Part shown: positions 1-64,000 of the stretch, piece after piece | How positions within the stretch are numbered: position 1 is the first letter of the stretch | Layout: every line of letters starts with the position of its first letter | From: Tricharina praecox | Lineage: Eukaryota | Assembly (NCBI RefSeq): GCF_024521635.1 | Contig: NW_026250405.1 | Coordinates: forward strand, 372,001-436,000 | DNA: 64,000 bases | Direction: 5' to 3' | Notes under the pieces: model-generated | The model's input: only the letters and a program-made list of their open reading frames with translations | Told to the model about the DNA's origin: nothing | The model's database searches: none | Made by a program: the position numbers and the translations under genes

Positions 1-475
1 GTATAAAGTTGGGGGGAGAGAGAACGACGTACCTTGACGATTGAGCTCGGGCTTAGGTGGAAGGAAGGAGGGTGGATGGGTGGGCGGGTGGGGGGAAAGG
101 AAGGAGGTAAGGAGGCTGGAAAGGAATGATCGATGGAGGGTGGGAAGGAAGGAAGAAAAGATGAATAGCCGAGGAGGAAAGGAAGCTGTGATGGTTGTAA
201 AGAGAAGGAGAGAAGGAGGATCAGATGGCGGGTGGTTTTATAGGTGGTTTGGGGCGGCTAGTTTACATTCAGTTTCGCCGCCGCCAGACGGCTAGACCCC
301 ACCAAAACTTGCTCGTCACTTGGAACGATCGAGAAAACGTGACGCAAATCGTTGGTGACGGGGTGGAAGTGTCGCCAGGCCGCTAGAACCGCACCAAAAC
401 ATGCTCATCAGATGGATCGAGCGAGAAAATTTGACCCGCTGATCGCTGGAGACGGGTTAATCACCTCGCGCGCCG
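1..475 (-). repeat. Promoter module P2 (TATA plus CT-rich tract on the - strand) of the dispersed H-module element; the copy continues off the left edge
   Basis: Colinear with 25850-26272 (e.g. gtataaagt-G-run-agaacgacgtaccttga; ggaagctgtgatggttgtaaagagaaggaga; ctagtttacattcagtttcgccg; cacctcgcg). TATAAAA on - at 236-242. Internal direct repeat ctagaccccaccaaaacttgctcgtca / ctagaaccgcaccaaaacatgctcatca at about 292 and 383. Confidence 0.85.
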
Positions 476-544
476 AACGTGTCACTGGTTCGGCTCTTCA
501 AAGTTCAAACCGCCCAGTGCCCACTGCAGGTGCTCGCCGCGCAC

Positions 545-750
545 AAAGGCAATGTCGTTCTCTCACACAGCGGCCAGAGCAACAACACTTGACCTATGGC
601 TATGAATACCTCACATGCATGGCCAAGAGGAAAGGCTTTTCAACTTTGAAAGAAAGAAGACCTCCGCGTACCTATAACATGGGGGTTTAGTAGGCCATGT
701 TATGCGCGTATAGCTTGGGCCGGTAATAGACCAAGTTATACTCCTTTGTT
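545..750 (+). repeat. Partial, diverged copy of the hairpin (H) module; candidate structured ncRNA
   Basis: Aligns to 25366-25565 (cagcggccagagcaacaa; tttcaactttgaaag; acctccgcgta; stems tataacatgg/ccatgttatg and tatagcttgg/ccaagttata). Confidence 0.8.
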
Positions 751-2229
751 TTTGTTGTTCTCGTCCGTAACGTGAACTGTAACTTTAGCTTAAGAGGGTT
801 CGCGAAGTCTCAGTCGTCGTCGCTCGCGAAGTGATGCGCGTTCACGGCGGCGTGCGAGTGGAAGTAGGTATGTAGGTGGAACGAAGACGTCATTTAGGTT
901 GCCGACTGTATGTGAAGGTACCATCATCCCATCACTAATGGTCTCCTATGTTGGAATACATGTTCTCGGCTTTTAAAACCACCTCTTCACATAAAATCAC
1001 CCGCCGATGTCGCGAGTGAGTTACTATGAATGCGTGCTTCGTATGGCTGTTTCTTCATATGTCACTCGACTGTGGCTGCCATCGTATCGTTCATTTATTC
1101 CATAGTGGTTTAAAGCTGTGGACTCGCCAAAAATCTTCTAGACACTGCACTCATTTGTGCGTACGCAGTCACGCGACTGTGAACATTTACTCCAAGTAGA
1201 TAAGTATCTGCATTTTCTGCGGTGTAGTTGCAACAGAAGCAAGTCAAGCCAACGAGATTCGACATTGCGTAAAACAGCAATTTCATATCTATCATGATTC
1301 CATGCCACTTCCCTCAGTATTTAAGACTCATCATACACTCCAAAGTTCCATATCCACTGGTCGCTCGCTACCACGAACTTCGTGGAGAACTATCAGATGG
1401 TAGGCATCCGAGTGCATGTTGGTGAATCATATCGATTGCCATTTGCGGCGCATCATTGGGGACCTACTGAACCTAGCTACGTATAAGGACGGACGTCCCA
1501 TGATTATAAGTGATAATAAGGAGCGATTGTGAACGGGACAAGGAAGAAGGGAATGCTACGCATAGTGGGGGGATCGAGTCCTTTGGTTATTGAGTCCAAA
1601 CAGTCGTTCCGAGGACTATTGTATTATATTCTCCGGTTAGACTTGAAGCAGTTCACTCGTTGAAAATCCGAAAAAATAGTTTCGAGAGGGAAGAATAAAG
1701 CTGCTTCGCTCGTGCGCGTCAGATCCGTCTTCATCCCCAACGTGGTCGCCGCGATATCTTGAACCGCGCGACTCTTCAGCGTACGGTACATGCCACTTAC
1801 GCACATAGTGGGGTCAACACACAATGAAATCAACCCCACATTAAACGCGACCAGAAAGCCGTCTACCTAGAATATGCGCGACACGGACGCTGAGCTGACG
1901 CTTCAGTCGCTGCGGAACTCCAGAGTTTTCGTTGCCGCATTTGCGGCCGCGTTATCCGGGATAAGTGCCCCACCTAGGAATCATACCAGAAAACGTACCT
2001 AAGTCATACCTACCCCACATTGGAGTTTCTACCCCACACGCGAATACATCATACATAGTCGAAAATTCCCCACCTCAGATATGTTCTCCTACTGCTTCAT
2101 AATTGAGAACTACTTTACGACTGGAATTGAACAGAAAAGACTTGTCGGTTTTGTGGCGATGTTTGAGAAATGACGCTACGACGCGACGCGACGCGACTCG
2201 GTTACCTTCACGGTTCGGCACTCGGATTG

Positions 2230-2959
2230 GACACCTGCAGGCTGCGACTTTGCCCGCGTAGTTGATGGATGGCATGTGGATGGGCCAGGGACTGAGACTT
2301 GGCAGGAGAATTATTGGGGCAGGTGAATGTTGATGGAATAGGTTTAGCGCGGGCATGTGTCCGATGGATGCGACATAGCTCATCACTACCTTTGTCGACC
2401 AGGAAATTTTGCATGCGGGCACGGTACCATTTACGAACAAAGAACCGAATGGATTACCTGCAAGTGGACAGAACCCCCGCCACTCTAGACGACTGAGCTT
2501 TCACGATGCATCGGACCATACTTTCGGGCCTGGGTTTACGGCCCCCGACAGCGCAGTTGCGTCGAAGGCCCACGTATTCCACGTTGCGGTCCCACCTGGA
2601 TAATCTACCGGTACCGGTGGCCATCGATACCTATCACGGTAACCTGTTTTACCAGTCATCTCGCGTGGTATGGGGGCTTTTTTGGTGGTAGGAAGGTGGT
2701 TGGGTGGGGGTATCGCCAGGCTAACGATCGTTCTTCGGGGAGTGAGGATTCGTCGGAGTATTCGCCAGCTGGTGCTGACTCCTCACCGGGTCTCAGAGAC
2801 GAGGAAACCGATTTCGTACCAGCGCCATCACGATCGCTAAGGACTCCCAGAAGCTGTTGGGAAATGTGCATTCAAGCCCGCGGTGGGGGGGGGAGGGGGC
2901 TCGAGAAAGTCCTGAGTTTGGTGCTGGAGGTTCTAGTAGCACCTTGGTCGTGGGGATGA
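2230..2959 (+). pseudogene. Possible decayed coding sequence of unknown family
   Basis: Same-frame ORF pieces 2299-2496 and 2506-2691 are separated by a single stop, with further stops upstream and downstream. Protein-like segment PVPVAIDTYHGNLFYQSSRVVWGLFW. No family recognised. Confidence 0.25.
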
Positions 2960-4138
2960 AATTGTTGTTACGTTCCATCATGGAAAGTCACACAGGAAGG
3001 CGGAGCGGCCGATAATTCCGATGCCGGGCATCACGATCTGGCTGCCATTGGGTCTCGGCAGCTGTCCGACCCGTAACAGCGACAGGACCCACTTCTCTGG
3101 AAACGAGGTGCGAATGAAGATGTGGTAGCGGGCCGTATTCATTCGTGAATCTACGCCGCGCAGTTGCTGATATTGGACAGGTGGAAATTAATTGGTACAT
3201 ACGGGACTTGCAAGAGTTGGAGTGCGTGTATGCGTCCATCCTGTCGTGGGGTCTGGGCCGTGAGGTTTCACAGCTTCCGATTCGCGTGAATACCTACGAA
3301 TCCGGAACGCATGCAGGTACTGTCACTGCCGGTGTCACTGTACATACCTTTATTCCTTTTGCTCTCACAGCCTCGACATCGGCGGCGACCCGAGCATATG
3401 CGCAAACATGTCAGCACATGGGGGTGGGGTATCCTCCGGTGGTACCTACATACATTCTGGACGCAGACGAACCATACGTACGCCCTGGACCTCGATGCGA
3501 CTGTAGTGTTTCCATCCAGCCGACCGTCTGCGTTTACCGGCGACGGGCGACACTCTCGCCTTTCTCCCGCCGTACATATGTCCGGGTCTTCGAATCGGCT
3601 ATTCGGGTATATGGGACCCGAACCCACGACCAACTGAACGTTGCGGCAACAAAGATTATGCGTCCATGCCTTGGGTATTTCCCGCCTGCTCCTTCTGCCA
3701 CAGACCGGGATACGACACCTAATTCCCGCAATTGAAGAAAGACTGGCGCCGCGCGCGCCCACGCGACCAACGGCCGCCGGCTCGCTTGCTGACACTTGCC
3801 CCCCCGCCCACCCGCGGGAGTCAGTCCCAGCCGTCTCCCCCCCCCACTCGTCGTGGCCGAGACATGAATTATCATACCGACTTGCGGTGTGTGCTCTGCG
3901 GAACGTGCCGATTCCGCACCGACACTTTGGACTCCACAAGGTTCAGCGAGCTGGCTAGGAATATAGTCACGCCATGTAGAGATAAATATCAATATCAATA
4001 CGTACTTACCTATAGATTGTACTCTATTGATGCGACACAGCGGCGCAGCAGTGTGGCGAAAGATATTGATTGAGCTCGGAAGTCGGCACCTGTGAGAGGT
4101 ATTGGTAACTTGCATGCACATGTGAATGCACAGCGCAC

Positions 4139-4684
4139 ATGTATGAAGATGTGAAGGAGGAAGTGTATGCGTTCGGGAGATTTCAGGGTGCGAAACGTTT
4201 ATTCGACCTGCGATGGGACGAGACTACTGTATTGTATTGTTCATACGGTCGCGTGTTGGTCTCAACAGTCGGCTTGCCCGGGGTAACTGGAGGGGCCCCG
4301 GGGTCTATTGGTTCTCGTCAAAGGGCAAGCTTTGTTTCTCCACGATCGAATCGTTCTCTCGTGAGATGGGTTCTGCAATTGGCGCTCCAATGGGCGGTCG
4401 TAGAAGCCAAATACCTAGACAAGAACGAACCCTGGTTGATCGATAATTATTGGCTTCCCTTTCGGAGCATTCCTTGTCTTCCAACGAAATCGTACGTGGG
4501 GTTGCAGAGTGCCGACGGGCCTGCCCACATTTTAGAGTCAGATCCCGACTGCATTCATCAAGTATCTCCAAGGGATGGATGTACTTCCGCGTTTCTGCTT
4601 GCCGCATGTCCAGAAACCTGTCTCGAGCTGTCGGAACATCCGCAGTTCGAAGGAAATGAGAAATTGGCATGTACGGAGTCGTGA
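4139..4684 (+). CDS. Hypothetical protein (uncertain)
   Basis: 181-aa ATG ORF with protein-like composition; no recognisable motif. Confidence 0.25.
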   Translation: MYEDVKEEVYAFGRFQGAKRLFDLRWDETTVLYCSYGRVLVSTVGLPGVTGGAPGSIGSRQRASFVSPRSNRSLVRWVLQLALQWAVVEAKYLDKNEPWLIDNYWLPFRSIPCLPTKSYVGLQSADGPAHILESDPDCIHQVSPRDGCTSAFLLAACPETCLELSEHPQFEGNEKLACTES

Positions 4685-6165
4685 CTTGTCCATACTATCG
4701 TTGGGAGACTTCTGACCGAGACAATCGTGAACGGGGTAGAAGGGCTGAGTCTACCGGAAGGACTAGTAGTTTGCTTGGGTTCTCCGGATGGTGTAAAGCA
4801 GCAGTCAAAATAGAGTGAAGGGGCGGCGCCGGCGTATTAACCGACGTCAATCACCCGGATTTTCGCTGCCTGCCTACTGGGGAATATCCGCCATGGCCCT
4901 AAGCCCATTACGGAATCTTAATCGATTTTTATTCCCAACCCGTGACGCAATAGCAAGTGAGCTTTTCCACAGGGCTCCCCGTTGAGAATTTTCGTGCAGA
5001 ATTTGGAGAAGAGCAAATTGCCTTCTACAGAGCTGCATATCCATTGCCGGTGTCTCCTGAATGCGCATAATATTGCGACGTCTCACCCCCCGATCACATC
5101 GTCGTGTCGCTATGCCCTAAGCCACCACTCGAACAATCCGACTACTAGTAAAGGTGACTGGGGTCGGTCTTCTGGGGTTTCTGCTGCACCGTACCTGGTT
5201 GAGTATGTGGGGAACGAAAAAATATATCCATGGATCCTTCGATTTGTTCCATGGCCGCGGCATTCAGTTTAGCGGCAATCATGCGTAGTGCTCCTGGCCT
5301 GCAAGTCCATCATCCCGGCCGGCTCCTCGTAAACCTATGCAAGTACCCCCTCTCGGTCTAGAGGACATATGATTATACCAGCCACTTTATTCTTGAGGAG
5401 ATCGCATGGTCAGTCGGAGGAGCATCATGGATACTACTGTCTGGCAGGCGGTCGGATTGTAAACCTCAAAAGGGCCCGGGTGAGTTAGACGGGTTAACCG
5501 CGTTCAGCAGGAGCTCTAGCCGCAGCTGGGCGATATTGCAACCGGCTAACATAGCTTCGATCCGATTGCAAGCGAGCAGGATGCGAAAGTGTATCTAGAG
5601 ACAATGGCTACTAAAAGGTAGACGTTTAACTATCATACCCCAGCCTGTTCGCCCAAGAATTGTCAGAGTGTGAGGGGAAAGGGGACTAGTTAGTACATAC
5701 GCCCTCCCGCGGGAAGTAGTGATCAAGCGGCACGGAAGTGGGTTTATCTGAGCGAACGCCTAGTGCTGCTGCTGGTGTCGTAAGTTTCGTTGACTCCGTA
5801 AGAAGTATTTCCGGAATATTTGGCCATCCGGTCAAAGAAGCCCACGGTCATCTTAATTGCTCCACCTAGTGTGTTCTGAATGCCAATTAGGGATGGCACC
5901 CCCTATGTTGGCATCTCCCCTGGCATCGAGCCTCGCAGTGATTGTCTGTTGTACAGTCCTGTTAAAAGACAGCTTCTATCCCCCACCATGCAACTCGTTC
6001 TTATCCTCCACCGGCCAGCAATTCACGTTTTAAAGGACCTGCTTTCTTTGTCCCCTTTTACAATCTGTTGCCTGCCCATCCACGTTCATTAAACCAAAGA
6101 CTTCTCGTCCTTCTCGATAGAATCGTCACATAAAACCGCTCTATTATTACCTATTTGAACCCAGC

Positions 6166-7451
6166 ATGCGTTTCCTCACAATCGTGGCCGTCTTGGCCGG
6201 TCTTGCCACCGCCGTTCCTACACCGGCTGCGGAGACAACCACAGCCAAGAGCTGCTCGGCGGTGTGCAAGAACCCTAGAGTACGAAAGGAATGGTGAGTT
6301 TCTGCTACGAATCGGCCCTTTCCCGGATTATTGACTGATTTCCCCCACTTCTAAAGGCGGAGTCTTTCCATCAGCGAGCGCAAGCAGTACCTGAACGCGG
6401 TGGTCTGCATGACCAAGAAACCTTCCAAAGCACCGGCGAACTTGACCCTCGGCGTGGTATCCCGATTTGACGACTTCAATGCGGTTCACATCATGAGCTC
6501 TGATGGTCTCGTCCAAGGAACCGGCGGTGTTCACATGGTCGGATTCTTCCTCGCGTGGCACAGGTATAATACAGTCCCCCTCCCTCCATATACCGAACAG
6601 CACCGTCCCCGATGCTGACAATACATCTTGTGTACCAGACTCTTCACGTGGTCTTACGAGACCGCTCTGCGCGATGAATGCGGTTACACGGGCGCCCAGC
6701 CATACTGGGACTGGAGGATCGACGCCGACAGCGGCGTGCCCATGGCGGAGTGGGAAATCTACAATCCATCCCACGGGTTCGGCGGCAACGGTGACTTCGT
6801 TTTGGAGCAGAACGTGACCGCGTCGTGGCCGTACCTGGCCGGACAGACCGGCGGCGGCTGCGTCAACGACGGCCCGTTCAAGGACACCGTCATGAACGTC
6901 GGTCCCGGCTCGACGCTCACGCATAACCCCCACTGCCTCCGCCGCGGCTTGAACCCAGATACTATCCCGTGGTTGACCAGCGCCCGTGTCGCAATCGCCC
7001 AGGCGAAGGCGGATTTCCTCTCCTACGATGCCGCCGTGCAGGGTGCCCAGGACATGAACCCCGCAGACGGCATTCAGCTGTTCCACGGCTCCGGTCACTA
7101 CATCCACGGCGGTGACTCGACGGATTTCATCTCCAGTAGCACTGGTATGTATTTCCACAACCCCCCCACTCCCTGCGAATCTCTAGGTGAATACGAACTA
7201 ACCCCCGTGGAACAGAACCAATCTTCTACCTCCACCACGCCTTCCTCGACAAGCTCTACTGGGAGTGGCAGATGATGAACCCGACTGTGCGCCTGTCCGA
7301 GATCGGCGGAGTCCGGATCCCGTTCCACCCCGACTCCGGCCCCGTCGCGCTCACGGACATCCTGGACATGAAGTTTGCGTACAAGAGCGGAGTCGAGATC
7401 AAGAAAGTGATGAACATTCGCAACGGCGAGCTCTGCTACACTTACCAGTAA
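6166..7451 (+). CDS. Secreted tyrosinase / di-copper centre protein, 4 exons
   Basis: Signal peptide MRFLTIVAVLAGLATA. Exons 6166-6293, 6357-6563, 6639-7144, 7216-7451 with GT-AG introns. VRKEWR motif, CuA His (AVH...GVH...FLAWHR), QPYWDW, CuB His (FHGSGH...PIFYLHH). Confidence 0.93.
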
Positions 7452-10400
7452 ATTTAAGTTTTGGGGCGTAGTGGCAGTGCATGGGGGATGGCATTAGACG
7501 TTTCGGATGAGTGGGGATATTATTTTTCGGCTATCCATCTATTTATTTGTCCTATTACCATGTTTTATTTCCGTATTTTTTATTTATTTAGTGGTGGCTT
7601 GTGGATTCGTCATTTCCTGCGATACGATACGATACGATAGCATAGCATAAATACGAACCGTTTAATGGCTCGATTCGGACTGATTCCCCGAGATAGATTG
7701 ATTGACTGACTGATTGATTGATTGATCCATGATATTGATATAAAACCCCGCCCATGGCAATGGTTATTAATTATCGAGCCGGGATCTGCAATGCGTGCTC
7801 GTCGCGGGCCCGTGCATGATTGAAACGCGGCTACTGTACTTGTTACCTACCAGATAGCCCAGTTAGCGCCTTTTCGTGTGAGAGCAGTGAGTGAATTATA
7901 CACGCCCTTTACTACGGCGGCGCCGGATCCGCACGTGAACCGCAGACTCGGCGCATGTGCGGTTCAGGAGTAAATACCGGTACCTGCTATGTCATTTACT
8001 AGTTATCCCTCACGCCCCGTGGACTCGACAGGCGGGGTTTCTACGTTAAGCCCATGCCCTTCGGAACGCCGGTCGGAATGGGAGAGGCTGTTCTGTTCTG
8101 TCCTCCTCGGGCCGGGTATGGGATAGGCAAGCCGCGGCCAGTGTTGAGACATACCGAACTTAGGTATCGATGCGTATAAGTAAGGCAAAGAATAAAGTCC
8201 AAGGATACCGATCGGTACCTGAATTGGATTTGGATTGACAATTGGAATCTGGGCGTTATGTACATAGATGGAGTGGCCTCATGCTGCCGCCGCCTATGTA
8301 CCTGCTTTGTTAGTGCTGATTGGGCACGACTCCTGCCAATGCACCTTCGTCTATGTACTGCTCATTTGTACCTACATAAACCCAGACCCCGGGTTCTCTT
8401 CACCGGCAGTTGACTACTAGTTAGTACTCTAGAGTCTAGTAACCTGCCTGCCGAAGCACGGAACGTTTCCGTGAGTTCCTTCAAAGCTCCCAAACCGGCG
8501 AGTGGGAACTTGGAAGGCTGGCTTTCTTCTTCGGACCGTTCCGGGATTTCGCCAGCTCTGCCGGCGTAAGCTGTCAACATGTCCAATACTTAACATCTGC
8601 AATTGGGACTTTTACTCCTGCAGTGACAATACTGCAACAGTGCGGCGTCTTTCGTCTTCCGTTTTGCTTCCTCGAGAACACTGGCGGATGTTGCGCGCGT
8701 GTGGGTGTCTGTGTCTCCAACTGTGGGCGTCGTAGACGCCGACGTTAGCGAATGAGACATCACTAACCACTAGGGAATGTTTTAGGCGACTCGAGGGAAC
8801 CCCAACATTACTGGCTCCATTTTCGATGATGATGTCTCGCCCCAGCTACACCAACAGCTGGAGACACCAGCTTCCATTAAACCGTACTCCGTATTCCCGA
8901 CTTCCGATTACGATTCATTGTATCGGATGGGATGGGATACCGCACACGTGGCAATCCTCCGTACACGCGCGTGAATAATTGTTTCATGCGTTATGCCGAC
9001 TGGGCGAACAACTTCACAAGCTACGCACATACATCCGATCAGCATTTACCATAGCAGCCGTGGCGAAACAGGTACTCTACATTATATTTATTGCATGATT
9101 CCGAGTTTTCCGTTCTCACTTCGACTTCCCGTCTCGACGCCGCACCCGGGCATGAACCATTCACGATTCCGCGTCATCCAGATTGGATTCATCTATTTAG
9201 TAATTATTCTCCCCGAGCGGGATCCGCTCGGCTCTTTGGCGGTAGACGTCTGCACACTTTTCGCACGACTGGACGGGAACGGCAAGTCGTTTACTATGAT
9301 ACTATACACTGTCACTGTCGCTGTCCACATGAACCGGAAATCCGGAGTTGTGGCCATGCGCCGACGACAGTTTCACTGTTTCACAGCGTCCCAGAACGAT
9401 TTGAAAATAATAACTCTAATATATGACCGTACACCCTCTCTCAGGTTCTCCTCCCACCGTCTCTTCGCAACAGCTACATGTGGTGTGTGTGTGTAGGTAT
9501 GTGTCGTGCAAAGTGAAACCGTAGAGATCAAACCTTAAGAGTCGTGATGATCCCGGCGCATCTCACAGCTGCACGGGGAGATGCTCGGCCTCACTGACAC
9601 CTGGCGTAGGCGCTGCGAAGATCAACATTCAACGTTCACTTAGGCGCCCTAAATATGATACCGGTACTACTGATCTACCATATTCGGGATCTTCGATTGA
9701 GAATGCACGGATTCTGGTCGGCGGAGAGGAGACCGAGACTGTGTTCACTAAACTCTACTCGAGTAGAGTAGAACCTGCTGATCCGTTGATCGGAGCCGTC
9801 TGAGGTGAAATGCAAAAAGGTGAAGTCGGTTTTCCTCAGCATCCTTTCAGGGTACAGGGACATTGTTCACTACTATATTCATCTACCTGGCGGGGAGATC
9901 CCCGCTTGCTGCTCTCACCCTCTCACGTCTTTAGAGTCCCCTCTTGTTGGCTAACCTTCCAACCCCTGACTGCTGCCAGATTCACCGGCCAGCATACTAA
10001 TTGAGAATGTAGTTAGGTTGTTCATCGGTTGTATCCCGAGGGAACTCTTTCACTCCTTCGCTCCATCCCCTCGATCCTCTGCAGGCCCTGTGCGTTAATC
10101 AGTTTACTACTGCACGAGCTACTGCTCGTAAAAAATTCCCCATCTCTTCCAGAACAGAATCCATCCAGATTCCCACCGTCGCTAACTCTACCGGTAGCAT
10201 ATGAACTCTATGTAAGCTCATCCTGACAGCCCGGGCCCGGCTATTTAGCCCAGCTAGCCCCGCGGCCGTCCCACCAGCGGCCGCCCCACCAACGGCCGCC
10301 CCACCCTACCTCACCACAGGCAGCGCCGCTGGTACGCGCCGACGTTCCGTCAAACGCATCGCTCACCGCACTCACGTTTCATGCGTTCGTTCGTGCGCGG

Positions 10401-12034
10401 CATCGGTGAAGAGTAGAGTACCTAGAGCTGAGAAAAAACAACAACTGGGCTTCAATTCAAGCAAGCTTCTCGGCGGTGCAAAAAAAAGTGGAGGGAGAAG
10501 GTCCGACCACTGGAACGAAATCAGCTGATTATTTAAATACTCCACATATGCTGTTTCGCGGCCGACTATTAGGCTCGCGGCCCCTCTTTCGGGGGGGGAA
10601 TGTTTGTGGAGAACGAGTCGACCGCCACTTCGTCACTAGCTAACGTGGCTACAAGCCACCGGTATTCTCCGCACGAATCGTGACACACACACAGTCGTGC
10701 ATTCTCTCACGCTACCGATTCCCCATTGTTTTGCTATGCAGATATGTACTTATGTAGATACTTCCTCTCTTTATTTTCTGCGAGCTTCCTGGATGTGATG
10801 GGACGCCGGGCGGGATTTATCCAATCCATACCGCGATCACTTCCGGCCGGCCGACCGCGGGAGTATTATGGGCGTCGTTGATATGTGAGAGGGAGAAGAC
10901 ACGGACGCGGAGAGGCCGTATTGTCCGGGAAATCCACAGCCAGCCCCATTTCATATCTCGCCGCCCCACAGACCGATGGAGGGGATGATCGAGTGCCCAC
11001 TTCTGGCTAGCAGTTGTCTTGACCCGATCCCCCACAGTCGGCTCGACAAATCCGGATCGGATCATGTTTCACTCACTACATCCATGAATGTCTTTCCTGT
11101 CGTGTCGTGTGTTGAACTTGGCGCCTTCAGGCTTCTCCACCAATCGTTACACTATCGTGCTTAGCACGCAGTTCGAGTGGTTACACACACTTGAGTCTTG
11201 ACACCAATGATGCAGAACTGAGGTCAAAACTCCTTTTGGCGTGCACCTGGAGTAATAATTCTCTACCCGAACCAGTGCGCAGGAGAGATGCGGTATCCAT
11301 CTAAACCAAGGGGGAGAAACCGAAAGTCACCGCACCCAAACCCTTGTACATGCGTGTGCTTCTGTTGCTGTTAAAGGTAAACGACCTCCCTCCTGTTACC
11401 TGTTACCTGTCTACGGTACCCACGTAAGCTAGGTACTTGGCTTCTCATGTGCTTTACGTATGTATGAGCGGCGGGTATGTATGTACTTTATGTCCCCCAC
11501 CCCCTTCTTGACCGGTAAATGATGATATGCACGGAGATATGTGGATGCAGCATACAGGGAGTGAGACTCGGACTTGAGACTATGTAGTTACCACATACAT
11601 CGATTGAAGCATGCATGTTTGGTGGTGGCCGCCATGTGCCACTGAGTCTGCATGGCCCATCTGATTGGAAAAGACAAATCCTATGTAGGTACACTATTAA
11701 CTAGTGCATTTTTCCCCTTCCACTGCTTCGCACCATCCCATAGATGTGGTTCATATCGCTTTCGACATCATCGCAAACAGGAAATCTCAAGGTATAAGAC
11801 CATCGCAGTCTGGTTGATCCCCACATGTACATACACACGTACATACACACCCACCCCCTCCCCCATCCGCCCGCTCTCGCGGGGCGCTATATAACTTAAA
11901 CCCAACGACTGCAGACTACCGTGGAACGCCTGGGGTTGCAGTCAACGACGAAAGACAGAACCCGCGGCTTCCAGCACTACACTGACGACGGTAGTGATTG
12001 TTGGCACTGTTCCTCGCCGTAGCAGTTCGACATC

Positions 12035-13479
12035 ATGGATCCGAACTTCGTACCGCCGCCGGGGCCTCCGGTCACCAGAGTCGCCGAGATCAATGGCGTG
12101 GCCATATCGATGACGGTCTGCGTGGCCATCTTCGTGCCCCTACGATTCTGGGTGAGAGGTGCGATGGTGGGCAAGGTTGGCCCGGATGACTGGTGCATTG
12201 GAGTCGCAACCGTACGTCCCGAGTGCCCGGCATGATGGAATGATATGCGTATGTACTAATGAGCGTGAGCAGATACTGTCGATATTACTGAACGTTCTCG
12301 TCATGGTCTCCACACATTACGGCGCAGGTCAACACTTTTGGAACCTCGAGGCTGATGAGATGGCCGAAGGACTCAAAGTACGTTTGACTACTGCCTCCAT
12401 GCACCCGAGTATTACCTAGTTCTTCGCTGACCAATATCCTTCAGTACAACTACCTCACGCAGATCCTCACTGTGCCCTGTCTGGCCATGGTTAAAGTCAG
12501 CATCGGCCTCTTCCTGCTGCGTCTCGCGGCCTCAAAGCTCTACCGGCACGTCTGTGTGGGCTTCATCGTGATCATGTCTACATACTCGTTCGCCTCCGCC
12601 TTGACCATCATCTTCCAATGCTATCCCGTGCGGGCCATCTGGGATGTTTCCACTCCGAACGCGAACTGCATGTCCACCCAAGTGCGGCTGGGATTGGGAT
12701 ATAGCTATTCCATCGTTACCATCATCTCCGACTTCTTCCTTGTCGTGCTACCGGTAGGTGCTCACCGGCCAGAACCCACCTGCGTGCGTGAGCTGACGGA
12801 AGGCCTAGATCGCCATGCTCTGGCACGTCCAGATCCCGCGCCGCCAGCGCTTCATGATCTGCGGTATCCTCTCGGTGGGCACGTTCGCCGCGTCCGCCTC
12901 GATCGTCAAATGCCTGTACGTCGTCAACTTCGGCCGGACGGGCGATTTCCTCTGTACGTACACACATACATATCCTTTCCCGCGCACCCCACCGACTAAT
13001 GCTCCATCCATCCACCAGGGGACTCAAGCGACGTCTGCATGTGGACGATGATCGAAGTGAACGTCGGCATTCTCAGCGCGTCGCTTCCGGCGCTGAAGCC
13101 ACTATTCAAGCGGGTAATGAACAAGGCGCTGTACTCCTCCGAGCGCTCACGCACCCGCGGGCTCTCGAACTCCCGCGGCCACCAGCTCTCGAGCATAAAC
13201 AAGTCCGGCGTCGCACGACCGGACCCGCAGAACGGCATCAGCAACGATATCCGCGCGGGAAGCGCGCACACGATCCTTTACGGCCAGAGGGTGCGCTTGC
13301 CGGATAGTGAGAGTGAAGAGGGAATCTTTGGGATTAGTAAGAGGACGGAGGTTAGTGTTGATGTGGAAACTATCTCGACTAGTAGTGGCGAGGGAGGGGT
13401 CGGCGGAATTGGCGGGATAGGCGTAATCAGGGATGATCGGGCGCCGGCGAGTGCAGCGGCGTCGCATGTGCTTTATTGA
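12035..13479 (+). CDS. Fungal rhodopsin-domain (Pth11-like, no CFEM) integral membrane protein, 5 exons
   Basis: Exons about 12035-12211, 12273-12377, 12445-12752, 12809-12953, 13019-13479. Family motifs LRFWVR..GPDDW, G.GQH, KVSIGLFLLRL, FQC.P..A.W, SDF...LP, WT.IEVNVGILSASLPALKPLF. Confidence 0.9.
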
Positions 13480-14219
13480 TGGCTAAGACGATTTACTTCC
13501 TACTTAATGGTGAAAAGGGATCTTTTTTTTTCTTTTAGAACGTTTTCGTATTTCTTTTGTTGATAACTGGAGTATTTGTGGTTTATGGGAAGGTGGATTG
13601 TATGTATGTAGATTCTGCGACCTCTTTACTCGGACTCCCAAGTCCCCAATAGTTGGAGCCGCGCCCTAGAAGTAATGTGATCGTGAATTGGCACCCGTAA
13701 GCGACCATTAGATTGGTACCTGCCTCTGACCGGTAGGCTTTCACCTGCGCGCTCGCACAGTTGCTACACCCTAGGTGCAAGTGACAGAATTGATACAGGT
13801 CGCGACCCTGAAGAATCCCGCCTGGGCCGAGGAGAATACTCGCAGCCGCTCATCGGCTGCATGGGTCTTCCATGCGGCAGGTACCCTCCGCTGCTCTTCC
13901 TCTGCTTGTTCTCTCCTTCTCTTCACATCAATTACAACTTTCCTTCCTTCCATCGATATTCCTGCTTGATTTACTTGACTAATCCGTTGTTTTCGGACTC
14001 AAAACCTATGCGGTGCGCAGAGGAACCCGGCGGCCTCGACCTCAACCACAACCATGAAGTATCTACGTCCTCCTCTCTCCCTACCAGCCTCCTTGGTTTT
14101 GTTTTTCTGTTTCTTATTTTGTTTTCTTGGGTTGCTTTCAACCTTCTCTCCCTCTACTACTTGTTTTTGTTTTTGTTTTTGTTTTTCTTAATTGTTTTCC
14201 ATTGCGTTCGTTTCATTTC

Positions 14220-14640
14220 ACTTCTAGGATAACCTTATAGAGACCTCCTACTCAGCCATAGTGAAGAGGAACCGTGATATCCTTGCGATACAATGGCTCT
14301 ATCCACCCTTGCCGGCCGAGCAGGGCGAACCATGAATTGAATTACGGGTTTCTCCTCTGCTGCCGGCAGAAGTTCTTTCCCCCATCCTCCGAGCTTCGGC
14401 CGTTTGGATGGATGTTCCCGAACCGGCCTCCACCTTAGGGTGGAGGACGTTCGGATGAGCTACCAAAAAATTAAAGAAGTTGACTGGGGCTACTCCTACG
14501 AGACCCCGGTTATACGTGGAGGTTTTCTTCCTTTGCTGTGATAGCAAAGGTCTTTCCTCCTGGTCATGTGCGTCATGACGCACATGACCGAAGTCAAATG
14601 TTGCTGTTCTGGCCGCGAGAGGATGATATTGGCTTGACCG
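14220..14640 (-). repeat. Highly diverged copy of the H module; candidate structured ncRNA
   Basis: Colinear with 15895-16380 on + (aggataacctta; gaggaac; tgctgccggca.aagttctttccccc; ttcggatgag; aaagaagt; gttatacg; ggaggtt.tcttccttt..aaaggtctt.cctcctgg; tctggccgc). Stems are retained with changed sequence. Confidence 0.8.
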
Positions 14641-14742
14641 ACTGCACTCTGTACTCTAGATCCACGGTTGATTCTTGCGTCGAGAGAATGAGTCAATTGG
14701 GGAGTTTAACGAGTGGTAGATTCGAGTCCACCATTGCGACGG

Positions 14743-14959
14743 CCGTATCTACTCGTCCATGAGACACAACCGCTAAAAAATTTGAATGAGCTTACCGAGT
14801 GTCAATGGGTGGCGCGAGTGTGCCGACAGAGCGCTGTATGGTGCTTTTCACATAGATCGTACTCAAATGGCGGCGAAAGTAGTTAGTGGACTTCCATTGC
14901 CACTCGGCAAGCTCATTCATGATTTGTAGCGGTTGTGTCTTATGAACGAGTGGATACGA
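14743..14959. mobile_element. MITE of about 217 bp, same TIR family as 60005-60458
   Basis: Imperfect TIRs of about 65 bp: ccgtatctactcgtccatgagacacaaccgcta...tgaatgagcttaccgagtgtcaatgg versus ccattgccactcggcaagctcattca...tagcggttgtgtcttatgaacgagtggatacg. No coding capacity. Confidence 0.75.
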
Positions 14960-15354
14960 TTCTTAGTGCCTGCTACCGCCTTTCTTAGTATAGGTACTCG
15001 GGCGATAGTTAATGTGTGCTTCTATCAGAAATTTGAACAACGAGTCAACACGAGGGGTATGTAGGGATTTATCATTTCCTTACGGCTGTAGTTGATTGCA
15101 AAAGTGAGTCGCGGTGATGTTTATATGCGTCCACGATGAGACTTCCCGGTAGAGGAACCCATGTTAGATCCTCGCGCAGGTGTTGAGTCGGACGGGATTG
15201 ACCCCAGTATCATCCTTTCTCGTCTCGGTGTGTCTCTTTAGGTTGGCTGCTGTTGCAGCATCAAACTGCACACGCCTGCGCGTGGGAGGGCTTCGTGTGG
15301 AGAGTAGCAAATGTGCTGGCCACCATATCAAGTTTGTCGCTATTCTGTTTCAGT

Positions 15355-15692
15355 GTTGTTTAATTGGTAGATAATGTTTTGCGCGTTTGTCGCTATTCCA
15401 CGCTGTGGGAACGTGTTCATAATCGCTCACTCGGAGCTGGAATGACTACGTGTGATGTAAAACATGTGTCGACACCTTGGAATGTAGCGGTGTTTGCTAA
15501 AAGGCAAACTTTTGAGTCGACGCTAGCGTGCTAGATGTGGTTGCTTGGAATCCACTCAACTTCCACCTATAAAATCCCCCTTTCCTCCCAACTCCTCCTC
15601 ACACTCTCCTTCCTATCTCCATTCATTAACTTCTTCTCCTTTCCCGCCCGGCACTAATGGCTACTTTATGCTACTGAACTACAATTAGTTTA
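15355..15692 (+). promoter_or_regulatory. Promoter module P1 (repeat; TATAAAA at 15568-15574 followed by a CT-rich tract)
   Basis: Colinear with 40278-40615 (gttttgcgcgtttgtcgctattcc; gtcgacaccttggaatgtagcggtgtttgct; gtggttgcttggaat; ccacctataaaa; tttcctcccaactc; tgctactga). Confidence 0.8.
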
Positions 15693-15827
15693 GTCAACCT
15701 CAACTTTTTCAACCACTCAGTGCGTCCTCTCTCTCTCCTCCACCTTGTCGCAGCTTAATACTTACTTGCCTTCTTTATTAGTCAACAGAGGTCCTCCGCC
15801 GAAGATTCCCCCTTCCTTTCTTCCACT

Positions 15828-16421
15828 GTAGCCCGCGCTCATACCTTGAGGTACGCCGTTCTCTCTCCCCCCCCCCCCCCCCCCCCACTTTATACTTCCA
15901 GGATAACCTTACAGAGCTATCCTGCTTAGCCGTCGCAGCGAGGAACTGAGGGTTCCGTGCAACTGGTTTACAAAGTGGACTATTGCGAGAGACGGATCCA
16001 ACCCTCGAGGCTGAGCAGAAAAGGTCTACGGACGGGGTTTTCTCTTGTGCTGCCGGCACAAGTTCTTTCCCCCTTCCTCCGGGAGTCCAAGTCGGTCAAG
16101 ACTCGACTTGCCGACTTGCTCCCGGTGGATGGCCTATCCGAAACCGGGTGACGAACGGTTTCGGATGAGATCCAAATAACCAAAGAAGTATAACTGGTCT
16201 ACTACCGCCCCAAGTTATACGCGTATAACGTGGTTTATTATCCCCCCACGTTATACGCGGAGGTTGTCTTCCTTTCAAAGTTGAAAGGTCTTACCTCCTG
16301 GCCATGCATGAGTGGGATGCATGCGCCATTGGCCAAGTATTGTTGCTCTGGCCGCTGCGCGAGACAACGATATTTGCCCCGCTTGTGGATTACGCCGTAA
16401 AATCCATTGCGGCGAGTGATT
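15828..16421 (-). repeat. H module, full copy (near-identical inverted copy of 25325-25900); candidate structured ncRNA
   Basis: Reverse complement of 25346-25860 with about 3 substitutions seen by eye plus a G/C-run length difference; at least 8 consecutive stem-loops. Confidence 0.9.
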
Positions 16422-17477
16422 ACCCGTGAATAGAAGTCACTTTCTCTTCCCCTCCATCCTTGCATCACCGGCTGACATGTTTCACCAAGCACAGGTCAGG
16501 CCGATCTCCCGTCTACCTTCCATGTCGTGTAAAGTCTCCGACCAATACGCTCCCAGATAGGCATCGAATACGAGCTGCAAGAACCGCACCAAGGATGCAG
16601 TCTCTCAAACCACGATCATCACCACCGCAAACCCGCACACACGCACGTAGCTCTTCGCCATGCCTCCGAAGTTACTCACGGTTTTCCTCTTCGCTTTCCG
16701 CCTATACGCCGAAGATACAATTATCGCCATCCCGGCGGTCTACATCGGTACCTGGAGTTTTCACTACCGTGGAACTCTCTACGGCCGCACGCTCAGACAC
16801 CGTCGTTGCAGAACGATGAGAGAGCGTTCAGTGGAAGCAGGCAGCGGAGGATGACGTATCTGTGAGTGGAAGAGATATGCGAGAGCAAGCGAATGCGGTT
16901 ACTAGTAGGCAGCACCAGCGGTGGGGGTCCGGCGGAGTCGTATGCTCTCTTAGCCGTCTGCTTCTACTTCTGCTTTTCTCCTCCTTCTTCTTCTTCTTTT
17001 CATCATCATCATCCGATAAGACGATCATCCCTCACATCTTTTCGTTCCTCTGTGTGTGCTTTCCTCTAGATCCCGTCTCCCGCCTGGAGGAGTATTGACC
17101 AACGAACCGCTCGCAAAACCGTGACATATACGCTATCGATCTCCTATCTCATCATTCCTTACCACTCTCATATCGTACACCGGTCGCGCTCCTTCGGAAT
17201 CCTGAATTTTTATCCTGCACCGAACACGAAGCCACAAGACATCACGTGACGGCTCCATCCACTCGCAAGAGGTGATACTGCGCAAAGGTGAAGAGGATAT
17301 GGGCATGCTCCCCGCTCTGGGATGCATGGCATGGCAGTGGCAAGGAGTGCGTGGCGGAGGAGGAGGAGTGTGGGGCCATTGGGATTGATATCAGCGTGGA
17401 TATCGTATGTACTGGTCAGTCACCGGAAGAGGTGGGGATCATTTCCCCTCATCCACCGCGGACCTGCGGTGGCAACA

Positions 17478-18026
17478 TGATACTTGATACATCTCCCGCC
17501 GTCCCCGCCACTCGGCCAACGCCCCACACCCGCACGTACGAAGCAACGTTTTGCCGGCTCCTCACAGATGACCAAGACGGAACTCGAATGCCTGCAGGCC
17601 TACAATACGGTACATTCACGAACGACTACCTGGCGGAGATTAGGCGATTCGGCCGTCCGAGGGCGTGGTACGAAACATCCAACGCGGGAGTGACCATTCA
17701 TGAATTTCCTTCGCTGCTTCTCCGCTTCTGTCCCTGTAGCGGCATTATGTACGTACGTTTCTACTCTCGGCCGAGAACGAGCAGAGCTAACTGTCCCAAA
17801 GCAATCGAAGCTGAGCTCCTGTCTGACTATCGTGTCGTGTAACATCGCCAACCAATCTGCTGACGTCGGCATCGCCACACAGCTGTTCATCGAATACGAG
17901 CTGCAGAAAACTCACAATTATAACCGCACCACAATCGACACCCCACATAAGCACCCTATGTCTCGCTACGACGCCCGCTCCGCCTTTTATGCCTCCAACC
18001 TCGCTTTCCCAGGCCTTTCAGCCTGA
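17478..18026 (+). CDS. Hypothetical protein, 2 exons (start uncertain)
   Basis: ORF 17288-17842 joins ORF 17700-18026 in phase 0 through intron gtacgt(about 17753)...gctaac...aag(17801). Confidence 0.4.
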
Positions 18027-18075
18027 TTCCGCACCGTAGCCCTCTCCGGGAATCCTCATCGTCAGCTGCACGAAC

Positions 18076-20055
18076 ATGAGCGGCACCAACATCCACACGG
18101 GCGTCTGGACGAACCACTCACGGGGGCACATCTACGGCAGCACACTGACGCTCCATGACGCGCACGGCCTCGCACTGATCTCGTTCCTTGCGATCCTAAT
18201 CACACACACAGGCGCACGCTCTTTCAAGATCCTCAAATTCATCCTCCACCAGACGCGCAGCCACGAGACGCCGCGCGACGGGCTGGCGCGCCAGCAGGAG
18301 GTGATTTTGCGCAACTGCGAGACCGATATGGGCGCGCTGCCGGTGCTGGGGTGGATCGCGTTCCGATGGCGCAAGTCGGCGCCAAAGGCGTGGAGGAGGA
18401 GTATAGGCCCGTTGGGCCTGCTGGCTGCGCATATGTGTCTGTACCTCGTCGCCGGAGTGGCGGTTAGTTTTGTTGCCGATGGGAATGATCCGTTTGTTAG
18501 GGCAGAGGCCAAGGAGTGTGGCGTGTGGGCCGGGCAGGACGGGGGGATACGGAGTATGATAGCCTGGCAGAAGACGAGCTTGCTCTCGACTACGGCTGCG
18601 AGGGCGTATGTGCGGCTGTGCTACGACACCGAGGGGAGCGAAAAGGAGACGCCGAGTGAGTGCCGGGTGTTGCCCAGGAGACGGCTCAACTGGTCTGCGG
18701 TGCATAATGCCACCTGTCCGTTCGCAGACGGGATCTGTCTCGAGGGCGAGAACGCCGCGTTTACGATGGACACTGGACTGCGGAGCTCGGAGGAGCTGGG
18801 GATTAACTCGCCGAATCCAATGCAGTGGCAACGCCGCACCACGTGCGCGCCGCTAAAGACCGAGGGATATACGGAGGTGCGGACTGACGGGAAGTTTGGC
18901 GAGAATGTTACGCATTACATGTATGGTGGTGTACGCCTGCTGGGGAACTCGTCGCATTGGGTCAGTGATTGGGAGAGGGTCGGAGGATCGAAGGGATATA
19001 TACTCAATATGCAGACGTCTACCCCATGGATCCGGAATGGGAGCTTCCAGCTGGATCCAATCCCGTCGTTGAGAAGGGATGATGCCGATGTTACCTTGCT
19101 GTTTATTTCGGCCTATGGGGTTACCTACTATGAGCGTGAGCGCCCCATATCGCAGTAGTCAGCAGCCCAGTATAATACTGACCATTCCCCAGCAATCGAT
19201 GACCCAATGTTTAGCGCCCACAACTTCACCGGCACTTTCCAGATGCCGGGCTACGATGCATTTCCCACATACGCCGCTGACCATCCCTCCACAGTAATGG
19301 GCTGCACCGACCAATACCGCTTCTGCAACCCGCGCACATCCCGGTGTTCGCCCTTCGTCGATTCTCAAGACCCTGACGATCTTCTCTTCAGCATCACCGA
19401 AACGGACGGCGAAGCCGACGTCGCACTGATCATCCGCTACCACATACACACGATGAACATGTACACTAGCTCGATCGGACAAGGCGCACAGATCCTCTCG
19501 GTGGCCGACCACCTCTACGCCGGCTCGGCCATCATGCTCGCCCGCGAGCAGTGGAAAATCGAGGCCGGCCACATGTTCGATATCGGGCTGGCGACGGCCC
19601 AGATGGAAGTCGTGCGCACAGCCAAGGAATCGTACCCGCAGGACCGCGGGCCCCTCGGAAACCTCATCCAACCCCAGTGGCGCCACATCTGCAAGATGAT
19701 CGTGTTCCATGAGAGCGGGTACACTTCCGTCAACGTGTTCTGGCTGGGGTTGATCCTCCTATTCTCGCTAGTGATCACTACGCTCTCGTTCCTGGACGGC
19801 CCGGCGGGGAAGGTGATGGCGGGAAAGTTCCCACATAGGGTTTTGGCATGGAGGGCGGATGGCGCGCTACAACTTCTCAGACTCATCAATGAGAATAAGA
19901 GCATTGGCACGTGGGGACGGGGGTTTCAAGATGTGCCCATTACGGCACGCGGAGAGAAGCTGGGTGTTGTCGAGATCGTCGACGGAAGAGTTGGCATCGG
20001 GAGGGTTGCGAGTGGGATTTCGGCCGAGGAGTTTCGGTGCGGGAGTGGCGTGTAG
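18076..20055 (+). CDS. Conserved-type fungal hypothetical membrane protein, 2 exons
   Basis: 360-aa and 282-aa ORFs joined by intron gtgagc(about 19136)...actgac...cag(19192), giving YEPIDDPMF. N-terminal IHTGVWTNHSRG...G.TLTL, Cys motifs (CPF...IC; GC.DQY.FCNP) and TM helices typical of a widespread ascomycete uncharacterised family. Confidence 0.8.
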
Positions 20056-20940
20056 GACGGCGGGCGGCTGGGTGGGTATAGAGCCGTGTCCCTTCTTGTA
20101 GTTGCAGAGGCAAATGAATGAGAATCCATGCATCCTATGAGTCCAATAGATCCCTTGCCCATGGGCCGTCACGCGATCAATCATGTTCCCCCCCAAGACC
20201 GGTGATCAACAGACAGGTCCACTGTCCCGCCCGGAACACCTGCTCGATGCCGGAGTCAGTTGGATTGCGCTTCGAACCTGCGACTCGCCGTTGGTTGTGT
20301 CAGTGCTGCGGTTTTGCACGTACCGCGCAATCTGCAACTCGCCTTTCGCCATACACATGGTCTAGGCATCGTGCGACCTTCCGGAAACCGTTGTTACATA
20401 CCATAGGTACCACACCGCAATACTGCCTCGGCGAGTGGGGCGGGTGTAAGTCCTTTGTATTGTAAGTACTCTACCATCGAGACATCGTGTACTCCGTGTA
20501 CCTCGTGTAGGTACTTCGGAGGTGCAACCATCCACGCATTCACGAACCTCATATTCACATGCACGGTCCCACCTTCGAAGCAAAGCCATGCCCTGCAGCG
20601 CAGCAGCGGGGGTCGCAGCTACAGTCGGAGACTCGCAGCTGATCGCGCCTGGCTGATCATGCGAGCTCCAGCGCAAGTGCAGCGGCCACTTCCGACCGCT
20701 CTGTGCGACGTGAGCGGCGCGTCTGGGGTTCGGGAATAATGACAGCGCCAGCGATCGGCGTGCGTGCAGCCAATGCCGTGCCGACTCTGGCGACTCTGGC
20801 CACTCTGGCGAGTCGGGGCTGGCCGCTGGGCTCCGCAATCTTGAGATGTGAGTTCGTAGTTAAAAACATATGAAACAAAGAGGCAATGAAACAAACAACA
20901 TCTGTCGAGTTATCACTGCTCCAATCACAGCAGTATGCAC

Positions 20941-20976
20941 GAAGGAAGGAAGGAAGGAAGGAAGGAAGGAAGGAAG
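20941..20976 (+). repeat. (GAAG)n microsatellite
   Basis: About 9 tandem gaag units. Confidence 0.9.
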
Positions 20977-22163
20977 TGACAAATGCCACAGGCAGGCACC
21001 CCGAAGATGCCTCCGCCGCATTCGTGGCGACACCCGCCACCAGGTTGTCATTCCTGTCGGACGGTTCCTAGCTCCATAATGCTGTCGCGATATCGAAATC
21101 TGCAGGATAGGCAGAGTACGTCAAAATCAAGTCCCCAGACCAGGCAAGAGGGAGGGGTGCGGCGAGTTACTGATTCCGGGAGGCGGATGGAGTAATGGGA
21201 TGGTATCGATAATGATGGTTAACTATCGTCGATAGCGGACGGACCACGAGACGGAGTCTGTCGCCGCCGCTGTGAGCGAAGGCGAAGGGGAGATGTCCAT
21301 TGCATATGCCCTACCTTAAGTGTCCGCGCCCGCTACCCACCCTCCCGTCGCTCGGTGGCTCTCTCTTTCTGGCTCTCTCTCTCTGTGAGGATGGTGATCG
21401 ATGATGTTTTTGCCCCGCACGCATTTCGTGCAAACTCGGCAGGGATTCTCATGCCTCGGGCGGCGGTCTGCATCGGGAAGGTATCTACTGGACATTGCTT
21501 CGGCCAGTTCCTGCATAAAGCATCGATCCTGGTCGATCCAACGGCGATCTCCTAGTTGCATGGAAGATTGGGGGTGGAGTCGAAGTGGAGGGGTGGAGGC
21601 ATGCGGCCATGCTGCCTTACTGGTGAAGAGTAGGTATCCGCACACGCGATGAGCACTGCAGAGGAGAAACACTGCCGGAGATATCTGGGGAAACAACGGC
21701 GGCCAACCGGAACCCCGACCGGGGACTATGCAGCGCCTGCTACGTAGGCGCACAACGGAGCCGGCCGTCGACGTCGACGTTGAGATTGCTGGGGGCGTAC
21801 ATACATGCCAATATACTCTCTCTACCAACCTCCGTACACGGTATCACGATCCAATCAGCCGAAACGGAAGTACCATGGAGCCCACCCCACTCGCATCTAC
21901 TTGACGTCGCAGTCGCATTTGCCATCTATCACATCGCGCACTTCCGGGTTTCCCGCTGTTGGATGCCGGCACGGGCATGGGCATGCGCATGGTGATGGGA
22001 TGATTGATTGAGTCTCGGTCCACGAGATTGATAGGGATCCGGATTGCGAGCAACCTCGGATGCGACTGTGTATAAGACAGCTGGGTATCGCCCCACCTGG
22101 TTTTGTCACATAAGTCAGCGAGCGGTCAGTCACTTCCCTTCACACACTTAACCGCAAGCCACG

Positions 22164-23852
22164 ATGAAGGTCGCCTCGCCCCTCCTCCTGCTGTCCTCCC
22201 TCCTTGTCAGTGTGCTCGCCAGTCCCGGCCCCATAAACAACGGTCCCAGGCCATCGCGGCCCCTCCCGCCCGTCCAGTCCAACCAGCTGCGCCGGCTCCT
22301 GCTGCGCTCAAATCTCCTCAAGCACGCCGATGCGCTAGAAGAGCAGGCGAAACTCTCCGACGGCAACCGGGCGTTCGGCACGAAGGCGCACAATGCGACT
22401 GTGGACTACATCAAGCGGAAGCTGGATGCCACGGGGTACTACGATACGGAGCTGCAGACGTTCGAGTATCTGTTCTCGGAGGGAACGGCGAATTTCACAG
22501 CAGTGATCGCTGGCGCCCAGAAGAACTATGATACAGAGTGGTTTACGTATGGCCCTGCCGGCACGGTGGAGGCAAAGGTCGTCATCGTCAATGAGCTCGG
22601 TTGTGTCGCGGTATGTATTCTCGCTCGGATCGACGCCGGGGGTGTAGCTGTGCTGATGGTTGGATGCAGACCAACTTCCCCGCGGAAGTCAAGGGCTCAA
22701 TCGCCCTGATCAAGCGTGGTAGCTGCGAGTTCGGACTCAAGATCGCGCTCGCTGGCGCAGCCGGTGCCGCCGGTGCCGTCATCTACAACAACGTTGATGC
22801 GCCTGTCGGCGGTGGAACGCTTGGCCAGCCCTCGCGGCCAGAGGGCCCGTACGTCCCCGCTGCCTCTCTCAGCGGGATCGATGGGAATGCACTCGTGGCT
22901 TCCGTTGCTGCTGGTGAGGTCAAGGGAAAGGTCTTCGTTGATGCGATCAACGAGATGCGCTACACCAGCAATGTTCTTGCCACCACGAAGGGCGGCGACA
23001 AGAACCACATCGTCATGGCGGGTGGGCACACGGACTCCGTGCCTGCTGGACCTGTTCGTCACCCCTCCCCCTCCGCGTAGCTGCCTCTTGCACTCGCTGA
23101 CAGATCGCACACAGGGTATCAACGACGACGGCTCGGGCGCCATGGGTCTTCTCGAGATCGCCCTGCGCCTGCCAAAGTGGAGCGTCAGGAACGCCATCCG
23201 CTTCGGCTTCTGGACGGCCGAGGAGTACGGCCTGGTCGGCAGCGAGCACTGGGTGACCTCTCTCACCGCGGAGCAGACCTCGTCCATCGCACTGTACCTA
23301 AACGCCGACATGGTAACTACGCCGTCCCCCGTATATCCGCACCTCCACTAACCCAGACAGATCGCCTCCCCGAACTTCGGCTACTTCCTCTACGACGGCG
23401 ACGGCAGCGCCTTCAACGTCACCGGCCCTGCGGGATCAGACCACATCGAGCACCTCTTCGAATCCTACTTCACCAGTGTCGGGATCCGTTCGGCGCCAAC
23501 CGCATTCGACGGGCGCTCGGACTACGGCCCCTTCCTTGACGCGGGGATCCCCAGCGGCGGGATATTCACCGGCGCGGAGGGGATCAAGACAGCGCAGGAG
23601 GCGGAGTGGTGGGGCGGGCGCGCCGGCCAGGCGTACGATCCTAACTACCACCTCGCGGGAGATGGAAGAGTGAATCTCGACGTCGGCGCTTGGGTCCAGA
23701 ATACTAAGGCGTTTGCTCATGCGCTGGCGACTTATGCGAATAGTCTGGAGGGGATCCCGAGGATGAACAAGAGAGGCGTGCTGGAAAAGAAACAGATCAG
23801 TCATGATAAGCGCAGGCATGCAGCTTGTAATCATGAGTTTAGCGAGATCTAG
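22164..23852 (+). CDS. Secreted aminopeptidase Y-like M28 metallopeptidase with PA domain, 4 exons
   Basis: Signal peptide; GNRAFGT..HNATVDYI; PA domain IALIKRGSCEF; Zn ligands GGHTDSV, GINDDGSG, WTAEEYGLVGS, YLNADM, YH. Introns at about 22611-22669, 23053-23114 and 23313-23360. Confidence 0.93.
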
Positions 23853-24042
23853 AGGGATTTATGGTGGCGATGGGATGGAGGGGGTGTAGCAGTAATGTCT
23901 TTTCTTTGCTTTGCTTTTCTTTTCGATATGACGATGTATTCTACGTCTAGTATGTGTGTATGTACGAACGAATGGGATGATGGGATGGATGCGTGCAAAT
24001 ATCTCCAACATGTCGTCTGGACTTTGTAAAGGGTGCAAGTTC

Positions 24043-24175
24043 AATCTCGCTGTCGAGAGTCGAGACTCGACATGAGAAGACTTTGGATCTCCTCGGACGT
24101 ACTGGTCCTCCGGACTCCTTTTATCCCACGAAGCTGCACGATGAGTCGATGAGTCGATGACTGCGATCCTTCAGC
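24043..24175 (+). repeat. Dispersed repeat of about 110-130 bp, copy 1 (copy 2 at 27338-27447)
   Basis: Shared blocks atctcgctgtcgaga, gactcga.atgagaag, ttggatctc.tcggacg, cgaagctgca.gatg, gactgcgat.cttca. Confidence 0.7.
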
Positions 24176-24597
24176 AATCAGGATGCCCGATCAAGAGCTC
24201 CAGCATGCTCATATATCTGCAAAGGCCCAAGGCCCAAAGCCCAAGGGTCGTCCAGTAGGGCTGAGGATAGAGTACCTAAAGTAGTCCGTCCGGACCGAAG
24301 ACAACTCCACATATTAGGTAGGGTAGGGCCTAGCAACGCGGTCCCGTCCAGTCCAGTCCAGTCCGGGGCGAGCACTTGCAAGTTGCCGGACTCCCTACAT
24401 AGAGCAGAACAGTCTAGTCACAAGTCCGAAATTCGCGGAGCCCGACTAGGGCCTCGAGTGATAAGCTCAGATACCGGGTGAGACCTCCGGGTTGGCGATG
24501 ATTGCATAGGTATTCGAAGTATGGGCGGAACGCTGAGTGAAGATCTGGAGGCAACAATGGAGGCGTGGCGGAGAGCTGCGTGCTTGTGTGTGCGTTT

Positions 24598-24640
24598 GTG
24601 GTGGTGGTGGTGGTGGTGGTGGTGGTGGTGGTGGTGGTGG
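24598..24640 (+). repeat. (GTG)n microsatellite
   Basis: About 14 tandem gtg units. Confidence 0.95.
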
Positions 24641-24703
24641 TTCTGAGGGACTGCACCCGTGGTGTGGGTCTTATAGCTCGTATTGAAAGCCCACCAGCGA
24701 GCG

Positions 24704-25140
24704 GCCGCCTCCAGAATAGTCACCAGGGTAAACAGAAAAGTAGGAACATTTGTCTACATAAGTATTCGAAATTGTTGCAGAATGTTGCAGTTTCCAGACG
24801 GACCAATACCTTTTAACAGCGACTTATGTTAAAACAAGTATACATGTAGGGATATGGAGTACCTACCGTACCTGCCTATATAGGCTGCGGAAACTGGCTA
24901 CATGGCCCATCTCCCTGTGAACGGAGTCACGCGCGGCCTTGGCGAATAGTTAATCCTGCCATACACGCACGCACCAGTAAAAACATAGGAACATTCGTCT
25001 ACATACTTGTTTTAACATAAGTAGTTGTTAAAAGGTATTGGTCCGTCTGAAAACTGCAACATTGTGCAACAATTTCGAATACTTATGTAGACAAATGTTC
25101 CTATTTTTCTGTTTACCCTGGTGACTATGCTGGGGGCGGC
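24704..25140. mobile_element. Foldback/MITE element with TIRs of about 135 bp
   Basis: 24704-24840 (gccgcctccagaatagtcaccagggtaaacagaaaagtaggaacatttgtctacataagtattcgaaattgttgca...ttatgttaaaacaagta) is the near-perfect inverse of 25004-25140. A partial internal copy of the TIR lies at about 24976-25005. Confidence 0.85.
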
Positions 25141-25324
25141 GCTTCTCAAAGAGTCGACACTGCCGTCCAGTGCCGCCCTATGCCGCCCAGTGCCCAGCGC
25201 CCAGGCCGGAGATCTACCTCTCCGTACATAACTAGCCGTCAGAGACCTCGACGATGTCCTCCCCTGTGCCTGTGCATCTGCAGAGGCAAGTCAGAGCGGA
25301 GAGTCGAAAACATCTTCACAGATG

Positions 25325-25900
25325 ATCACTCACGACATTGGATCGTACGGCGTAATCCACAAGCGGGGCAAATATCGTTGTCTCGCGCAGCGGCCAGAGC
25401 AACAATACTTGGCCAATGGCGCATGCATCCCACTCATGCATGGCCAGGAGGTAAGACCTTTCAACTTTGAAAGGAAGACAACCTCCGCGTATAACGTGGG
25501 GGGATAATAAACCACGTTATACGCGTATAACTTGGGGCGGTAGTAGACCAGTTATACTTCTTTGGTTATTTGGATCTCATCCGAAACCGTTCGTCACCCG
25601 GTTTCGGATAGGCCATCCACAGGGAGCAAGTCGGCAAGTCGAGTCTTGACCGACTTGGACTCCCGGAGGAAGGGGGAAAGAACTTGTGCCGGCAGCACAA
25701 GAGAAAACCCCGTCCGTAGATCTTTTCTGCTCAGCCTCGAGGGTTGGATCCGTCTCTCGCAATAGTCCACTTTGTAAACCAGTTGCACGGAACCCTCAGT
25801 TCCTCGCTGCTACGGCTAAGCAGGATAGCTCTGTAAGGTTATCCTGGAAGTATAAAGTGGGGGGGGGAGAACGACGTACCTTGAGGATTGAGCTCGAACT
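25325..25900 (+). ncRNA. H module, reference copy: candidate highly structured non-coding RNA / non-autonomous element
   Basis: Back-to-back stems at 25373-84/25397-407, 25447-52/25481-86 (inner cctttcaa/ttgaaagg), 25488-99/25512-23, 25525-35/25548-57, 25579-89/25599-609, 25622-34/25650-64, 25683-89/25695-701 and 25822-29/25838-45. Covariation in the other copies; no conserved long ORF. The repeat is certain, the RNA function is inferred. Confidence 0.55.
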
Positions 25901-26272
25901 TAGGTGAATGGAAGGTGGATGGGTGGAAAAGAAGGAGGGATGGAGGGTGGAAAGGAAGGAAGGGTGAATAGCCGATGAGGAAAGGAAGCTGTGATGGTTG
26001 TAAAGAGAAGGAGAGGAGGAGGAGCAGAGGGGGGGTGGTTTTATAAGTGTTGTGGGGTGGCTAGTTTACATTCAGTTTCGCCGTCGCCAGACCGCTAGAC
26101 CCCACCAAACTTGCTCGTCACTTAGAACCAGCGAGCACACATGACGCCAATCGTCGGAGCTAGGTGGAAGTGCCGCTAGAACCTACTAAAACGTTCTCGT
26201 CAGATTCAACGAGCGAGCAAACGATACGAGCTACATCCTCGCCGGAGATGGCTCGAAGTCACCTCGCGTGCC
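25850..26272 (-). promoter_or_regulatory. Promoter module P2 (TATAAAA on - at 26039-26045 plus CT-rich tract) facing the H module
   Basis: Colinear with 1-475; duplicated cgctaga.c..ac.aaa..tt/gctcgtca motif at about 26093 and 26174. Confidence 0.75.
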
Positions 26273-27337
26273 GGCGGCTAAACTGGTTACGGATCATGGC
26301 CAAATATGTTCAACACACCTTTTTGGAAAAAAGCGCTGACTAAAAGAGTGAGAAAGGAAAGAGGAAAAGAGAGGAAAAGAGGGAGAACAAGATGAGAAAA
26401 ACAGAGAGCGGAAGAGAGGCTATTGGTTCAATGACTTGTACCATGGCAGTCGCGGTGGATACTCTTTGATAATCCACACGACATAGTCCAAGCTTCCCCA
26501 TGTAATAATCTCTACTATCAGTCCGGAGCCACCCTCCACGGGATTGTATCATGGTTACCCTGAAACATGTGGTGAAAGCACCGGATATCACTCGCCATCT
26601 TTTCGCGAATTGACTCCGTCATTCCTGTTCGGTGACTAGTCATTCCGTCAATGACTCCAACTGTGTAGGTTGATTGCCTTTTGAAATAGGTCCCTAATGA
26701 TAACCAATATAATAGTTAAGGCAAACTTCATCTACCTATACCTATATGTATTTCCATGTGTATAAGGTATATGTTGCCAGCTCGCTGAGTGTAACAGTAT
26801 GATTTCGTTTCCATACTCCCCAACACTCATCAGAGTTCAATCGCTATCGTAGGTACCTACAACTTTAACTGGATGTTTGTTCACTATAGTACATGAACAG
26901 CTTACGCCTCTTCGCAAGAGACGATCCTTTCAGGCGCCATGGAGGAAGGCCGGCAGGCATGATGGTGGTTCTTAGCTGTAGAGCTAAGAGGCGCGAACGA
27001 AAAAGTGGGTTTGATGGTGGAGATAGCACTGTATTACCGGCTAAGGCTTAGTTTCCCTGAAATGTAAACCCCTAACCCATCACCATCTCCACCAAACCCC
27101 TCTCCTCGCTGTCACCTACGTATCCTCTCGCAATTTTCGTTCTCGTTTTGGCTCTCTTTTTCTCTCTTCTTTGTCTTGTTTGGCGGTCTGTTGTGGTGTG
27201 GCGCGACTAGCCTTTCGACCGCCGTACCAGGCAACTTTATTGATATTCCGGGCCGGACAAATTCGGTCCCGTTTGGAGCATAGCCTAGGACGGACGGGAC
27301 GATTCCCAGGCCTGTCGTCCAGTGCGTAATGCCAGTT

Positions 27338-27447
27338 TGATCTCGCTGTCGAGACTCGAGATGAGAAGTGCGTGATGACCTTGGATCTCTTCGGACGCTC
27401 CCTTTGTCCCGCGAAGCTGCAGGATGCACGACGACTGCGATGCTTCA
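27338..27447 (+). repeat. Dispersed repeat, copy 2 (see 24043-24175)
   Basis: Same ordered blocks as 24043-24175. Confidence 0.7.
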
Positions 27448-27644
27448 TGATGAACGAACTGAAAGCATCAGTCGAAGGTTCCAGCACCGACCCGCAGAGC
27501 AATCAAGTTTGATTGCGGCCGCACGCCCTTCATTCCGCACGCACTTTGGCCCGATCGCCAGCGGCCAGCCAGCTATAAATACCCGCCGTGCTTTCCCTCC
27601 CCTCCCCATCGCACCATCCGCCGGCCCTTCACGTTTCGCACAGC

Positions 27645-28013
27645 ATGGACATCACCTTCCACCTCGAACCCACGGCCGACACACCCCCGCACCGCCCGCT
27701 TCCTTACCTCACGCGCATTACCACCGCAGAACAATTTCTCCTCCCCAGCAGCGGCACGTTCGCCACACTGTACAACCACCTGTATGGGTTGATATATCAA
27801 CGCCTTCTTCGCAGCGTGGTGCTGCGCATTTATACCAGCACTGGCGTCCTGCTGCTGGCGAACGCCACGCCGCTGTCGGCGCTGATGGAGGATTACGCCT
27901 CCCCCCACGGCGTGGTGGATTTGCGCTACGAGTACGGCATCCCCACGCGCGCGGCGGAGGTGTTTGGGAGAGGAGATGGGAGCGGCGGTGGCGGGTGCAA
28001 CGGTGGAGTCTAG
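27645..28013 (+). CDS. Small protein (122 aa), putative divergent Atg8/Atg12-like ubiquitin fold
   Basis: TATAAATA at 27574, cagcATGg context, intronless. Pattern ITFHLEP...LP.L...QFLLP..GTF..L...L...LRIY...PLSALMEDY...GVVDLRY...EVFG-R resembles the Atg8-family layout. Confidence 0.6.
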   Translation: MDITFHLEPTADTPPHRPLPYLTRITTAEQFLLPSSGTFATLYNHLYGLIYQRLLRSVVLRIYTSTGVLLLANATPLSALMEDYASPHGVVDLRYEYGIPTRAAEVFGRGDGSGGGGCNGGV

Positions 28014-29228
28014 GTAGGTACCCTAGGTAGGACACCGGGCGGGGCGAGGCGAGGCGCGGGATAGGATCGTACGATGGACGTTGTGATGTCGGCGTGCGAT
28101 CTCTCGCTTGCGGGCCGTGAGTGATCCGAAGCCAAGTCCCTGATGAATCGTAGCTCGGCTGTTCTGCGGCTTGTTTGTAGGTAGAAATAGTTGCCTGAGC
28201 TGATAAGTTACACTTTGTTTGACATACCTGTTCCCATAGCCCACTGCCAAAAACATCTTCCGAGTGCCTTGAACAACGGCTAATATGCGTGACGGTGATG
28301 AAACTGGCTTTGCTGCGCAGTACCGGTATATATCTACCCCAGACATAGAGTAGGTACCTCCGCTTTGTCACACAGTCACTACCTATCACCCGCCGCACAT
28401 CATTCGTCGTCACTCGTCGCACTGAGCCGGCGACGTCAGATTACGTTAGTGTGTGTGGTTGCCAAGTCGTTTCACTGTGTTTTGCCGAAAAAGCGTGCAT
28501 GGGTCGAGTAACGAGTAACGTGATTGACTGGGACTATGCTGACGCGAGCGAGTATGTAGGGGCCGGACCGAACTCTTGTGTGAATCAGCAAATTACCGAA
28601 AACTGGTGATTGTGTGTTTCAACGTGGGTACATAAAGCTTCTTAGGTCCTGTAACGAAAGTGTCCAGCTCGGCTATAGTATAGCGCATGGAAGTAATCCA
28701 AGCTATAACGCAGTAGAGCGCCGGGCCGAGGGGCGGTGCGGGTGAAGGCGTTTGCATGACGATGAGGGAACGGGGCTGAAGAAAAGGGCTGAAGAAGAAG
28801 GCTGAGCCTGGCGGAAGTGACGTAGATGGTTGTTGATTAGGTTGCTCTCCCCGCTACGGGGAGAACTTTAGCTGGCCCGCTAGTTAAGCATAATCCGTCC
28901 GGGCCTCCTGTGACATGTCACATGCGTAGAAGGGGTTTCGGCTTCAGTACGTACCCAGGAAATTCAGCTTGTGAAGTGGTTATCCTCCGTCTCCAACCTG
29001 CTGCTTAGATTTGGGGGCTCATCTCAGGCTGAGAACGAAAGTCATAGATTGCACAAACAGCATTAAAAAAGAGGTAGCAAATCACAAACTTCAAATTCGC
29101 ATCTAGATGCCTAAATACTTGTGTAGAAAGAAGAAGGTAGAATCAAACCCTGCACCCTCGTAGTTCAAAGATTCATCATTGGAAACCTTGTAGAACTATC
29201 CTTCCAGTGCTTTTCCTCACCATCCAAC

Positions 29229-30500
29229 CTAATTGGAAACCGCCCTTTTCTTCTTGTAGAACTTAGCACCAGTATCGGTATACTTGGCACCGTGACGAAC
29301 ATCCTTGAGACATGACTCGTAGAGCAGATGCTCCTCGGTCCGCTTGAGAACCTCATCCTGCTCAGCGATGACAGCCATGGCTCTCTCGAGATTCTCGGTG
29401 TGCATCTGGCGCTCCGCGGCGAAACGACGGTGCATGAGATTCTTCTCACGTTCGAGGCGAAGACGGGCGGCCATGGAGGCGAGCAGCTTGTTGTAGATGC
29501 TCTTGACGTACTCGGCGTGATCTGCCAGTCCTTCACCGGTATTCTGGGCGAGATCGACGGTGTTGGTGATGCTGCGGGTGCGACTGAGGTTGAGAGGCTC
29601 CTCAGAGAAGATCGCCTGCTGCTCCGAAAGCTGTTCCTTCAGATTGGCATTTTCGACGCGAAGAGCGTTGCGCTCGGAGGTGACGGCGTTCAGCTTGTGC
29701 TTGATTTCGTCGACCTCGCGGTCGACTTCATCGTTATCGACGATACGAATGCTGGGGACGGCAAGGCTTTCCGCGCACTGCGTGGGGCTACCGAGACCTC
29801 TTCCCGAGGGAGGACGACTGCCCCACTGGGTTGAAACGCTCCGCGAGGCGGCCGGAGAAGTGGCGTCAAACCTCCATTGCGCCGGAACAAAGTTCTCGTA
29901 GCCTTCAGCATCGGTCTGCGTACTGGCACTAGCCTTCGGTGACTTCGCACTGGAGCGACGCATCATGTTGACGTAACGCATGATGATTCTCTACATTAAT
30001 TAGCGAGATCGCCTGAAGGATTTATGACCAACCTTGATGATTTCCCTCTTCTTGATTCCTTCAGCCTTGAAAGCAGCCGGAGTGCGAGGCTCCGAGACAG
30101 TTGACTCCCGATTGCTGTCGTAACCGCGGCGTCCAATCGACGAGGCAGCCGAGCAGATAGTTCCTTCGCCAGCACACTGCGACCTAGCTCTCTCGGTAAA
30201 GCTGAGAACGGAGGCGTGGGTGACTGAAGCCGGACGCTGAGGAACAAGGAGGTCTGAATGATAAACTGTTAGTATGTCCGGATGGTGGGTCGAATGCACC
30301 TAGGACTCACTCATGTCAAACATCAGGGGGGTTAGATTGCGTTTGTGACTCGTAGTAGCCGAACGAGTAAGAGCAGGCCGTGCCGGTGATGAGAAAATCG
30401 ACTCGGCGATCACGTCCGAAGAGCTGACTCCGAGATCGGTAGAGTACCCCAGCTGACGGGGTCGCGAGACGTTCATGTCGGTATTGCAGTTGTAACTCAT
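29229..30500 (-). CDS. Hypothetical coiled-coil protein, 3 exons
   Basis: ORFs 30300-30500, 30000-30299 and 29229-29981 are linked by introns (gtgagt..ctaac..cag at about 30310-30255; gttggt..gctaat..tag at about 30032-29992). Heptad-rich segment EVDREVDEIKHKLNAVTSERNALRVENANLKEQL. Confidence 0.7.
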
Positions 30501-32597
30501 AGTATAGGATAGTATAGTAGGCGATATAGAGGATTGTAGATGTTTGAGAAGGGGGGTAGGGGAGTTGTAGAGGTTGAGGATGGCAATGGTAAGAGGCGAG
30601 GGAGTAGTCGTAGGGATGGAGGGTGGTGCAGTGGGGTGATAGGGTATGAAGTTCCAACGTCTGGGAGTTCAAATTATTCGGGTAGCGTCACTCAATCAGA
30701 GATCAGGAAAAACCAAGGCAAATGATCGAGAGGTATTACAAGATCCCACGAACCCCTACATCATTCCATCACTCAAACCCTACACATCACTCACCATGAT
30801 TCGCTGTTCACACAATGTGAATACATAAAGGACATTTCTTCTAAATATTATTTATTTCGAGATTCTAGAATTAATCTACCAAGTGGGCAATTGCAAAGGA
30901 CTTATTTGTAACACCTGGAATACTCTCGCGGGGGGATCATTTTATTGACCTATCTACTGACCTAAATGTCCACACCAAGGGGAGCCACCACCGCGAGACT
31001 GGCTAATCGGCTTCCGTCGCCTGCCCACAAGAGAGGAGTACACTATCCAATGGATAACACAAAAGAAAGCGAACCAATTTTCTCCTCCTCTCGGCCTATG
31101 CTCCCCTTGACCCCTTCGTAAGGTTTCCTACTCCCTGCCCCCGTGATTCACAACTCGACGCCTCGCTCAGCAGCGGGCCGATTCCCGTTCTTCGCCGGGT
31201 ATCCTTCTACCAATCTCCGTTTCTCTGAGAAACTTGAGGATGCTTCCGCTATCCGCTCATCAGTAAAGAGATTCGCTATTCGCCAGCGGTGTCATGCTCT
31301 ACCGCTGATCTTCTTCGCCCTCGCCCAGAGTTCCTTCTGTTGTTCCTTCCAGGTGCACATACTCTCGCGGTGCAATGACGAGAGAGCGAGAGCAGCTAAG
31401 TATAAATGGTGCGCTTAGCCGCGTCAATTCGGGTATCCCCGAAGACGCTAGATACCCGCTCTGCAAGTGCACAGGAACAGAGGCTTCGAGCTGCTATGGT
31501 AGCTGATTACGGTTGCAACTGTTGCTTTGACCGGGAACCTGATTAGTCAAAACACCGCATTGATCAGCTTGTGACTGGCTCCATAACAGTGAATTTGAAT
31601 ATCTCTCGGCTGGACAATCAGGGTGGTGAATTGTGCGTTCGGACACCAGTCCAATAGGGACCGTAGGACGGGACCGTCCCGGATATGTTTTCCAAAGGAC
31701 TAGTCCTTCCAGTCCGGAGAATGAAAGACCCAGATTGCCTACAGGTCTGTACCTACGTACCTGAAGTAATTAGCATGCAGTTTCTAGTCTTTGGTGGTCC
31801 GGAGGTTACCGTCAAACATAACTCTCGCGCTGGGAACAGATTTTCCGCCGCGCCGAGTAGTATCTCTGCGGTAGTTAATCGCCATTATCCGCCAGGTGGA
31901 GAACATGCTCAGAAACCTAGAACAGTAAACGTCAGGCCTGAAAATAAACGGCGGCGTGGCGGTAAGGATGCACCGGTACGAGAGGGAGGGGTAGAGGGTG
32001 ACAGCGAGGCGGGCACGGATGTAGAGAGAGGGCAATGCAACGCGAAGTGCAACGGCGCATATAGGGATGTTCGTGTGTAGAAACTTCCTTAGGTAGCCTT
32101 TTCTGTTCCGGGTCCTGTAGGATATCCGTCCTCATATCGTAACTTGTGAAAGCTATTCCTCTGTAATTATTCCCAGCCCAATAGGCAATATCGTCCGGAA
32201 TGGCCGCAACGACCGACTGGACACCCTATCCACCCCCCCTGCGCCAAGTTTCCGTGAGCTCGATTGTTGGCAGTAGAAAACCGAATGAACTAATATTCAC
32301 CTCGCGCTTTCGGACTAGGTACTTCTAAGATCGAGAAACAGGCCATGATCAAGGCGGTGAATCTTATGAGTCTCCAAGGGAAAGAAACTACACTTTTCCC
32401 TCTGAACACACCACAAACGTCACGCGAAGATAGACCAATTAAGGAAGAAACATTTTTCGTATTTACTACGGAAATGAAAAACTCCCTAATGCCCGCCACA
32501 CTCCACCACCAAACCCCAGAAAGCACACCCCCAACGCCAAACTTAAAAACCAGACCACACAACCAACCCCAAGGGCCAAAAAACCACACCACTTGTA

Positions 32598-35500
32598 TCA
32601 TCGGTAGCCATGCCACGAGAGCCTGCCAAGAAGTGCTTCCACGAAGTTCACTGAGTCATAGAACCCCCTATCCCAAAGGAAGAGTCGGTCTACTCCTAAG
32701 ATCACCGCCAAATAGTGCGGACAGCTCAACAACTCCAGGATCCCCTTCCTCTCAAGCAACTGACCACGGCCCGAAAAGGGAACAGGGCATTCCGGCTCTT
32801 CGAAGCGCATCCTGAGGAGACGACGACACTCATCAAAGTCCAGACGAGCCTGGGTGGGGGCACCACAGGCAAGAGGCTGAGAAGGGGGCAGAACTTTCTG
32901 GCGCTCGCGATCGATACCAGGGTTGGTGTCGGAATTGTATCTACCATTGATCGTCTTCACGAACGCCCTGTAATCAATTGCGTTCAAGTACTCCTTAGAC
33001 GGCTCTTGAGTAGGAAACATTTGACGCCCGTGTTTTGGAGGCGACAGCGAGACCACAACAATCTGCGCGATGTTACCGAAGCGCAAAACCGAGGTGTGAC
33101 GAAGTCCAGCACCGTCGGACAGCACAGGGGGCGTCGGGGGAGGCGGCCGAATCGGAAGGTTCGCATTACCGGAAATCCAAGTTGGCAGCATACGCCCTCC
33201 CGGTAACACGCCAGATGATGCCGGACCAGAAAACCACCCCTCTCTTGTGTGGAGTGCTGGGTTTGCCGTCGACAGCGATGAATAGTCAAATTGACCTGGC
33301 GGGGGCTCCCACTCCATAGCCGGCGGAAACTCCTCCCTAGGCGCAAAGGTGACCAATTGATACGGCGACGGCACGGGCACCAGAGTTTGCTGCGCAACAG
33401 TGGGCCTCATAGGACCAGGCATCTGTTGCTCAGCAACAGAGGGCCGTGAAGGACCAGGCTGTTCTTCCGCCACCACCGAGTTCTGCGATGGACCCGGATG
33501 TTGTTGCGCCACAACAGGAGGCGTCCAAGGACCAGGCATCTGTAGCTCAGTAATAGAGGGCCGTGAAGGACCAGGCTGTTGTTCCGCCACCACCGAGTTC
33601 TGCGATGGACCCGGATGTTGTTGCGCCACAACAGGAGGCGTCCACGGACCAGGCATCTGTTGCTCAGCAACAGAGGGCAGCGAAGGACCGGGCTGCTGCT
33701 GCGCCACCAGCGAGGGCTGCGACGGGCAAGGCATCTGCTTCTGGGCAAAAGAACGACTATAGGGAGGAGGCATCGGTGGTAGGGTAACAGAGGGCCGCGA
33801 AGGACCAGGCTGGAGCTGCGCCACCGCCGAGGGCTGCGAATGACTAGGTTGGAGCTGCGCCACCGCCGAGGGCTGCGAATGACTAGGTTGGAGCTGCGCT
33901 AACGCCGAGGGCTGCGAAGGGCCAGACTGGAGCTGTACCACCGCCGAGGGTTGCGATGGACCAGCAATCTGCTGCTGGGTAACAGGACGCTTATACGCAG
34001 GAGGCATCAGTGGTAGAGTAACAGAGGGCTGTGAAGGGCCAGGCTGCAGCTGTGCCACCACCGAGGGTTGCGAAGGACCAGGCTGCAGCTGCGCCACCAC
34101 CGAAGGCTGCGAAGGACCAGAAATCTGCTTTTGGGCAACAGGACGCCTATAAGCAGAGGGAATCCGTGGCAGCGTAACAGAGGGCCGCGAAGTACCAGGT
34201 AGCTGTTGTTGCAAGGGCCTGTAAGCCCGCACTGGTTGCCCCTGGGAAGTCCGCCAGTTTCCATCTACCTTCAAATTCCTGAGGATGGGATACCCGGCGA
34301 CTTTCGTGGGTCGTGCAGCCCCCACGATCTGCATAAGCTCTCCGAGCTCATCGTAAATCTTCTCGTAGGCGGCTGTTTTACCAGCGTCGTCCATGGTCAT
34401 TGCAATGCGATTGACATAGTACTTATGTCTAAAATAACTGAACTTCACGATCTGGTCTTCGAAGTCCTGGGGTCCCCTGCCTCGTTTCAGAACCTTGTTC
34501 ACCCAGTCCATGGTTTCCGTCGCAAGCCAAATGCTCCCACACGGCGTGTATTTAGACGGGTACAAAGCAGTCCCTAGGGGCTTTGTGCGATAGATTACGA
34601 AGACATTTTTGTCTTCCGCCTCCATCCCCGATTCACGCTGCTGAAGAACGGTATCTAGTTGCTGCTCGTCTCCCGTCTTCCGCACGAACGCCTTCTTCGA
34701 GGTCGGTCCATCCTCTGGCTCAGCCGAAGCTCGTCGCTTGGTTAACTCGCCCCCATGCCGTACCGGAACAGAAACCTCCTCCGACGGGATCATCGAGTCC
34801 GTTAAAGTTAACCTCTTCCGCCTCTCAATTTCCTCTCGTGTCTTCCTCAGAAGATCGGTCATGCCGAAAGGCGTTCTCGAAACCTCCTCTGACTCCTCCC
34901 TCTCCCTCTTATTCCCTTGCAGTTCAGCACCACCCTGTCCACTCGCATTGGTGAGGCCTGTGAGAGCAGACCCATAGCCTCCGTCACCACCATACTTTGA
35001 TGGGCTAGCTTGCTGGTACTCGAGTGATAATCCCCCAACGGACGACGGCTCGCCCAGACCGTTCCCTCCCGCGCCAGTCTCACCACCGTGGAAGCCAAGC
35101 TGCATGCAAGTTCCATCATCGCCGGATGTCTTGCTTGCTCCGTTGAAACCAGCGCTGATCCCAGTCTGAGGTAGGACGCTCTCACCAGCCCCAGCAGCAG
35201 AAGACACCGTCCCAAGTGGAGCAGCATACTGCAGACCCACCTCCTCTGCCGCCGCGTACCCCATGGAATAGTCAGTGGGAGTGCGAGCAATTTCTTCAAC
35301 ATTCTCCGAGCTTGCGCCCAGGTGCACACCGTCCACCCCCGGAAAGGACCACTGGGAAGCGTCATATGGTATCCCACTCTCGCCTACCGCAGTGCTAGAC
35401 ACCCTAGGGAGAGGTGCTAGTTGATCGGGCATAGCATGAAGCTTTCCTGAGAGAGAGCCATGCGTCCCATTCACACCATTGGTACTGTTGTAGACCGGAT

Positions 35501-35811
35501 TCCAATGATACCGGCTCGAAATCTCGTCTTGCTGAGCCTTCGCGAACGTTAGTGATGAGGGGCGAATTCCTCTCGTTAGAAATCGGAGTCACTTACCCAG
35601 TCATCTTCACGTTCCTGGCTTTTCGGAACGGCCGCTTCCACGAACTCATTAATTTCTTGCTCGGTCTACGAGTATGTGGTAAGCACAATCTCATCCAGGG
35701 GGGGTTAAAATGCAGGATACTCACACATGGGATACGATCGGGCTTACTCCAAGGAAAGTTCTGAGCCTCTCGGCCAGGACTTCTCGGGGATCCTTGTGAT
35801 TGTGGAAACAT
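32598..35811 (-). CDS. Large orphan protein (>1000 aa) with a Gln/Pro-rich tandem-repeat region
   Basis: 958-aa ORF extended in frame by two upstream exons (MFPQSQG...RIPC | TEQEINEF...DDW | AQQDEIS...) with gtgagt and gtaagt donors. About 20 PGPS(Q/R)PSVVAQ(L/Q)Q-type repeats at about 33400-34200. Confidence 0.75.
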
Positions 35812-36556
35812 CGTAGTATATTTTGTAGTCAAATTGTTTTGTAAATCCAAGCAATTCGTAACTATTGTAGCGAAGGATATTGTGAGGAAGAAGGGAGGGA
35901 GGGAGCAGTGGGGGTGGGTTTTGTGCGCCGTAACTCACACCCTTCAAAAACACGCACCTAGCCAAGATTTACGCTAGTTTCTATTCTTGCAGAGCCTCGT
36001 GCCACTCACACTTGCGCAAGTTGTGAATGATGCTTCAGCTAAAATATGAAGCCTAGCTTGCAATATCACTCGTTGAGCGAGTGACGAATTATGATTGGTC
36101 TTGGTTGTGATCAATCCGGCGGTGGATTTTCGAATCCGACGAACATGGTACAGCTACTTCCGATTAGCCGAAGAGAGGGCTATGTAATCTGATAGACTGC
36201 TGCAATATGCTCGGTCACATTTGCTTCAGCGTGATACAGACATGATCCTCTATCTATGGGATGGTAGAAAGCCTGAGTAGCTCTGTAGCTTGCGATCAAG
36301 CGCACTTGAATGCTATGGTACACCATACTCGTTGCATATCCCTGAAATATGTGCGCTTTCCTAGAGTGGATATGACGATTCTATGACCTTTGCCAATCTA
36401 TGTGTTTAATGCAGACGTGCCGATGGTAGATATCGACAATCGTAAGTCCCCCCCCTCCCCTCCTCTCTCCACAACATACATACGCCCCACACATAAACCG
36501 CCCCTCGCATATACTTCATCTATAATTGTTTGCGAACTGCGCTCACAGTTAAATAG

Positions 36557-37137
36557 ATGGTTGCACCACCTTTTCCTGCTGCCTACGGGCACCTCCTCCG
36601 TGACCGCGCCACCATCAAGGCGCCGGTCATGGTAAGCTAATCCCTCTTCCCTCACCACCAATTGATGCATCACTCACTCACTCGATTTTCCCGTAGCTTT
36701 CGCCGGGCGTCATCCCGAAGAAGAGAGCCCTTCGCCCCAAGAAGCCCAGCCGTCGGCCAATTGGGGCCAAGGATACTAAAAGCCGGCGCGCCAAAGTACG
36801 TTCATTCATGCTGATCCATCCCTGTATCTACTGTATCTATATCTCTAACAATGCACAGAGAGCCGTGGCTGCCACCACCACCACAGCCGCCGCCGCCACC
36901 ACCTCCAAGGGTCAGCCCAAGCAACCGCCCAAGGCCATCAAGTACTGGATGGTCCTCTCTCCAGCTGGCAGGAGGAGAATCATCCATATCGCCGAGGTTT
37001 CGGAGGTGCCCGAGGACGCGATCTCGGTTGAGATCGTGGTCCCTGCCTCCCACCGGTTTTTGGACTGGCCCACGGTGGCAAGATTGAAGGGGGAGGGAGA
37101 GGGAGAGGGGAAGTGGGAGGAACAGGAACAAGAATAA
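36557..37137 (+). CDS. Hypothetical basic protein, 3 exons
   Basis: MVAPPFPAAYGH...APVM |gtaagc..tag| LSPGVIPKKRALRPKKPSRRPIGAKDTKSRRAK |gtacgt..ctaac..cag| RAVAATT...EQEQE*. Both introns are phase 0. Confidence 0.7.
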
Positions 37138-38218
37138 AAGTTTTATCTCTTTTAAGTCAAACTTCTCGTGAACCGTCCGTAGTAGTCTGCCAGTGTTGTC
37201 ATCTAAAATCAACCCTGAATTCGCTTTCGCTGTGTAGAACAGAGCGGTTTTGCAAACAGCTCTTTTGCCAAACCCCTCTAGGCCGACGGCGAGGTCAAGG
37301 AGAGAGCAAATACAGAAGAGGAGGTAGAGGTTGAACCTCTATTCTGTAGTGGATGATCAAGAAATAAGAAGAAGAAGAACCCCCGCCGCACGACCCAGCT
37401 GAATTCCCCCTTCCCCCCACTTAGTCGACTCCGCCATGCCCATCAACGTTGACGGATCCCCACTACTAGCATCCACATTTCCCCCCCTGACAGCTCATAC
37501 TACACTTCCTCCTCTCACCGATAGGTCTTCCGTCACTCCACCACGCCGGTTTTTCGAACGGGGCCCCACTAAGAGTTTTCCTTGTGTTGAGCTGGTCAGC
37601 AACTTTCCCATTTGCGGAAGTGAAAGCCTCAGATTATTTACCTGGCTGTTGCTGCGGGGGTTGCAAGCCATGTATATTTTTGCCGCTCTTCAAACCTTAG
37701 TCGATGTACTAACGTGCGATCCGAAGGCCATGAGAATTGAGGAGAAGACAAAATAAGCGGAATAATGTAATGGTGGAAGACAACTAGCAAGATGGCAGAC
37801 GATAGACGATTAGGTAAATATTTAGTTTTAATGGTATTCTTTGGGGAATGATGCAGTGGGCTTACGTCTCAGGCGGCTGGTTGCTACGAATCACATCCAA
37901 ATTGAAGTTGAAAGTGAGACGCTGTTCCCAAGAGCTTTTCCGGTGAGTACGTGTGAAATGTGAGTTGGTGCAGTCCGGACTGCACAGACTGCATCAGTCC
38001 AGCCATAAAATTAAACGGTGGTGTGTATGTAGTCTGTCCTTCCAACATTTTGCCGCCACAGACTACAGTCAACTGCCACTTTCTGATATTCTGGGGTCGA
38101 ACTGTGTGGCTGGCTGATTGATATCGCACAGAATTTCGTGGTCGAACCACGTGTGGCGCCGCTGCTGGAAGACGGAAGAGCATACAAGATCATCGAAGGT
38201 GTAAAGACTTATAAAACC

Positions 38219-38351
38219 TCACTGATTTCTCACATTTTTCCTTCAAAGTTCATCACTGATCTCTCATATTTCTTATACAAAGTTCATCACTGATCTCTCA
38301 TATTTCCTCTACAAAGTTCATCACTGATCTCTAACATTTTCCATACAAAGT
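38219..38351 (+). repeat. 34-bp minisatellite x4 directly after a TATA box
   Basis: Unit tcactgatctctcatatttc.t.tacaaagttca; TATAAAA at 38210-38216. Confidence 0.9.
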
Positions 38352-38545
38352 ACAGCATGAGGAGGAAGTACAATATATCACGTGGTTTCACTCGCCTTCA
38401 CCCTGTGAACAGCCCCAGGAGCCGCCTTCAACATTTAAGCCGCTGAAAAGCTCTCCTCTTCACTCACAACACCCACAGAAATAGCTCCGACAGCAACAAC
38501 TTCGACAGCAACAATGCCGGCAGCAGCACCAGCACCACCGAAATC

Positions 38546-39717
38546 ATGCAGGTATTTCACAAACCGCTACCACCGAAAGCTGAAGCGATGGAGGCTTCCT
38601 TGAATCAGATGCAGGCTCTCTTGAGTCAGATGCAGGCGGCCAGTCAGGCCGACCCACAGGGGCTCTCTAACCCATCCCGCGTGGATGTCACCGTCACTCC
38701 GGGTCAATACGTCGCAACCTTCAATCTCGAAATGATCACCGGCATCCGCAGTCTGATAGAGTTCATCAGTCTGGCGTGGGCACCGGGCATTCTCCGGCCC
38801 TTTTGTTGGATTCATACTCTAGAGAAAAACGTACCGCTACCCCCATACCCCACTTATGCGCATATAGCCGACTAACTTGAATAAAGGAACATATCCGCGG
38901 CACCAGGTGGCTCAAAGATACACTCACAAACTTCAATTACAAGGACAACTCAATCCGAGATCAGGTCAACGTCATTGAAGACATCTATGACATTGAAGAC
39001 ACCGATGACATTGAGGACACCGAAAACGAGGAACCCTTAGTCAGGCTGTACCAGCTCCAGGCTGTACCAGCTCCAGGCTGTACCAGCTCCAGGCTGTACC
39101 AGCTCCAGGCTGTACCAGCTCCAGGCTGTACCAGCTCCAGGCTGTACCAGCTCCAGGCTGATGCGTTCACACTCACTGAACAAATCGCCAGAAGCAAGAT
39201 TAGTCAGGAGCTGGTACAGCTTCAACAGCATGGCCTCCCTCTCAATACGGTCCTAGCATATGTTGGCAATGATGCCACCGACAAGGTGCTTTCCAACTAC
39301 GGATTTCCAAAGCAAGCAGATGATGCCGAGAACGCCGCTCTTTCTTCTAACGGTGCAGGTGTCGGATCTGACGGGGATTACCACTCGGCTGGTAGTGGAA
39401 TTCGTGAAGACAACCAGGAGGAGGAGGAAGACGACAACGAGGAGGAGGAGGAAGAAGACGACCAGAAAGAAGAGGAAGGCACGGTTCCAAACAGCTGCCC
39501 GGTCCCCGGCTGTTTCAGAAATGGCATGTCTTACACCGAGCATACGAGTTTACAGAGGCATATTCTCACTCACCATGCCGATCTCACGGATCCAAAGATC
39601 AAGAAGGCCTGTCGTATGGAGTGGAGCATGCACGTTTCTGGAAATCCGCGTGGACAGGAGATCGAGAAGCTGTTTGGCCCGTGGCCTGGGCAGGCGCCGC
39701 CACCTCCGAAGCAGTAA
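38546..39717 (+). CDS. Orphan protein with an acidic tract and a C-terminal C2H2-type zinc finger (5' end may extend upstream)
   Basis: Exon 38546-38830, intron gtaccg..actaac..aag at 38831-38886, exon 38887-39717 open through the 16-bp repeat. Contains CPVPGC..(x12)..LQRHILTHH. Confidence 0.7.
39042..39160 (+). repeat. Perfect 16-bp tandem repeat (caggctgtaccagctc) x7.4 inside a CDS
   Basis: Seven identical units at 39042-39153 plus caggctg. Confidence 0.97.
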
Positions 39718-40277
39718 GGCTGGGTAAGGTAACTCACCAGTACTAGTGTATCAATCTTGAATCTTGTCTCGCTCCAGTCGCTTCCAATTGTGGTGTTCTG
39801 GTTTTAGTCACTGGTGCCTCGCTAAAAACATTGCACCACTTTTTTGATCCGAAGTGTACTTATCTCCTCAACCCCCACCCCAACCTCGAGCAGCGTGATA
39901 GACTGGGACGCAGTGAGAGCCAGAGCGCAGGAAAAGGTACGGGCTGGACGGCCGGAGATACCGGCATATGAGGGAAGAAATGAGGCGTTAGACTAGATCA
40001 TTCTGGATGCAGGAATTGAGTGGGGAAGCGAGCTTTGATGTGGGGTTTTGAGAAAGCCTGACGCTTTTCCTTTTCATTTTGTCATCTTATTTGTATTCTT
40101 TCTTTCTGTCTTTCTTTCAATGTGCGGATGGGCGGGCGGAGAGCAATAGGGAACCCACATCGAGCTCGCGGCCAGCGGTCGGAGACGGTGGGGTGGAAGT
40201 GGACGTGTGTACAGCCATGATCTGATAGGGTCGAATGCTATGATGATGACAAAACAAAAACCTTAGAATGTTTGGTT

Positions 40278-40615
40278 TTGTTTAATCAGTAGATAATTGT
40301 TTTGCGCGTTTGTCGCTATTCCTCGCTGTGGGAATGTGTTCATTGGTGCTCACTGGTATGTCGAGTGACCTTGTTTGATGTCACACATCTGTCGACACCT
40401 TGGAATGTAGCGGTGTTTGCTGCCAAACAAACTTTGGAGTCGCGGCTAGTGCGCTAGAAGTGGTTGCTTGGAATTTCACCAAATCCACCTATAAAACCCT
40501 CCTTTCCTCCCAACTCTTCCTCCCATTCTCCTTCCTCTCCCCACTCATTGAATTCTTCTGCTTCCTTCCCGTCTGGCACTAATTAGTGATTCATGCTACT
40601 GAGTTAGATTAGTTT
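40278..40615 (+). promoter_or_regulatory. Promoter module P1, second copy (TATAAAA at 40490-40496)
   Basis: Colinear with 15355-15692. Confidence 0.8.
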
Positions 40616-41718
40616 TATTATTTTCCGCGGGCCGATATCGACGATAGGGATACCGGCAGTAGTGCTACCTTCCCTCCCTCCTAGCCGGTGCATGATTCGT
40701 CCGGGAGCTGCATGGCCTGGAGAGCGGTGGCAATGGTTTAACCCCCCCCCCTGCAACTGCAGTGCCATTTTCGCGAAGCCAAGACAATTGATTGCTGCCT
40801 GAATAAAACGACGAGCGCCCCCCCCCCGGACCCGGCCCCCGAGCCCCCCGCAAGCAGCAAGCAGCACACCAGATGTAGTTAGCCCAACCTTGCAAAATGA
40901 ACCGTGTAACCCGGAAATTCGGATTTGGTTTTTTTTTCTTCTTCCTCGTATCCTCCTCATCCACTCTCCCCTCCTCATCCACCCTCTCCTCCTCATCCGC
41001 CCTCCCCCCCCTCTCTCTCGATGATCGAGGATGAGAGTCTGCTCAACGACTGCGGGAGTGCGTTGGCGGACGGCGGGGTGGACAGAAAGCCCTCTATGAG
41101 GAACGGGGTCCAAGACACAACGCTAGCCGTAAGGGTCTTAGAGCAGCGTGGTGACGGCCTTCGCCTTGCACAAGAACGCTCAGGAGTCAGGACTTCACAA
41201 CCTATATTCCTCCGATATACAACAGCGAGGATGGAGATTCATACAGAGAATGCCCAGGACGGGTGAGGTATAGAAACTATTAACATTATCTGTGTGCGAG
41301 GTGTGGAGTGCAGGCTAAGGAAAGAGAGTAGGGACTGAATTGCTAAGCTATAAGCTCGAAAATCGGAATGCCCGAAGCAGGACCTCGAGGACGGGCAATT
41401 GACGAACCTAGGTGATGCACGCAAAAGAATCATAGATCTGAAGCCGGTGGTATTTCTTTAGTTCAATTCCGTATTTTACGTCTTGCCTGGATCTGTGAAT
41501 ATACAAATTTGTCCTCTTCATCTTCTCCTTCCCCGAGATTACCAGTGGGCAAGAGATGGGCAATAAACGTTTCCATATATTCAAAAAAAGATAGATACGC
41601 CGCCCAAAAACAGAATAAATCGACGGAAATCCCCCCAAAATAACGCCAAAAACCTCAAAAGACCATACAAAATCATTCCAAATTAACCATACAAATTGCG
41701 CATAAATATACGGAAACA

Positions 41719-42922
41719 TCATTTTTTCCATGACGTGCGCCTTCCATTCCCTTGATATAACCTCTGCAGGCAGGCTTGCAGCTTCGTATTATCAGCCTGG
41801 ATACTCTTGTGCCGACCGGTAACATGCCTGCCACACAGATTAGTCGGTATTACATTGACCCATCGGCGATCGCGGATCGGTGGGGTTCATCTCCTACCTC
41901 TGGAAATTATCGCTCCGGTTGAATGCCCTCTTTCCGTTGGGGCAGAAGGGGCACTTCTGTCCCCTCCGTTCATGTATCGATGCAACGTGTCTCTGCAATG
42001 CGTTGGCCCGCTTGAAGCTTTGGCGGCACGACTTCTCGGAGCAAGTGTAATCGCCCCCATTCGACGACGAAGAAAGATCCTCATGATCGTCGGTTTTGCC
42101 GTCACAGGGAGATGACGATTTGGATCGTGAGGATCTGGGAGAACAGCTGGTTTTACTGAGGGGACTGCTGCAATCGAATCCAAAAAAGAGTTCCAGTTCC
42201 CGGTCTAGCTCCATCAGATTGAACCCAATGGGCGTCTCGATATCTTCTAGTCGAGAGTAGTATCCGGACATGTCCGCGTTCACAAGTTTGTGTGAAGATG
42301 GCACCGAATCGAAGTTTGCAATTGGTCCCTCGTCCTGAGTGCCAAGACAACCCCGATCAGTCACATCCCGCAAAGTAGGAATGGGAGCTGTTTACCGCAA
42401 GACGGAAGAAGAGTGATGGATAGTTCATCTCGTTCATCGTACTCTCGAAGTGTGTGAATACATCTCTCAGACGCTGCTCCTCTTCGCCTTGAGGCGGAAC
42501 ACTGAGGGATAGTCAGTGCCCATTGCCCAGTGCCAGTCAATGCGAACAGCTCCGTGGCTGTCTTCACGGGATACTTACGTGGCCATTGCTTGCAGAACGT
42601 CGATTATCTCAGCAATTGCTTTCTCCCGCTCGCTCGGAAGCACTGGAGCCGGAAGTCAGCAGCCGCTCTTCCGGGAATAACCCATGACGGAGGAGGGGGC
42701 TCTACCAGATCGGGATTCCTTAGTATCACCGAAAGCTTCAGGGTTCGCAAGATCTTGCCAATAGCGAATATGCTGTTGAAGCTCGGCCATGCTGGTGGGA
42801 GTTGACAAGTTGTGGCTCATGAAATCCAGATCAACGGCGGAGGAAGATGCGAGATAGCCCCAGATGTCTTCACTGTCACCAGTGTGTGCTGGGAGTGGGT
42901 CGGGGTTGTCGCTGAAGTCCAT
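41719..42922 (-). CDS. C2H2 zinc-finger transcription factor, about 5 exons
   Basis: MDFSDNPD start, four GT-AG introns with branch sites, and two fingers YTCSEKSCRQSFKRANALQRHVASIH and CPFC....RAFNRSDNFQR|HVTGRH. TATA on - at about 43010. Confidence 0.85.
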
Positions 42923-44838
42923 TCTGATAGTTGTGGTTGATAGGATTGATGGTGTGATACGGAGGGGGAGAAGTGATAGTGGACGGGGGAGGGGGGAGAG
43001 ACCCCTACTTATAAGAGTTGGCGGGTGGGAAGTAGGTGTGGGCGCTGTGCATGGTCACGTGACCGCCGCGCCATAGCATTGGCTGATCACTCCCTCCTCC
43101 TCACCCATCCGTCATCCCGGTAGTTGCTGAGCCCACCCCCCATGCCCCGCACCACCATCCTCTTCGAAGACTCTGCACTCCCAACCATTTTAGCTGGAAA
43201 ATGTTCGGAAACGTCATTGCTGTTGGCTGGCTGGGCGAATGGCCGTCGAGGAGGTATTTTGAACATTTTCGATTGTCTGTGGCTTTCAAGGGGCGTAGAT
43301 CGATGGCATATAGCCTTAAAACGTAGTCGCCGCTGTAGAACAGAACTACCACTCTGTAGACTTTAGTGCTAGGGTACTGACGAGGTGCTGATGGCGGAGG
43401 TTGGATGATAGTCTCTGGCTCTCCCTCATACCCGCAAGGTCGAGCCGGAGCTCGAAAATTGAAACGGGGATACTTCTTTCATGACACACAGTACCAGTTG
43501 TAATGTGACTGGATTGCCAAAGTCTAACACGTCCGGCCAGCCGGCGTGGGACATACACAGCAGACTTTGCTACTGCACCACGGGTGTTCCCACCCCTCTC
43601 TTTTCTAAGCTTCAAAAATCACGCCACCACACAGCAGCTTCGAAGAGAGGGTGATCGTAAATAGTACGACTGCCTATACCAAAACCTAGGAGCATTCCCT
43701 ATCAAGCTCAAGCGGCTGGCGGATAGAGCTAGTCATAATGAATCACTCGGAGTGCCACATCAGTACGTTTTCTGTGAAGGCGATTCATTAACCCCGGACA
43801 TATGGCTTTCAGCTACTGTTATGATCCTCAAATTTGGTCTAGCAAGTTTTCTTCCACCTGGTTTTACTGGAGGTAGAGTGGAGATCATAGTTGACGTCTA
43901 TTGCGACATCTATTGGACTGCTACAGAGGACCTTTTCGGATTCGGGCGAACAAATCACATACCCGGTCATATTTTGTGTCGTACAATATAGCTACTCATG
44001 AGCGAACAACATACCCGGTCATATTTTGTTTCGCTGCGCCTGCATGCAGGATAGGAGGATGGGAAAACGTGGGGGCGTCCTTCACCACATGTCACTCGGC
44101 CTGCACTCAAATGACTTCCCTTCGCTTCTGTGATGATACTGCGCTCCACACAGCACCTCGCGCTACTTAACTGTGCTCCAAGTGATTTCTTTATTGAGAT
44201 ACTCCCTTGGGAAACCCCCCGTTTTCATGAGGCGACGTTGAAAAAAGAAACGCTGCGCTAAGCGGAAAGAGGAGTGCTTGTCCACTTTCGGTTAGGTCCC
44301 ATGCAGCACAGGCCCCAGGGCCTTAGGCAGGGAAGGCAAGGGAGTCACACCATGCGCGTCGGTACCAGATTCCTGCACCCACAATTTTCGGCTGACTGGC
44401 AAACATCAGCCCATAACATCGCCCGGCGCACGGCTAATCAATCTTATCGATAATCACACGTACTGCGCCACGGATGCCTCTGCTTCCTGTAGGCTACTCT
44501 CGCCACAGTTTGCTGGAGAATTCACTGCACTTCTAGGAATAATTTGGCATGTATCATGGATTCTATTAACTCAACACTTTAGCACGAAAGGTCGCTCTAC
44601 TTTGTAGTGCATCGCGCATAACTAATCCGGGCCGCCTCCAGCGTTACCCTCCGTTGCTTAGCAACCAGGAGAGATGGTTAGCCCTTTGGAGTGCGTAGTC
44701 GCATTGTGGCGGGCGGAGTGGCTTGCAGGCGCCTCAGAGTGTACCAACTTTGCGAATATTCGACTCATATTCCTCGAGCTCCCATCGTATGCACAGATGA
44801 TGCGAGAAATCAAAGAATCCGTCGTGAGTACATCCGCA

Positions 44839-45729
44839 TTACTGTGGCGTTGGGCTGACTGAGGATGCGGGACAGGCACAGACCCAGTGGCGGGCTGGTT
44901 GGGTGTACTCTACAGTAAGCAGTGTGTCCGGAGTTCCGGGGACCGATCTACGACCAGAATTAGTAAAGGTACCCGGTATGACATCGCCTCGGAAATCGAC
45001 GCCAGATATCTACCATAGAACAATTCCAAAAGCTTACTGACTGGTGCCAACTTCATCATTCGCTTCCCCATCGTTACCATCGGATCTTCCGATTAAGCGA
45101 TTCCTGAGTTTTCTAGGGTCGTCTGGAGGAAAACAGGCGTCAGCAGAACATTCAATTCCCTCATATTCTCATCCATGATCCTCCTCCTCTCTATGGCAAG
45201 ATCCCTGTCCGACAGAGCTGGTGCATGGGCTGAGTACCGTGCAGCTACCGAAGGCTTAAGAGCGGGAGAGGTCTTGACCCTCTTAGCTGCCTGAGCCTAA
45301 CCCCCGGGGGCCTTCGGCAAAGAATGCTGACGAGTAGGAGATGCTGGAGAAGCTACGAGCACATGGATGCCACTGCGCAGCAGCACATGTCCGAGTGATC
45401 GTCGATGCAGCTCGTACGCTTGGCCGTGCATCTCTGGGATGAAGTACCCCCGATGATCCTCGATGATCTTGGGGGCCTCGGGGGAGGCAGTAGTAGTAAT
45501 TGTAGCAGTGGTAGTGGCGGTAACTGCGGTTGTGATTGCGCGGGATACGGCGTCGGTTCCGGGCAGAGAACATCCATTTATTTTCGCATGCGGCCTGTCT
45601 GGACTACGGCGACCAAATTCTTGCCGAAAAATAGGGTACTCACAGACTATTATCGGCCTGGGCGAGTGATATGGAGAGTATGAGCAGAAACAAAGAGGGA
45701 AGACGACGAGTGATCTTATCTTTGGTCAT
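44839..45729 (-). CDS. Putative small secreted Thr-rich orphan protein (exon model uncertain)
   Basis: MTKDKITRRLPSLFLLILSISLAQA signal-peptide-like exon; gtgagt intron at 45643-45595 in phase with LPHAKINGC..TTAVTATTTATITTT. Probable further introns at 45301-45123 and about 45037-44948. Confidence 0.5.
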
Positions 45730-46882
45730 AATTGCTTGCGACCTCCCTATCTAGATGATGGGAGTATACACACACCGCTTCATCGATCACCATCCAGATC
45801 CGACCGAGAGGCTTTTTCCTCACAAGATCTCCTCTACCGGCGAGGTTCTTGCCCTCCGAGTGATTCCGGGTGATTGAGACCAGGAAAGCGTTAAGATGTA
45901 ACTTCCGATGAGGAAACACCTACGGGACTTGCTGTAGTTAACTTGCTCGCTCTCGCATAAATAATTTCAGGGGCAACTCAAGAGGTGAGAAGGCAAAGGT
46001 CTATTCTCTTAGTCACGTGTGAGAGACATGGTAGTCCGCAGTCACTGTTGTTGCTCCTACTATCGCTGCGCGAGAGAATGAGATTAAATTTCCAGCTCCC
46101 TGGAAGGAGAACGATGCCCGGAGCCTGCTGTTTTTCGTATTGCGAGAGTTTTTTATATGCATTCGTGGAATGAAAGGAATGCATGTTGACCGTGTTATGG
46201 AATCCCAGTAAACCAATCGGATACCTTTCCCGGCGCTATCTAATATCACCACAGCGATAAGGATCATGACGGCCGTCCAATCGGTGGGAGAAGTCAGTGA
46301 GTCCTATGTATCCTCAGGAAGTACGCAGCTTTTCTGTGTGGGTATGTAACCCCCGGGGCCCACGAGCTAGTGCCTAGGTTGGAACCATACCATAGACGCT
46401 ATAGCCGCAGTTTCTTCTCGTAGACCATCTGTCGGGTGAAGGAACTGTACTCACTTCCGCATGTGGAGATGCACCGAGGAAACGCACTTCGACAGGGCGC
46501 ACTAGGTAGTGGTCACGCCTGATTCGCCCCCTCAGTAGTTAGTAATTCGAGTATATAGTCGGGAACTAGCAGGCGCGAGCCCTGCTCATGGTTCGGGGTG
46601 TGATGTTTGATGTTTGGCGCGGTCTGTCGGCTGTGCAAAAGCTGTCGATGTTGATTGCACATAGTTTACGATCTGCTCGGCACCTTCCAGGCAGGCTGCA
46701 TACGTATCTGCGGTCGCCCACATGATATCAAACTGAGGGGAACCCGTGGCCGGTCAACAAAGACGGCAGCTCTATTCACCATCGGTCCGATGTTTTGTGT
46801 TTGCTCTCTATAAATATTCCCACTTCCCGCTCCTCCATCAGGCCACCGTTCTTCCCGCTTTCTCTCCACAAACCACCCAACA

Positions 46883-47367
46883 GTGTCCGCTCAACTCACC
46901 TCCCTCCGTAGCCAAAACCCGTCGGACATAGTTTTGGCCTTCCTGACTGTCGGTGTGGTGCTCATTATCAACCCCATTGCGGTGGCGGGCTTCGGCGCAT
47001 TGAGCCCGGTGGCTGGTAGTATTTCCCACTCCTCCTCGTCCTCCCAGTATACAGCGGCTAAATTACGACGCGTGCGGGGGTAATAGGCTCTCTCGCGACG
47101 GGCTGGCAGGCAAGCATGGGCGGTTCCGTCGCCGCGGGCAGTGCATTCAATATCCTGCAAAGCATGGGAATGCTAGGATCCTTAGCGATCCCGGCTGCGG
47201 GTGTGACCGTGGTAGCTGGAGCGGCTGTTGCTGGTGCTGCTGGAGGTGAGGTGGATAGGTGGGCGAAGGGGGACTACGGTGAGCCGGTGAAGGATTGGTG
47301 GAATGGAAAACATGGGCCGGTCGTGTCGCAGTGGTGGAACGGGACCGAGACGCCGGTTCTGAACTAG
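46883..47367 (+). CDS. IFI6/IFI27(ISG12)-like small hydrophobic protein with an apparent GTG start
   Basis: TATAAATA at 46809. Intron 47016-47086 yields GFGALSPVAGSLATGWQASMGGSVAAGSAFNILQSMGM, matching the family pattern G..AGS.AA..Q......VAAGS.F..LQS.G. Confidence 0.7.
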
Positions 47368-47929
47368 TTAGGTCATGTCGCTGGTGGGAAGAAGTGAGCA
47401 GGGCTGGACTTCGTGTGTGAAATTTGCGAGTCGGAGTAGTCTTCAATCAGATTTCGTTTTCCCAAACAAACTGATCTCGTCATTGTTCTCCATCTGTAGC
47501 CTCGCGCATTCCATACTCTGTCCACTCCCGCTATGGTGCAAACTTTGCAATCCCGCATTCCGCCTGGCCGGTCGATGGATTCGGGAATGGGTTGTGTAAC
47601 AGCCGATCGGATCCGTGATGGTTAGTGTCTCTGGATTTCTCTGCGGCGATATACCTACAACATCGTAGTGGCACTTTTTCTTCTAAGATGAGTTGCAGAC
47701 ATCAGATGGGAATTCAAGTAGGAATCTTTATAAATTCCATCAGCATTCCCGATGAGGAAGTTCTTCGTGCAGGAAGAAACCTATGCAAAGAAAGCACCTA
47801 TCTAATGGTACAAACAACACAACGAACCACAGATCATTAAAGACGTAAGACACGACTGAAAACTGCCCTCGTAAAGCCTTGCCAAGTACAAAATCCTTTC
47901 GTCCCATACCTAGCAGAAAAAGATAACAT

Positions 47930-49023
47930 TCAAACTCTCCGAAATCTCAGATCCAGATCATGCAAGAACCATTTCGCTTTCAGGACAGCAAAGCCACGCA
48001 TGTGCCTTACTCGGTGTTGGTGATCAAACTGCCATCTCGAGCACTGTTCGGCTTGGTGTCGTTTCCCTCGTGGGTATCTTTCTTGCGAGCCGGCTGCTTT
48101 CCGGTCAGTCCCCATGCTACTAACATCGGCCATAGTTGACCTCACCTCTATGCGATCATCTGAGTCCTTCTTGATGCTCCCCTTGTGCAGTTCCTTGTAC
48201 ACTTCTGCCATCATCTTCTCCGCACGCTTCTCCGCACGCCTCTGCGCACGCTGCCTCATTTCGATCTTCTTCTCAAGTCTCGTGATGATGTTCTTGAGAA
48301 GGGTCCTAGACTGTACCATGTCTTCAAACTCCCTGTCGACTGCGGCCAGCCTCTTTCCCACTCCTGTCGGTCCCCAAGCCTCGATATGTTGGAGGCAATC
48401 CTCCCTCATGGTATACAACTCGATTGAGAGGCTGTTGATACGCTTCATCTGACGATAACATCCCTGTTGGAAACTCAGGGTCGCGGTCCCCAGGTTATCC
48501 GGGCTGAAACCATAATCCGCGGGGTGTAGCCACTTCCGAGCGTCTTCGGTATACAAATGGATTTCCTCACGGAGGCTGGCAATGGTCTTCTTATGCCACT
48601 TGAGACAATCGTTGTAAACGGCGGCTGACAAGTTCTTGGGAGGATCGGATGCGACGGTAGTCTGACAGTGTTAGAAGCCGGAGCATGAGACTATAGCCAT
48701 ATTGTCAAGCACGGCAAGAGTGAATAACTCACCGACACTTCTTTCCCCATGAATAGGGCCTTGGGAGTGTGCTTAATCGATGTATCAAGAGACGAAGCCG
48801 TGTTTTCGGGATCTCTGGCAGCAGAAGAGCTCGAGGTCGACGTATTGACTGGGGCCGTGGTATTATGGGACTCGGCAGGCACAGATGTAGTGTGGGAAGC
48901 AGGAGCTGTCGGGTTAAAGAGATTGAAACTCGCAGGTTTTTTCAGAATTGGAATGATGGTTGGGCGAATGGTGGCCTTCCCCTCGTTGCTATCCATCTTG
49001 GTGTCATTCTGGTCGGGATCCAT
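47930..49023 (-). CDS. Hypothetical protein, 2 exons, helical C-terminal domain
   Basis: The MDPDQNDTK... exon joins the 233-aa ORF through intron gtgagt..ctaac..cag (about 48732-48663) in phase 0. Confidence 0.7.
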
Positions 49024-49563
49024 TTCGCTATTTGAATCGTAGTGCGGCGGTCTCGATTGTAGATACTGATACTTGGTTATTGTCGATGTGTTGAGGAAGG
49101 CTGGTATGATGTAGTTGAAAGAATGATTCGAAGGGAAGAGAGTATAGTGGTCCCTGAGTCTGTACGGCCTCATTTGCACACACGCTAGCGCTTCTTCTAC
49201 AAGTTGTCCTTCAAAGGGCTTGGAGAGAGATCACTGACACTAGGGTTACGAGAGGAACTTCGAATGAACTATCTAGAGAGAGGATATCGGTTTATTGCCG
49301 CTCACGGCCTTTCTACTCATTTCGCTGTTGTCTACTCTCTATCACATGATGAAATTATTAGGCTTAAAGTTCCACTTCTGAACATAGGTGATAGTCAGGT
49401 AGAAAATGGATATTGCATTCTGGAGGTTTCCGTTAGAAGATAGGGTTTGTAGATAGGGTTTGTAGATAACCGCAATAGGGCAAATACAGAGTGAGCAGTT
49501 CATGATGGACTGTCCTCCATCACATGGTATCACTCACGCCTTGGCAGTCTTCCCAACACAGCA

Positions 49564-49781
49564 CAAATCCACTTGCGTCAAGCTGCGTCTACAATATTTG
49601 TTTAGTATGCAGCGGCGCAGCATTAGGATGTGGTGGTAGAGCTTTCTCTTGACGCCGCGGAGCTGGCAGGAAAGGTTGGGAAGTTGGTGGTCGACCCAGT
49701 CTAGTAAGGCTGCATGCGACAATAAGTTGATGTTCTCTCTCTCAAATCCACTTACGTCAAGCTGCGTCTACAATATTTGTT
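49564..49781 (+). repeat. 39-bp direct repeat pair
   Basis: caaatccactt(g/a)cgtcaagctgcgtctacaatatttgtt at 49564 and 49743. Confidence 0.8.
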
Positions 49782-49886
49782 CCAAATCCCAGCACCTACA
49801 CACCTCTTCCTCTCAAGGACTCCTCCACCTCTTCGTCTCCCTAACATCTACACCCATCCTCCTCTACCCTACTACATCATCCAGTC

Positions 49887-50836
49887 ATGCCCCCACATCA
49901 CCGCCGCTATTTGTGCCTGTCTACGAGAATCAAGTCAACACTTACTCCTTTCAGCGGAGGTGCTCTGGCCGAGCAAGATCACAGTCCTGCTCCGACCGGT
50001 ACCCGGAAGAGGGAGCTGTCAGCGATGACAGAGGAAACACCAGCGAAGCAACCTCCAACGAAGCGACCCAGAGTCAGCGATGCAGTCTCCGACAGCGACA
50101 GCGACATGCTCGGCGGTAAGCATAAACACCCAGTGCACAAGTTCATCTACCGACCGCACACTAACGCACCACAGCCACGGCCACGGAGGGGGACACGTCG
50201 ACGACGACTACATCCTCGGGCGAGACATTCACTTCCGTCAGTTCCGCCAGTTCTCCGTCCGGCGTCGCAGCCACCTTCGCCCGTTTCGAGATCACTCCAG
50301 CCACGGCCACGGAGGGGGGCACGTCGACGGCGACCACATCCTTGGGGGAGACGTCATTCGCCTCCGCCAGCTCCGCCGGTTCTCCGTTTGCCGCCGCCGC
50401 CAAGTTCGCCCGTATCGAGCTCACACCAGCCGCCGCCGCCGGGGACGAATCCGCCACCCCGCTCTCCGAACTATCTCAAAAGCCCAGCTTTGGCAGCATG
50501 GGCAGCTTCGACGCCTGGCGCTCGCGCATGTTCCAGCAGCTCGAGCATGCTCTCCCGCCGAAAGTCTCGATCGACTGGAACGAGGATGCCAGCGAGCTGG
50601 CCGTCCGCGACCGCACCCTGCTCCCCGGAAGGGATACCATCGTCATCGGCTTCAAGAAGCTGTACTCCGCGAACGTGAGAACGGTGCAGAAGGGCCCGTT
50701 GGTGCTGAGGAAGGGGTTCGGTCCCGGTGATACCTGGTGGGGTAGGGCGGCGGAGATGAGGAGCCTCGTGTTTGTGCACGTGGATGAGTTTCCGGAGAGG
50801 ATGATCAGCGCTTTGGGGAAGAGGAAGCGCCGCTAA
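49887..50836 (+). CDS. Hypothetical protein with an internal duplication of about 42 aa (start 49887 or 50025)
   Basis: Intron gtaagc(50116)..actaac..cag(50173) joins to the 50342-50836 frame. A duplicated unit of about 127 nt (ccacggccacggagggg...) occurs at about 50174 and 50301. Confidence 0.65.
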
Positions 50837-52604
50837 GAGATATGGGGGGACATGTTGCTGCGACGAGCAAAATTTTCTCGTGTTTTTTTTTATGCTTTCT
50901 TTCTCACGACATATGGCATTATCATGGGTGGCATCTTTCTATGCGTTTTAGTATGGCGATTGTGTCTAAGGGATATCCTGACCATGAGATTTCATATGGC
51001 GCAGTTCTTGGGTTTCTCTTGGGATTGGCATTTACGGCAATTGTTTCTGTGGTTTGGCGTTCGGGATAGTGTACTGGGAGAAGATTGATTGGAGTTCGTC
51101 ATGATGGGGTCAATCTGCTACTTCGACAATCAAAATACCTACAATCTCTTCAGTGAAGCACGCACTGAATCCGCAAGTTGAGCGGACCAAGACATACCGG
51201 GATCGAACAGATGTCAGCCATGGCCGCTGTAGACGGCTCGGAGAGGAAAAGTACTTTGGTGTCAACAGAAGAAGAATGTCGATAGTTTTAACTTCCGGCC
51301 AACCTGTATTCACCAATATCCATCCTTCCTTCAAGCCTCGAACCTCAACCGGCGATATCAATGGAGGCGTCCATAGCAGCAGCATCACACACACCTAATC
51401 ACTCGCTCATCGAGTGACCGGCCAAGCAAATGTGTCCGAAAACTTCGAACTGGGCTGTGCCGTCCTCCGCTGCCGTTCACCTCCGCTGCCGGAGTGTCGA
51501 TCTAGAGCTGTGCGAGTAAGTATACACGAAGTACACAGAGGCGATATGACGAGTCAAGGGCTGCGTATCTACTCATACCTATTCGTACATAACTCATTTA
51601 TGACCGGCAGGGGACCGTGTACTCTGGGGTGTCGCACGGTGTTCCGGGCAGCCTTAATGCCATACCATCAATCGCCGCCACTCATGGATGTGGTGACATT
51701 ACTATACAGATTGAAGGTGTCGCATGAGAATGAGCACGGACTGGAGTGTATGTAGTACCGATCCGAAGTGGATCGTGGGACGAAGTCTCGACTCTCGCCC
51801 CATCCTTCCTTAGCTAAGGATACGCCGATACCTACACGGCAGGAGTTACTTCATACACTGGGAGCAGTGGAGTGAGTAGGTAGGTGCACTGCTCATATGC
51901 ATTCATGGCTGTCTTGGATTTCAAAATCCTCCCAAGTCGCCCCGTAGAGGTTGCCCGCAGTATCTAATTCTTCGAATACTAGTCACCCATGCCCGCCCAC
52001 GCCGCCCCGCTTAACATCCCCGCTCCGTCCACCATCCCTCGATTCCGTTGCCGACAGCTATCAATGTACATACATCCATATACACCGGATATCCCTCGTC
52101 CCCGCCCCGTTCATCCAGTACGGTCTAGACCGCCTATCCCCCGCGCCCTACATGTACATACCCGCCCACCACAGTGGACACCTGACGTCCTCCGTCCTTC
52201 GTACTTCGTCCACCGACGCCCCGATCTCCGGCTTCATGCGTCTTCCCTACAATCGGACCCGTGAGAAAGCCAAACTCACATACTATGTCCAACCGCCACT
52301 GTGTGGCAAGATGTAGTGCTACCGAAACGGCTGTCACGACTCACGTCCTGGAGTTCGTGTCTCATGAGTCATGGCATCGACTGTTGAAAGATTGGAAGAT
52401 TGGAAGAAAGACATCTCATGATTTCATTGATAGCCAAAAAACCTGGGTGCGAACTAAACCACACCAGTAACCAAGACAAGAAATAAAAAAATGTGGTAAA
52501 TATGTCCGTTCTCATCGTCATAATACACATCACCAACAAAACCGATCGTTCGCTCGTTCGCTTGCTTGCATGCCTGCCTGCCTGCCTACCTACCTACCGT
52601 CCCA

Positions 52605-55266
52605 TCAGAACAGCTGATTCTCCACATCCCTCACGTCCCCGGCGTTCATCCGTCTGTGCCTGTGTCCACGCAGCTCTTCCTTCTGCTTCCGCGTCAACTT
52701 CTCCCAAGCCGAGCGCTTGATCACCACCTCGCCAATCAGATTTCCCTCTTCGCGGATGACCACCCAGTCGCCTGTTCCATGTTCCGCGGAAGCAATTCGT
52801 GTTCCTCGGCCGCCTCCGCCGACTATTAGATTGCCCGGACGGTAACTATTTGCCGCGTTATCAGTGAGTGAACTTTGCGAACAGGAGTGGGGGACATACG
52901 AAGGATTCGCCTCCATCCGCTTGAGCGCGCTGATATGGATCTTGGCATTATCCGGCATATCTCTGACTTCTCCGCGAGGGAGCGGCCAGATGATCGCCTT
53001 CCAGCTGCCATCTGGCTGCAGGTCCATCCGTCGGAAGGGTAGCCACTCCATCATGTTCCACCCCAGCACACCGATGTGGTCGACGCCATGGCCAAAGCAC
53101 AAGCAATCGTGTATCTTCCCACGTGTGTACGACCGCTCCAGAAACTCTTTCGGCGGGTACCGCGGCGCCTCCACCTGCCGGTGGCGTCGTCGCATCCAGT
53201 GCCGGAGTGGGTGGTGCAGAGGATGGGCTTCTGCTTCTGCCGCGTGAAGATCCGGAGGAGGATAGTTGTCTAATTCTTTTGGAAATTCTTCGGTGGGTGA
53301 CGTGCCGGTTACTTCGATGGCGGGGGGCCGCCGAGCTCCAGCAGCACCGTTGGATGAATGCTGGGGCTGGGTTTGAACTAGCGATTCACACGATTCCGTT
53401 GGGCTATCGTCGTCCTCGTATTCCTCGATCCAACAATTATGTTCCTTCATCCGCTCCTTGTCGAATATAACACCCGCTTTTCTCGCTTCTCGCACCTATG
53501 CTTGACTATCAGCATCATTCCCAAAGCGATATCGTCGTCTGAATACTGACCATCCACACTAACGGACCGTGGCTCAGAGGCTCTTCGTCTGCTGGCAAGT
53601 CCCATCCACCACCAATATCTGCATGTGCTCCCGGGAACCACACTTCCTCGACGTCCTGGCCGAGTTCTTCGTCGTCGTCCGAATCGCTCTCTTGGTCCAA
53701 GATGAGATTGAAAGACGTCATACTTTCCGCCGGACTCTCGCCTGCAAACATGGCGTTGGATCCAGTCTGTAGTTGCTGTCCGTATATCGGGTGTCCATTC
53801 GCATTGCCGTTTCTCGGACCGCCGTTCGGGGACTGAGCCCTGTTGACAGAGCTCGATGACCTGGCAGTGAACTTGGCCTTCTTCTTCTTATTCTTCTTTT
53901 TGCCTTTCTTCTCTTCCTTCCAGCTCCGCTGTCGTGCTATCGAATCAAGGTCTACCTTGTTGACGAGGTCCTGGCGGAACTTGGCTCTGCGCTCGTCAAT
54001 GCCGACTGCATGTCGAATCACTCGGGCGGTGCCTGTCAAGCATCGTCAGCACAATTCCAGTTTTGGTGAAAGCATGAAGAGCGGGCTTACTCCTGGCAGT
54101 GTACGGAAACCCAGAGGAGCGCTTCAACCATGCGTGCTCGAACCGGGGAACCGAGTTTACGGTGTCGAACAGCCCCAAGAATCGTACTCGACGGGCTGGC
54201 CGAGCAAAAGTTTCGCGGAATGCACGCATGTAACTACATGAAGGATTAGCGTCAGTAGGTTTCTCGCTATCTGCGCTCATATCCACTTACTCGTAAAGTG
54301 CCTTATGCTTGGAGTTATCATTCCGTTGTTTCCAGTTCGAAAACGTCTTCCATGCGAATAGGACCTACGGGGACTTGTCTCAACATTCCGCCCACCAACT
54401 CGGATAGGATAGTCCAACCATCTCTTCATTCCCTGGCGCCACAATTCCCACGTGATCAATCATCTCGGCCAAAAATCTCGCAGTGTATGCGCCCCGCGAG
54501 AATCCGAACATATAGATGTCGTCGCCGGGAGAATAGAACCGCATCAAAAACTTGTAACCTCCAATGACATGCTGGTCAAACGATGTTCTGTAACGAAAAC
54601 GCGCTCGTCAGCACCCATGTTCAGCTACTCCCCCACCCCGCAGGTCGCGAGTAATAAAGTACCCAACAGCGGCGTCCATGGCCTTATTAACCCACGACTT
54701 GAAACGCGCGCCCACATGCACACGCGACAACCCTCCATTGGTGATGTAAGTTCCTATTCCCGCTGTTGAGGTTGTCAGCGCCAATACTCCGGAAGGGTTG
54801 GACGAGACTAGTCTCGGCGTCTAGTACGCGCTCCGCGAGTACTCCGGAATGGAACGTACGTTGATAATAATGGACTAGACGCCGACGCCCGCACTGTTAG
54901 CCACCACCTCCTGAACAGAGAGATCGCGAAGGCAAGGTTGGAGGGAATTGAATCGTTACATTGATTCCCTTCGCTGCGGTCCAACATGCGGAAAACCTTC
55001 AGGATGTTGGTGTCGCCAGAGTTTCCCTTGAACTTATTTCCCGTCCCGTCGAAGCAAAGAATCAACTTCTTGCGTGGCTGGTCCACTTGGATGTTGCTAA
55101 TCATATTGGCAGTCTGGCTTCCCTGACGGGGCGCAACATTGGGACGTGCATTCCGTTGTTGTGGTGCCGGTGATGGAGAGAGCGAGTAGGTCAGGCGAGC
55201 ACCCGGCGGAATTTGAATCTGCGGTGAAGCCGGCGGAGGCGGGGTAGCGTTGGGGTTTCCCTCCAT
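52605..55266 (-). CDS. DUF2235 / Tle1-like alpha/beta hydrolase domain protein, multi-exon
   Basis: [38 protein letters not shown] (GxSxG nucleophile), [38 protein letters not shown]. Confidence 0.93.
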
Positions 55267-58200
55267 TATAAGACGTAGAGGTATCGAACAAGATATGTCG
55301 AGAGCGTTGGCTGCCTAGTACTGGCTGAAGATGGATGTGAGAAGTCTCGTCCAGTCGAGGCTTCGAGATGTGTGAGGTGTGAAGCGTGATGAGGAGAGCG
55401 ACTGACGAATGGAAGAGACAAGAGGAACCGGGGGAATCTGAGCATATGAGGGATGGGCTTTTATCAACTATCGGAAAGAAGGCGAGAAGGAGATGAGAAA
55501 GTTTTCGTTCCGCCGGCGCAACGCCAGATTGAGGGGGTAACTACGTGAGACGAACGAACGGCACAAGGGGAATGCCGCGGACCATGATGATGCAGAAGAC
55601 TCTTAGTGCTGGGTCGCACGCAGTCTCTCGAGCTCCTACGCGGCTGACTGGTTGTGGCCGACCATTTTTTCCGTGTATACCCATTCCCCAACCGGCCTAC
55701 TATGTCTTGGAGATGTCTTAAAGGTCTCCATGGTGGGTGACGTTTAGGTTCTGCAGCAGCAACCACTGGTGACTGGCACAGGAACGGGAGGCTAAAGATC
55801 GCCGGAGCAGCAAGGCACTACTGCATATTTCAGCTCGAGGGGTGTCATTGCTTCATCGCAAAGTCCGATTGATAGCAAGCCCCCAGCCGAAACATCGCGA
55901 ATCGAGCTCCGCGCTTGTCCATGAGTGCTGATATATTGCACAACCACACCTCCTTCTGGATGCGGGTTGATTTTCGGCGAGGTCTCTGGTCTTGGGAAAC
56001 GCGGGATCAGTGTCGGACTGGGGATGGGTGAGCGTGGAGTGTCGAGTGTCGAGTGTGAATAGTGATATCGATATCAATTGGTGGAGTGGGGCCGTATGCA
56101 GAGTGCAAGCGCAATACCACTCGGCTCTAGTGGGGGAGGTGGTTCTCACGCTTACCGTTTCCGTTTCGTCCTTGGCGTCCGCTTGAAGACGCCGCACCCG
56201 ATGATTCGCCAATAGTTCTCGCGAATCTCCTGCACACATCCGAACCTAATCGAATTCTGCGTAACATCTCCATGGCCCCGAGACCAGTCCTCCAGCCCGC
56301 GGCGATCCACAACCGATCAGGGCAACTCCTCCAAAGATCGCGCCCCCACTTTGGCAGTAAATCCGGCGTAGGCAAAGATGCTAGGTATGTAGGGACCTCG
56401 CTTCCGAGTGTCCTCGCCGCTATGCCTACTCACCTAGTACTTACTTGGTTAACTGCTACATAGGTAACTACTCGGGTGGTTGATATCTAACCATCATATG
56501 CCTATCTGCCGGCAGAATGCTGTCCCGCCCAACCGCTCTCATCGGAACTCCTTCAGGTCGTGGGCTCTGTCGGTCGCTGTTTGCCGGTTTCTTCATCGCG
56601 CGGCTGCACATGGACCAACGCTTGCGCAGGTTGACGATGCCGTGCAAGAGGGTGGAAGCTGGGCCTGAGACATCTCCGACTCAGAACACGAGCTTGCCGT
56701 ATTACCGGCCTGTGGGGGTTACATGATGGTTATCCACCAGCGCGGTTTGCTTGATCCAGATTAGAAGGTCCAACGGCGACGGACAGCATTGATATTCGTC
56801 TGAGGGAGATCTTCGGTCCTGGCCAAACCGGTTTGGGGATGCGACACAAACGCCGGAGGTATGCACTCAAGGCATATTACCTATCCTGCTCGCGGATTCC
56901 GCATCATCGGCCGGATACAAAAATCTTTTCCGGCCTGCATGCCGTAGGTACGTACACCAACGCAATGTCCAATCATCATCAATCCTGCCCTCAGTGGATT
57001 ACACATGCCTACTCAATCCTGGGGCACACCTTTCTAATACATGCGGCATGCACATTGCCATCTCTTTGCCAATCGCTCTGCCCCATGCGCAATCAAAGTT
57101 CTTTCTTCCCTCGACGATGAATGTCCACTCGCTGCTTAAGGTTTGCTGCGCCTCCACTCCCGCTCATTAGATGGATGTGTACGGTGTACCTATCATGGCC
57201 ACGGATGGACGGATGGACGGATGGACGGCGGATGGTACATGCCCTTCCATGCCGCACGTGTTTCCGGTGACGTATAGTTCTATTCTCCATGATCTTTCCC
57301 GTGCCACGTTTAACCTCATTTTGAGGTCACGATGCTTCAAACCTGTCATAAATGCCATATCGTGTCTTACGGCAGTGCTGGTACAGGGCTATGCATGGAG
57401 CTCAGGTAGAGTGAAGTCAAACTGTCAAAGACACGAGCAAAGCACCGTATTCTCCAGAGCTTTCCTCTAAAAGCAACTGGTTCCCGAGATGTCCTTCCTA
57501 CGGTGCCTATCCTACTCACGCTCATCAGGGCCCTACCGTCACCACCAGTGGCAGTGCATATGCGCGAGGGCATCCGCTCTTTTCCCTGCGCAGCTTACAT
57601 TGGGCTTGGTGAATTCTTTCCGACTCGGGGAAGGAAAGCCCACCGACTGCTGACACCGATGTGTGGGCAAGACAATCTCTTGGCAAGATTTCCAACGCCG
57701 TCTTCAAAAGCTCACGCCCGTACCACTCGATAGATAAACGCATGGATGATTGGGTAGCTACTGACCTCCTACCCTACGGTACCCTTGTGCGGCCCATCCC
57801 GTTTTTTAGGCTCCCAGCTCCGCTCACAAAAAGCTTGAAGATAAACCTGATCCAGCCACCCGGTGGCGATTGCTCTACCCACAGATTTGGGGGTTTCGAG
57901 ATTTATCTGGATCCTGGGAGTCGGATGGACCCCTTGCATGGCGAACCGAACCGTGAGATGTTCATAGTACACATATGTAGCACATTTCCCGTCACCCACG
58001 CACTCTAGGTTCATGAGCATGAGGTCAATTGATGGTTGTCGTACATAGAGACAGACGAACTACTCGTGGTTTCGCATTCGGTCATTGACGTCATCGTCTG
58101 TTCTGCTCTTTGCTGTTACGTGAGTGTGTATATACCAGTATCTACGTGGTTTCTGATGACCTCGACACGGAAAGCCCGTGTGTACTCGACACTGCCCGCA

Positions 58201-58480
58201 CCGGATCCCTTCGGCATCAAAGATGAAACGCATGCGTACCGAGCATACCGAGCACTCACGCAGAAGACGGCTTGCCGCTCCGCATCCCCCCGCCATGGAC
58301 AGGGGTCCTAGATAGTGCTGGGCAATCTAGAGAGCTCGGCCCACTCCCCGAGCTCCTCACCGCACTCCACCATGAAACCCCCGACCACACGAGACATCCT
58401 CCACACGCGCAGCATCACCCGGCCGGATCTTACCCGCCTATCCACGATCTCGCCCTAGGCTGACCACGTAACCCGTATCG

Positions 58481-59662
58481 ATGCCCGCCTTCGCCGCCCG
58501 CCACATCCCGCGTCTCGCCCGCGCCTTCACCACGCTCAATCCGCTGCCGGCCACGTTCATCCGCGGCGGCACCTCGAAGGGTATATTCATCGACGCGAAG
58601 CACCTCCCCCCGTCGCGCGATGAGTGGGGCCCGATCTTCCAGGGAATTATGGGTTCCCCGGACCCGTTCGGGCGGCAGCTCAACGGGATGGGCGGGGGGA
58701 TCAGCTCGCTCTCCAAGATCTGCGTGGTCGGCTGTTCGACCGCGAAGCCCGAGACGGCCACCGGCGACTACGACATCGCATACACGTTCGTCCAGGTCGG
58801 CATCCGCGACGGCATCCTCGACTTCTCTGGCAACTGCGGGAACCTTACCGCCGCCATTGGCATCTTCGCGCTGGACGAGAAGCTCTGCCGCATCCCGAGC
58901 TTGGAGATGATCCCTGGAGAGACGGATCTTGGTCGCAGGAAGGCGACGCTGAACCTGCTCAATACCAACACTGGGAAGATCGTCTGCACGCAGTTCCCTG
59001 TCGAAAGGAGCACGGGATTGGCCATGCTGAACGAATCCGAGATCGCCATCGCCGGTGTTGCTGGAAAGGGCTCCCGCGTCGTCCTCGAGTTTCTAGACCC
59101 TGCTGGAGCGAAGACGGGGAAGCTGCTGCCGACGGGTCGACCTCGCGACGAGGTTGTGCTCACGTCAGGACAGAAAGTGGTAGTGTCCTGTGTCGACGCC
59201 ACCAACCCCACCGTCTTCGTCGCGGCAACGCACATCTTCCCCTCTCTCGACGACTTCTTCGCCGTTTCCTGGCCAGACGCCGTCTTCCCAACGCTGGAGG
59301 AGATCCGACAAGCGGCCGCGGTGAAGATGGGCCTCGACCCGACCACGCAGGCACAGCCAAAGATCTGCCTTGTTGCTCCGCCGAGCGGAACCCTGGATTT
59401 CTGCCACATCGCTGCGAAGGCACTAAGTATGGGCGCACTGCATAAGGCGATTCCGTCCACCGTGGCGCTCTGTCTGGCGGCGGCGGCGTGCGTGCAAGGC
59501 AGCGTGATCCACGAGCTCGTCGGTGATGGGAACGGAGACGTGGGTGTCGAGATTCCCGGAGGAGTTGTCGGGCTGAAGGCGAGGTTTGAGGGCGAGCGGG
59601 TGACAAGCGTCGCCATCGAGCGCACGGCGAGGAAGTTGATGCGTGGTGAGGTTTATTGGTGA
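58481..59662 (+). CDS. prpF: PrpF/DUF453 family isomerase (aconitate/methylitaconate isomerase-like), intronless
   Basis: ATFIRGGTSKG, GSPDP..RQLNGMGGG.SSLSK, SGNCGNL, NTNT, G.LLPTG, VDATNP, MG.LHKA, RTARKLMRGEVY. Confidence 0.93.
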   Translation: MPAFAARHIPRLARAFTTLNPLPATFIRGGTSKGIFIDAKHLPPSRDEWGPIFQGIMGSPDPFGRQLNGMGGGISSLSKICVVGCSTAKPETATGDYDIAYTFVQVGIRDGILDFSGNCGNLTAAIGIFALDEKLCRIPSLEMIPGETDLGRRKATLNLLNTNTGKIVCTQFPVERSTGLAMLNESEIAIAGVAGKGSRVVLEFLDPAGAKTGKLLPTGRPRDEVVLTSGQKVVVSCVDATNPTVFVAATHIFPSLDDFFAVSWPDAVFPTLEEIRQAAAVKMGLDPTTQAQPKICLVAPPSGTLDFCHIAAKALSMGALHKAIPSTVALCLAAAACVQGSVIHELVGDGNGDVGVEIPGGVVGLKARFEGERVTSVAIERTARKLMRGEVYW

Positions 59663-60004
59663 GAGATACGGACGGAGGTGCTTACCTATTGTACATACGT
59701 CTTTTTGCGGGAGTTGTGGATTAACTGATATTGTTTTTTGCTTTGCACGTTTGTGCGGAAACTATGATGTAACCGTTTACTCGTCCATCTATACCTAACT
59801 CAATAAGAGATGGGCACGCACGGCCCGGAATATACTGGCTCCAAGGTCTATTGTGCCCGGGGCTGCTTTCGGAGAGTCTTCGCAGGATTAAGATTCCTTC
59901 ATCACCAAGCCGGATACCGGTACCCTTTGTATCGTGAGTTTCCATGAAGCTTGCTTCTCACGGCGGCGGCAACGGTAACGGCAGCAACCCATCCTTCTCA
60001 CGTA

Positions 60005-60458
60005 CCGTATCTACTCGATCATTGTAACCGGCGCGCTAAGAGGTCAGAATAAACTTACCGAGTAGCAATGAAAAGGGTGCAAAGTGGCAATATCAGTTTG
60101 CCACTGCCAGAGCTCTCGCTCAAAACTCTCTCTTAGTATCTACAGATGTCGAGCGGGAAAAATGAATTGATACAGGTGGGAAGGGATGGGCGATTCCATA
60201 GTGTAATACTACACGTCTCCAGAGTTTAGCAGGCCCAGAAACAGCAGTTTTGTTGTTTCCGAGTGGATGCACAAAGCATCACCCGTGCCAAGACCGTGGC
60301 CAAAGTTCCTGATTTCTAACAAAACAGCTGCTTTTTCAGCACTGAAGTTGCGAAAACATTTGCCACAAAGACCCTTCCGTCCACCGAATTTTCATTGCCA
60401 CTCGGCAAGTTTATTCTGACCTCTTAGCGCGCCGGTTACAATGATCGAGTAGATACAG
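60005..60458. mobile_element. MITE of 454 bp with TA target-site duplication (Tc1/mariner-pogo type)
   Basis: TA|ccgtatctactcgatcattgtaaccggcgcgctaagaggtcagaataaactt.ccgagt.gcaatgaaa ... inverse copy at about 60390-60458|TA. TIRs of about 68 bp; no transposase. Confidence 0.88.
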
Positions 60459-62491
60459 TATCAACGAAGTGCTAATATACCCATACACCTCACTATATCA
60501 TCTCTCGGCAGCAAGTATCACCGCCGATGGGCAAACGGCACTGGTACACTCCATCCCATCCCACCCCAATAGCAACCACTCGGCATGGTACGCTGAGCTG
60601 AACAAAGTATGTACAATTCCGAGATCCCGAGCCTATGTACCAACCTGCGCAAGGGGCCTGTGATGATCATTGATTAGGCTTTTAGATCTGGTCTGTTCGC
60701 GTGCGCCCTCCCAACCAGCCCTCCCGCGGCTTCACACCACTCGTCGCACACACCTGTTACATACCTCGGTCCACTCGCCAGAGTAGAGTACATCTGGTCA
60801 CAGCTCGTGAGTCTTCACTGCCTATTCTAGTTGACACTTATCTTATGGCTATAATATAGGTAACTTCGAACTCTCCCTCGAGCCCGCACTCCCACTTCAT
60901 CTCTACTACCCCTCTCTCGCAGACCGCAGAGTCCTCCAGGCTCCAACTGTTCAGCTTCGAACGGTCGAACTTACAACCTCATGTATAATACGGTATATAC
61001 ACATGAGGTTGTGCACGTCTTCGGCGCTGTATCCCTCGTTACCGCAGCGGCACTTGGATACAACGAGCCAACAACGAGCCACGAATGGACCACCGACGAA
61101 CCACCAACAAGCCGAAGGGAAAGAACCATCGAGCGTGATTTGGGTACCTTCCCAGCTAGCCAGGCCGCTTTCTGTTCCTTTTCTTTTCTTTTCTTTGCAA
61201 AGTTAGGTATATCAGTTCTGTGGGAGCGGGGGGAACCGAGTAACAAGTGTGATGCAGCCGTCGGAGCGAGAAGTCGACCACGCCTGTGTGCACATGGACC
61301 GAAGACAATGCGTGTGAAATACATCTACGGACCTACGGTACACACGATGCGATACCTACGTCGTCTCGCAGGCTTTACATGCGCGGAATCTGCCCCACCA
61401 TGTCTGGTCCCTGGTCCTTAATCCTTCCAGTAGTTCGTGGGGCACAGCTCGTCGTGCTCTGCTGGGGACTGCGCAGAAGAGCCAGGTCGTAATAACTCTC
61501 ACGTGTCCACAGCGGAACCCCAGGCTACAGCATGTATCGAGTAGCAGAGGGGTGCGGCGATTATGGTGGCGGCCGTGACTCGTGACTCGTGAGTGCCCAC
61601 ACATACAGAGAATATCGCAGTCGCCGTACCCTACTATCCTACTATAGCAGGTGCGACATACCATGATATCACTGATCACTGATCAACAGTGCTGCTGCTA
61701 CTACTACTTCTGATAGTTTCCGGATCCCGCATCTCGTGGTAGCCAGAGATACCTAGCTCTAAAAAGTCAAGTGCGAGCACAGATGTATCATATATCACTC
61801 GAGCAATTCCAAAGTACATACCTGAACGCTACACATCTTCCCCAGTATAGTAGACATCTTCACAGAAACGCTGGATTCTCTGGAAGAAACGACGTGCCTT
61901 AGGTACCTTGCCTCGTCCCCAGTAGTTCGAGTGAAGAACTGTCCAGACGGATAATGAATGTGATTTACGGAGGATTATCTACCTATCAGGCACCCCCACC
62001 CCCACAACCAATCTAGACCTGATAAACCACCTGGCGCTTCGGCGGCCCTCCACGGCCCATTAAGAGTACGGTTATCACTACGCCGTGCACCCGCAGCGAT
62101 AAGCGCCAATCGAAGCTCAAGCTCGAGCTCAAGCCCCAGGTATACTACCGCACCTAGTCAGGTACATGGGGCAAACATCGTGCAGACACCTCAGCTTCTC
62201 AGGCGGATTCATTCATTCAACATCCAATCTATATTTCCGACTTCAAGCATGTAGGTCTAGGTAGACTATCTAGAAACATCTCAAGATCGCAAGCCATTAC
62301 AAGCCCATTAAACCCTCCCTACGATCCTGTTCCAAGTTCCAACCTCAAAGAATTTATCATCGCATAAAACCGAATAAAAAACCAAACCAACATCGAACGA
62401 ACGAACGAGAGTAACGAAGGTATAAGGATATAACGCCCCCAAGCGCCCATGTTTCGACGACAACGACGACAGCCACGACACTTTCTTCTAT

Positions 62492-63992
62492 CTATCTGAC
62501 ACCTGTCCCGCCAAGCTCGAAAACCTTTTGCAGCGCCGTCTGGAATATCTGCACGTTGTAATCGACCAGTCCCTGCTTTTCGATGCCCTCCTTGCGCATG
62601 AGACAGATCAATGCGAGGAATCTGTGTAACGGCGATCAGTAACACGCACCAACAAACGCATGAGAGAACATACTTGTTGATTTCCCGCAGGTACAAGACC
62701 ATTCCGTTCTGCAGTCTGATCACACTGCTGACTTCGGGAATTTGCTCTTCCGTCTCGTCTAGGACCCTGCCGGGCGAGACCGGCGGCGATATTTGGCCAT
62801 GTCCGTCATGGCCCGTCTTGCGGTCGTAACTGCATGCACTGCTGATCAGGAACCTGGGCATTTCTAGAACGCAAGACCACGTACCCATAAATTTCCGAGA
62901 CGTCAACTATGACGTCGATGAAATCGCTGCATATCTCATAGCTCTGCACGTCGACTGGGCTAGAATCCGTAGCGATGTAGATCTTGCTGAGAACATCGAA
63001 AAGGAACGCCTTCTCGATGCCCGAGTTACTGCACAGGACGTTGAGCAAGTTCTCAAGTGTGCCCAATTGCGGCAGGAGCTTCTGGATGACTTTCGAAAAC
63101 GCTTCGAATATGCTGTGGTCGTAGATGCTGGTGAGGTGGTACGAGATCTGGACGTTATCGTAACCACCATCCTCTAGCTCGTCTTGGGTCCTCTGCATGA
63201 TATCCCGTTGCGTGTCCAGTTTGTATTCGTCCGACAAGCCGTCAACCTTGTGGATGAACACCTCGATGTTGACCATAGGATATGACCTCTGTAGCGCAAT
63301 AATGGTGGAATGCAAACGGGATAGAGGGTCCAGAATCTCATCCTGCGCATCAATGACCCAGATTAAAGCTCCAAGCTCGCCAAAGATGTTGTCGAAGTCG
63401 AACGTGTCGTCCAGAGGGTTAAGCTGGCCGGGGAAGTCCCATACTTGAAAATCCATGAACGAGCTGTGGACATATCTGTCAGCGCATGGACGGGGGTGGA
63501 TTTCGAGGCTCTCGGGGACGAACCTGATAGGGTCCTTCTGAATGCGGGTAGTGGACTCCAAAAACAGCGTTTCTGTAGGCGGCATCTTGTGGAATACCAC
63601 AGAGCTGATCGAAGACTTGCCACTCCTATGTGCAGAAAGTTAGTATCAGCGCTTTCGAGAAAGAGTGCACCTGCGAAGCCATACCTTCTCTGACCCATCA
63701 ACAGAAGCCTGGGCTTCCTATTCGTCCCTGATGGAGGAATACCTCCTGCATACGGTCCCGTGCTAGAGGTTGGACTCTGCATTCTCTTGCGACGTCTGGC
63801 AAATTCTGCTGTATCAATGTATCGGGCCTCGACACTGGAAGCTGGTGAGAGTTCCTGTTCGTCCGGTTCCTGTAGGAATCGTTCTAGTGAGTAAGAGCTT
63901 CTTCTCTCAAACTTGGGATGTGACGGCGGCCGTGCGGTCGCCGACGAATCCCCATCAGTGTCATCGATGAATCTCGTGTTTTTCCATGACAT
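62492..63992 (-). CDS. GTR2: Rag GTPase RagC/D (Gtr2), multi-exon (start 63992 or 63782)
   Basis: [95 protein letters not shown]. Confidence 0.95.
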
Positions 63993-64000
63993 GCTTGGAA

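Follow-up and report, generated by a model that had tools for sequence, protein, structure and literature searches.

Bacterial REP, BIME and REPIN sequences are dispersed intergenic hairpin repeats, which form mosaics with short modules and whose arms co-vary between copies. SINE-like retroposons are non-coding and multi-copy as well, with a folded RNA body and nested copies that have one end in common, and Helitrons begin with 5' TC, end with 3' CTRR next to a subterminal hairpin, and insert between A and T. Moreover, palindromic sequences can be shaped by mutation itself. According to the available text of Monttinen and Loytynoja 2022 (PMC8794818), template switching gives rise to perfect stems, repairs the pairing of stems that already exist and yields multi-base compensatory changes; in that of Rozenfeld et al. 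2026 (PMC13100816), inverted repeats near promoters in yeast are reported to be homogenised and expanded by it. The cases in these texts concern isolated stems within RNA genes or individual promoter sites.

Here we describe a repeat, designated H, in a 64-kb stretch of DNA (the window, meaning the whole stretch that was analysed). In our reading, to which we give a probability of about 0.5, H is a non-coding, multi-copy and palindrome-rich DNA repeat of a filamentous fungus, about 0.5 kb long, with arms that are formed, lengthened and re-paired through template switching; in most cases a second module, F, is joined to it. The window contains five copies of H, one of them newly found, in both orientations and in differing gene contexts (Table 1; copies are named here by their position in kb). 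H consists of no fewer than 12 local hairpins (quasi-palindromes) arranged in series, among which h0 and h1 are confined to the 25-kb and 16-kb copies. The copies are nested: the 0.5-kb copy comprises about 220 nt, the 46-kb copy about 300 nt, the 14-kb copy all of H, and the 25-kb and 16-kb copies H together with F; they have a common end near 25368-25373 and differ at the opposite end. The apex of h8 and one of the tandem hairpins h5/h6 are gone from the 14-kb copy. A module of the form GGAGG-AAAGA-hairpin-GAAGAAAACC is present twice inside H. In a check for internal duplication, the h3/h4 and h9 modules of about 40 nt align, and the alignment of one half of H to the other gave z 3.8 in the 14-kb copy, which equals the highest of 300 shuffles, and was not significant in the 25-kb copy.

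Table 1. Positions of the copies of H and F in the window, with hairpins of the 14-kb copy
Feature	Position	Strand	Evidence or remark
14-kb copy of H (flagged as diverged by the sequence-only reading; spans all of H)	14215..14643	-	nhmmer against the 25-kb copy, E 1.1e-31
Hairpins of the 14-kb copy	h2 14562-14589; h3/h4 14518-14560; h7 14418-14454; h9 about 14354-14372		
25-kb copy of H (reference copy; at least 12 local hairpins)	25315..25867	+	fold z -7.9 (+), -9.1 (-)
16-kb copy of H (inverted partner of the 25-kb copy, near-identical)	15878..16430	-	inverted repeat of 553 nt, 98-99%
0.5-kb copy of H (first ~220 nt of H only, cut inside h7)	548..772	+	blastn 80% to 25371-25587
46-kb copy of H (new, strongly decayed; first ~300 nt of H)	45800..46097	-	nhmmer profile E 1.8e-08; 14-kb copy as query E 3e-05
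Module F, joined to H	25850..26320	+ (purine-rich on +)	77% identical to 1-429
Second copy of F, at the window start	1..515	+	about 85% identical to the 25.8-kb F (390 identical, 68 substituted)
Short F remnant beside the 16-kb copy	15796..15872	-	

The 16-kb and 25-kb copies bracket 8.9 kb of genes and differ at 12 places, nine of which fall in 25320-25345 and only three across the other 522 nt. Such near-identity within far more diverged flanks is best explained by a recent gene conversion event across H. The 46-kb copy lies upstream of a gene with a signal-peptide-like first exon (ATG near 45727, - strand); it was not recovered by the CM models R1 or R2 at E up to 10. The 14-kb copy lies beyond the 3' end of a gene and not ahead of one, and the orientation of H relative to the neighbouring genes is inconsistent among copies.

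On its other strand, F at 25850..26320 contains two 58-nt repeats (family D6), a TATA-like CCACTTATAAAACC motif and a CT-rich stretch, as well as AAG|GTACGT directed into H; judged by eye, F is promoter-like. The F copy at the window start is preceded by the final bases of an H copy (1-9) and followed by the 0.5-kb copy. At the 16-kb copy, the rest of F has been replaced by another repeated TATA/CT-rich block at 15353-15691, which is 81% identical to 40275-40615. This block and F are both promoter-like, with TATA-like motifs and CT-rich stretches, and both are directed into H. A clear MITE also lies within the window, at 24704-25140.

Beyond the window, contigs that match H were numerous in two DNA runs from soil metagenomes (X1 and X2) together with one organism run (X3). 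Among the contigs matched to a 4-kb stretch (210 in X1 and 183 in X2), at least 15 distinct ones in X1 and at least 9 in X2 lie over place 15927 of H, and every one has a letter unlike the window. The small run X3, from organism A, gave 11 matched contigs, and the eight listed are all on H or on the block 15353-15691, some exact and some variant. None of the listed runs is recorded as RNA. In X4, a run whose type is only guessed as RNA, a 212-nt contig is identical to 15977-16188 in H and a 161-nt contig is a variant; most of 13768-15911 is without cover in this run, and its contigs carry no strand, end or level information. A further contig of X4, of 2418 nt, starts at 16535, about 100 nt beyond the end of the 16-kb copy. 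In the metagenome collection, a degenerate 22-nt pattern based on the beginning of H had one match only, a chance match in a bacterial coding region, and a 22-nt h9 pattern had none in the genome-contig and viral-contig collections. The literature searches found no nuclear fungal repeat of the H kind; Repbase and Dfam were outside this comparison.

We then compared the folding of the copies with chance. The fold z of the 14-kb copy is -5.0, and -4.8 on the other strand. Hairpin segments of the 25-kb copy were given the observed number of substitutions at random, 1000 times each, as a neutral simulation. Simulated segments as stable as those of the 14-kb copy occurred 0 times in 1000 for h2, twice for h3-4, 0 times for h7 and 18 times for h9; for h8, which has lost its apex, every one of the 1000 simulations was at least as stable. 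In fact, h2, h4, h7 and h9 of the 14-kb copy have been renewed at sites homologous to hairpins of the 25-kb copy and surpass that copy in stability. These results support the conclusion that neutral point substitution would not have left the 14-kb copy with the hairpin potential that it has. The 0.5-kb copy is near neutral decay at h2 and h3-4 (fractions 0.20 and 0.68 of simulations at least as stable) and mildly retained at h5 and h6 (0.061 and 0.015). The summed hairpin energies on the two strands are -182/-178, -120.5/-117.4, -47/-44 and, for the 46-kb copy, -25/-29.5 kcal/mol, and are equal between strands.

Template switching should leave blocks of new sequence that are exact inverted copies of their neighbours, and signatures of this kind are seen in the 14-kb copy. 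Here h2 is a perfect 14+14-nt palindrome (28 nt, 100%, 0 nt spacer) with no loop. In h7, a 13-nt insertion relative to the 25-kb copy carries the 8-nt GGTGGAGG, which is the exact reverse complement of CCTCCACC located 4 nt upstream and aligning to the old loop, and in h4 three adjacent pairs and the loop have changed as a single block. At least two of the changes in this copy are templated. We propose that templated DNA mutation may form the arms of H, extend them and restore their match, through intrastrand or inter-arm template switching in replication or repair (quasi-palindrome correction), and that hairpin apices may also be lost through deletion. When one arm is copied from the other, fold-back potential is kept or gained on both strands, so that multi-base “compensatory” differences appear without any selection for RNA folding. 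A copy missed by correction would decay, as the 0.5-kb copy partly and the 46-kb copy largely has. Templated mutation rather than selection would then be the main keeper of the hairpins, and H would be without host function. We give this explanation even odds. It is supported by the dispersal of the copies, by the lack of coding content and of any match to a known RNA, by signals that are alike on both strands, by the templated signatures, by the pair-breaking substitutions, by the losses in h8 and h5/h6 and by the published mechanism.

The sequence-only reading had claimed that the 14-kb copy preserves its stems by compensatory change. The stem and linker strings that it quoted were all found: cttgtgc/gcacaag at 25683/25695 corresponds to cttctgc/gcagagg at 14372/14360, and cctttcaa/ttgaaagg at 25457/25467 to cctttgct/agcaaagg at 14550/14537; the perfect ggtcatgtgcgtca/tgacgcacatgacc arms at 14589/14575 and cctccacc/ggtggagg at 14446/14434 are present, and gggggaaagaac, ggaaga and gcggccaga are common to copies. 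Regarding the copy at 545-750, the change of acgtgg/ccacgt (25494/25512) to acatgg/ccatgt (677/695) was confirmed, and no separate change of tat/ata to tgt/aca was found there. The proposed conservation of the unpaired linkers does not hold, with an identity at aligned sites of 75% in linkers, 80% in stems and 81% in loops. As for compensation itself, the stems are far more stable than random substitution allows in four of the five segments, but double changes are in excess only in structure-fitted alignments. When the structure of the 25-kb copy was projected onto the 14-kb copy through an alignment of sequence only, 59 pairs were unchanged, 67 fell in gaps and 22 were broken one-sidedly; there were also 4 G.U pairs and 5 double changes, 2 of them Watson-Crick, with 1-3 Watson-Crick doubles in slid controls. 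On the strand that had been read earlier (below, the read strand), one-sided changes in this projection gave A.C more often than G.U (8 against 4). Stepwise compensation is not the main route of pair retention.

A structure-fitted (CM) alignment gave 13 double-changed pairs against 4.4 +/- 1.7 in shuffles, with none of 500 shuffles as high and 0-2 in slid controls; 5 of the 13 are in a helix where the alignment of the 14-kb copy is doubtful, and only three distinct lineages are involved. A second such alignment had 3 double-changed pairs against 0.9 (17 of 500 shuffles as high), and the complementary strand had 11 against 3.8 +/- 1.6 (0 of 500). All these alignment counts come from copies within the window, that is from only 3 to 4 independent lineages, and none of them is strong. 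The reverse-complement model, R3, slightly outscores R1 on the diverged copies, with 35.5 bits for the 14-kb copy (R1, 30.5; R2, 32.6) and 88.6 bits for the 0.5-kb copy (R1, 85.2). With all five copies aligned by MAFFT alone, RNAalifold gave a weak consensus (-18.4 kcal/mol, covariation term +4.83), because hairpin apices are misaligned there. Wobble pairs on the read strand are found in h2, h5 and h6 of the 0.5-kb copy and in h9 of the 14-kb copy. By eye, the second pair of h9 on this strand is U-A in the 25-kb copy, U.G in the 14-kb copy and C-G in the 46-kb copy, a classical wobble path, and single-pair transversion doubles are seen in h9 (G-C to C-G) and in h7 of the 46-kb copy (C-G to G-C). 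RIP was rejected as a general source of symmetric transitions, since the numbers of transitions and transversions are similar (21/20, 32/44 and 34/44) and several double changes are transversions.

These results also bear on the further claim that selection acts on secondary structure, which would make H a functional single-stranded nucleic acid. The hairpins of the 14-kb copy do exceed neutral decay, but the signal is equal on the complementary strand. Palindrome correction by template switching had been named in advance as the outcome that would speak against the claim, and two of the four quoted examples are templated inverted copies. The step to a functional single-stranded nucleic acid is not supported by this evidence, and H is not established as a functional RNA, because its stem pairing may have been kept mostly by mutations that copy the other arm, alike on both strands.

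Several points count against template switching. A purely mutational process must strike the same small element repeatedly (h2, h4, h7 and h9), and selection for a folded single strand would explain the repeated hairpin renewal in the 14-kb copy more simply. Moreover, the decayed 46-kb copy indicates that palindromes are not kept automatically, and the wobble path in h9 and the flips in h9 and in h7 of the 46-kb copy look like ordinary compensation. The promoter-like blocks directed into H would agree with transcription of the complement of the read strand, and an exact 212-nt contig of X4, the run only guessed as RNA, lies within H. In total, a structured RNA or single-stranded DNA role for H appears somewhat unlikely. 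H may be the body of a non-autonomous mobile element whose single-stranded intermediate, either RNA from the F-side promoter (the strand complementary to the read strand) or single-stranded DNA, must fold for copying, so that selection on master copies keeps the hairpins; inserted copies would drift, and the “compensatory” differences would be those between subfamilies. We regard this as doubtful. It would account for the many copies in varied contexts and orientations, for hairpins kept in the 14-kb copy, decayed in the 46-kb copy and partly so in the 0.5-kb copy, for the slightly higher CM scores of the opposite strand and for two different TATA/CT-rich blocks directed into H on the complementary strand; if the RNA is that strand, the nested copies with a common end have the pattern of 5'-truncated retroposition. 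However, target-site duplications were found at no copy: a flanking direct repeat of at least 6 nt is lacking at the 0.5-kb and 46-kb copies and those elsewhere are of chance size only, and the 7-nt CAAATAT at both ends of the H+F unit was rejected since the sequence around it has a homologous counterpart in another copy and is not flank. Nor does the common end of H have an A-rich or simple-repeat tail, and from end to end the H+F unit has no terminal inverted repeat better than a 14-nt match at 86%. Searches for a tRNA-like or known RNA part were negative: ARAGORN predicted no tRNA or tmRNA gene, Rfam gave no match at gathering score in the whole window, and at E up to 5 only three unrelated sub-threshold matches were obtained in 13800-16600 (scores of 23, 17.8 and 16 bits, where the cutoffs are 84, 42 and 60). 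There is no reverse-transcriptase or transposase domain in the 42 scanned ORFs (of 87) of at least 130 aa, the flanks of the 16-kb and 25-kb copies are homologous on both sides, so that these are not independent insertions, and a retro-copy would not include the TATA box, which is located about 250 nt within the unit. Assignment to a known class failed accordingly for SINEs (no tRNA-, 7SL- or 5S-derived head by ARAGORN and Rfam, no tail and no target-site duplications), for MITEs (no terminal inverted repeats beyond that match, no target-site duplications) and for an LTR-H-LTR arrangement with F as the LTR, as the DNA upstream of the 25-kb copy, with the inserted MITE removed, has only a 14-nt and a 10-nt word in common with F. 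Checked by eye for Helitron ends, the common end is TC in all four lineages; similarity continues upstream, the preceding base is A, G, A and C, and the other end is undefined.

Still less probable is that H belongs to a host non-coding RNA gene family or is a cis-acting RNA element on the read strand, with stems under purifying selection and purine-rich motifs as putative protein-binding sites. Such a role would be in keeping with the hairpin stability of the 14-kb copy beyond what random substitution leaves, with covariation above shuffles and slid controls in structure-fitted alignments, with the wobble pairs on the read strand and the twofold GGAGG-AAAGA module, and with the 46-kb copy, which in this orientation sits between a TATA-like motif and the gene ATG. 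Against these stand signals and scores that are equal or better on the other strand, the surplus of A.C mismatches over G.U in the sequence-only projection, linkers conserved no more than stems, the restriction of h0 and h1 to two copies, the lack of an Rfam family and of a constant orientation to neighbouring genes; loop-less perfect palindromes and inverted-copy insertions are signatures of DNA. Only marginally more credible, and thus quite improbable too, is a repeated cis-regulatory DNA module of H and F, a promoter or upstream region at several loci, with palindromes serving as putative dimeric-protein sites or cruciforms. Intergenic copies do lie beside gene starts (the 16-kb copy about 100 nt before the X4 contig, the 46-kb copy upstream of the ATG), TATA-like motifs and CT-rich stretches occur in F and in 15353-15691, and inverted-repeat expansion at yeast promoters is reported in the available text of PMC13100816. 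But a protein that reads half-sites needs no joint change of the arms, every hairpin differs in sequence and no common binding motif results, and the 14-kb copy follows the 3' end of a gene and precedes none. It is likewise improbable, to the same degree as the mobile element above, that H forms the folded body of a fungal element of a class not described before, either a non-autonomous retroelement driven by Pol II or an lncRNA family with repeated “purine motif plus hairpin” modules, transcribed from the F promoter and with stems under selection, for which template switching would be only the source of mutation.

If template switching is indeed the explanation, H would be a natural example, from a filamentous fungus, of templated mutation that mimics RNA-style covariation, and its chain of palindromes would stay foldable, and even gain stems, while the sequence turns over. 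It would also call for caution in covariation-based RNA discovery in repeats, where both strands should be tested and block changes removed first. If one of the minority readings is true, H would represent a new fungal family of structured RNAs or mobile elements. H adjoins several gene starts, and the inverted 16-kb and 25-kb pair around the 8.9 kb of genes could drive inversion or gene conversion.

Compared with known systems, H resembles MITEs in being non-coding, multi-copy and near genes, whereas its complementarity is local to each hairpin and does not run from end to end. It is like SINE-like retroposons in its nested copies and folded body, and its unit of 0.5-0.9 kb is long for a SINE. 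With REP, BIME and REPIN sequences it has dispersed hairpin mosaics in common, but it is found in a eukaryote, its unit is about 10 times longer, it contains many different hairpins and no transposase was seen; H is not a member of these families. The template-switch quasi-palindromes, as far as they are described in the available text of both reports (PMC8794818, PMC13100816), are similar to H in their perfect arms, in new arms that are inverted copies, in multi-base changes from one event, in strand symmetry and in location near promoters in a fungus. H differs from the cases in those texts in that at least 12 hairpins are chained in a multi-copy unit of 0.5 kb with a linked second module.

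The flagged sequence near 14 kb is a diverged copy of H, a dispersed non-coding repeat of about 0.5 kb, in which 12 or more local hairpins (h0, h1 and so on), each of 7–17 bp, follow one another as a chain, and which is normally joined to a second repeated module, F. We named the copies of H by their approximate position in the window (c0.5k, c14k, c16k, c25k and c46k) and list them below with other features of this region. The window comes from the nuclear genome of a filamentous fungus and has a G+C content of about 52%; its genes include those for a fungal-rhodopsin-domain protein, tyrosinase, a PA/M28 aminopeptidase, PrpF and Gtr1/RagA, and introns with GTACGT-type starts were seen by eye.

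Copies of H, module F and other repeats in the window
Feature	Position	Strand	Remarks
c14k, flagged diverged copy of H	14215-14643	-	nhmmer E 1.1e-31 against c25k
c25k, reference copy	25315-25867	+	
c16k, inverted partner of c25k	15878-16430	-	
c0.5k, only first ~220 nt of H	548-772	+	80% identity to c25k
c46k, newly found, much decayed copy	45800-46097	-	nhmmer profile E 1.8e-08
Module F	25850-26320; 1-515		
TATA/CT-rich repeated block	15353-15691		81% identical to 40275-40615
G run at H/F junction (C run on opposite strand)	25859-25867; 15866-15886; 11-16		~9, ~21 and 6 nt
h3/h4 module	25447-25486; 14518-14560		
h9 module	25668-25715; 14340-14392		
MITE-like insertion	24704-25140		437 bp; 138-nt terminal inverted repeats at 95%; just upstream of c25k, absent at matching place beside c16k
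Second small inverted-repeat element	14744-14958		65-nt arms at 86%, 85 nt between; variant contigs in X1, X2 and X4
Third MITE-like inverted repeat	60003-60460		72-nt arms at 96%, 314 nt between
996-codon open frame	32601-35588	-	No Pfam match
39-nt (13-codon) repeat array in this frame	33391-34276		
Perfect 16-nt tandem repeat array	39026-39176		~9 units

With c14k as the nhmmer query, c46k was found at E 3e-05. c16k and c25k are 98% identical over 553 nt, and 9 of their 12 differences fall within the first 31 nt, so that 522 nt hold only 3 (99.4% identity). Such near-identity amid flanks of only 65–80% identity suggests recent gene conversion, which would homogenise H tracts and leave 99% identity inside diverged flanks. 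The inverted pair encloses 8.9 kb with at least two genes and could serve as a substrate for inverting this segment. Module F normally follows H, and short remnants of it adjoin c16k and c14k. F is purine-rich on the strand of the sequence-only reading; read by eye, the opposite strand carries a pair of 58-nt repeats along with a TATA-like motif, a CT-rich stretch and AAG|GTACGT, each of them directed into H. At c16k the TATA/CT-rich block, with a TATA-like motif and then a CT-rich stretch, takes the place of most of F and is likewise directed into H; several metagenome contigs cover it, so this block too is multi-copy.

We compared the stretch 13500-17500 with contigs of four public runs, namely two soil-metagenome DNA runs (X1 and X2), a very small run of one named organism (X3) and a run only guessed to be RNA (X4). 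Matching contigs numbered 210 in X1 and 183 in X2, and place 15927 in H was overlapped by at least 15 and at least 9 distinct ones, respectively, all with a letter differing from the window's. In X3 11 contigs matched; among the pieces listed, 8 of 8 lay on H or the TATA/CT-rich block, with exact and variant versions side by side. These contigs show that H is a multi-copy family and not a local duplication. Summed contig depth is no measure of its copy number. One metagenome contig joins 16370 back to 15921 (450 back), with only 31 letters on the joint's shorter side, and faintly hints that H units may lie head to tail without F in some locus. Searches for H relatives in metagenome, prokaryote-genome and viral collections gave one chance bacterial match, 0 and 0, so the structure comparisons rest on 3 to 4 independent lineages.

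The sequence-only reading had claimed that the stems of c14k are preserved by compensatory change. The presence of such change hinges on the alignment used. When the c25k structure was projected onto c14k by pairwise alignment of sequence only, 59 pairs were unchanged, 67 fell in gaps, 22 were broken by one-sided change (8 A.C and 14 other), 4 became G.U and 5 changed on both sides (2 Watson-Crick, 2 G.U and 1 unpaired). Controls with the 3' partner slid by 1–2 columns gave 1–3 Watson-Crick doubles, so the 2 observed are not in excess. Because this alignment misplaces some arms, we also used c25k and c16k, with their local-hairpin structure, to build covariance models, to which Infernal aligned the other copies. 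In these alignments, which are biased towards the model's own structure, R1 (h2-h6, same strand as the sequence-only reading) scored 85.2 bits for c0.5k and 30.5 bits for c14k, with 93.9% of cells paired (shuffles, 85.1 ± 1.9) and 13 double-changed pairs (shuffles, 4.4 ± 1.7, 0 of 500 as high; slid controls, 0–2), 5 of which lie in a helix where the c14k pairing differs from its own fold. With the same bias, R2 (h7-h9, same strand) scored 32.6 bits for c14k, with 97.0% of cells paired (94.0 ± 1.2) and 3 double-changed pairs (0.9 ± 0.8, 17 of 500 as high; slid controls, 0). The robust double changes are in h2 (one basal pair, three apical), in h4 (two or three pairs) and in h5, h9 and the 3' hairpin (one pair each); to these c46k adds single flips in h7 and in h9, seen by eye.

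Against dinucleotide shuffles, the fold z was -7.9 for c25k and -5.0 for c14k. Each c25k hairpin segment was mutated at random 1000 times, with as many substitutions as observed; simulated segments at least as stable as those of c14k numbered 0 for h2, 2 for h3-4, 0 for h7, 18 for h9 and 1000 for h8, the last because c14k has lost its h8 apex by deletion. For c0.5k the numbers were 200 (h2), 681 (h3-4), 61 (h5) and 15 (h6). Thus the hairpins of c14k have been retained or renewed far more than chance would allow, and c0.5k is close to neutrality at h2 and h3-4. In c46k most hairpins are gone, with energies totalling -25 kcal/mol over about 300 nt.

In the R1 region, double-changed pairs exceed shuffles on the other strand as well. 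R3, a mirror model built for that region as its reverse complement, scores slightly above R1 (c0.5k, 88.6 bits; c14k, 35.5 bits), with 92.5% of cells paired and 11 double-changed pairs (shuffles, 3.8 ± 1.6, 0 of 500). Whole copies fold as strongly on one strand as on the other, and the summed hairpin energies are likewise equal by strand (-182/-178, -120.5/-117.4, -47/-44 and, for c46k, -25/-29.5 kcal/mol). The pairing signal is therefore a property of the palindromic duplex and not of one strand. The quoted stem and linker strings were all found in place; the change tat/ata to tgt/aca in the 545-750 copy was searched for and not found. Conservation of the unpaired linkers holds for the strings quoted and is not a general rule, as identity over aligned positions is 75% in linkers, 80% in stems and 81% in loops. 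The observation was largely right, while selection on a single-strand fold goes beyond the evidence, given equal signal on both strands and templated arms in c14k.

In c14k h2 is a perfect palindrome of 14+14 nt with 0 spacer; by eye, its right arm resembles the loop and right arm of c0.5k and its left arm is new, as if rewritten from the right. What was taken for an "extension" of h7 is, compared with c25k, an insertion of 13 nt containing GGTGGAGG, the exact reverse complement of CCTCCACC, which lies 4 nt upstream and aligns to the old loop. Since these eight new bases match their neighbour in a copy differing by about 20% elsewhere, they must have been templated rather than have arisen as independent point changes. 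In h4 the loop and three adjacent pairs differ together, as one block; c14k and c46k have the left arm of the c14k version in common, and this version resembles the paralogous h9 module, which may make it the older state. The h3/h4 and h9 modules are alignable, with the common layout GGAGG-AAAGA-hairpin-GAAGAAAACC, which modestly hints at an old internal duplication (z 3.8 in c14k, none in c25k). Of the tandem h5/h6 hairpins c14k has lost one, and its h8 apex is gone too. In metagenome contigs, loose ends gave two consensus versions of a spacer-less palindrome replacing the h8 apex (2–3 contigs each); the two differ at a CpG by transitions that match between the arms. Repeat-induced point mutation (RIP) was rejected as a general cause, transitions being about as frequent as transversions.

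We consider H to be a DNA repeat module, multi-copy and rich in palindromes, whose hairpins would be created, lengthened and re-matched by templated mutation (probability about 0.5). We rate it no higher because four observations would agree with selection for a folded single strand: four hairpins of the small c14k are renewed at homologous positions, the decayed copy shows that hairpins do not maintain themselves, the states of one pair run U-A / U.G / C-G, and two promoter-like blocks are directed into H. A folded strand serving the element's own propagation is a possible but distinctly less probable source of these features; under a mobile-element reading, the nested copies with one common end mean that the transcribed strand would be the complement of that read before. 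Apart from a 14-nt, 86% match, H shows no terminal inverted repeats; its copies show no target-site duplications, F does not stand on both sides of it, and the 42 of 87 long ORFs scanned contain no reverse-transcriptase or transposase domain. The orientation of H relative to adjacent genes is variable, with c14k downstream of a gene's 3' end, c16k ending about 100 nt short of an X4 contig that starts at 16535, and c46k between a TATA-like motif and an ATG.

A cis-regulatory DNA role appears improbable. Slightly less probable again is a host RNA, which faces the equality of strands; no Rfam family or tRNA-like part was found in H. The family appears undescribed in the literature searched. Under the preferred reading of a palindrome-rich DNA module, templated mutation would account for new hairpins, extended arms and restored arm matching. 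Template switching on quasi-palindromes is known to create perfect arms, correct one arm to the other, extend arms and delete centres, as reported for RNA genes (PMC8794818) and yeast promoters (PMC13100816).

Follow-up and report, generated by a model that had tools for sequence, protein, structure and literature searches.

The window analysed here, a stretch of 64,000 nucleotides, carries a non-coding, hairpin-dense module (H) followed by a spacer (X). The earlier note on this DNA had described H as a multi-copy family and overlooked that H belongs to a larger H-X unit. The best explanation is a lineage-specific unit of about 1 kb, composed of H (about 550 bp) and a fast-evolving X (about 450-500 bp). 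Comparison of the copies shows that the unit exists in many diverged forms, with an H core that is near-identical between copies while both flanks decay. We give nearly even credence to the reading that H-X is an unclassified repeat unit whose core is homogenised by gene conversion and whose palindromes matter in the single-stranded state.

The window comes from the nuclear genome of a filamentous ascomycete. Among the Pfam domains found in it are a fungal rhodopsin domain, a tyrosinase, a PA/M28 peptidase, PrpF and Gtr1/RagA. The best named relatives of the PrpF protein occur in Sphaerosporella (73%) and Trichophaea (60%). The gene that starts at 18076, referred to below as the host gene, is a conserved ascomycete gene of unknown function without a Pfam domain; its relatives are about 660 aa long, and the best named ones occur in Wilcoxina (62%), Trichophaea (59%) and Pyronema domesticum (56%). 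Both sets of relatives point to the Pyronemataceae. A mitochondrial or rDNA origin of H was considered and rejected, since the three H pieces listed in a soil metagenome run (X1) have an ordinary, single-copy-like depth of 9-16, the genes are ordinary nuclear genes and the GC content is about 52%. The window also holds a 996-aa open frame without a Pfam match (32601-35588, minus strand); diverged tandem repeats lie within it across 33387-34199, where the sequence matches itself at offsets of 117 and 234 nt. A split open frame at 53518-55314 (minus strand) carries a T6SS_Tle1-like (DUF2235-type) hydrolase domain and is probably an ordinary intron-containing fungal gene. Directly downstream of the M28 peptidase gene lies a perfect (GTG)14.7 microsatellite (24598-24641), where the contigs of several runs break.

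Copies of H were located by searching the window against itself with BLASTN and nhmmer. Copy A, the reference, lies on the plus strand (self-match 25315-25866). Its body occupies 25315..25858 and ends in a run of 9 G at the junction with X (25859..25867). The module had been given a start at 25325; the module itself is real, but the core common to the family begins later, near 25342-25368, and extends to about 25858. Within copy A a 36-nt unit is tandemly duplicated (25486..25557, plus strand), forming two sister hairpins, and the same duplication is present in copy B at 16188-16259. Copy B is on the minus strand (self-match 16430-15879, 97.8% to A over 553 nt), with its body at 15887..16430 and a G run of 20 nt at 15867..15886, which reads as C on the plus strand. 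Copy C (548-771, plus strand, 80%) is truncated to H positions 54-273 and stands head to tail after an X. Copy D (minus strand) is old and diverged. Its self-match covers 14633-14216 (E 2e-31; about 80% in aligned columns, 61% counting gaps) and its full extent is 14192..14698; it has replacement hairpins of its own and is without one 36-nt hairpin unit. In place of the G run it is followed by an A-rich, (CAAAAA)n-like tail (14140..14215, minus strand). The description of the module as free of poly(A) is therefore limited to A and B.

Two lesser pieces complete the set. The window start cuts off a fifth copy, leaving its last 16 nt (1..16, plus strand) with a G run of 6 nt at 11-16, and a relic of about 100 nt was found with the four-copy profile at 46086-45988 (minus strand, E 1.4e-8). 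The main four copies span 25.3 kb, which agrees with the claim of four copies in 26 kb at different levels of divergence. All six pieces fall within 46 kb, suggesting local duplication rather than random insertion. Copies B and D share an orientation and are 1.2 kb apart. Every copy in the window is intergenic or upstream of genes. In A and B each of the six frames contains at least four stops, so that the module has no coding capacity, as had been stated. A further dispersed repeat (15353-15691 and 40275-40615, 81% identity over about 340 bp) has one copy, 15353-15691, between H copies B and D.

The hairpin content of H is well above that of the rest of the window. The minimum free energy of copy A is -222.6 kcal/mol, compared with -175.1±7 for 100 dinucleotide shuffles (z -6.8), and none of the shuffles was as good. 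The minus strand of A folds equally well (z -7.5). The diverged copies C and D, for which z was calculated against mononucleotide shuffles, also give similar values on both strands, and D still folds at a z of about -6 despite about 20% divergence in aligned columns and many gaps. A scan for perfect stems of at least 8 bp with loops of 3-20 found 33 hairpins in 64 kb, of which 12 are inside H copies: four each in A and B, three in D and one in C. On average the window has 0.29 perfect hairpins per 550 nt, and the maximum of 4 is reached at A and B; the density in H is about 12-fold that average. Along copy A some 12 consecutive local stem-loops can be made out, where at least 8 had been claimed. 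The characterization of H as a multi-copy, non-coding, hairpin-dense family was thus upheld by the self-search, the stops in all frames and the hairpin scan.

Two other candidates were examined and rejected. Single H hairpins do not behave as independent mini-elements, since none occurs outside the H copies in the window. A hidden copy upstream of the host gene, at 17100-17640, has no similarity to H and a fold z of +0.5; only the end piece of H (its last 35-75 nt or so) is present near there, at 17636-17700.

The hairpins of H were kept, or rebuilt, as the copies diverged. When the local structure of A was scored on the four-copy alignment, 87.8% of cells pair. Fourteen pairs have changed on both sides and still match, compared with 5.1±1.8 in 500 shuffles (0 of 500 as high) and 1-5 in slid controls. 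For example, CCTTTCAA/TTGAAAGG has become CCTTTGCT/AGCAAAGG, and the CTTGTGC/GCACAAG stem has undergone a G-C to C-G swap. In copy D, a different 12-bp perfect hairpin replaces the GCATGCAT hairpin. Since the alignment contains no more than three independent sequences and the structure itself comes from A, which is one of the three, these data support maintained palindromes and not selection on an RNA of a given strand.

An alternative, which we regard as unlikely, is a family of non-coding RNA genes that duplicates in tandem and is read by pol II from the minus strand, with H as the gene body or as a long structured leader or intron. X would then supply the promoter, and selection on the RNA would keep H alike as the spacers drift. 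The compensatory changes are in favor of such a family, but the behavior of the two strands and of the loops is not. The two strands fold equally, and there is no clear strand bias in G-T versus A-C mismatches (8 vs 10 in C, 21 vs 11 in D). Loops and stems are equally well conserved between A and B and equally variable in the diverged copies: for C the substitution rate is 0.238 in stem columns vs 0.287 in unpaired ones, and for D the two rates are 0.382 vs 0.356. The suggestion that RNA is the active form of H was not borne out by these comparisons. Because stems change no slower than loops, the palindromes could be regenerated by template-switch mutation without selection.

The relationship between copies A and B provides the clearest view of how H evolves. 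These copies are the arms of an old inverted duplication (15679-16765 and 24457-26075), a point missing from the earlier note. The duplication includes a module, Y, which originates from the promoter region and first exon of the host gene (17636-18140, plus strand; gene start at 18076). Beside copy B, Y is a decayed duplicate of this promoter region and first exon (16431..16860, plus strand); beside copy A it is a decayed partial duplicate in which the start codon has changed from ATG to ACG (24457-24704, minus strand). On the Y side, the flanks of A and B are about 70-75% identical, and the first 36 nt of H itself match at 24 of 34 positions. In the H core (25342-25866), 520 of 525 positions are identical, and the edges of this near-identical segment are sharp. 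The states at 25507, 25792 and 25818 are common to A and B and absent from most other copies in X1. A core so much better preserved than its flanks is most simply explained by gene conversion restricted to the core or by very strong selection at each position. A recent insertion does not account for the near-identity of A and B, which reflects homogenisation. A conserved core with diverged flanks is also a signature of a functional RNA gene family, and to that extent it favors the non-coding RNA family; however, 99% identity in the core against 70-75% in the flanks with a sharp edge between them fits conversion better than selection.

Segmental duplication clearly produced A, B and the host-gene fragments, and all copies cluster within 46 kb. 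These observations would be consistent with local duplication alone, with incidental hairpins and no family-level biology. We consider this extremely improbable, because the hairpin density is about 12 times the window mean, the diverged copy D keeps its z of about -6, and H occurs elsewhere without the flanks of the window, as described below. A homogenised repeat unit remains the preferred reading.

The arm of copy A also contains a foldback, MITE-like palindrome (24704-24841 and 25003-25140) with two 138-bp arms of 95% identity that enclose a loop of some 160 bp. The B arm lacks this palindrome, which places its insertion after the duplication. Other palindromes in the window are a self-inverted repeat at 14744-14958 (70%) and a 72-bp inverted pair at 60003-60074 and 60389-60460 (96%). 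The palindromes at 14744-14958 and near 60 kb are weakly alike (E about 0.005), which suggests a family of foldback elements.

X follows H wherever the 3' end of H is seen: at A, at the window start, at B and, weakly, at D. The X of copy A (25868..26320, plus strand) contains a conserved GAGAACGRCGTACC block, a GA-rich tract and two sub-repeats of about 85 nt, each with a small hairpin (26085-26260). The X of copy B (15560..15866, minus strand) is diverged, at 74.6% to that of A in aligned columns. The X after the cut-off fifth copy (17..515, plus strand) is 85.5% to that of A in aligned columns and 74% counting gaps. A weak X-like relic lies downstream of copy D (13889..13955, minus strand, E 0.006). 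The order at the window start is H, X and truncated H, and at two loci H-X units stand head to tail. In one contig of X1, position 25824 is connected back to 25375. A search for the end of X upstream of H in A, B and D found nothing above shuffles, with a borderline match in B (40, against a null maximum of 37). Variants of X in metagenome contigs return from about 26156-26159 to 26085 or skip 141 nt (26033 to 26175).

On the strand opposite to H, all three well-preserved X sequences have the same order of elements: TATAAAA, a CT-rich tract, AAG/GTACGY, a run of C and the reverse complement of H. The TATAAAA motif is at 26039-26045 (minus strand) in the X of A, 15568-15574 (plus strand) in that of B and 236-242 (minus strand) in that at the window start. 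The putative donor motifs, as read from the sequence, are AAG/GTACGT at A (25874..25879, minus strand), just before the poly-C and the reverse complement of H, with counterparts at B (15851-15856, plus strand) and at the window start (32-27, minus strand). The C run that separates the motif from H is 9, 20 or 6 nt long, respectively. Taken together, these elements resemble a fungal core promoter with a splice donor behind it. This would support the non-coding RNA family, as would the head-to-tail units and the local clustering, which are typical of RNA gene families. In a bolder form, the reverse complement of H would be an undescribed RNA of about 550 nt with about 12 hairpins, transcribed from the TATA promoter in X. 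It might be a stable non-coding RNA or a giant intron starting with GTACGY, and units of promoter plus RNA would spread and be kept uniform by gene conversion. We consider this form unlikely.

The donor-like motif also raises the idea that H, read in reverse complement, belongs to the introner-like elements, spliceosomal introns that are multi-copy and strongly folded, and that it sits in 5' leaders. The minus-strand repeat begins at a conserved GTACGY donor at three of three H-X junctions, and in four copies it ends near a TGAT-like branch motif followed 9-15 nt later by AG. Fungal introner-like elements are likewise multi-copy and stably folded, with compensatory mutations, and the mechanism of their multiplication is described as unknown (PMC3609843). 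However, the branch- and acceptor-like motifs are weak, with AAG or GAG as the acceptor-like site in three of four copies. Copy D is without the donor, and in a run whose RNA status is a guess, one contig reads through the donor-like site unspliced. The elements known from Dothideomycetes are spliceosomal introns in genes with about twice the normal intron length (PMC3609843), but H is about 570 nt long and all copies lie between or upstream of genes. H was rejected as an introner-like element by position and length, and the idea as a whole is very unlikely.

H is abundant beyond the window, which supports its reading as a multi-copy family. Contigs of the soil metagenome run X1 were aligned to 24400-26500 at a likeness threshold of 85%. 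The summed contig depth on H is 54-301 with a mean of 179 (8 bins, 25323-25890), whereas the flanks have a mean of 7.3 in 13 bins to the left and values of 4-26 in 8 of 9 bins to the right. The summed depth of H is thus about 25 times that of its flanks, although it may pool several organisms and is not a copy number. Even so, the contrast is sharp at the borders of H and shows that the family extends far beyond the six pieces of the window. The run covers all of 24400-26500, and the high depth on H stems from many short contigs; the 158 contigs fall into identity classes of >=99, 95-99, 90-95 and <90% as 23, 39, 64 and 32. In X2, a 3.6-Mb run of 'organism A' from another sample, 9 contigs match H and none matches the flanks. 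Duplication alone is largely refuted by these contigs, which carry H without its flanks in many identity classes. Pattern scans with conserved H motifs gave 0 matches in metagenome contigs for two motifs, and 0 in genome contigs and 0 in viral contigs for one motif.

Depth on X in X1 is at most 2-4 times that of the flanks, which at the 85% threshold is as expected if X diverges faster than H. Among the sequencing runs recorded as RNA, none contains H. In X8, H-containing contigs have a depth of 3.5-14. This would count for the non-coding RNA family; however, it is tiny beside the 2422 of the neighbouring gene, the RNA status of X8, like that of X5, is a guess, and with contigs alone the low depth of H says nothing firm on expression.

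The much higher summed depth of H than of X could also reflect a larger autonomous transposon located elsewhere, of which H would be a fragment (an LTR, a UTR or a terminal region) and the pieces in the window solo or truncated remains. The order H, X, H at the window start resembles an LTR, an internal region and a second LTR, and the comparison covered the window, Rfam and Pfam, with Repbase, Dfam and the rest of the genome outside it. The structure of H does not agree with this origin. TG...CA ends with a target site duplication (TSD) are missing, as is any CA end; behind H comes a G run that differs in length (6, 9 or 20 nt) and not a TGG-type primer-binding site, and no purine tract precedes the second H (481-548). 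Neither terminal inverted repeats (TIRs) nor subterminal ones were found. Pfam was used to scan 85 ORF translations, of which 20 lie between or around copies B and A (down to 92 aa) and the other 65 are from the 87 ORFs of at least 130 aa in the window. No transposase or reverse transcriptase domain, and no autonomous partner of H, was detected among them. We regard the transposon fragment as quite unlikely and retain the unclassified repeat unit as the preferred reading.

H fails the testable hallmarks of SINEs, MITEs, Helitrons and HINEs, LTR elements (including solo LTRs and TRIM/LARD), introner-like elements and retrozymes. At the gathering score, Rfam gave 0 matches in the whole window. 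A relaxed search (E<=1) of both strands of 24500-26800 returned two hits, sR52 (E 0.09) and mir-490 (E 0.66), neither of which comes near its gathering score. The families covered include hammerhead, twister, HDV, VS, group I and II introns, SRP, RNase P/MRP and snRNA, and ARAGORN found 0 tRNA genes in the window. These results agree with the earlier note, in which H was not recognised as a tRNA, 5S, snRNA, SRP, RNase P/MRP or group I intron, and the missing Rfam relative counts against the non-coding RNA family. The retrozyme-like option in the earlier note is not supported, since no hammerhead or other ribozyme family was matched in 24500-26800 or in the whole window. Its SINE-like option fares no better: Rfam and ARAGORN detected no pol III head derived from tRNA, 5S or 7SL, and H contains T4 runs on either strand (25722-25725 on the plus strand and the complement of 25704-25707 on the minus strand).

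The ends of H give a similar result. Compared end to end, H gives an inverted match of at best 10 nt, one mismatch included, consistent with the stated absence of TIRs, and the ends of the H-X unit score below the shuffle mean for inverted repeats, so that no MITE or cut-and-paste feature is seen. The only repeat flanking A and B is a purine-rich partial direct repeat, which may be chance. Helitrons have 5' TC and 3' CTRR ends, carry a hairpin about 11 nt before the 3' end and insert between A and T. A TCT-type motif is found near the H start in all four copies, but these have no CTRR end in either orientation and the preceding base is inconsistent. The subterminal inverted repeats expected of HINE/DINE-1 elements were not found above shuffles at the H-X ends. 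No contig from the sequencing runs is joined across H as an empty site would be. The search for a TSD, TIRs, a tail rule, an empty site and an autonomous partner was negative throughout, so mobility of H is a proposal only. A literature search found no description of such a nuclear hairpin-array element, and the Pyronema genome paper makes no mention of hairpins, SINEs or MITEs. Because Repbase and Dfam were outside the comparison, 'undescribed' is a provisional term for H.

The homogenised repeat could work as follows. H would be a selfish repeat with no protein of its own, and its dense palindromes would be needed in a single-stranded intermediate, either RNA or DNA. Copies would be homogenised by ectopic or intrachromosomal gene conversion, possibly begun by breaks at the palindromes. 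New copies would come from H-X units, complete or incomplete, that are duplicated or inserted, and movement might be by retroposition, by rolling circle or through recombination alone.

If H is merely a selfish repeat, it would be a nuclear fungal repeat defined by an ordered hairpin array and not by terminal repeats or a coding partner. If the reading as an RNA of about 550 nt is true, it would be a nuclear fungal counterpart of structure-dependent selfish RNAs, and either an RNA or an intron would bear on the multiplication of structured elements and on fungal intron gain. The A/B pair is a clear local case of a repeat core that is homogenised while the co-duplicated host sequence decays, and is useful for work on gene conversion and on the fragility of palindromes in fungi that lack strong repeat-induced mutation. 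Since H lies in promoter regions and breaks assemblies, it belongs in repeat libraries for Pezizomycete genomes.

H has features in common with several known systems. Like introner-like elements, it is multi-copy and non-coding, with stable predicted folds, compensatory changes and GTACGY at one end; unlike them (PMC3609843), it is about 550-570 nt long, is found between genes in all copies examined, has a weak acceptor and is linked to a spacer. HINE/DINE-1 elements are defined by subterminal inverted repeats of 12-15 bp, a 3' palindrome and a TT target with T strings (PMC4067079). H is similar to them in being non-coding, in its high copy number, palindromes and internal simple-sequence or tandem-repeat section, in its tendency to form arrays and in having no clear TSD (PMC4067079). 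However, the subterminal repeats, the single 3' palindrome and the TT target were not found in H, which has about 12 hairpins along its whole length. The hairpin and GC-cluster repeats of fungal mitochondria and the bacterial REP/REPIN repeats are also selfish repeats whose hairpin is maintained on both strands through compensatory change. They are single hairpins of 30-150 nt in organelles or bacteria, whereas H is nuclear and strings together about 12 different hairpins in a fixed array.

SINEs and other LINE-dependent retroposons are short and non-coding, have many copies and carry a simple tail at one end. H is also short, with many copies and a variable simple tail (a G run, or A-rich in D), and possibly with more 3' than 5' representation; unlike SINEs, it is without a tRNA, 5S or 7SL head, has T4 runs on both strands and a poly-G tail when young, and shows no TSD. 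Dispersed RNA gene families such as fungal 5S rRNA genes evolve in concert through gene conversion. In contrast to those genes, the RNA product, strand and promoter use of H are hypothetical; in common with them, it combines a conserved core and diverged flanks with probable conversion between dispersed copies.
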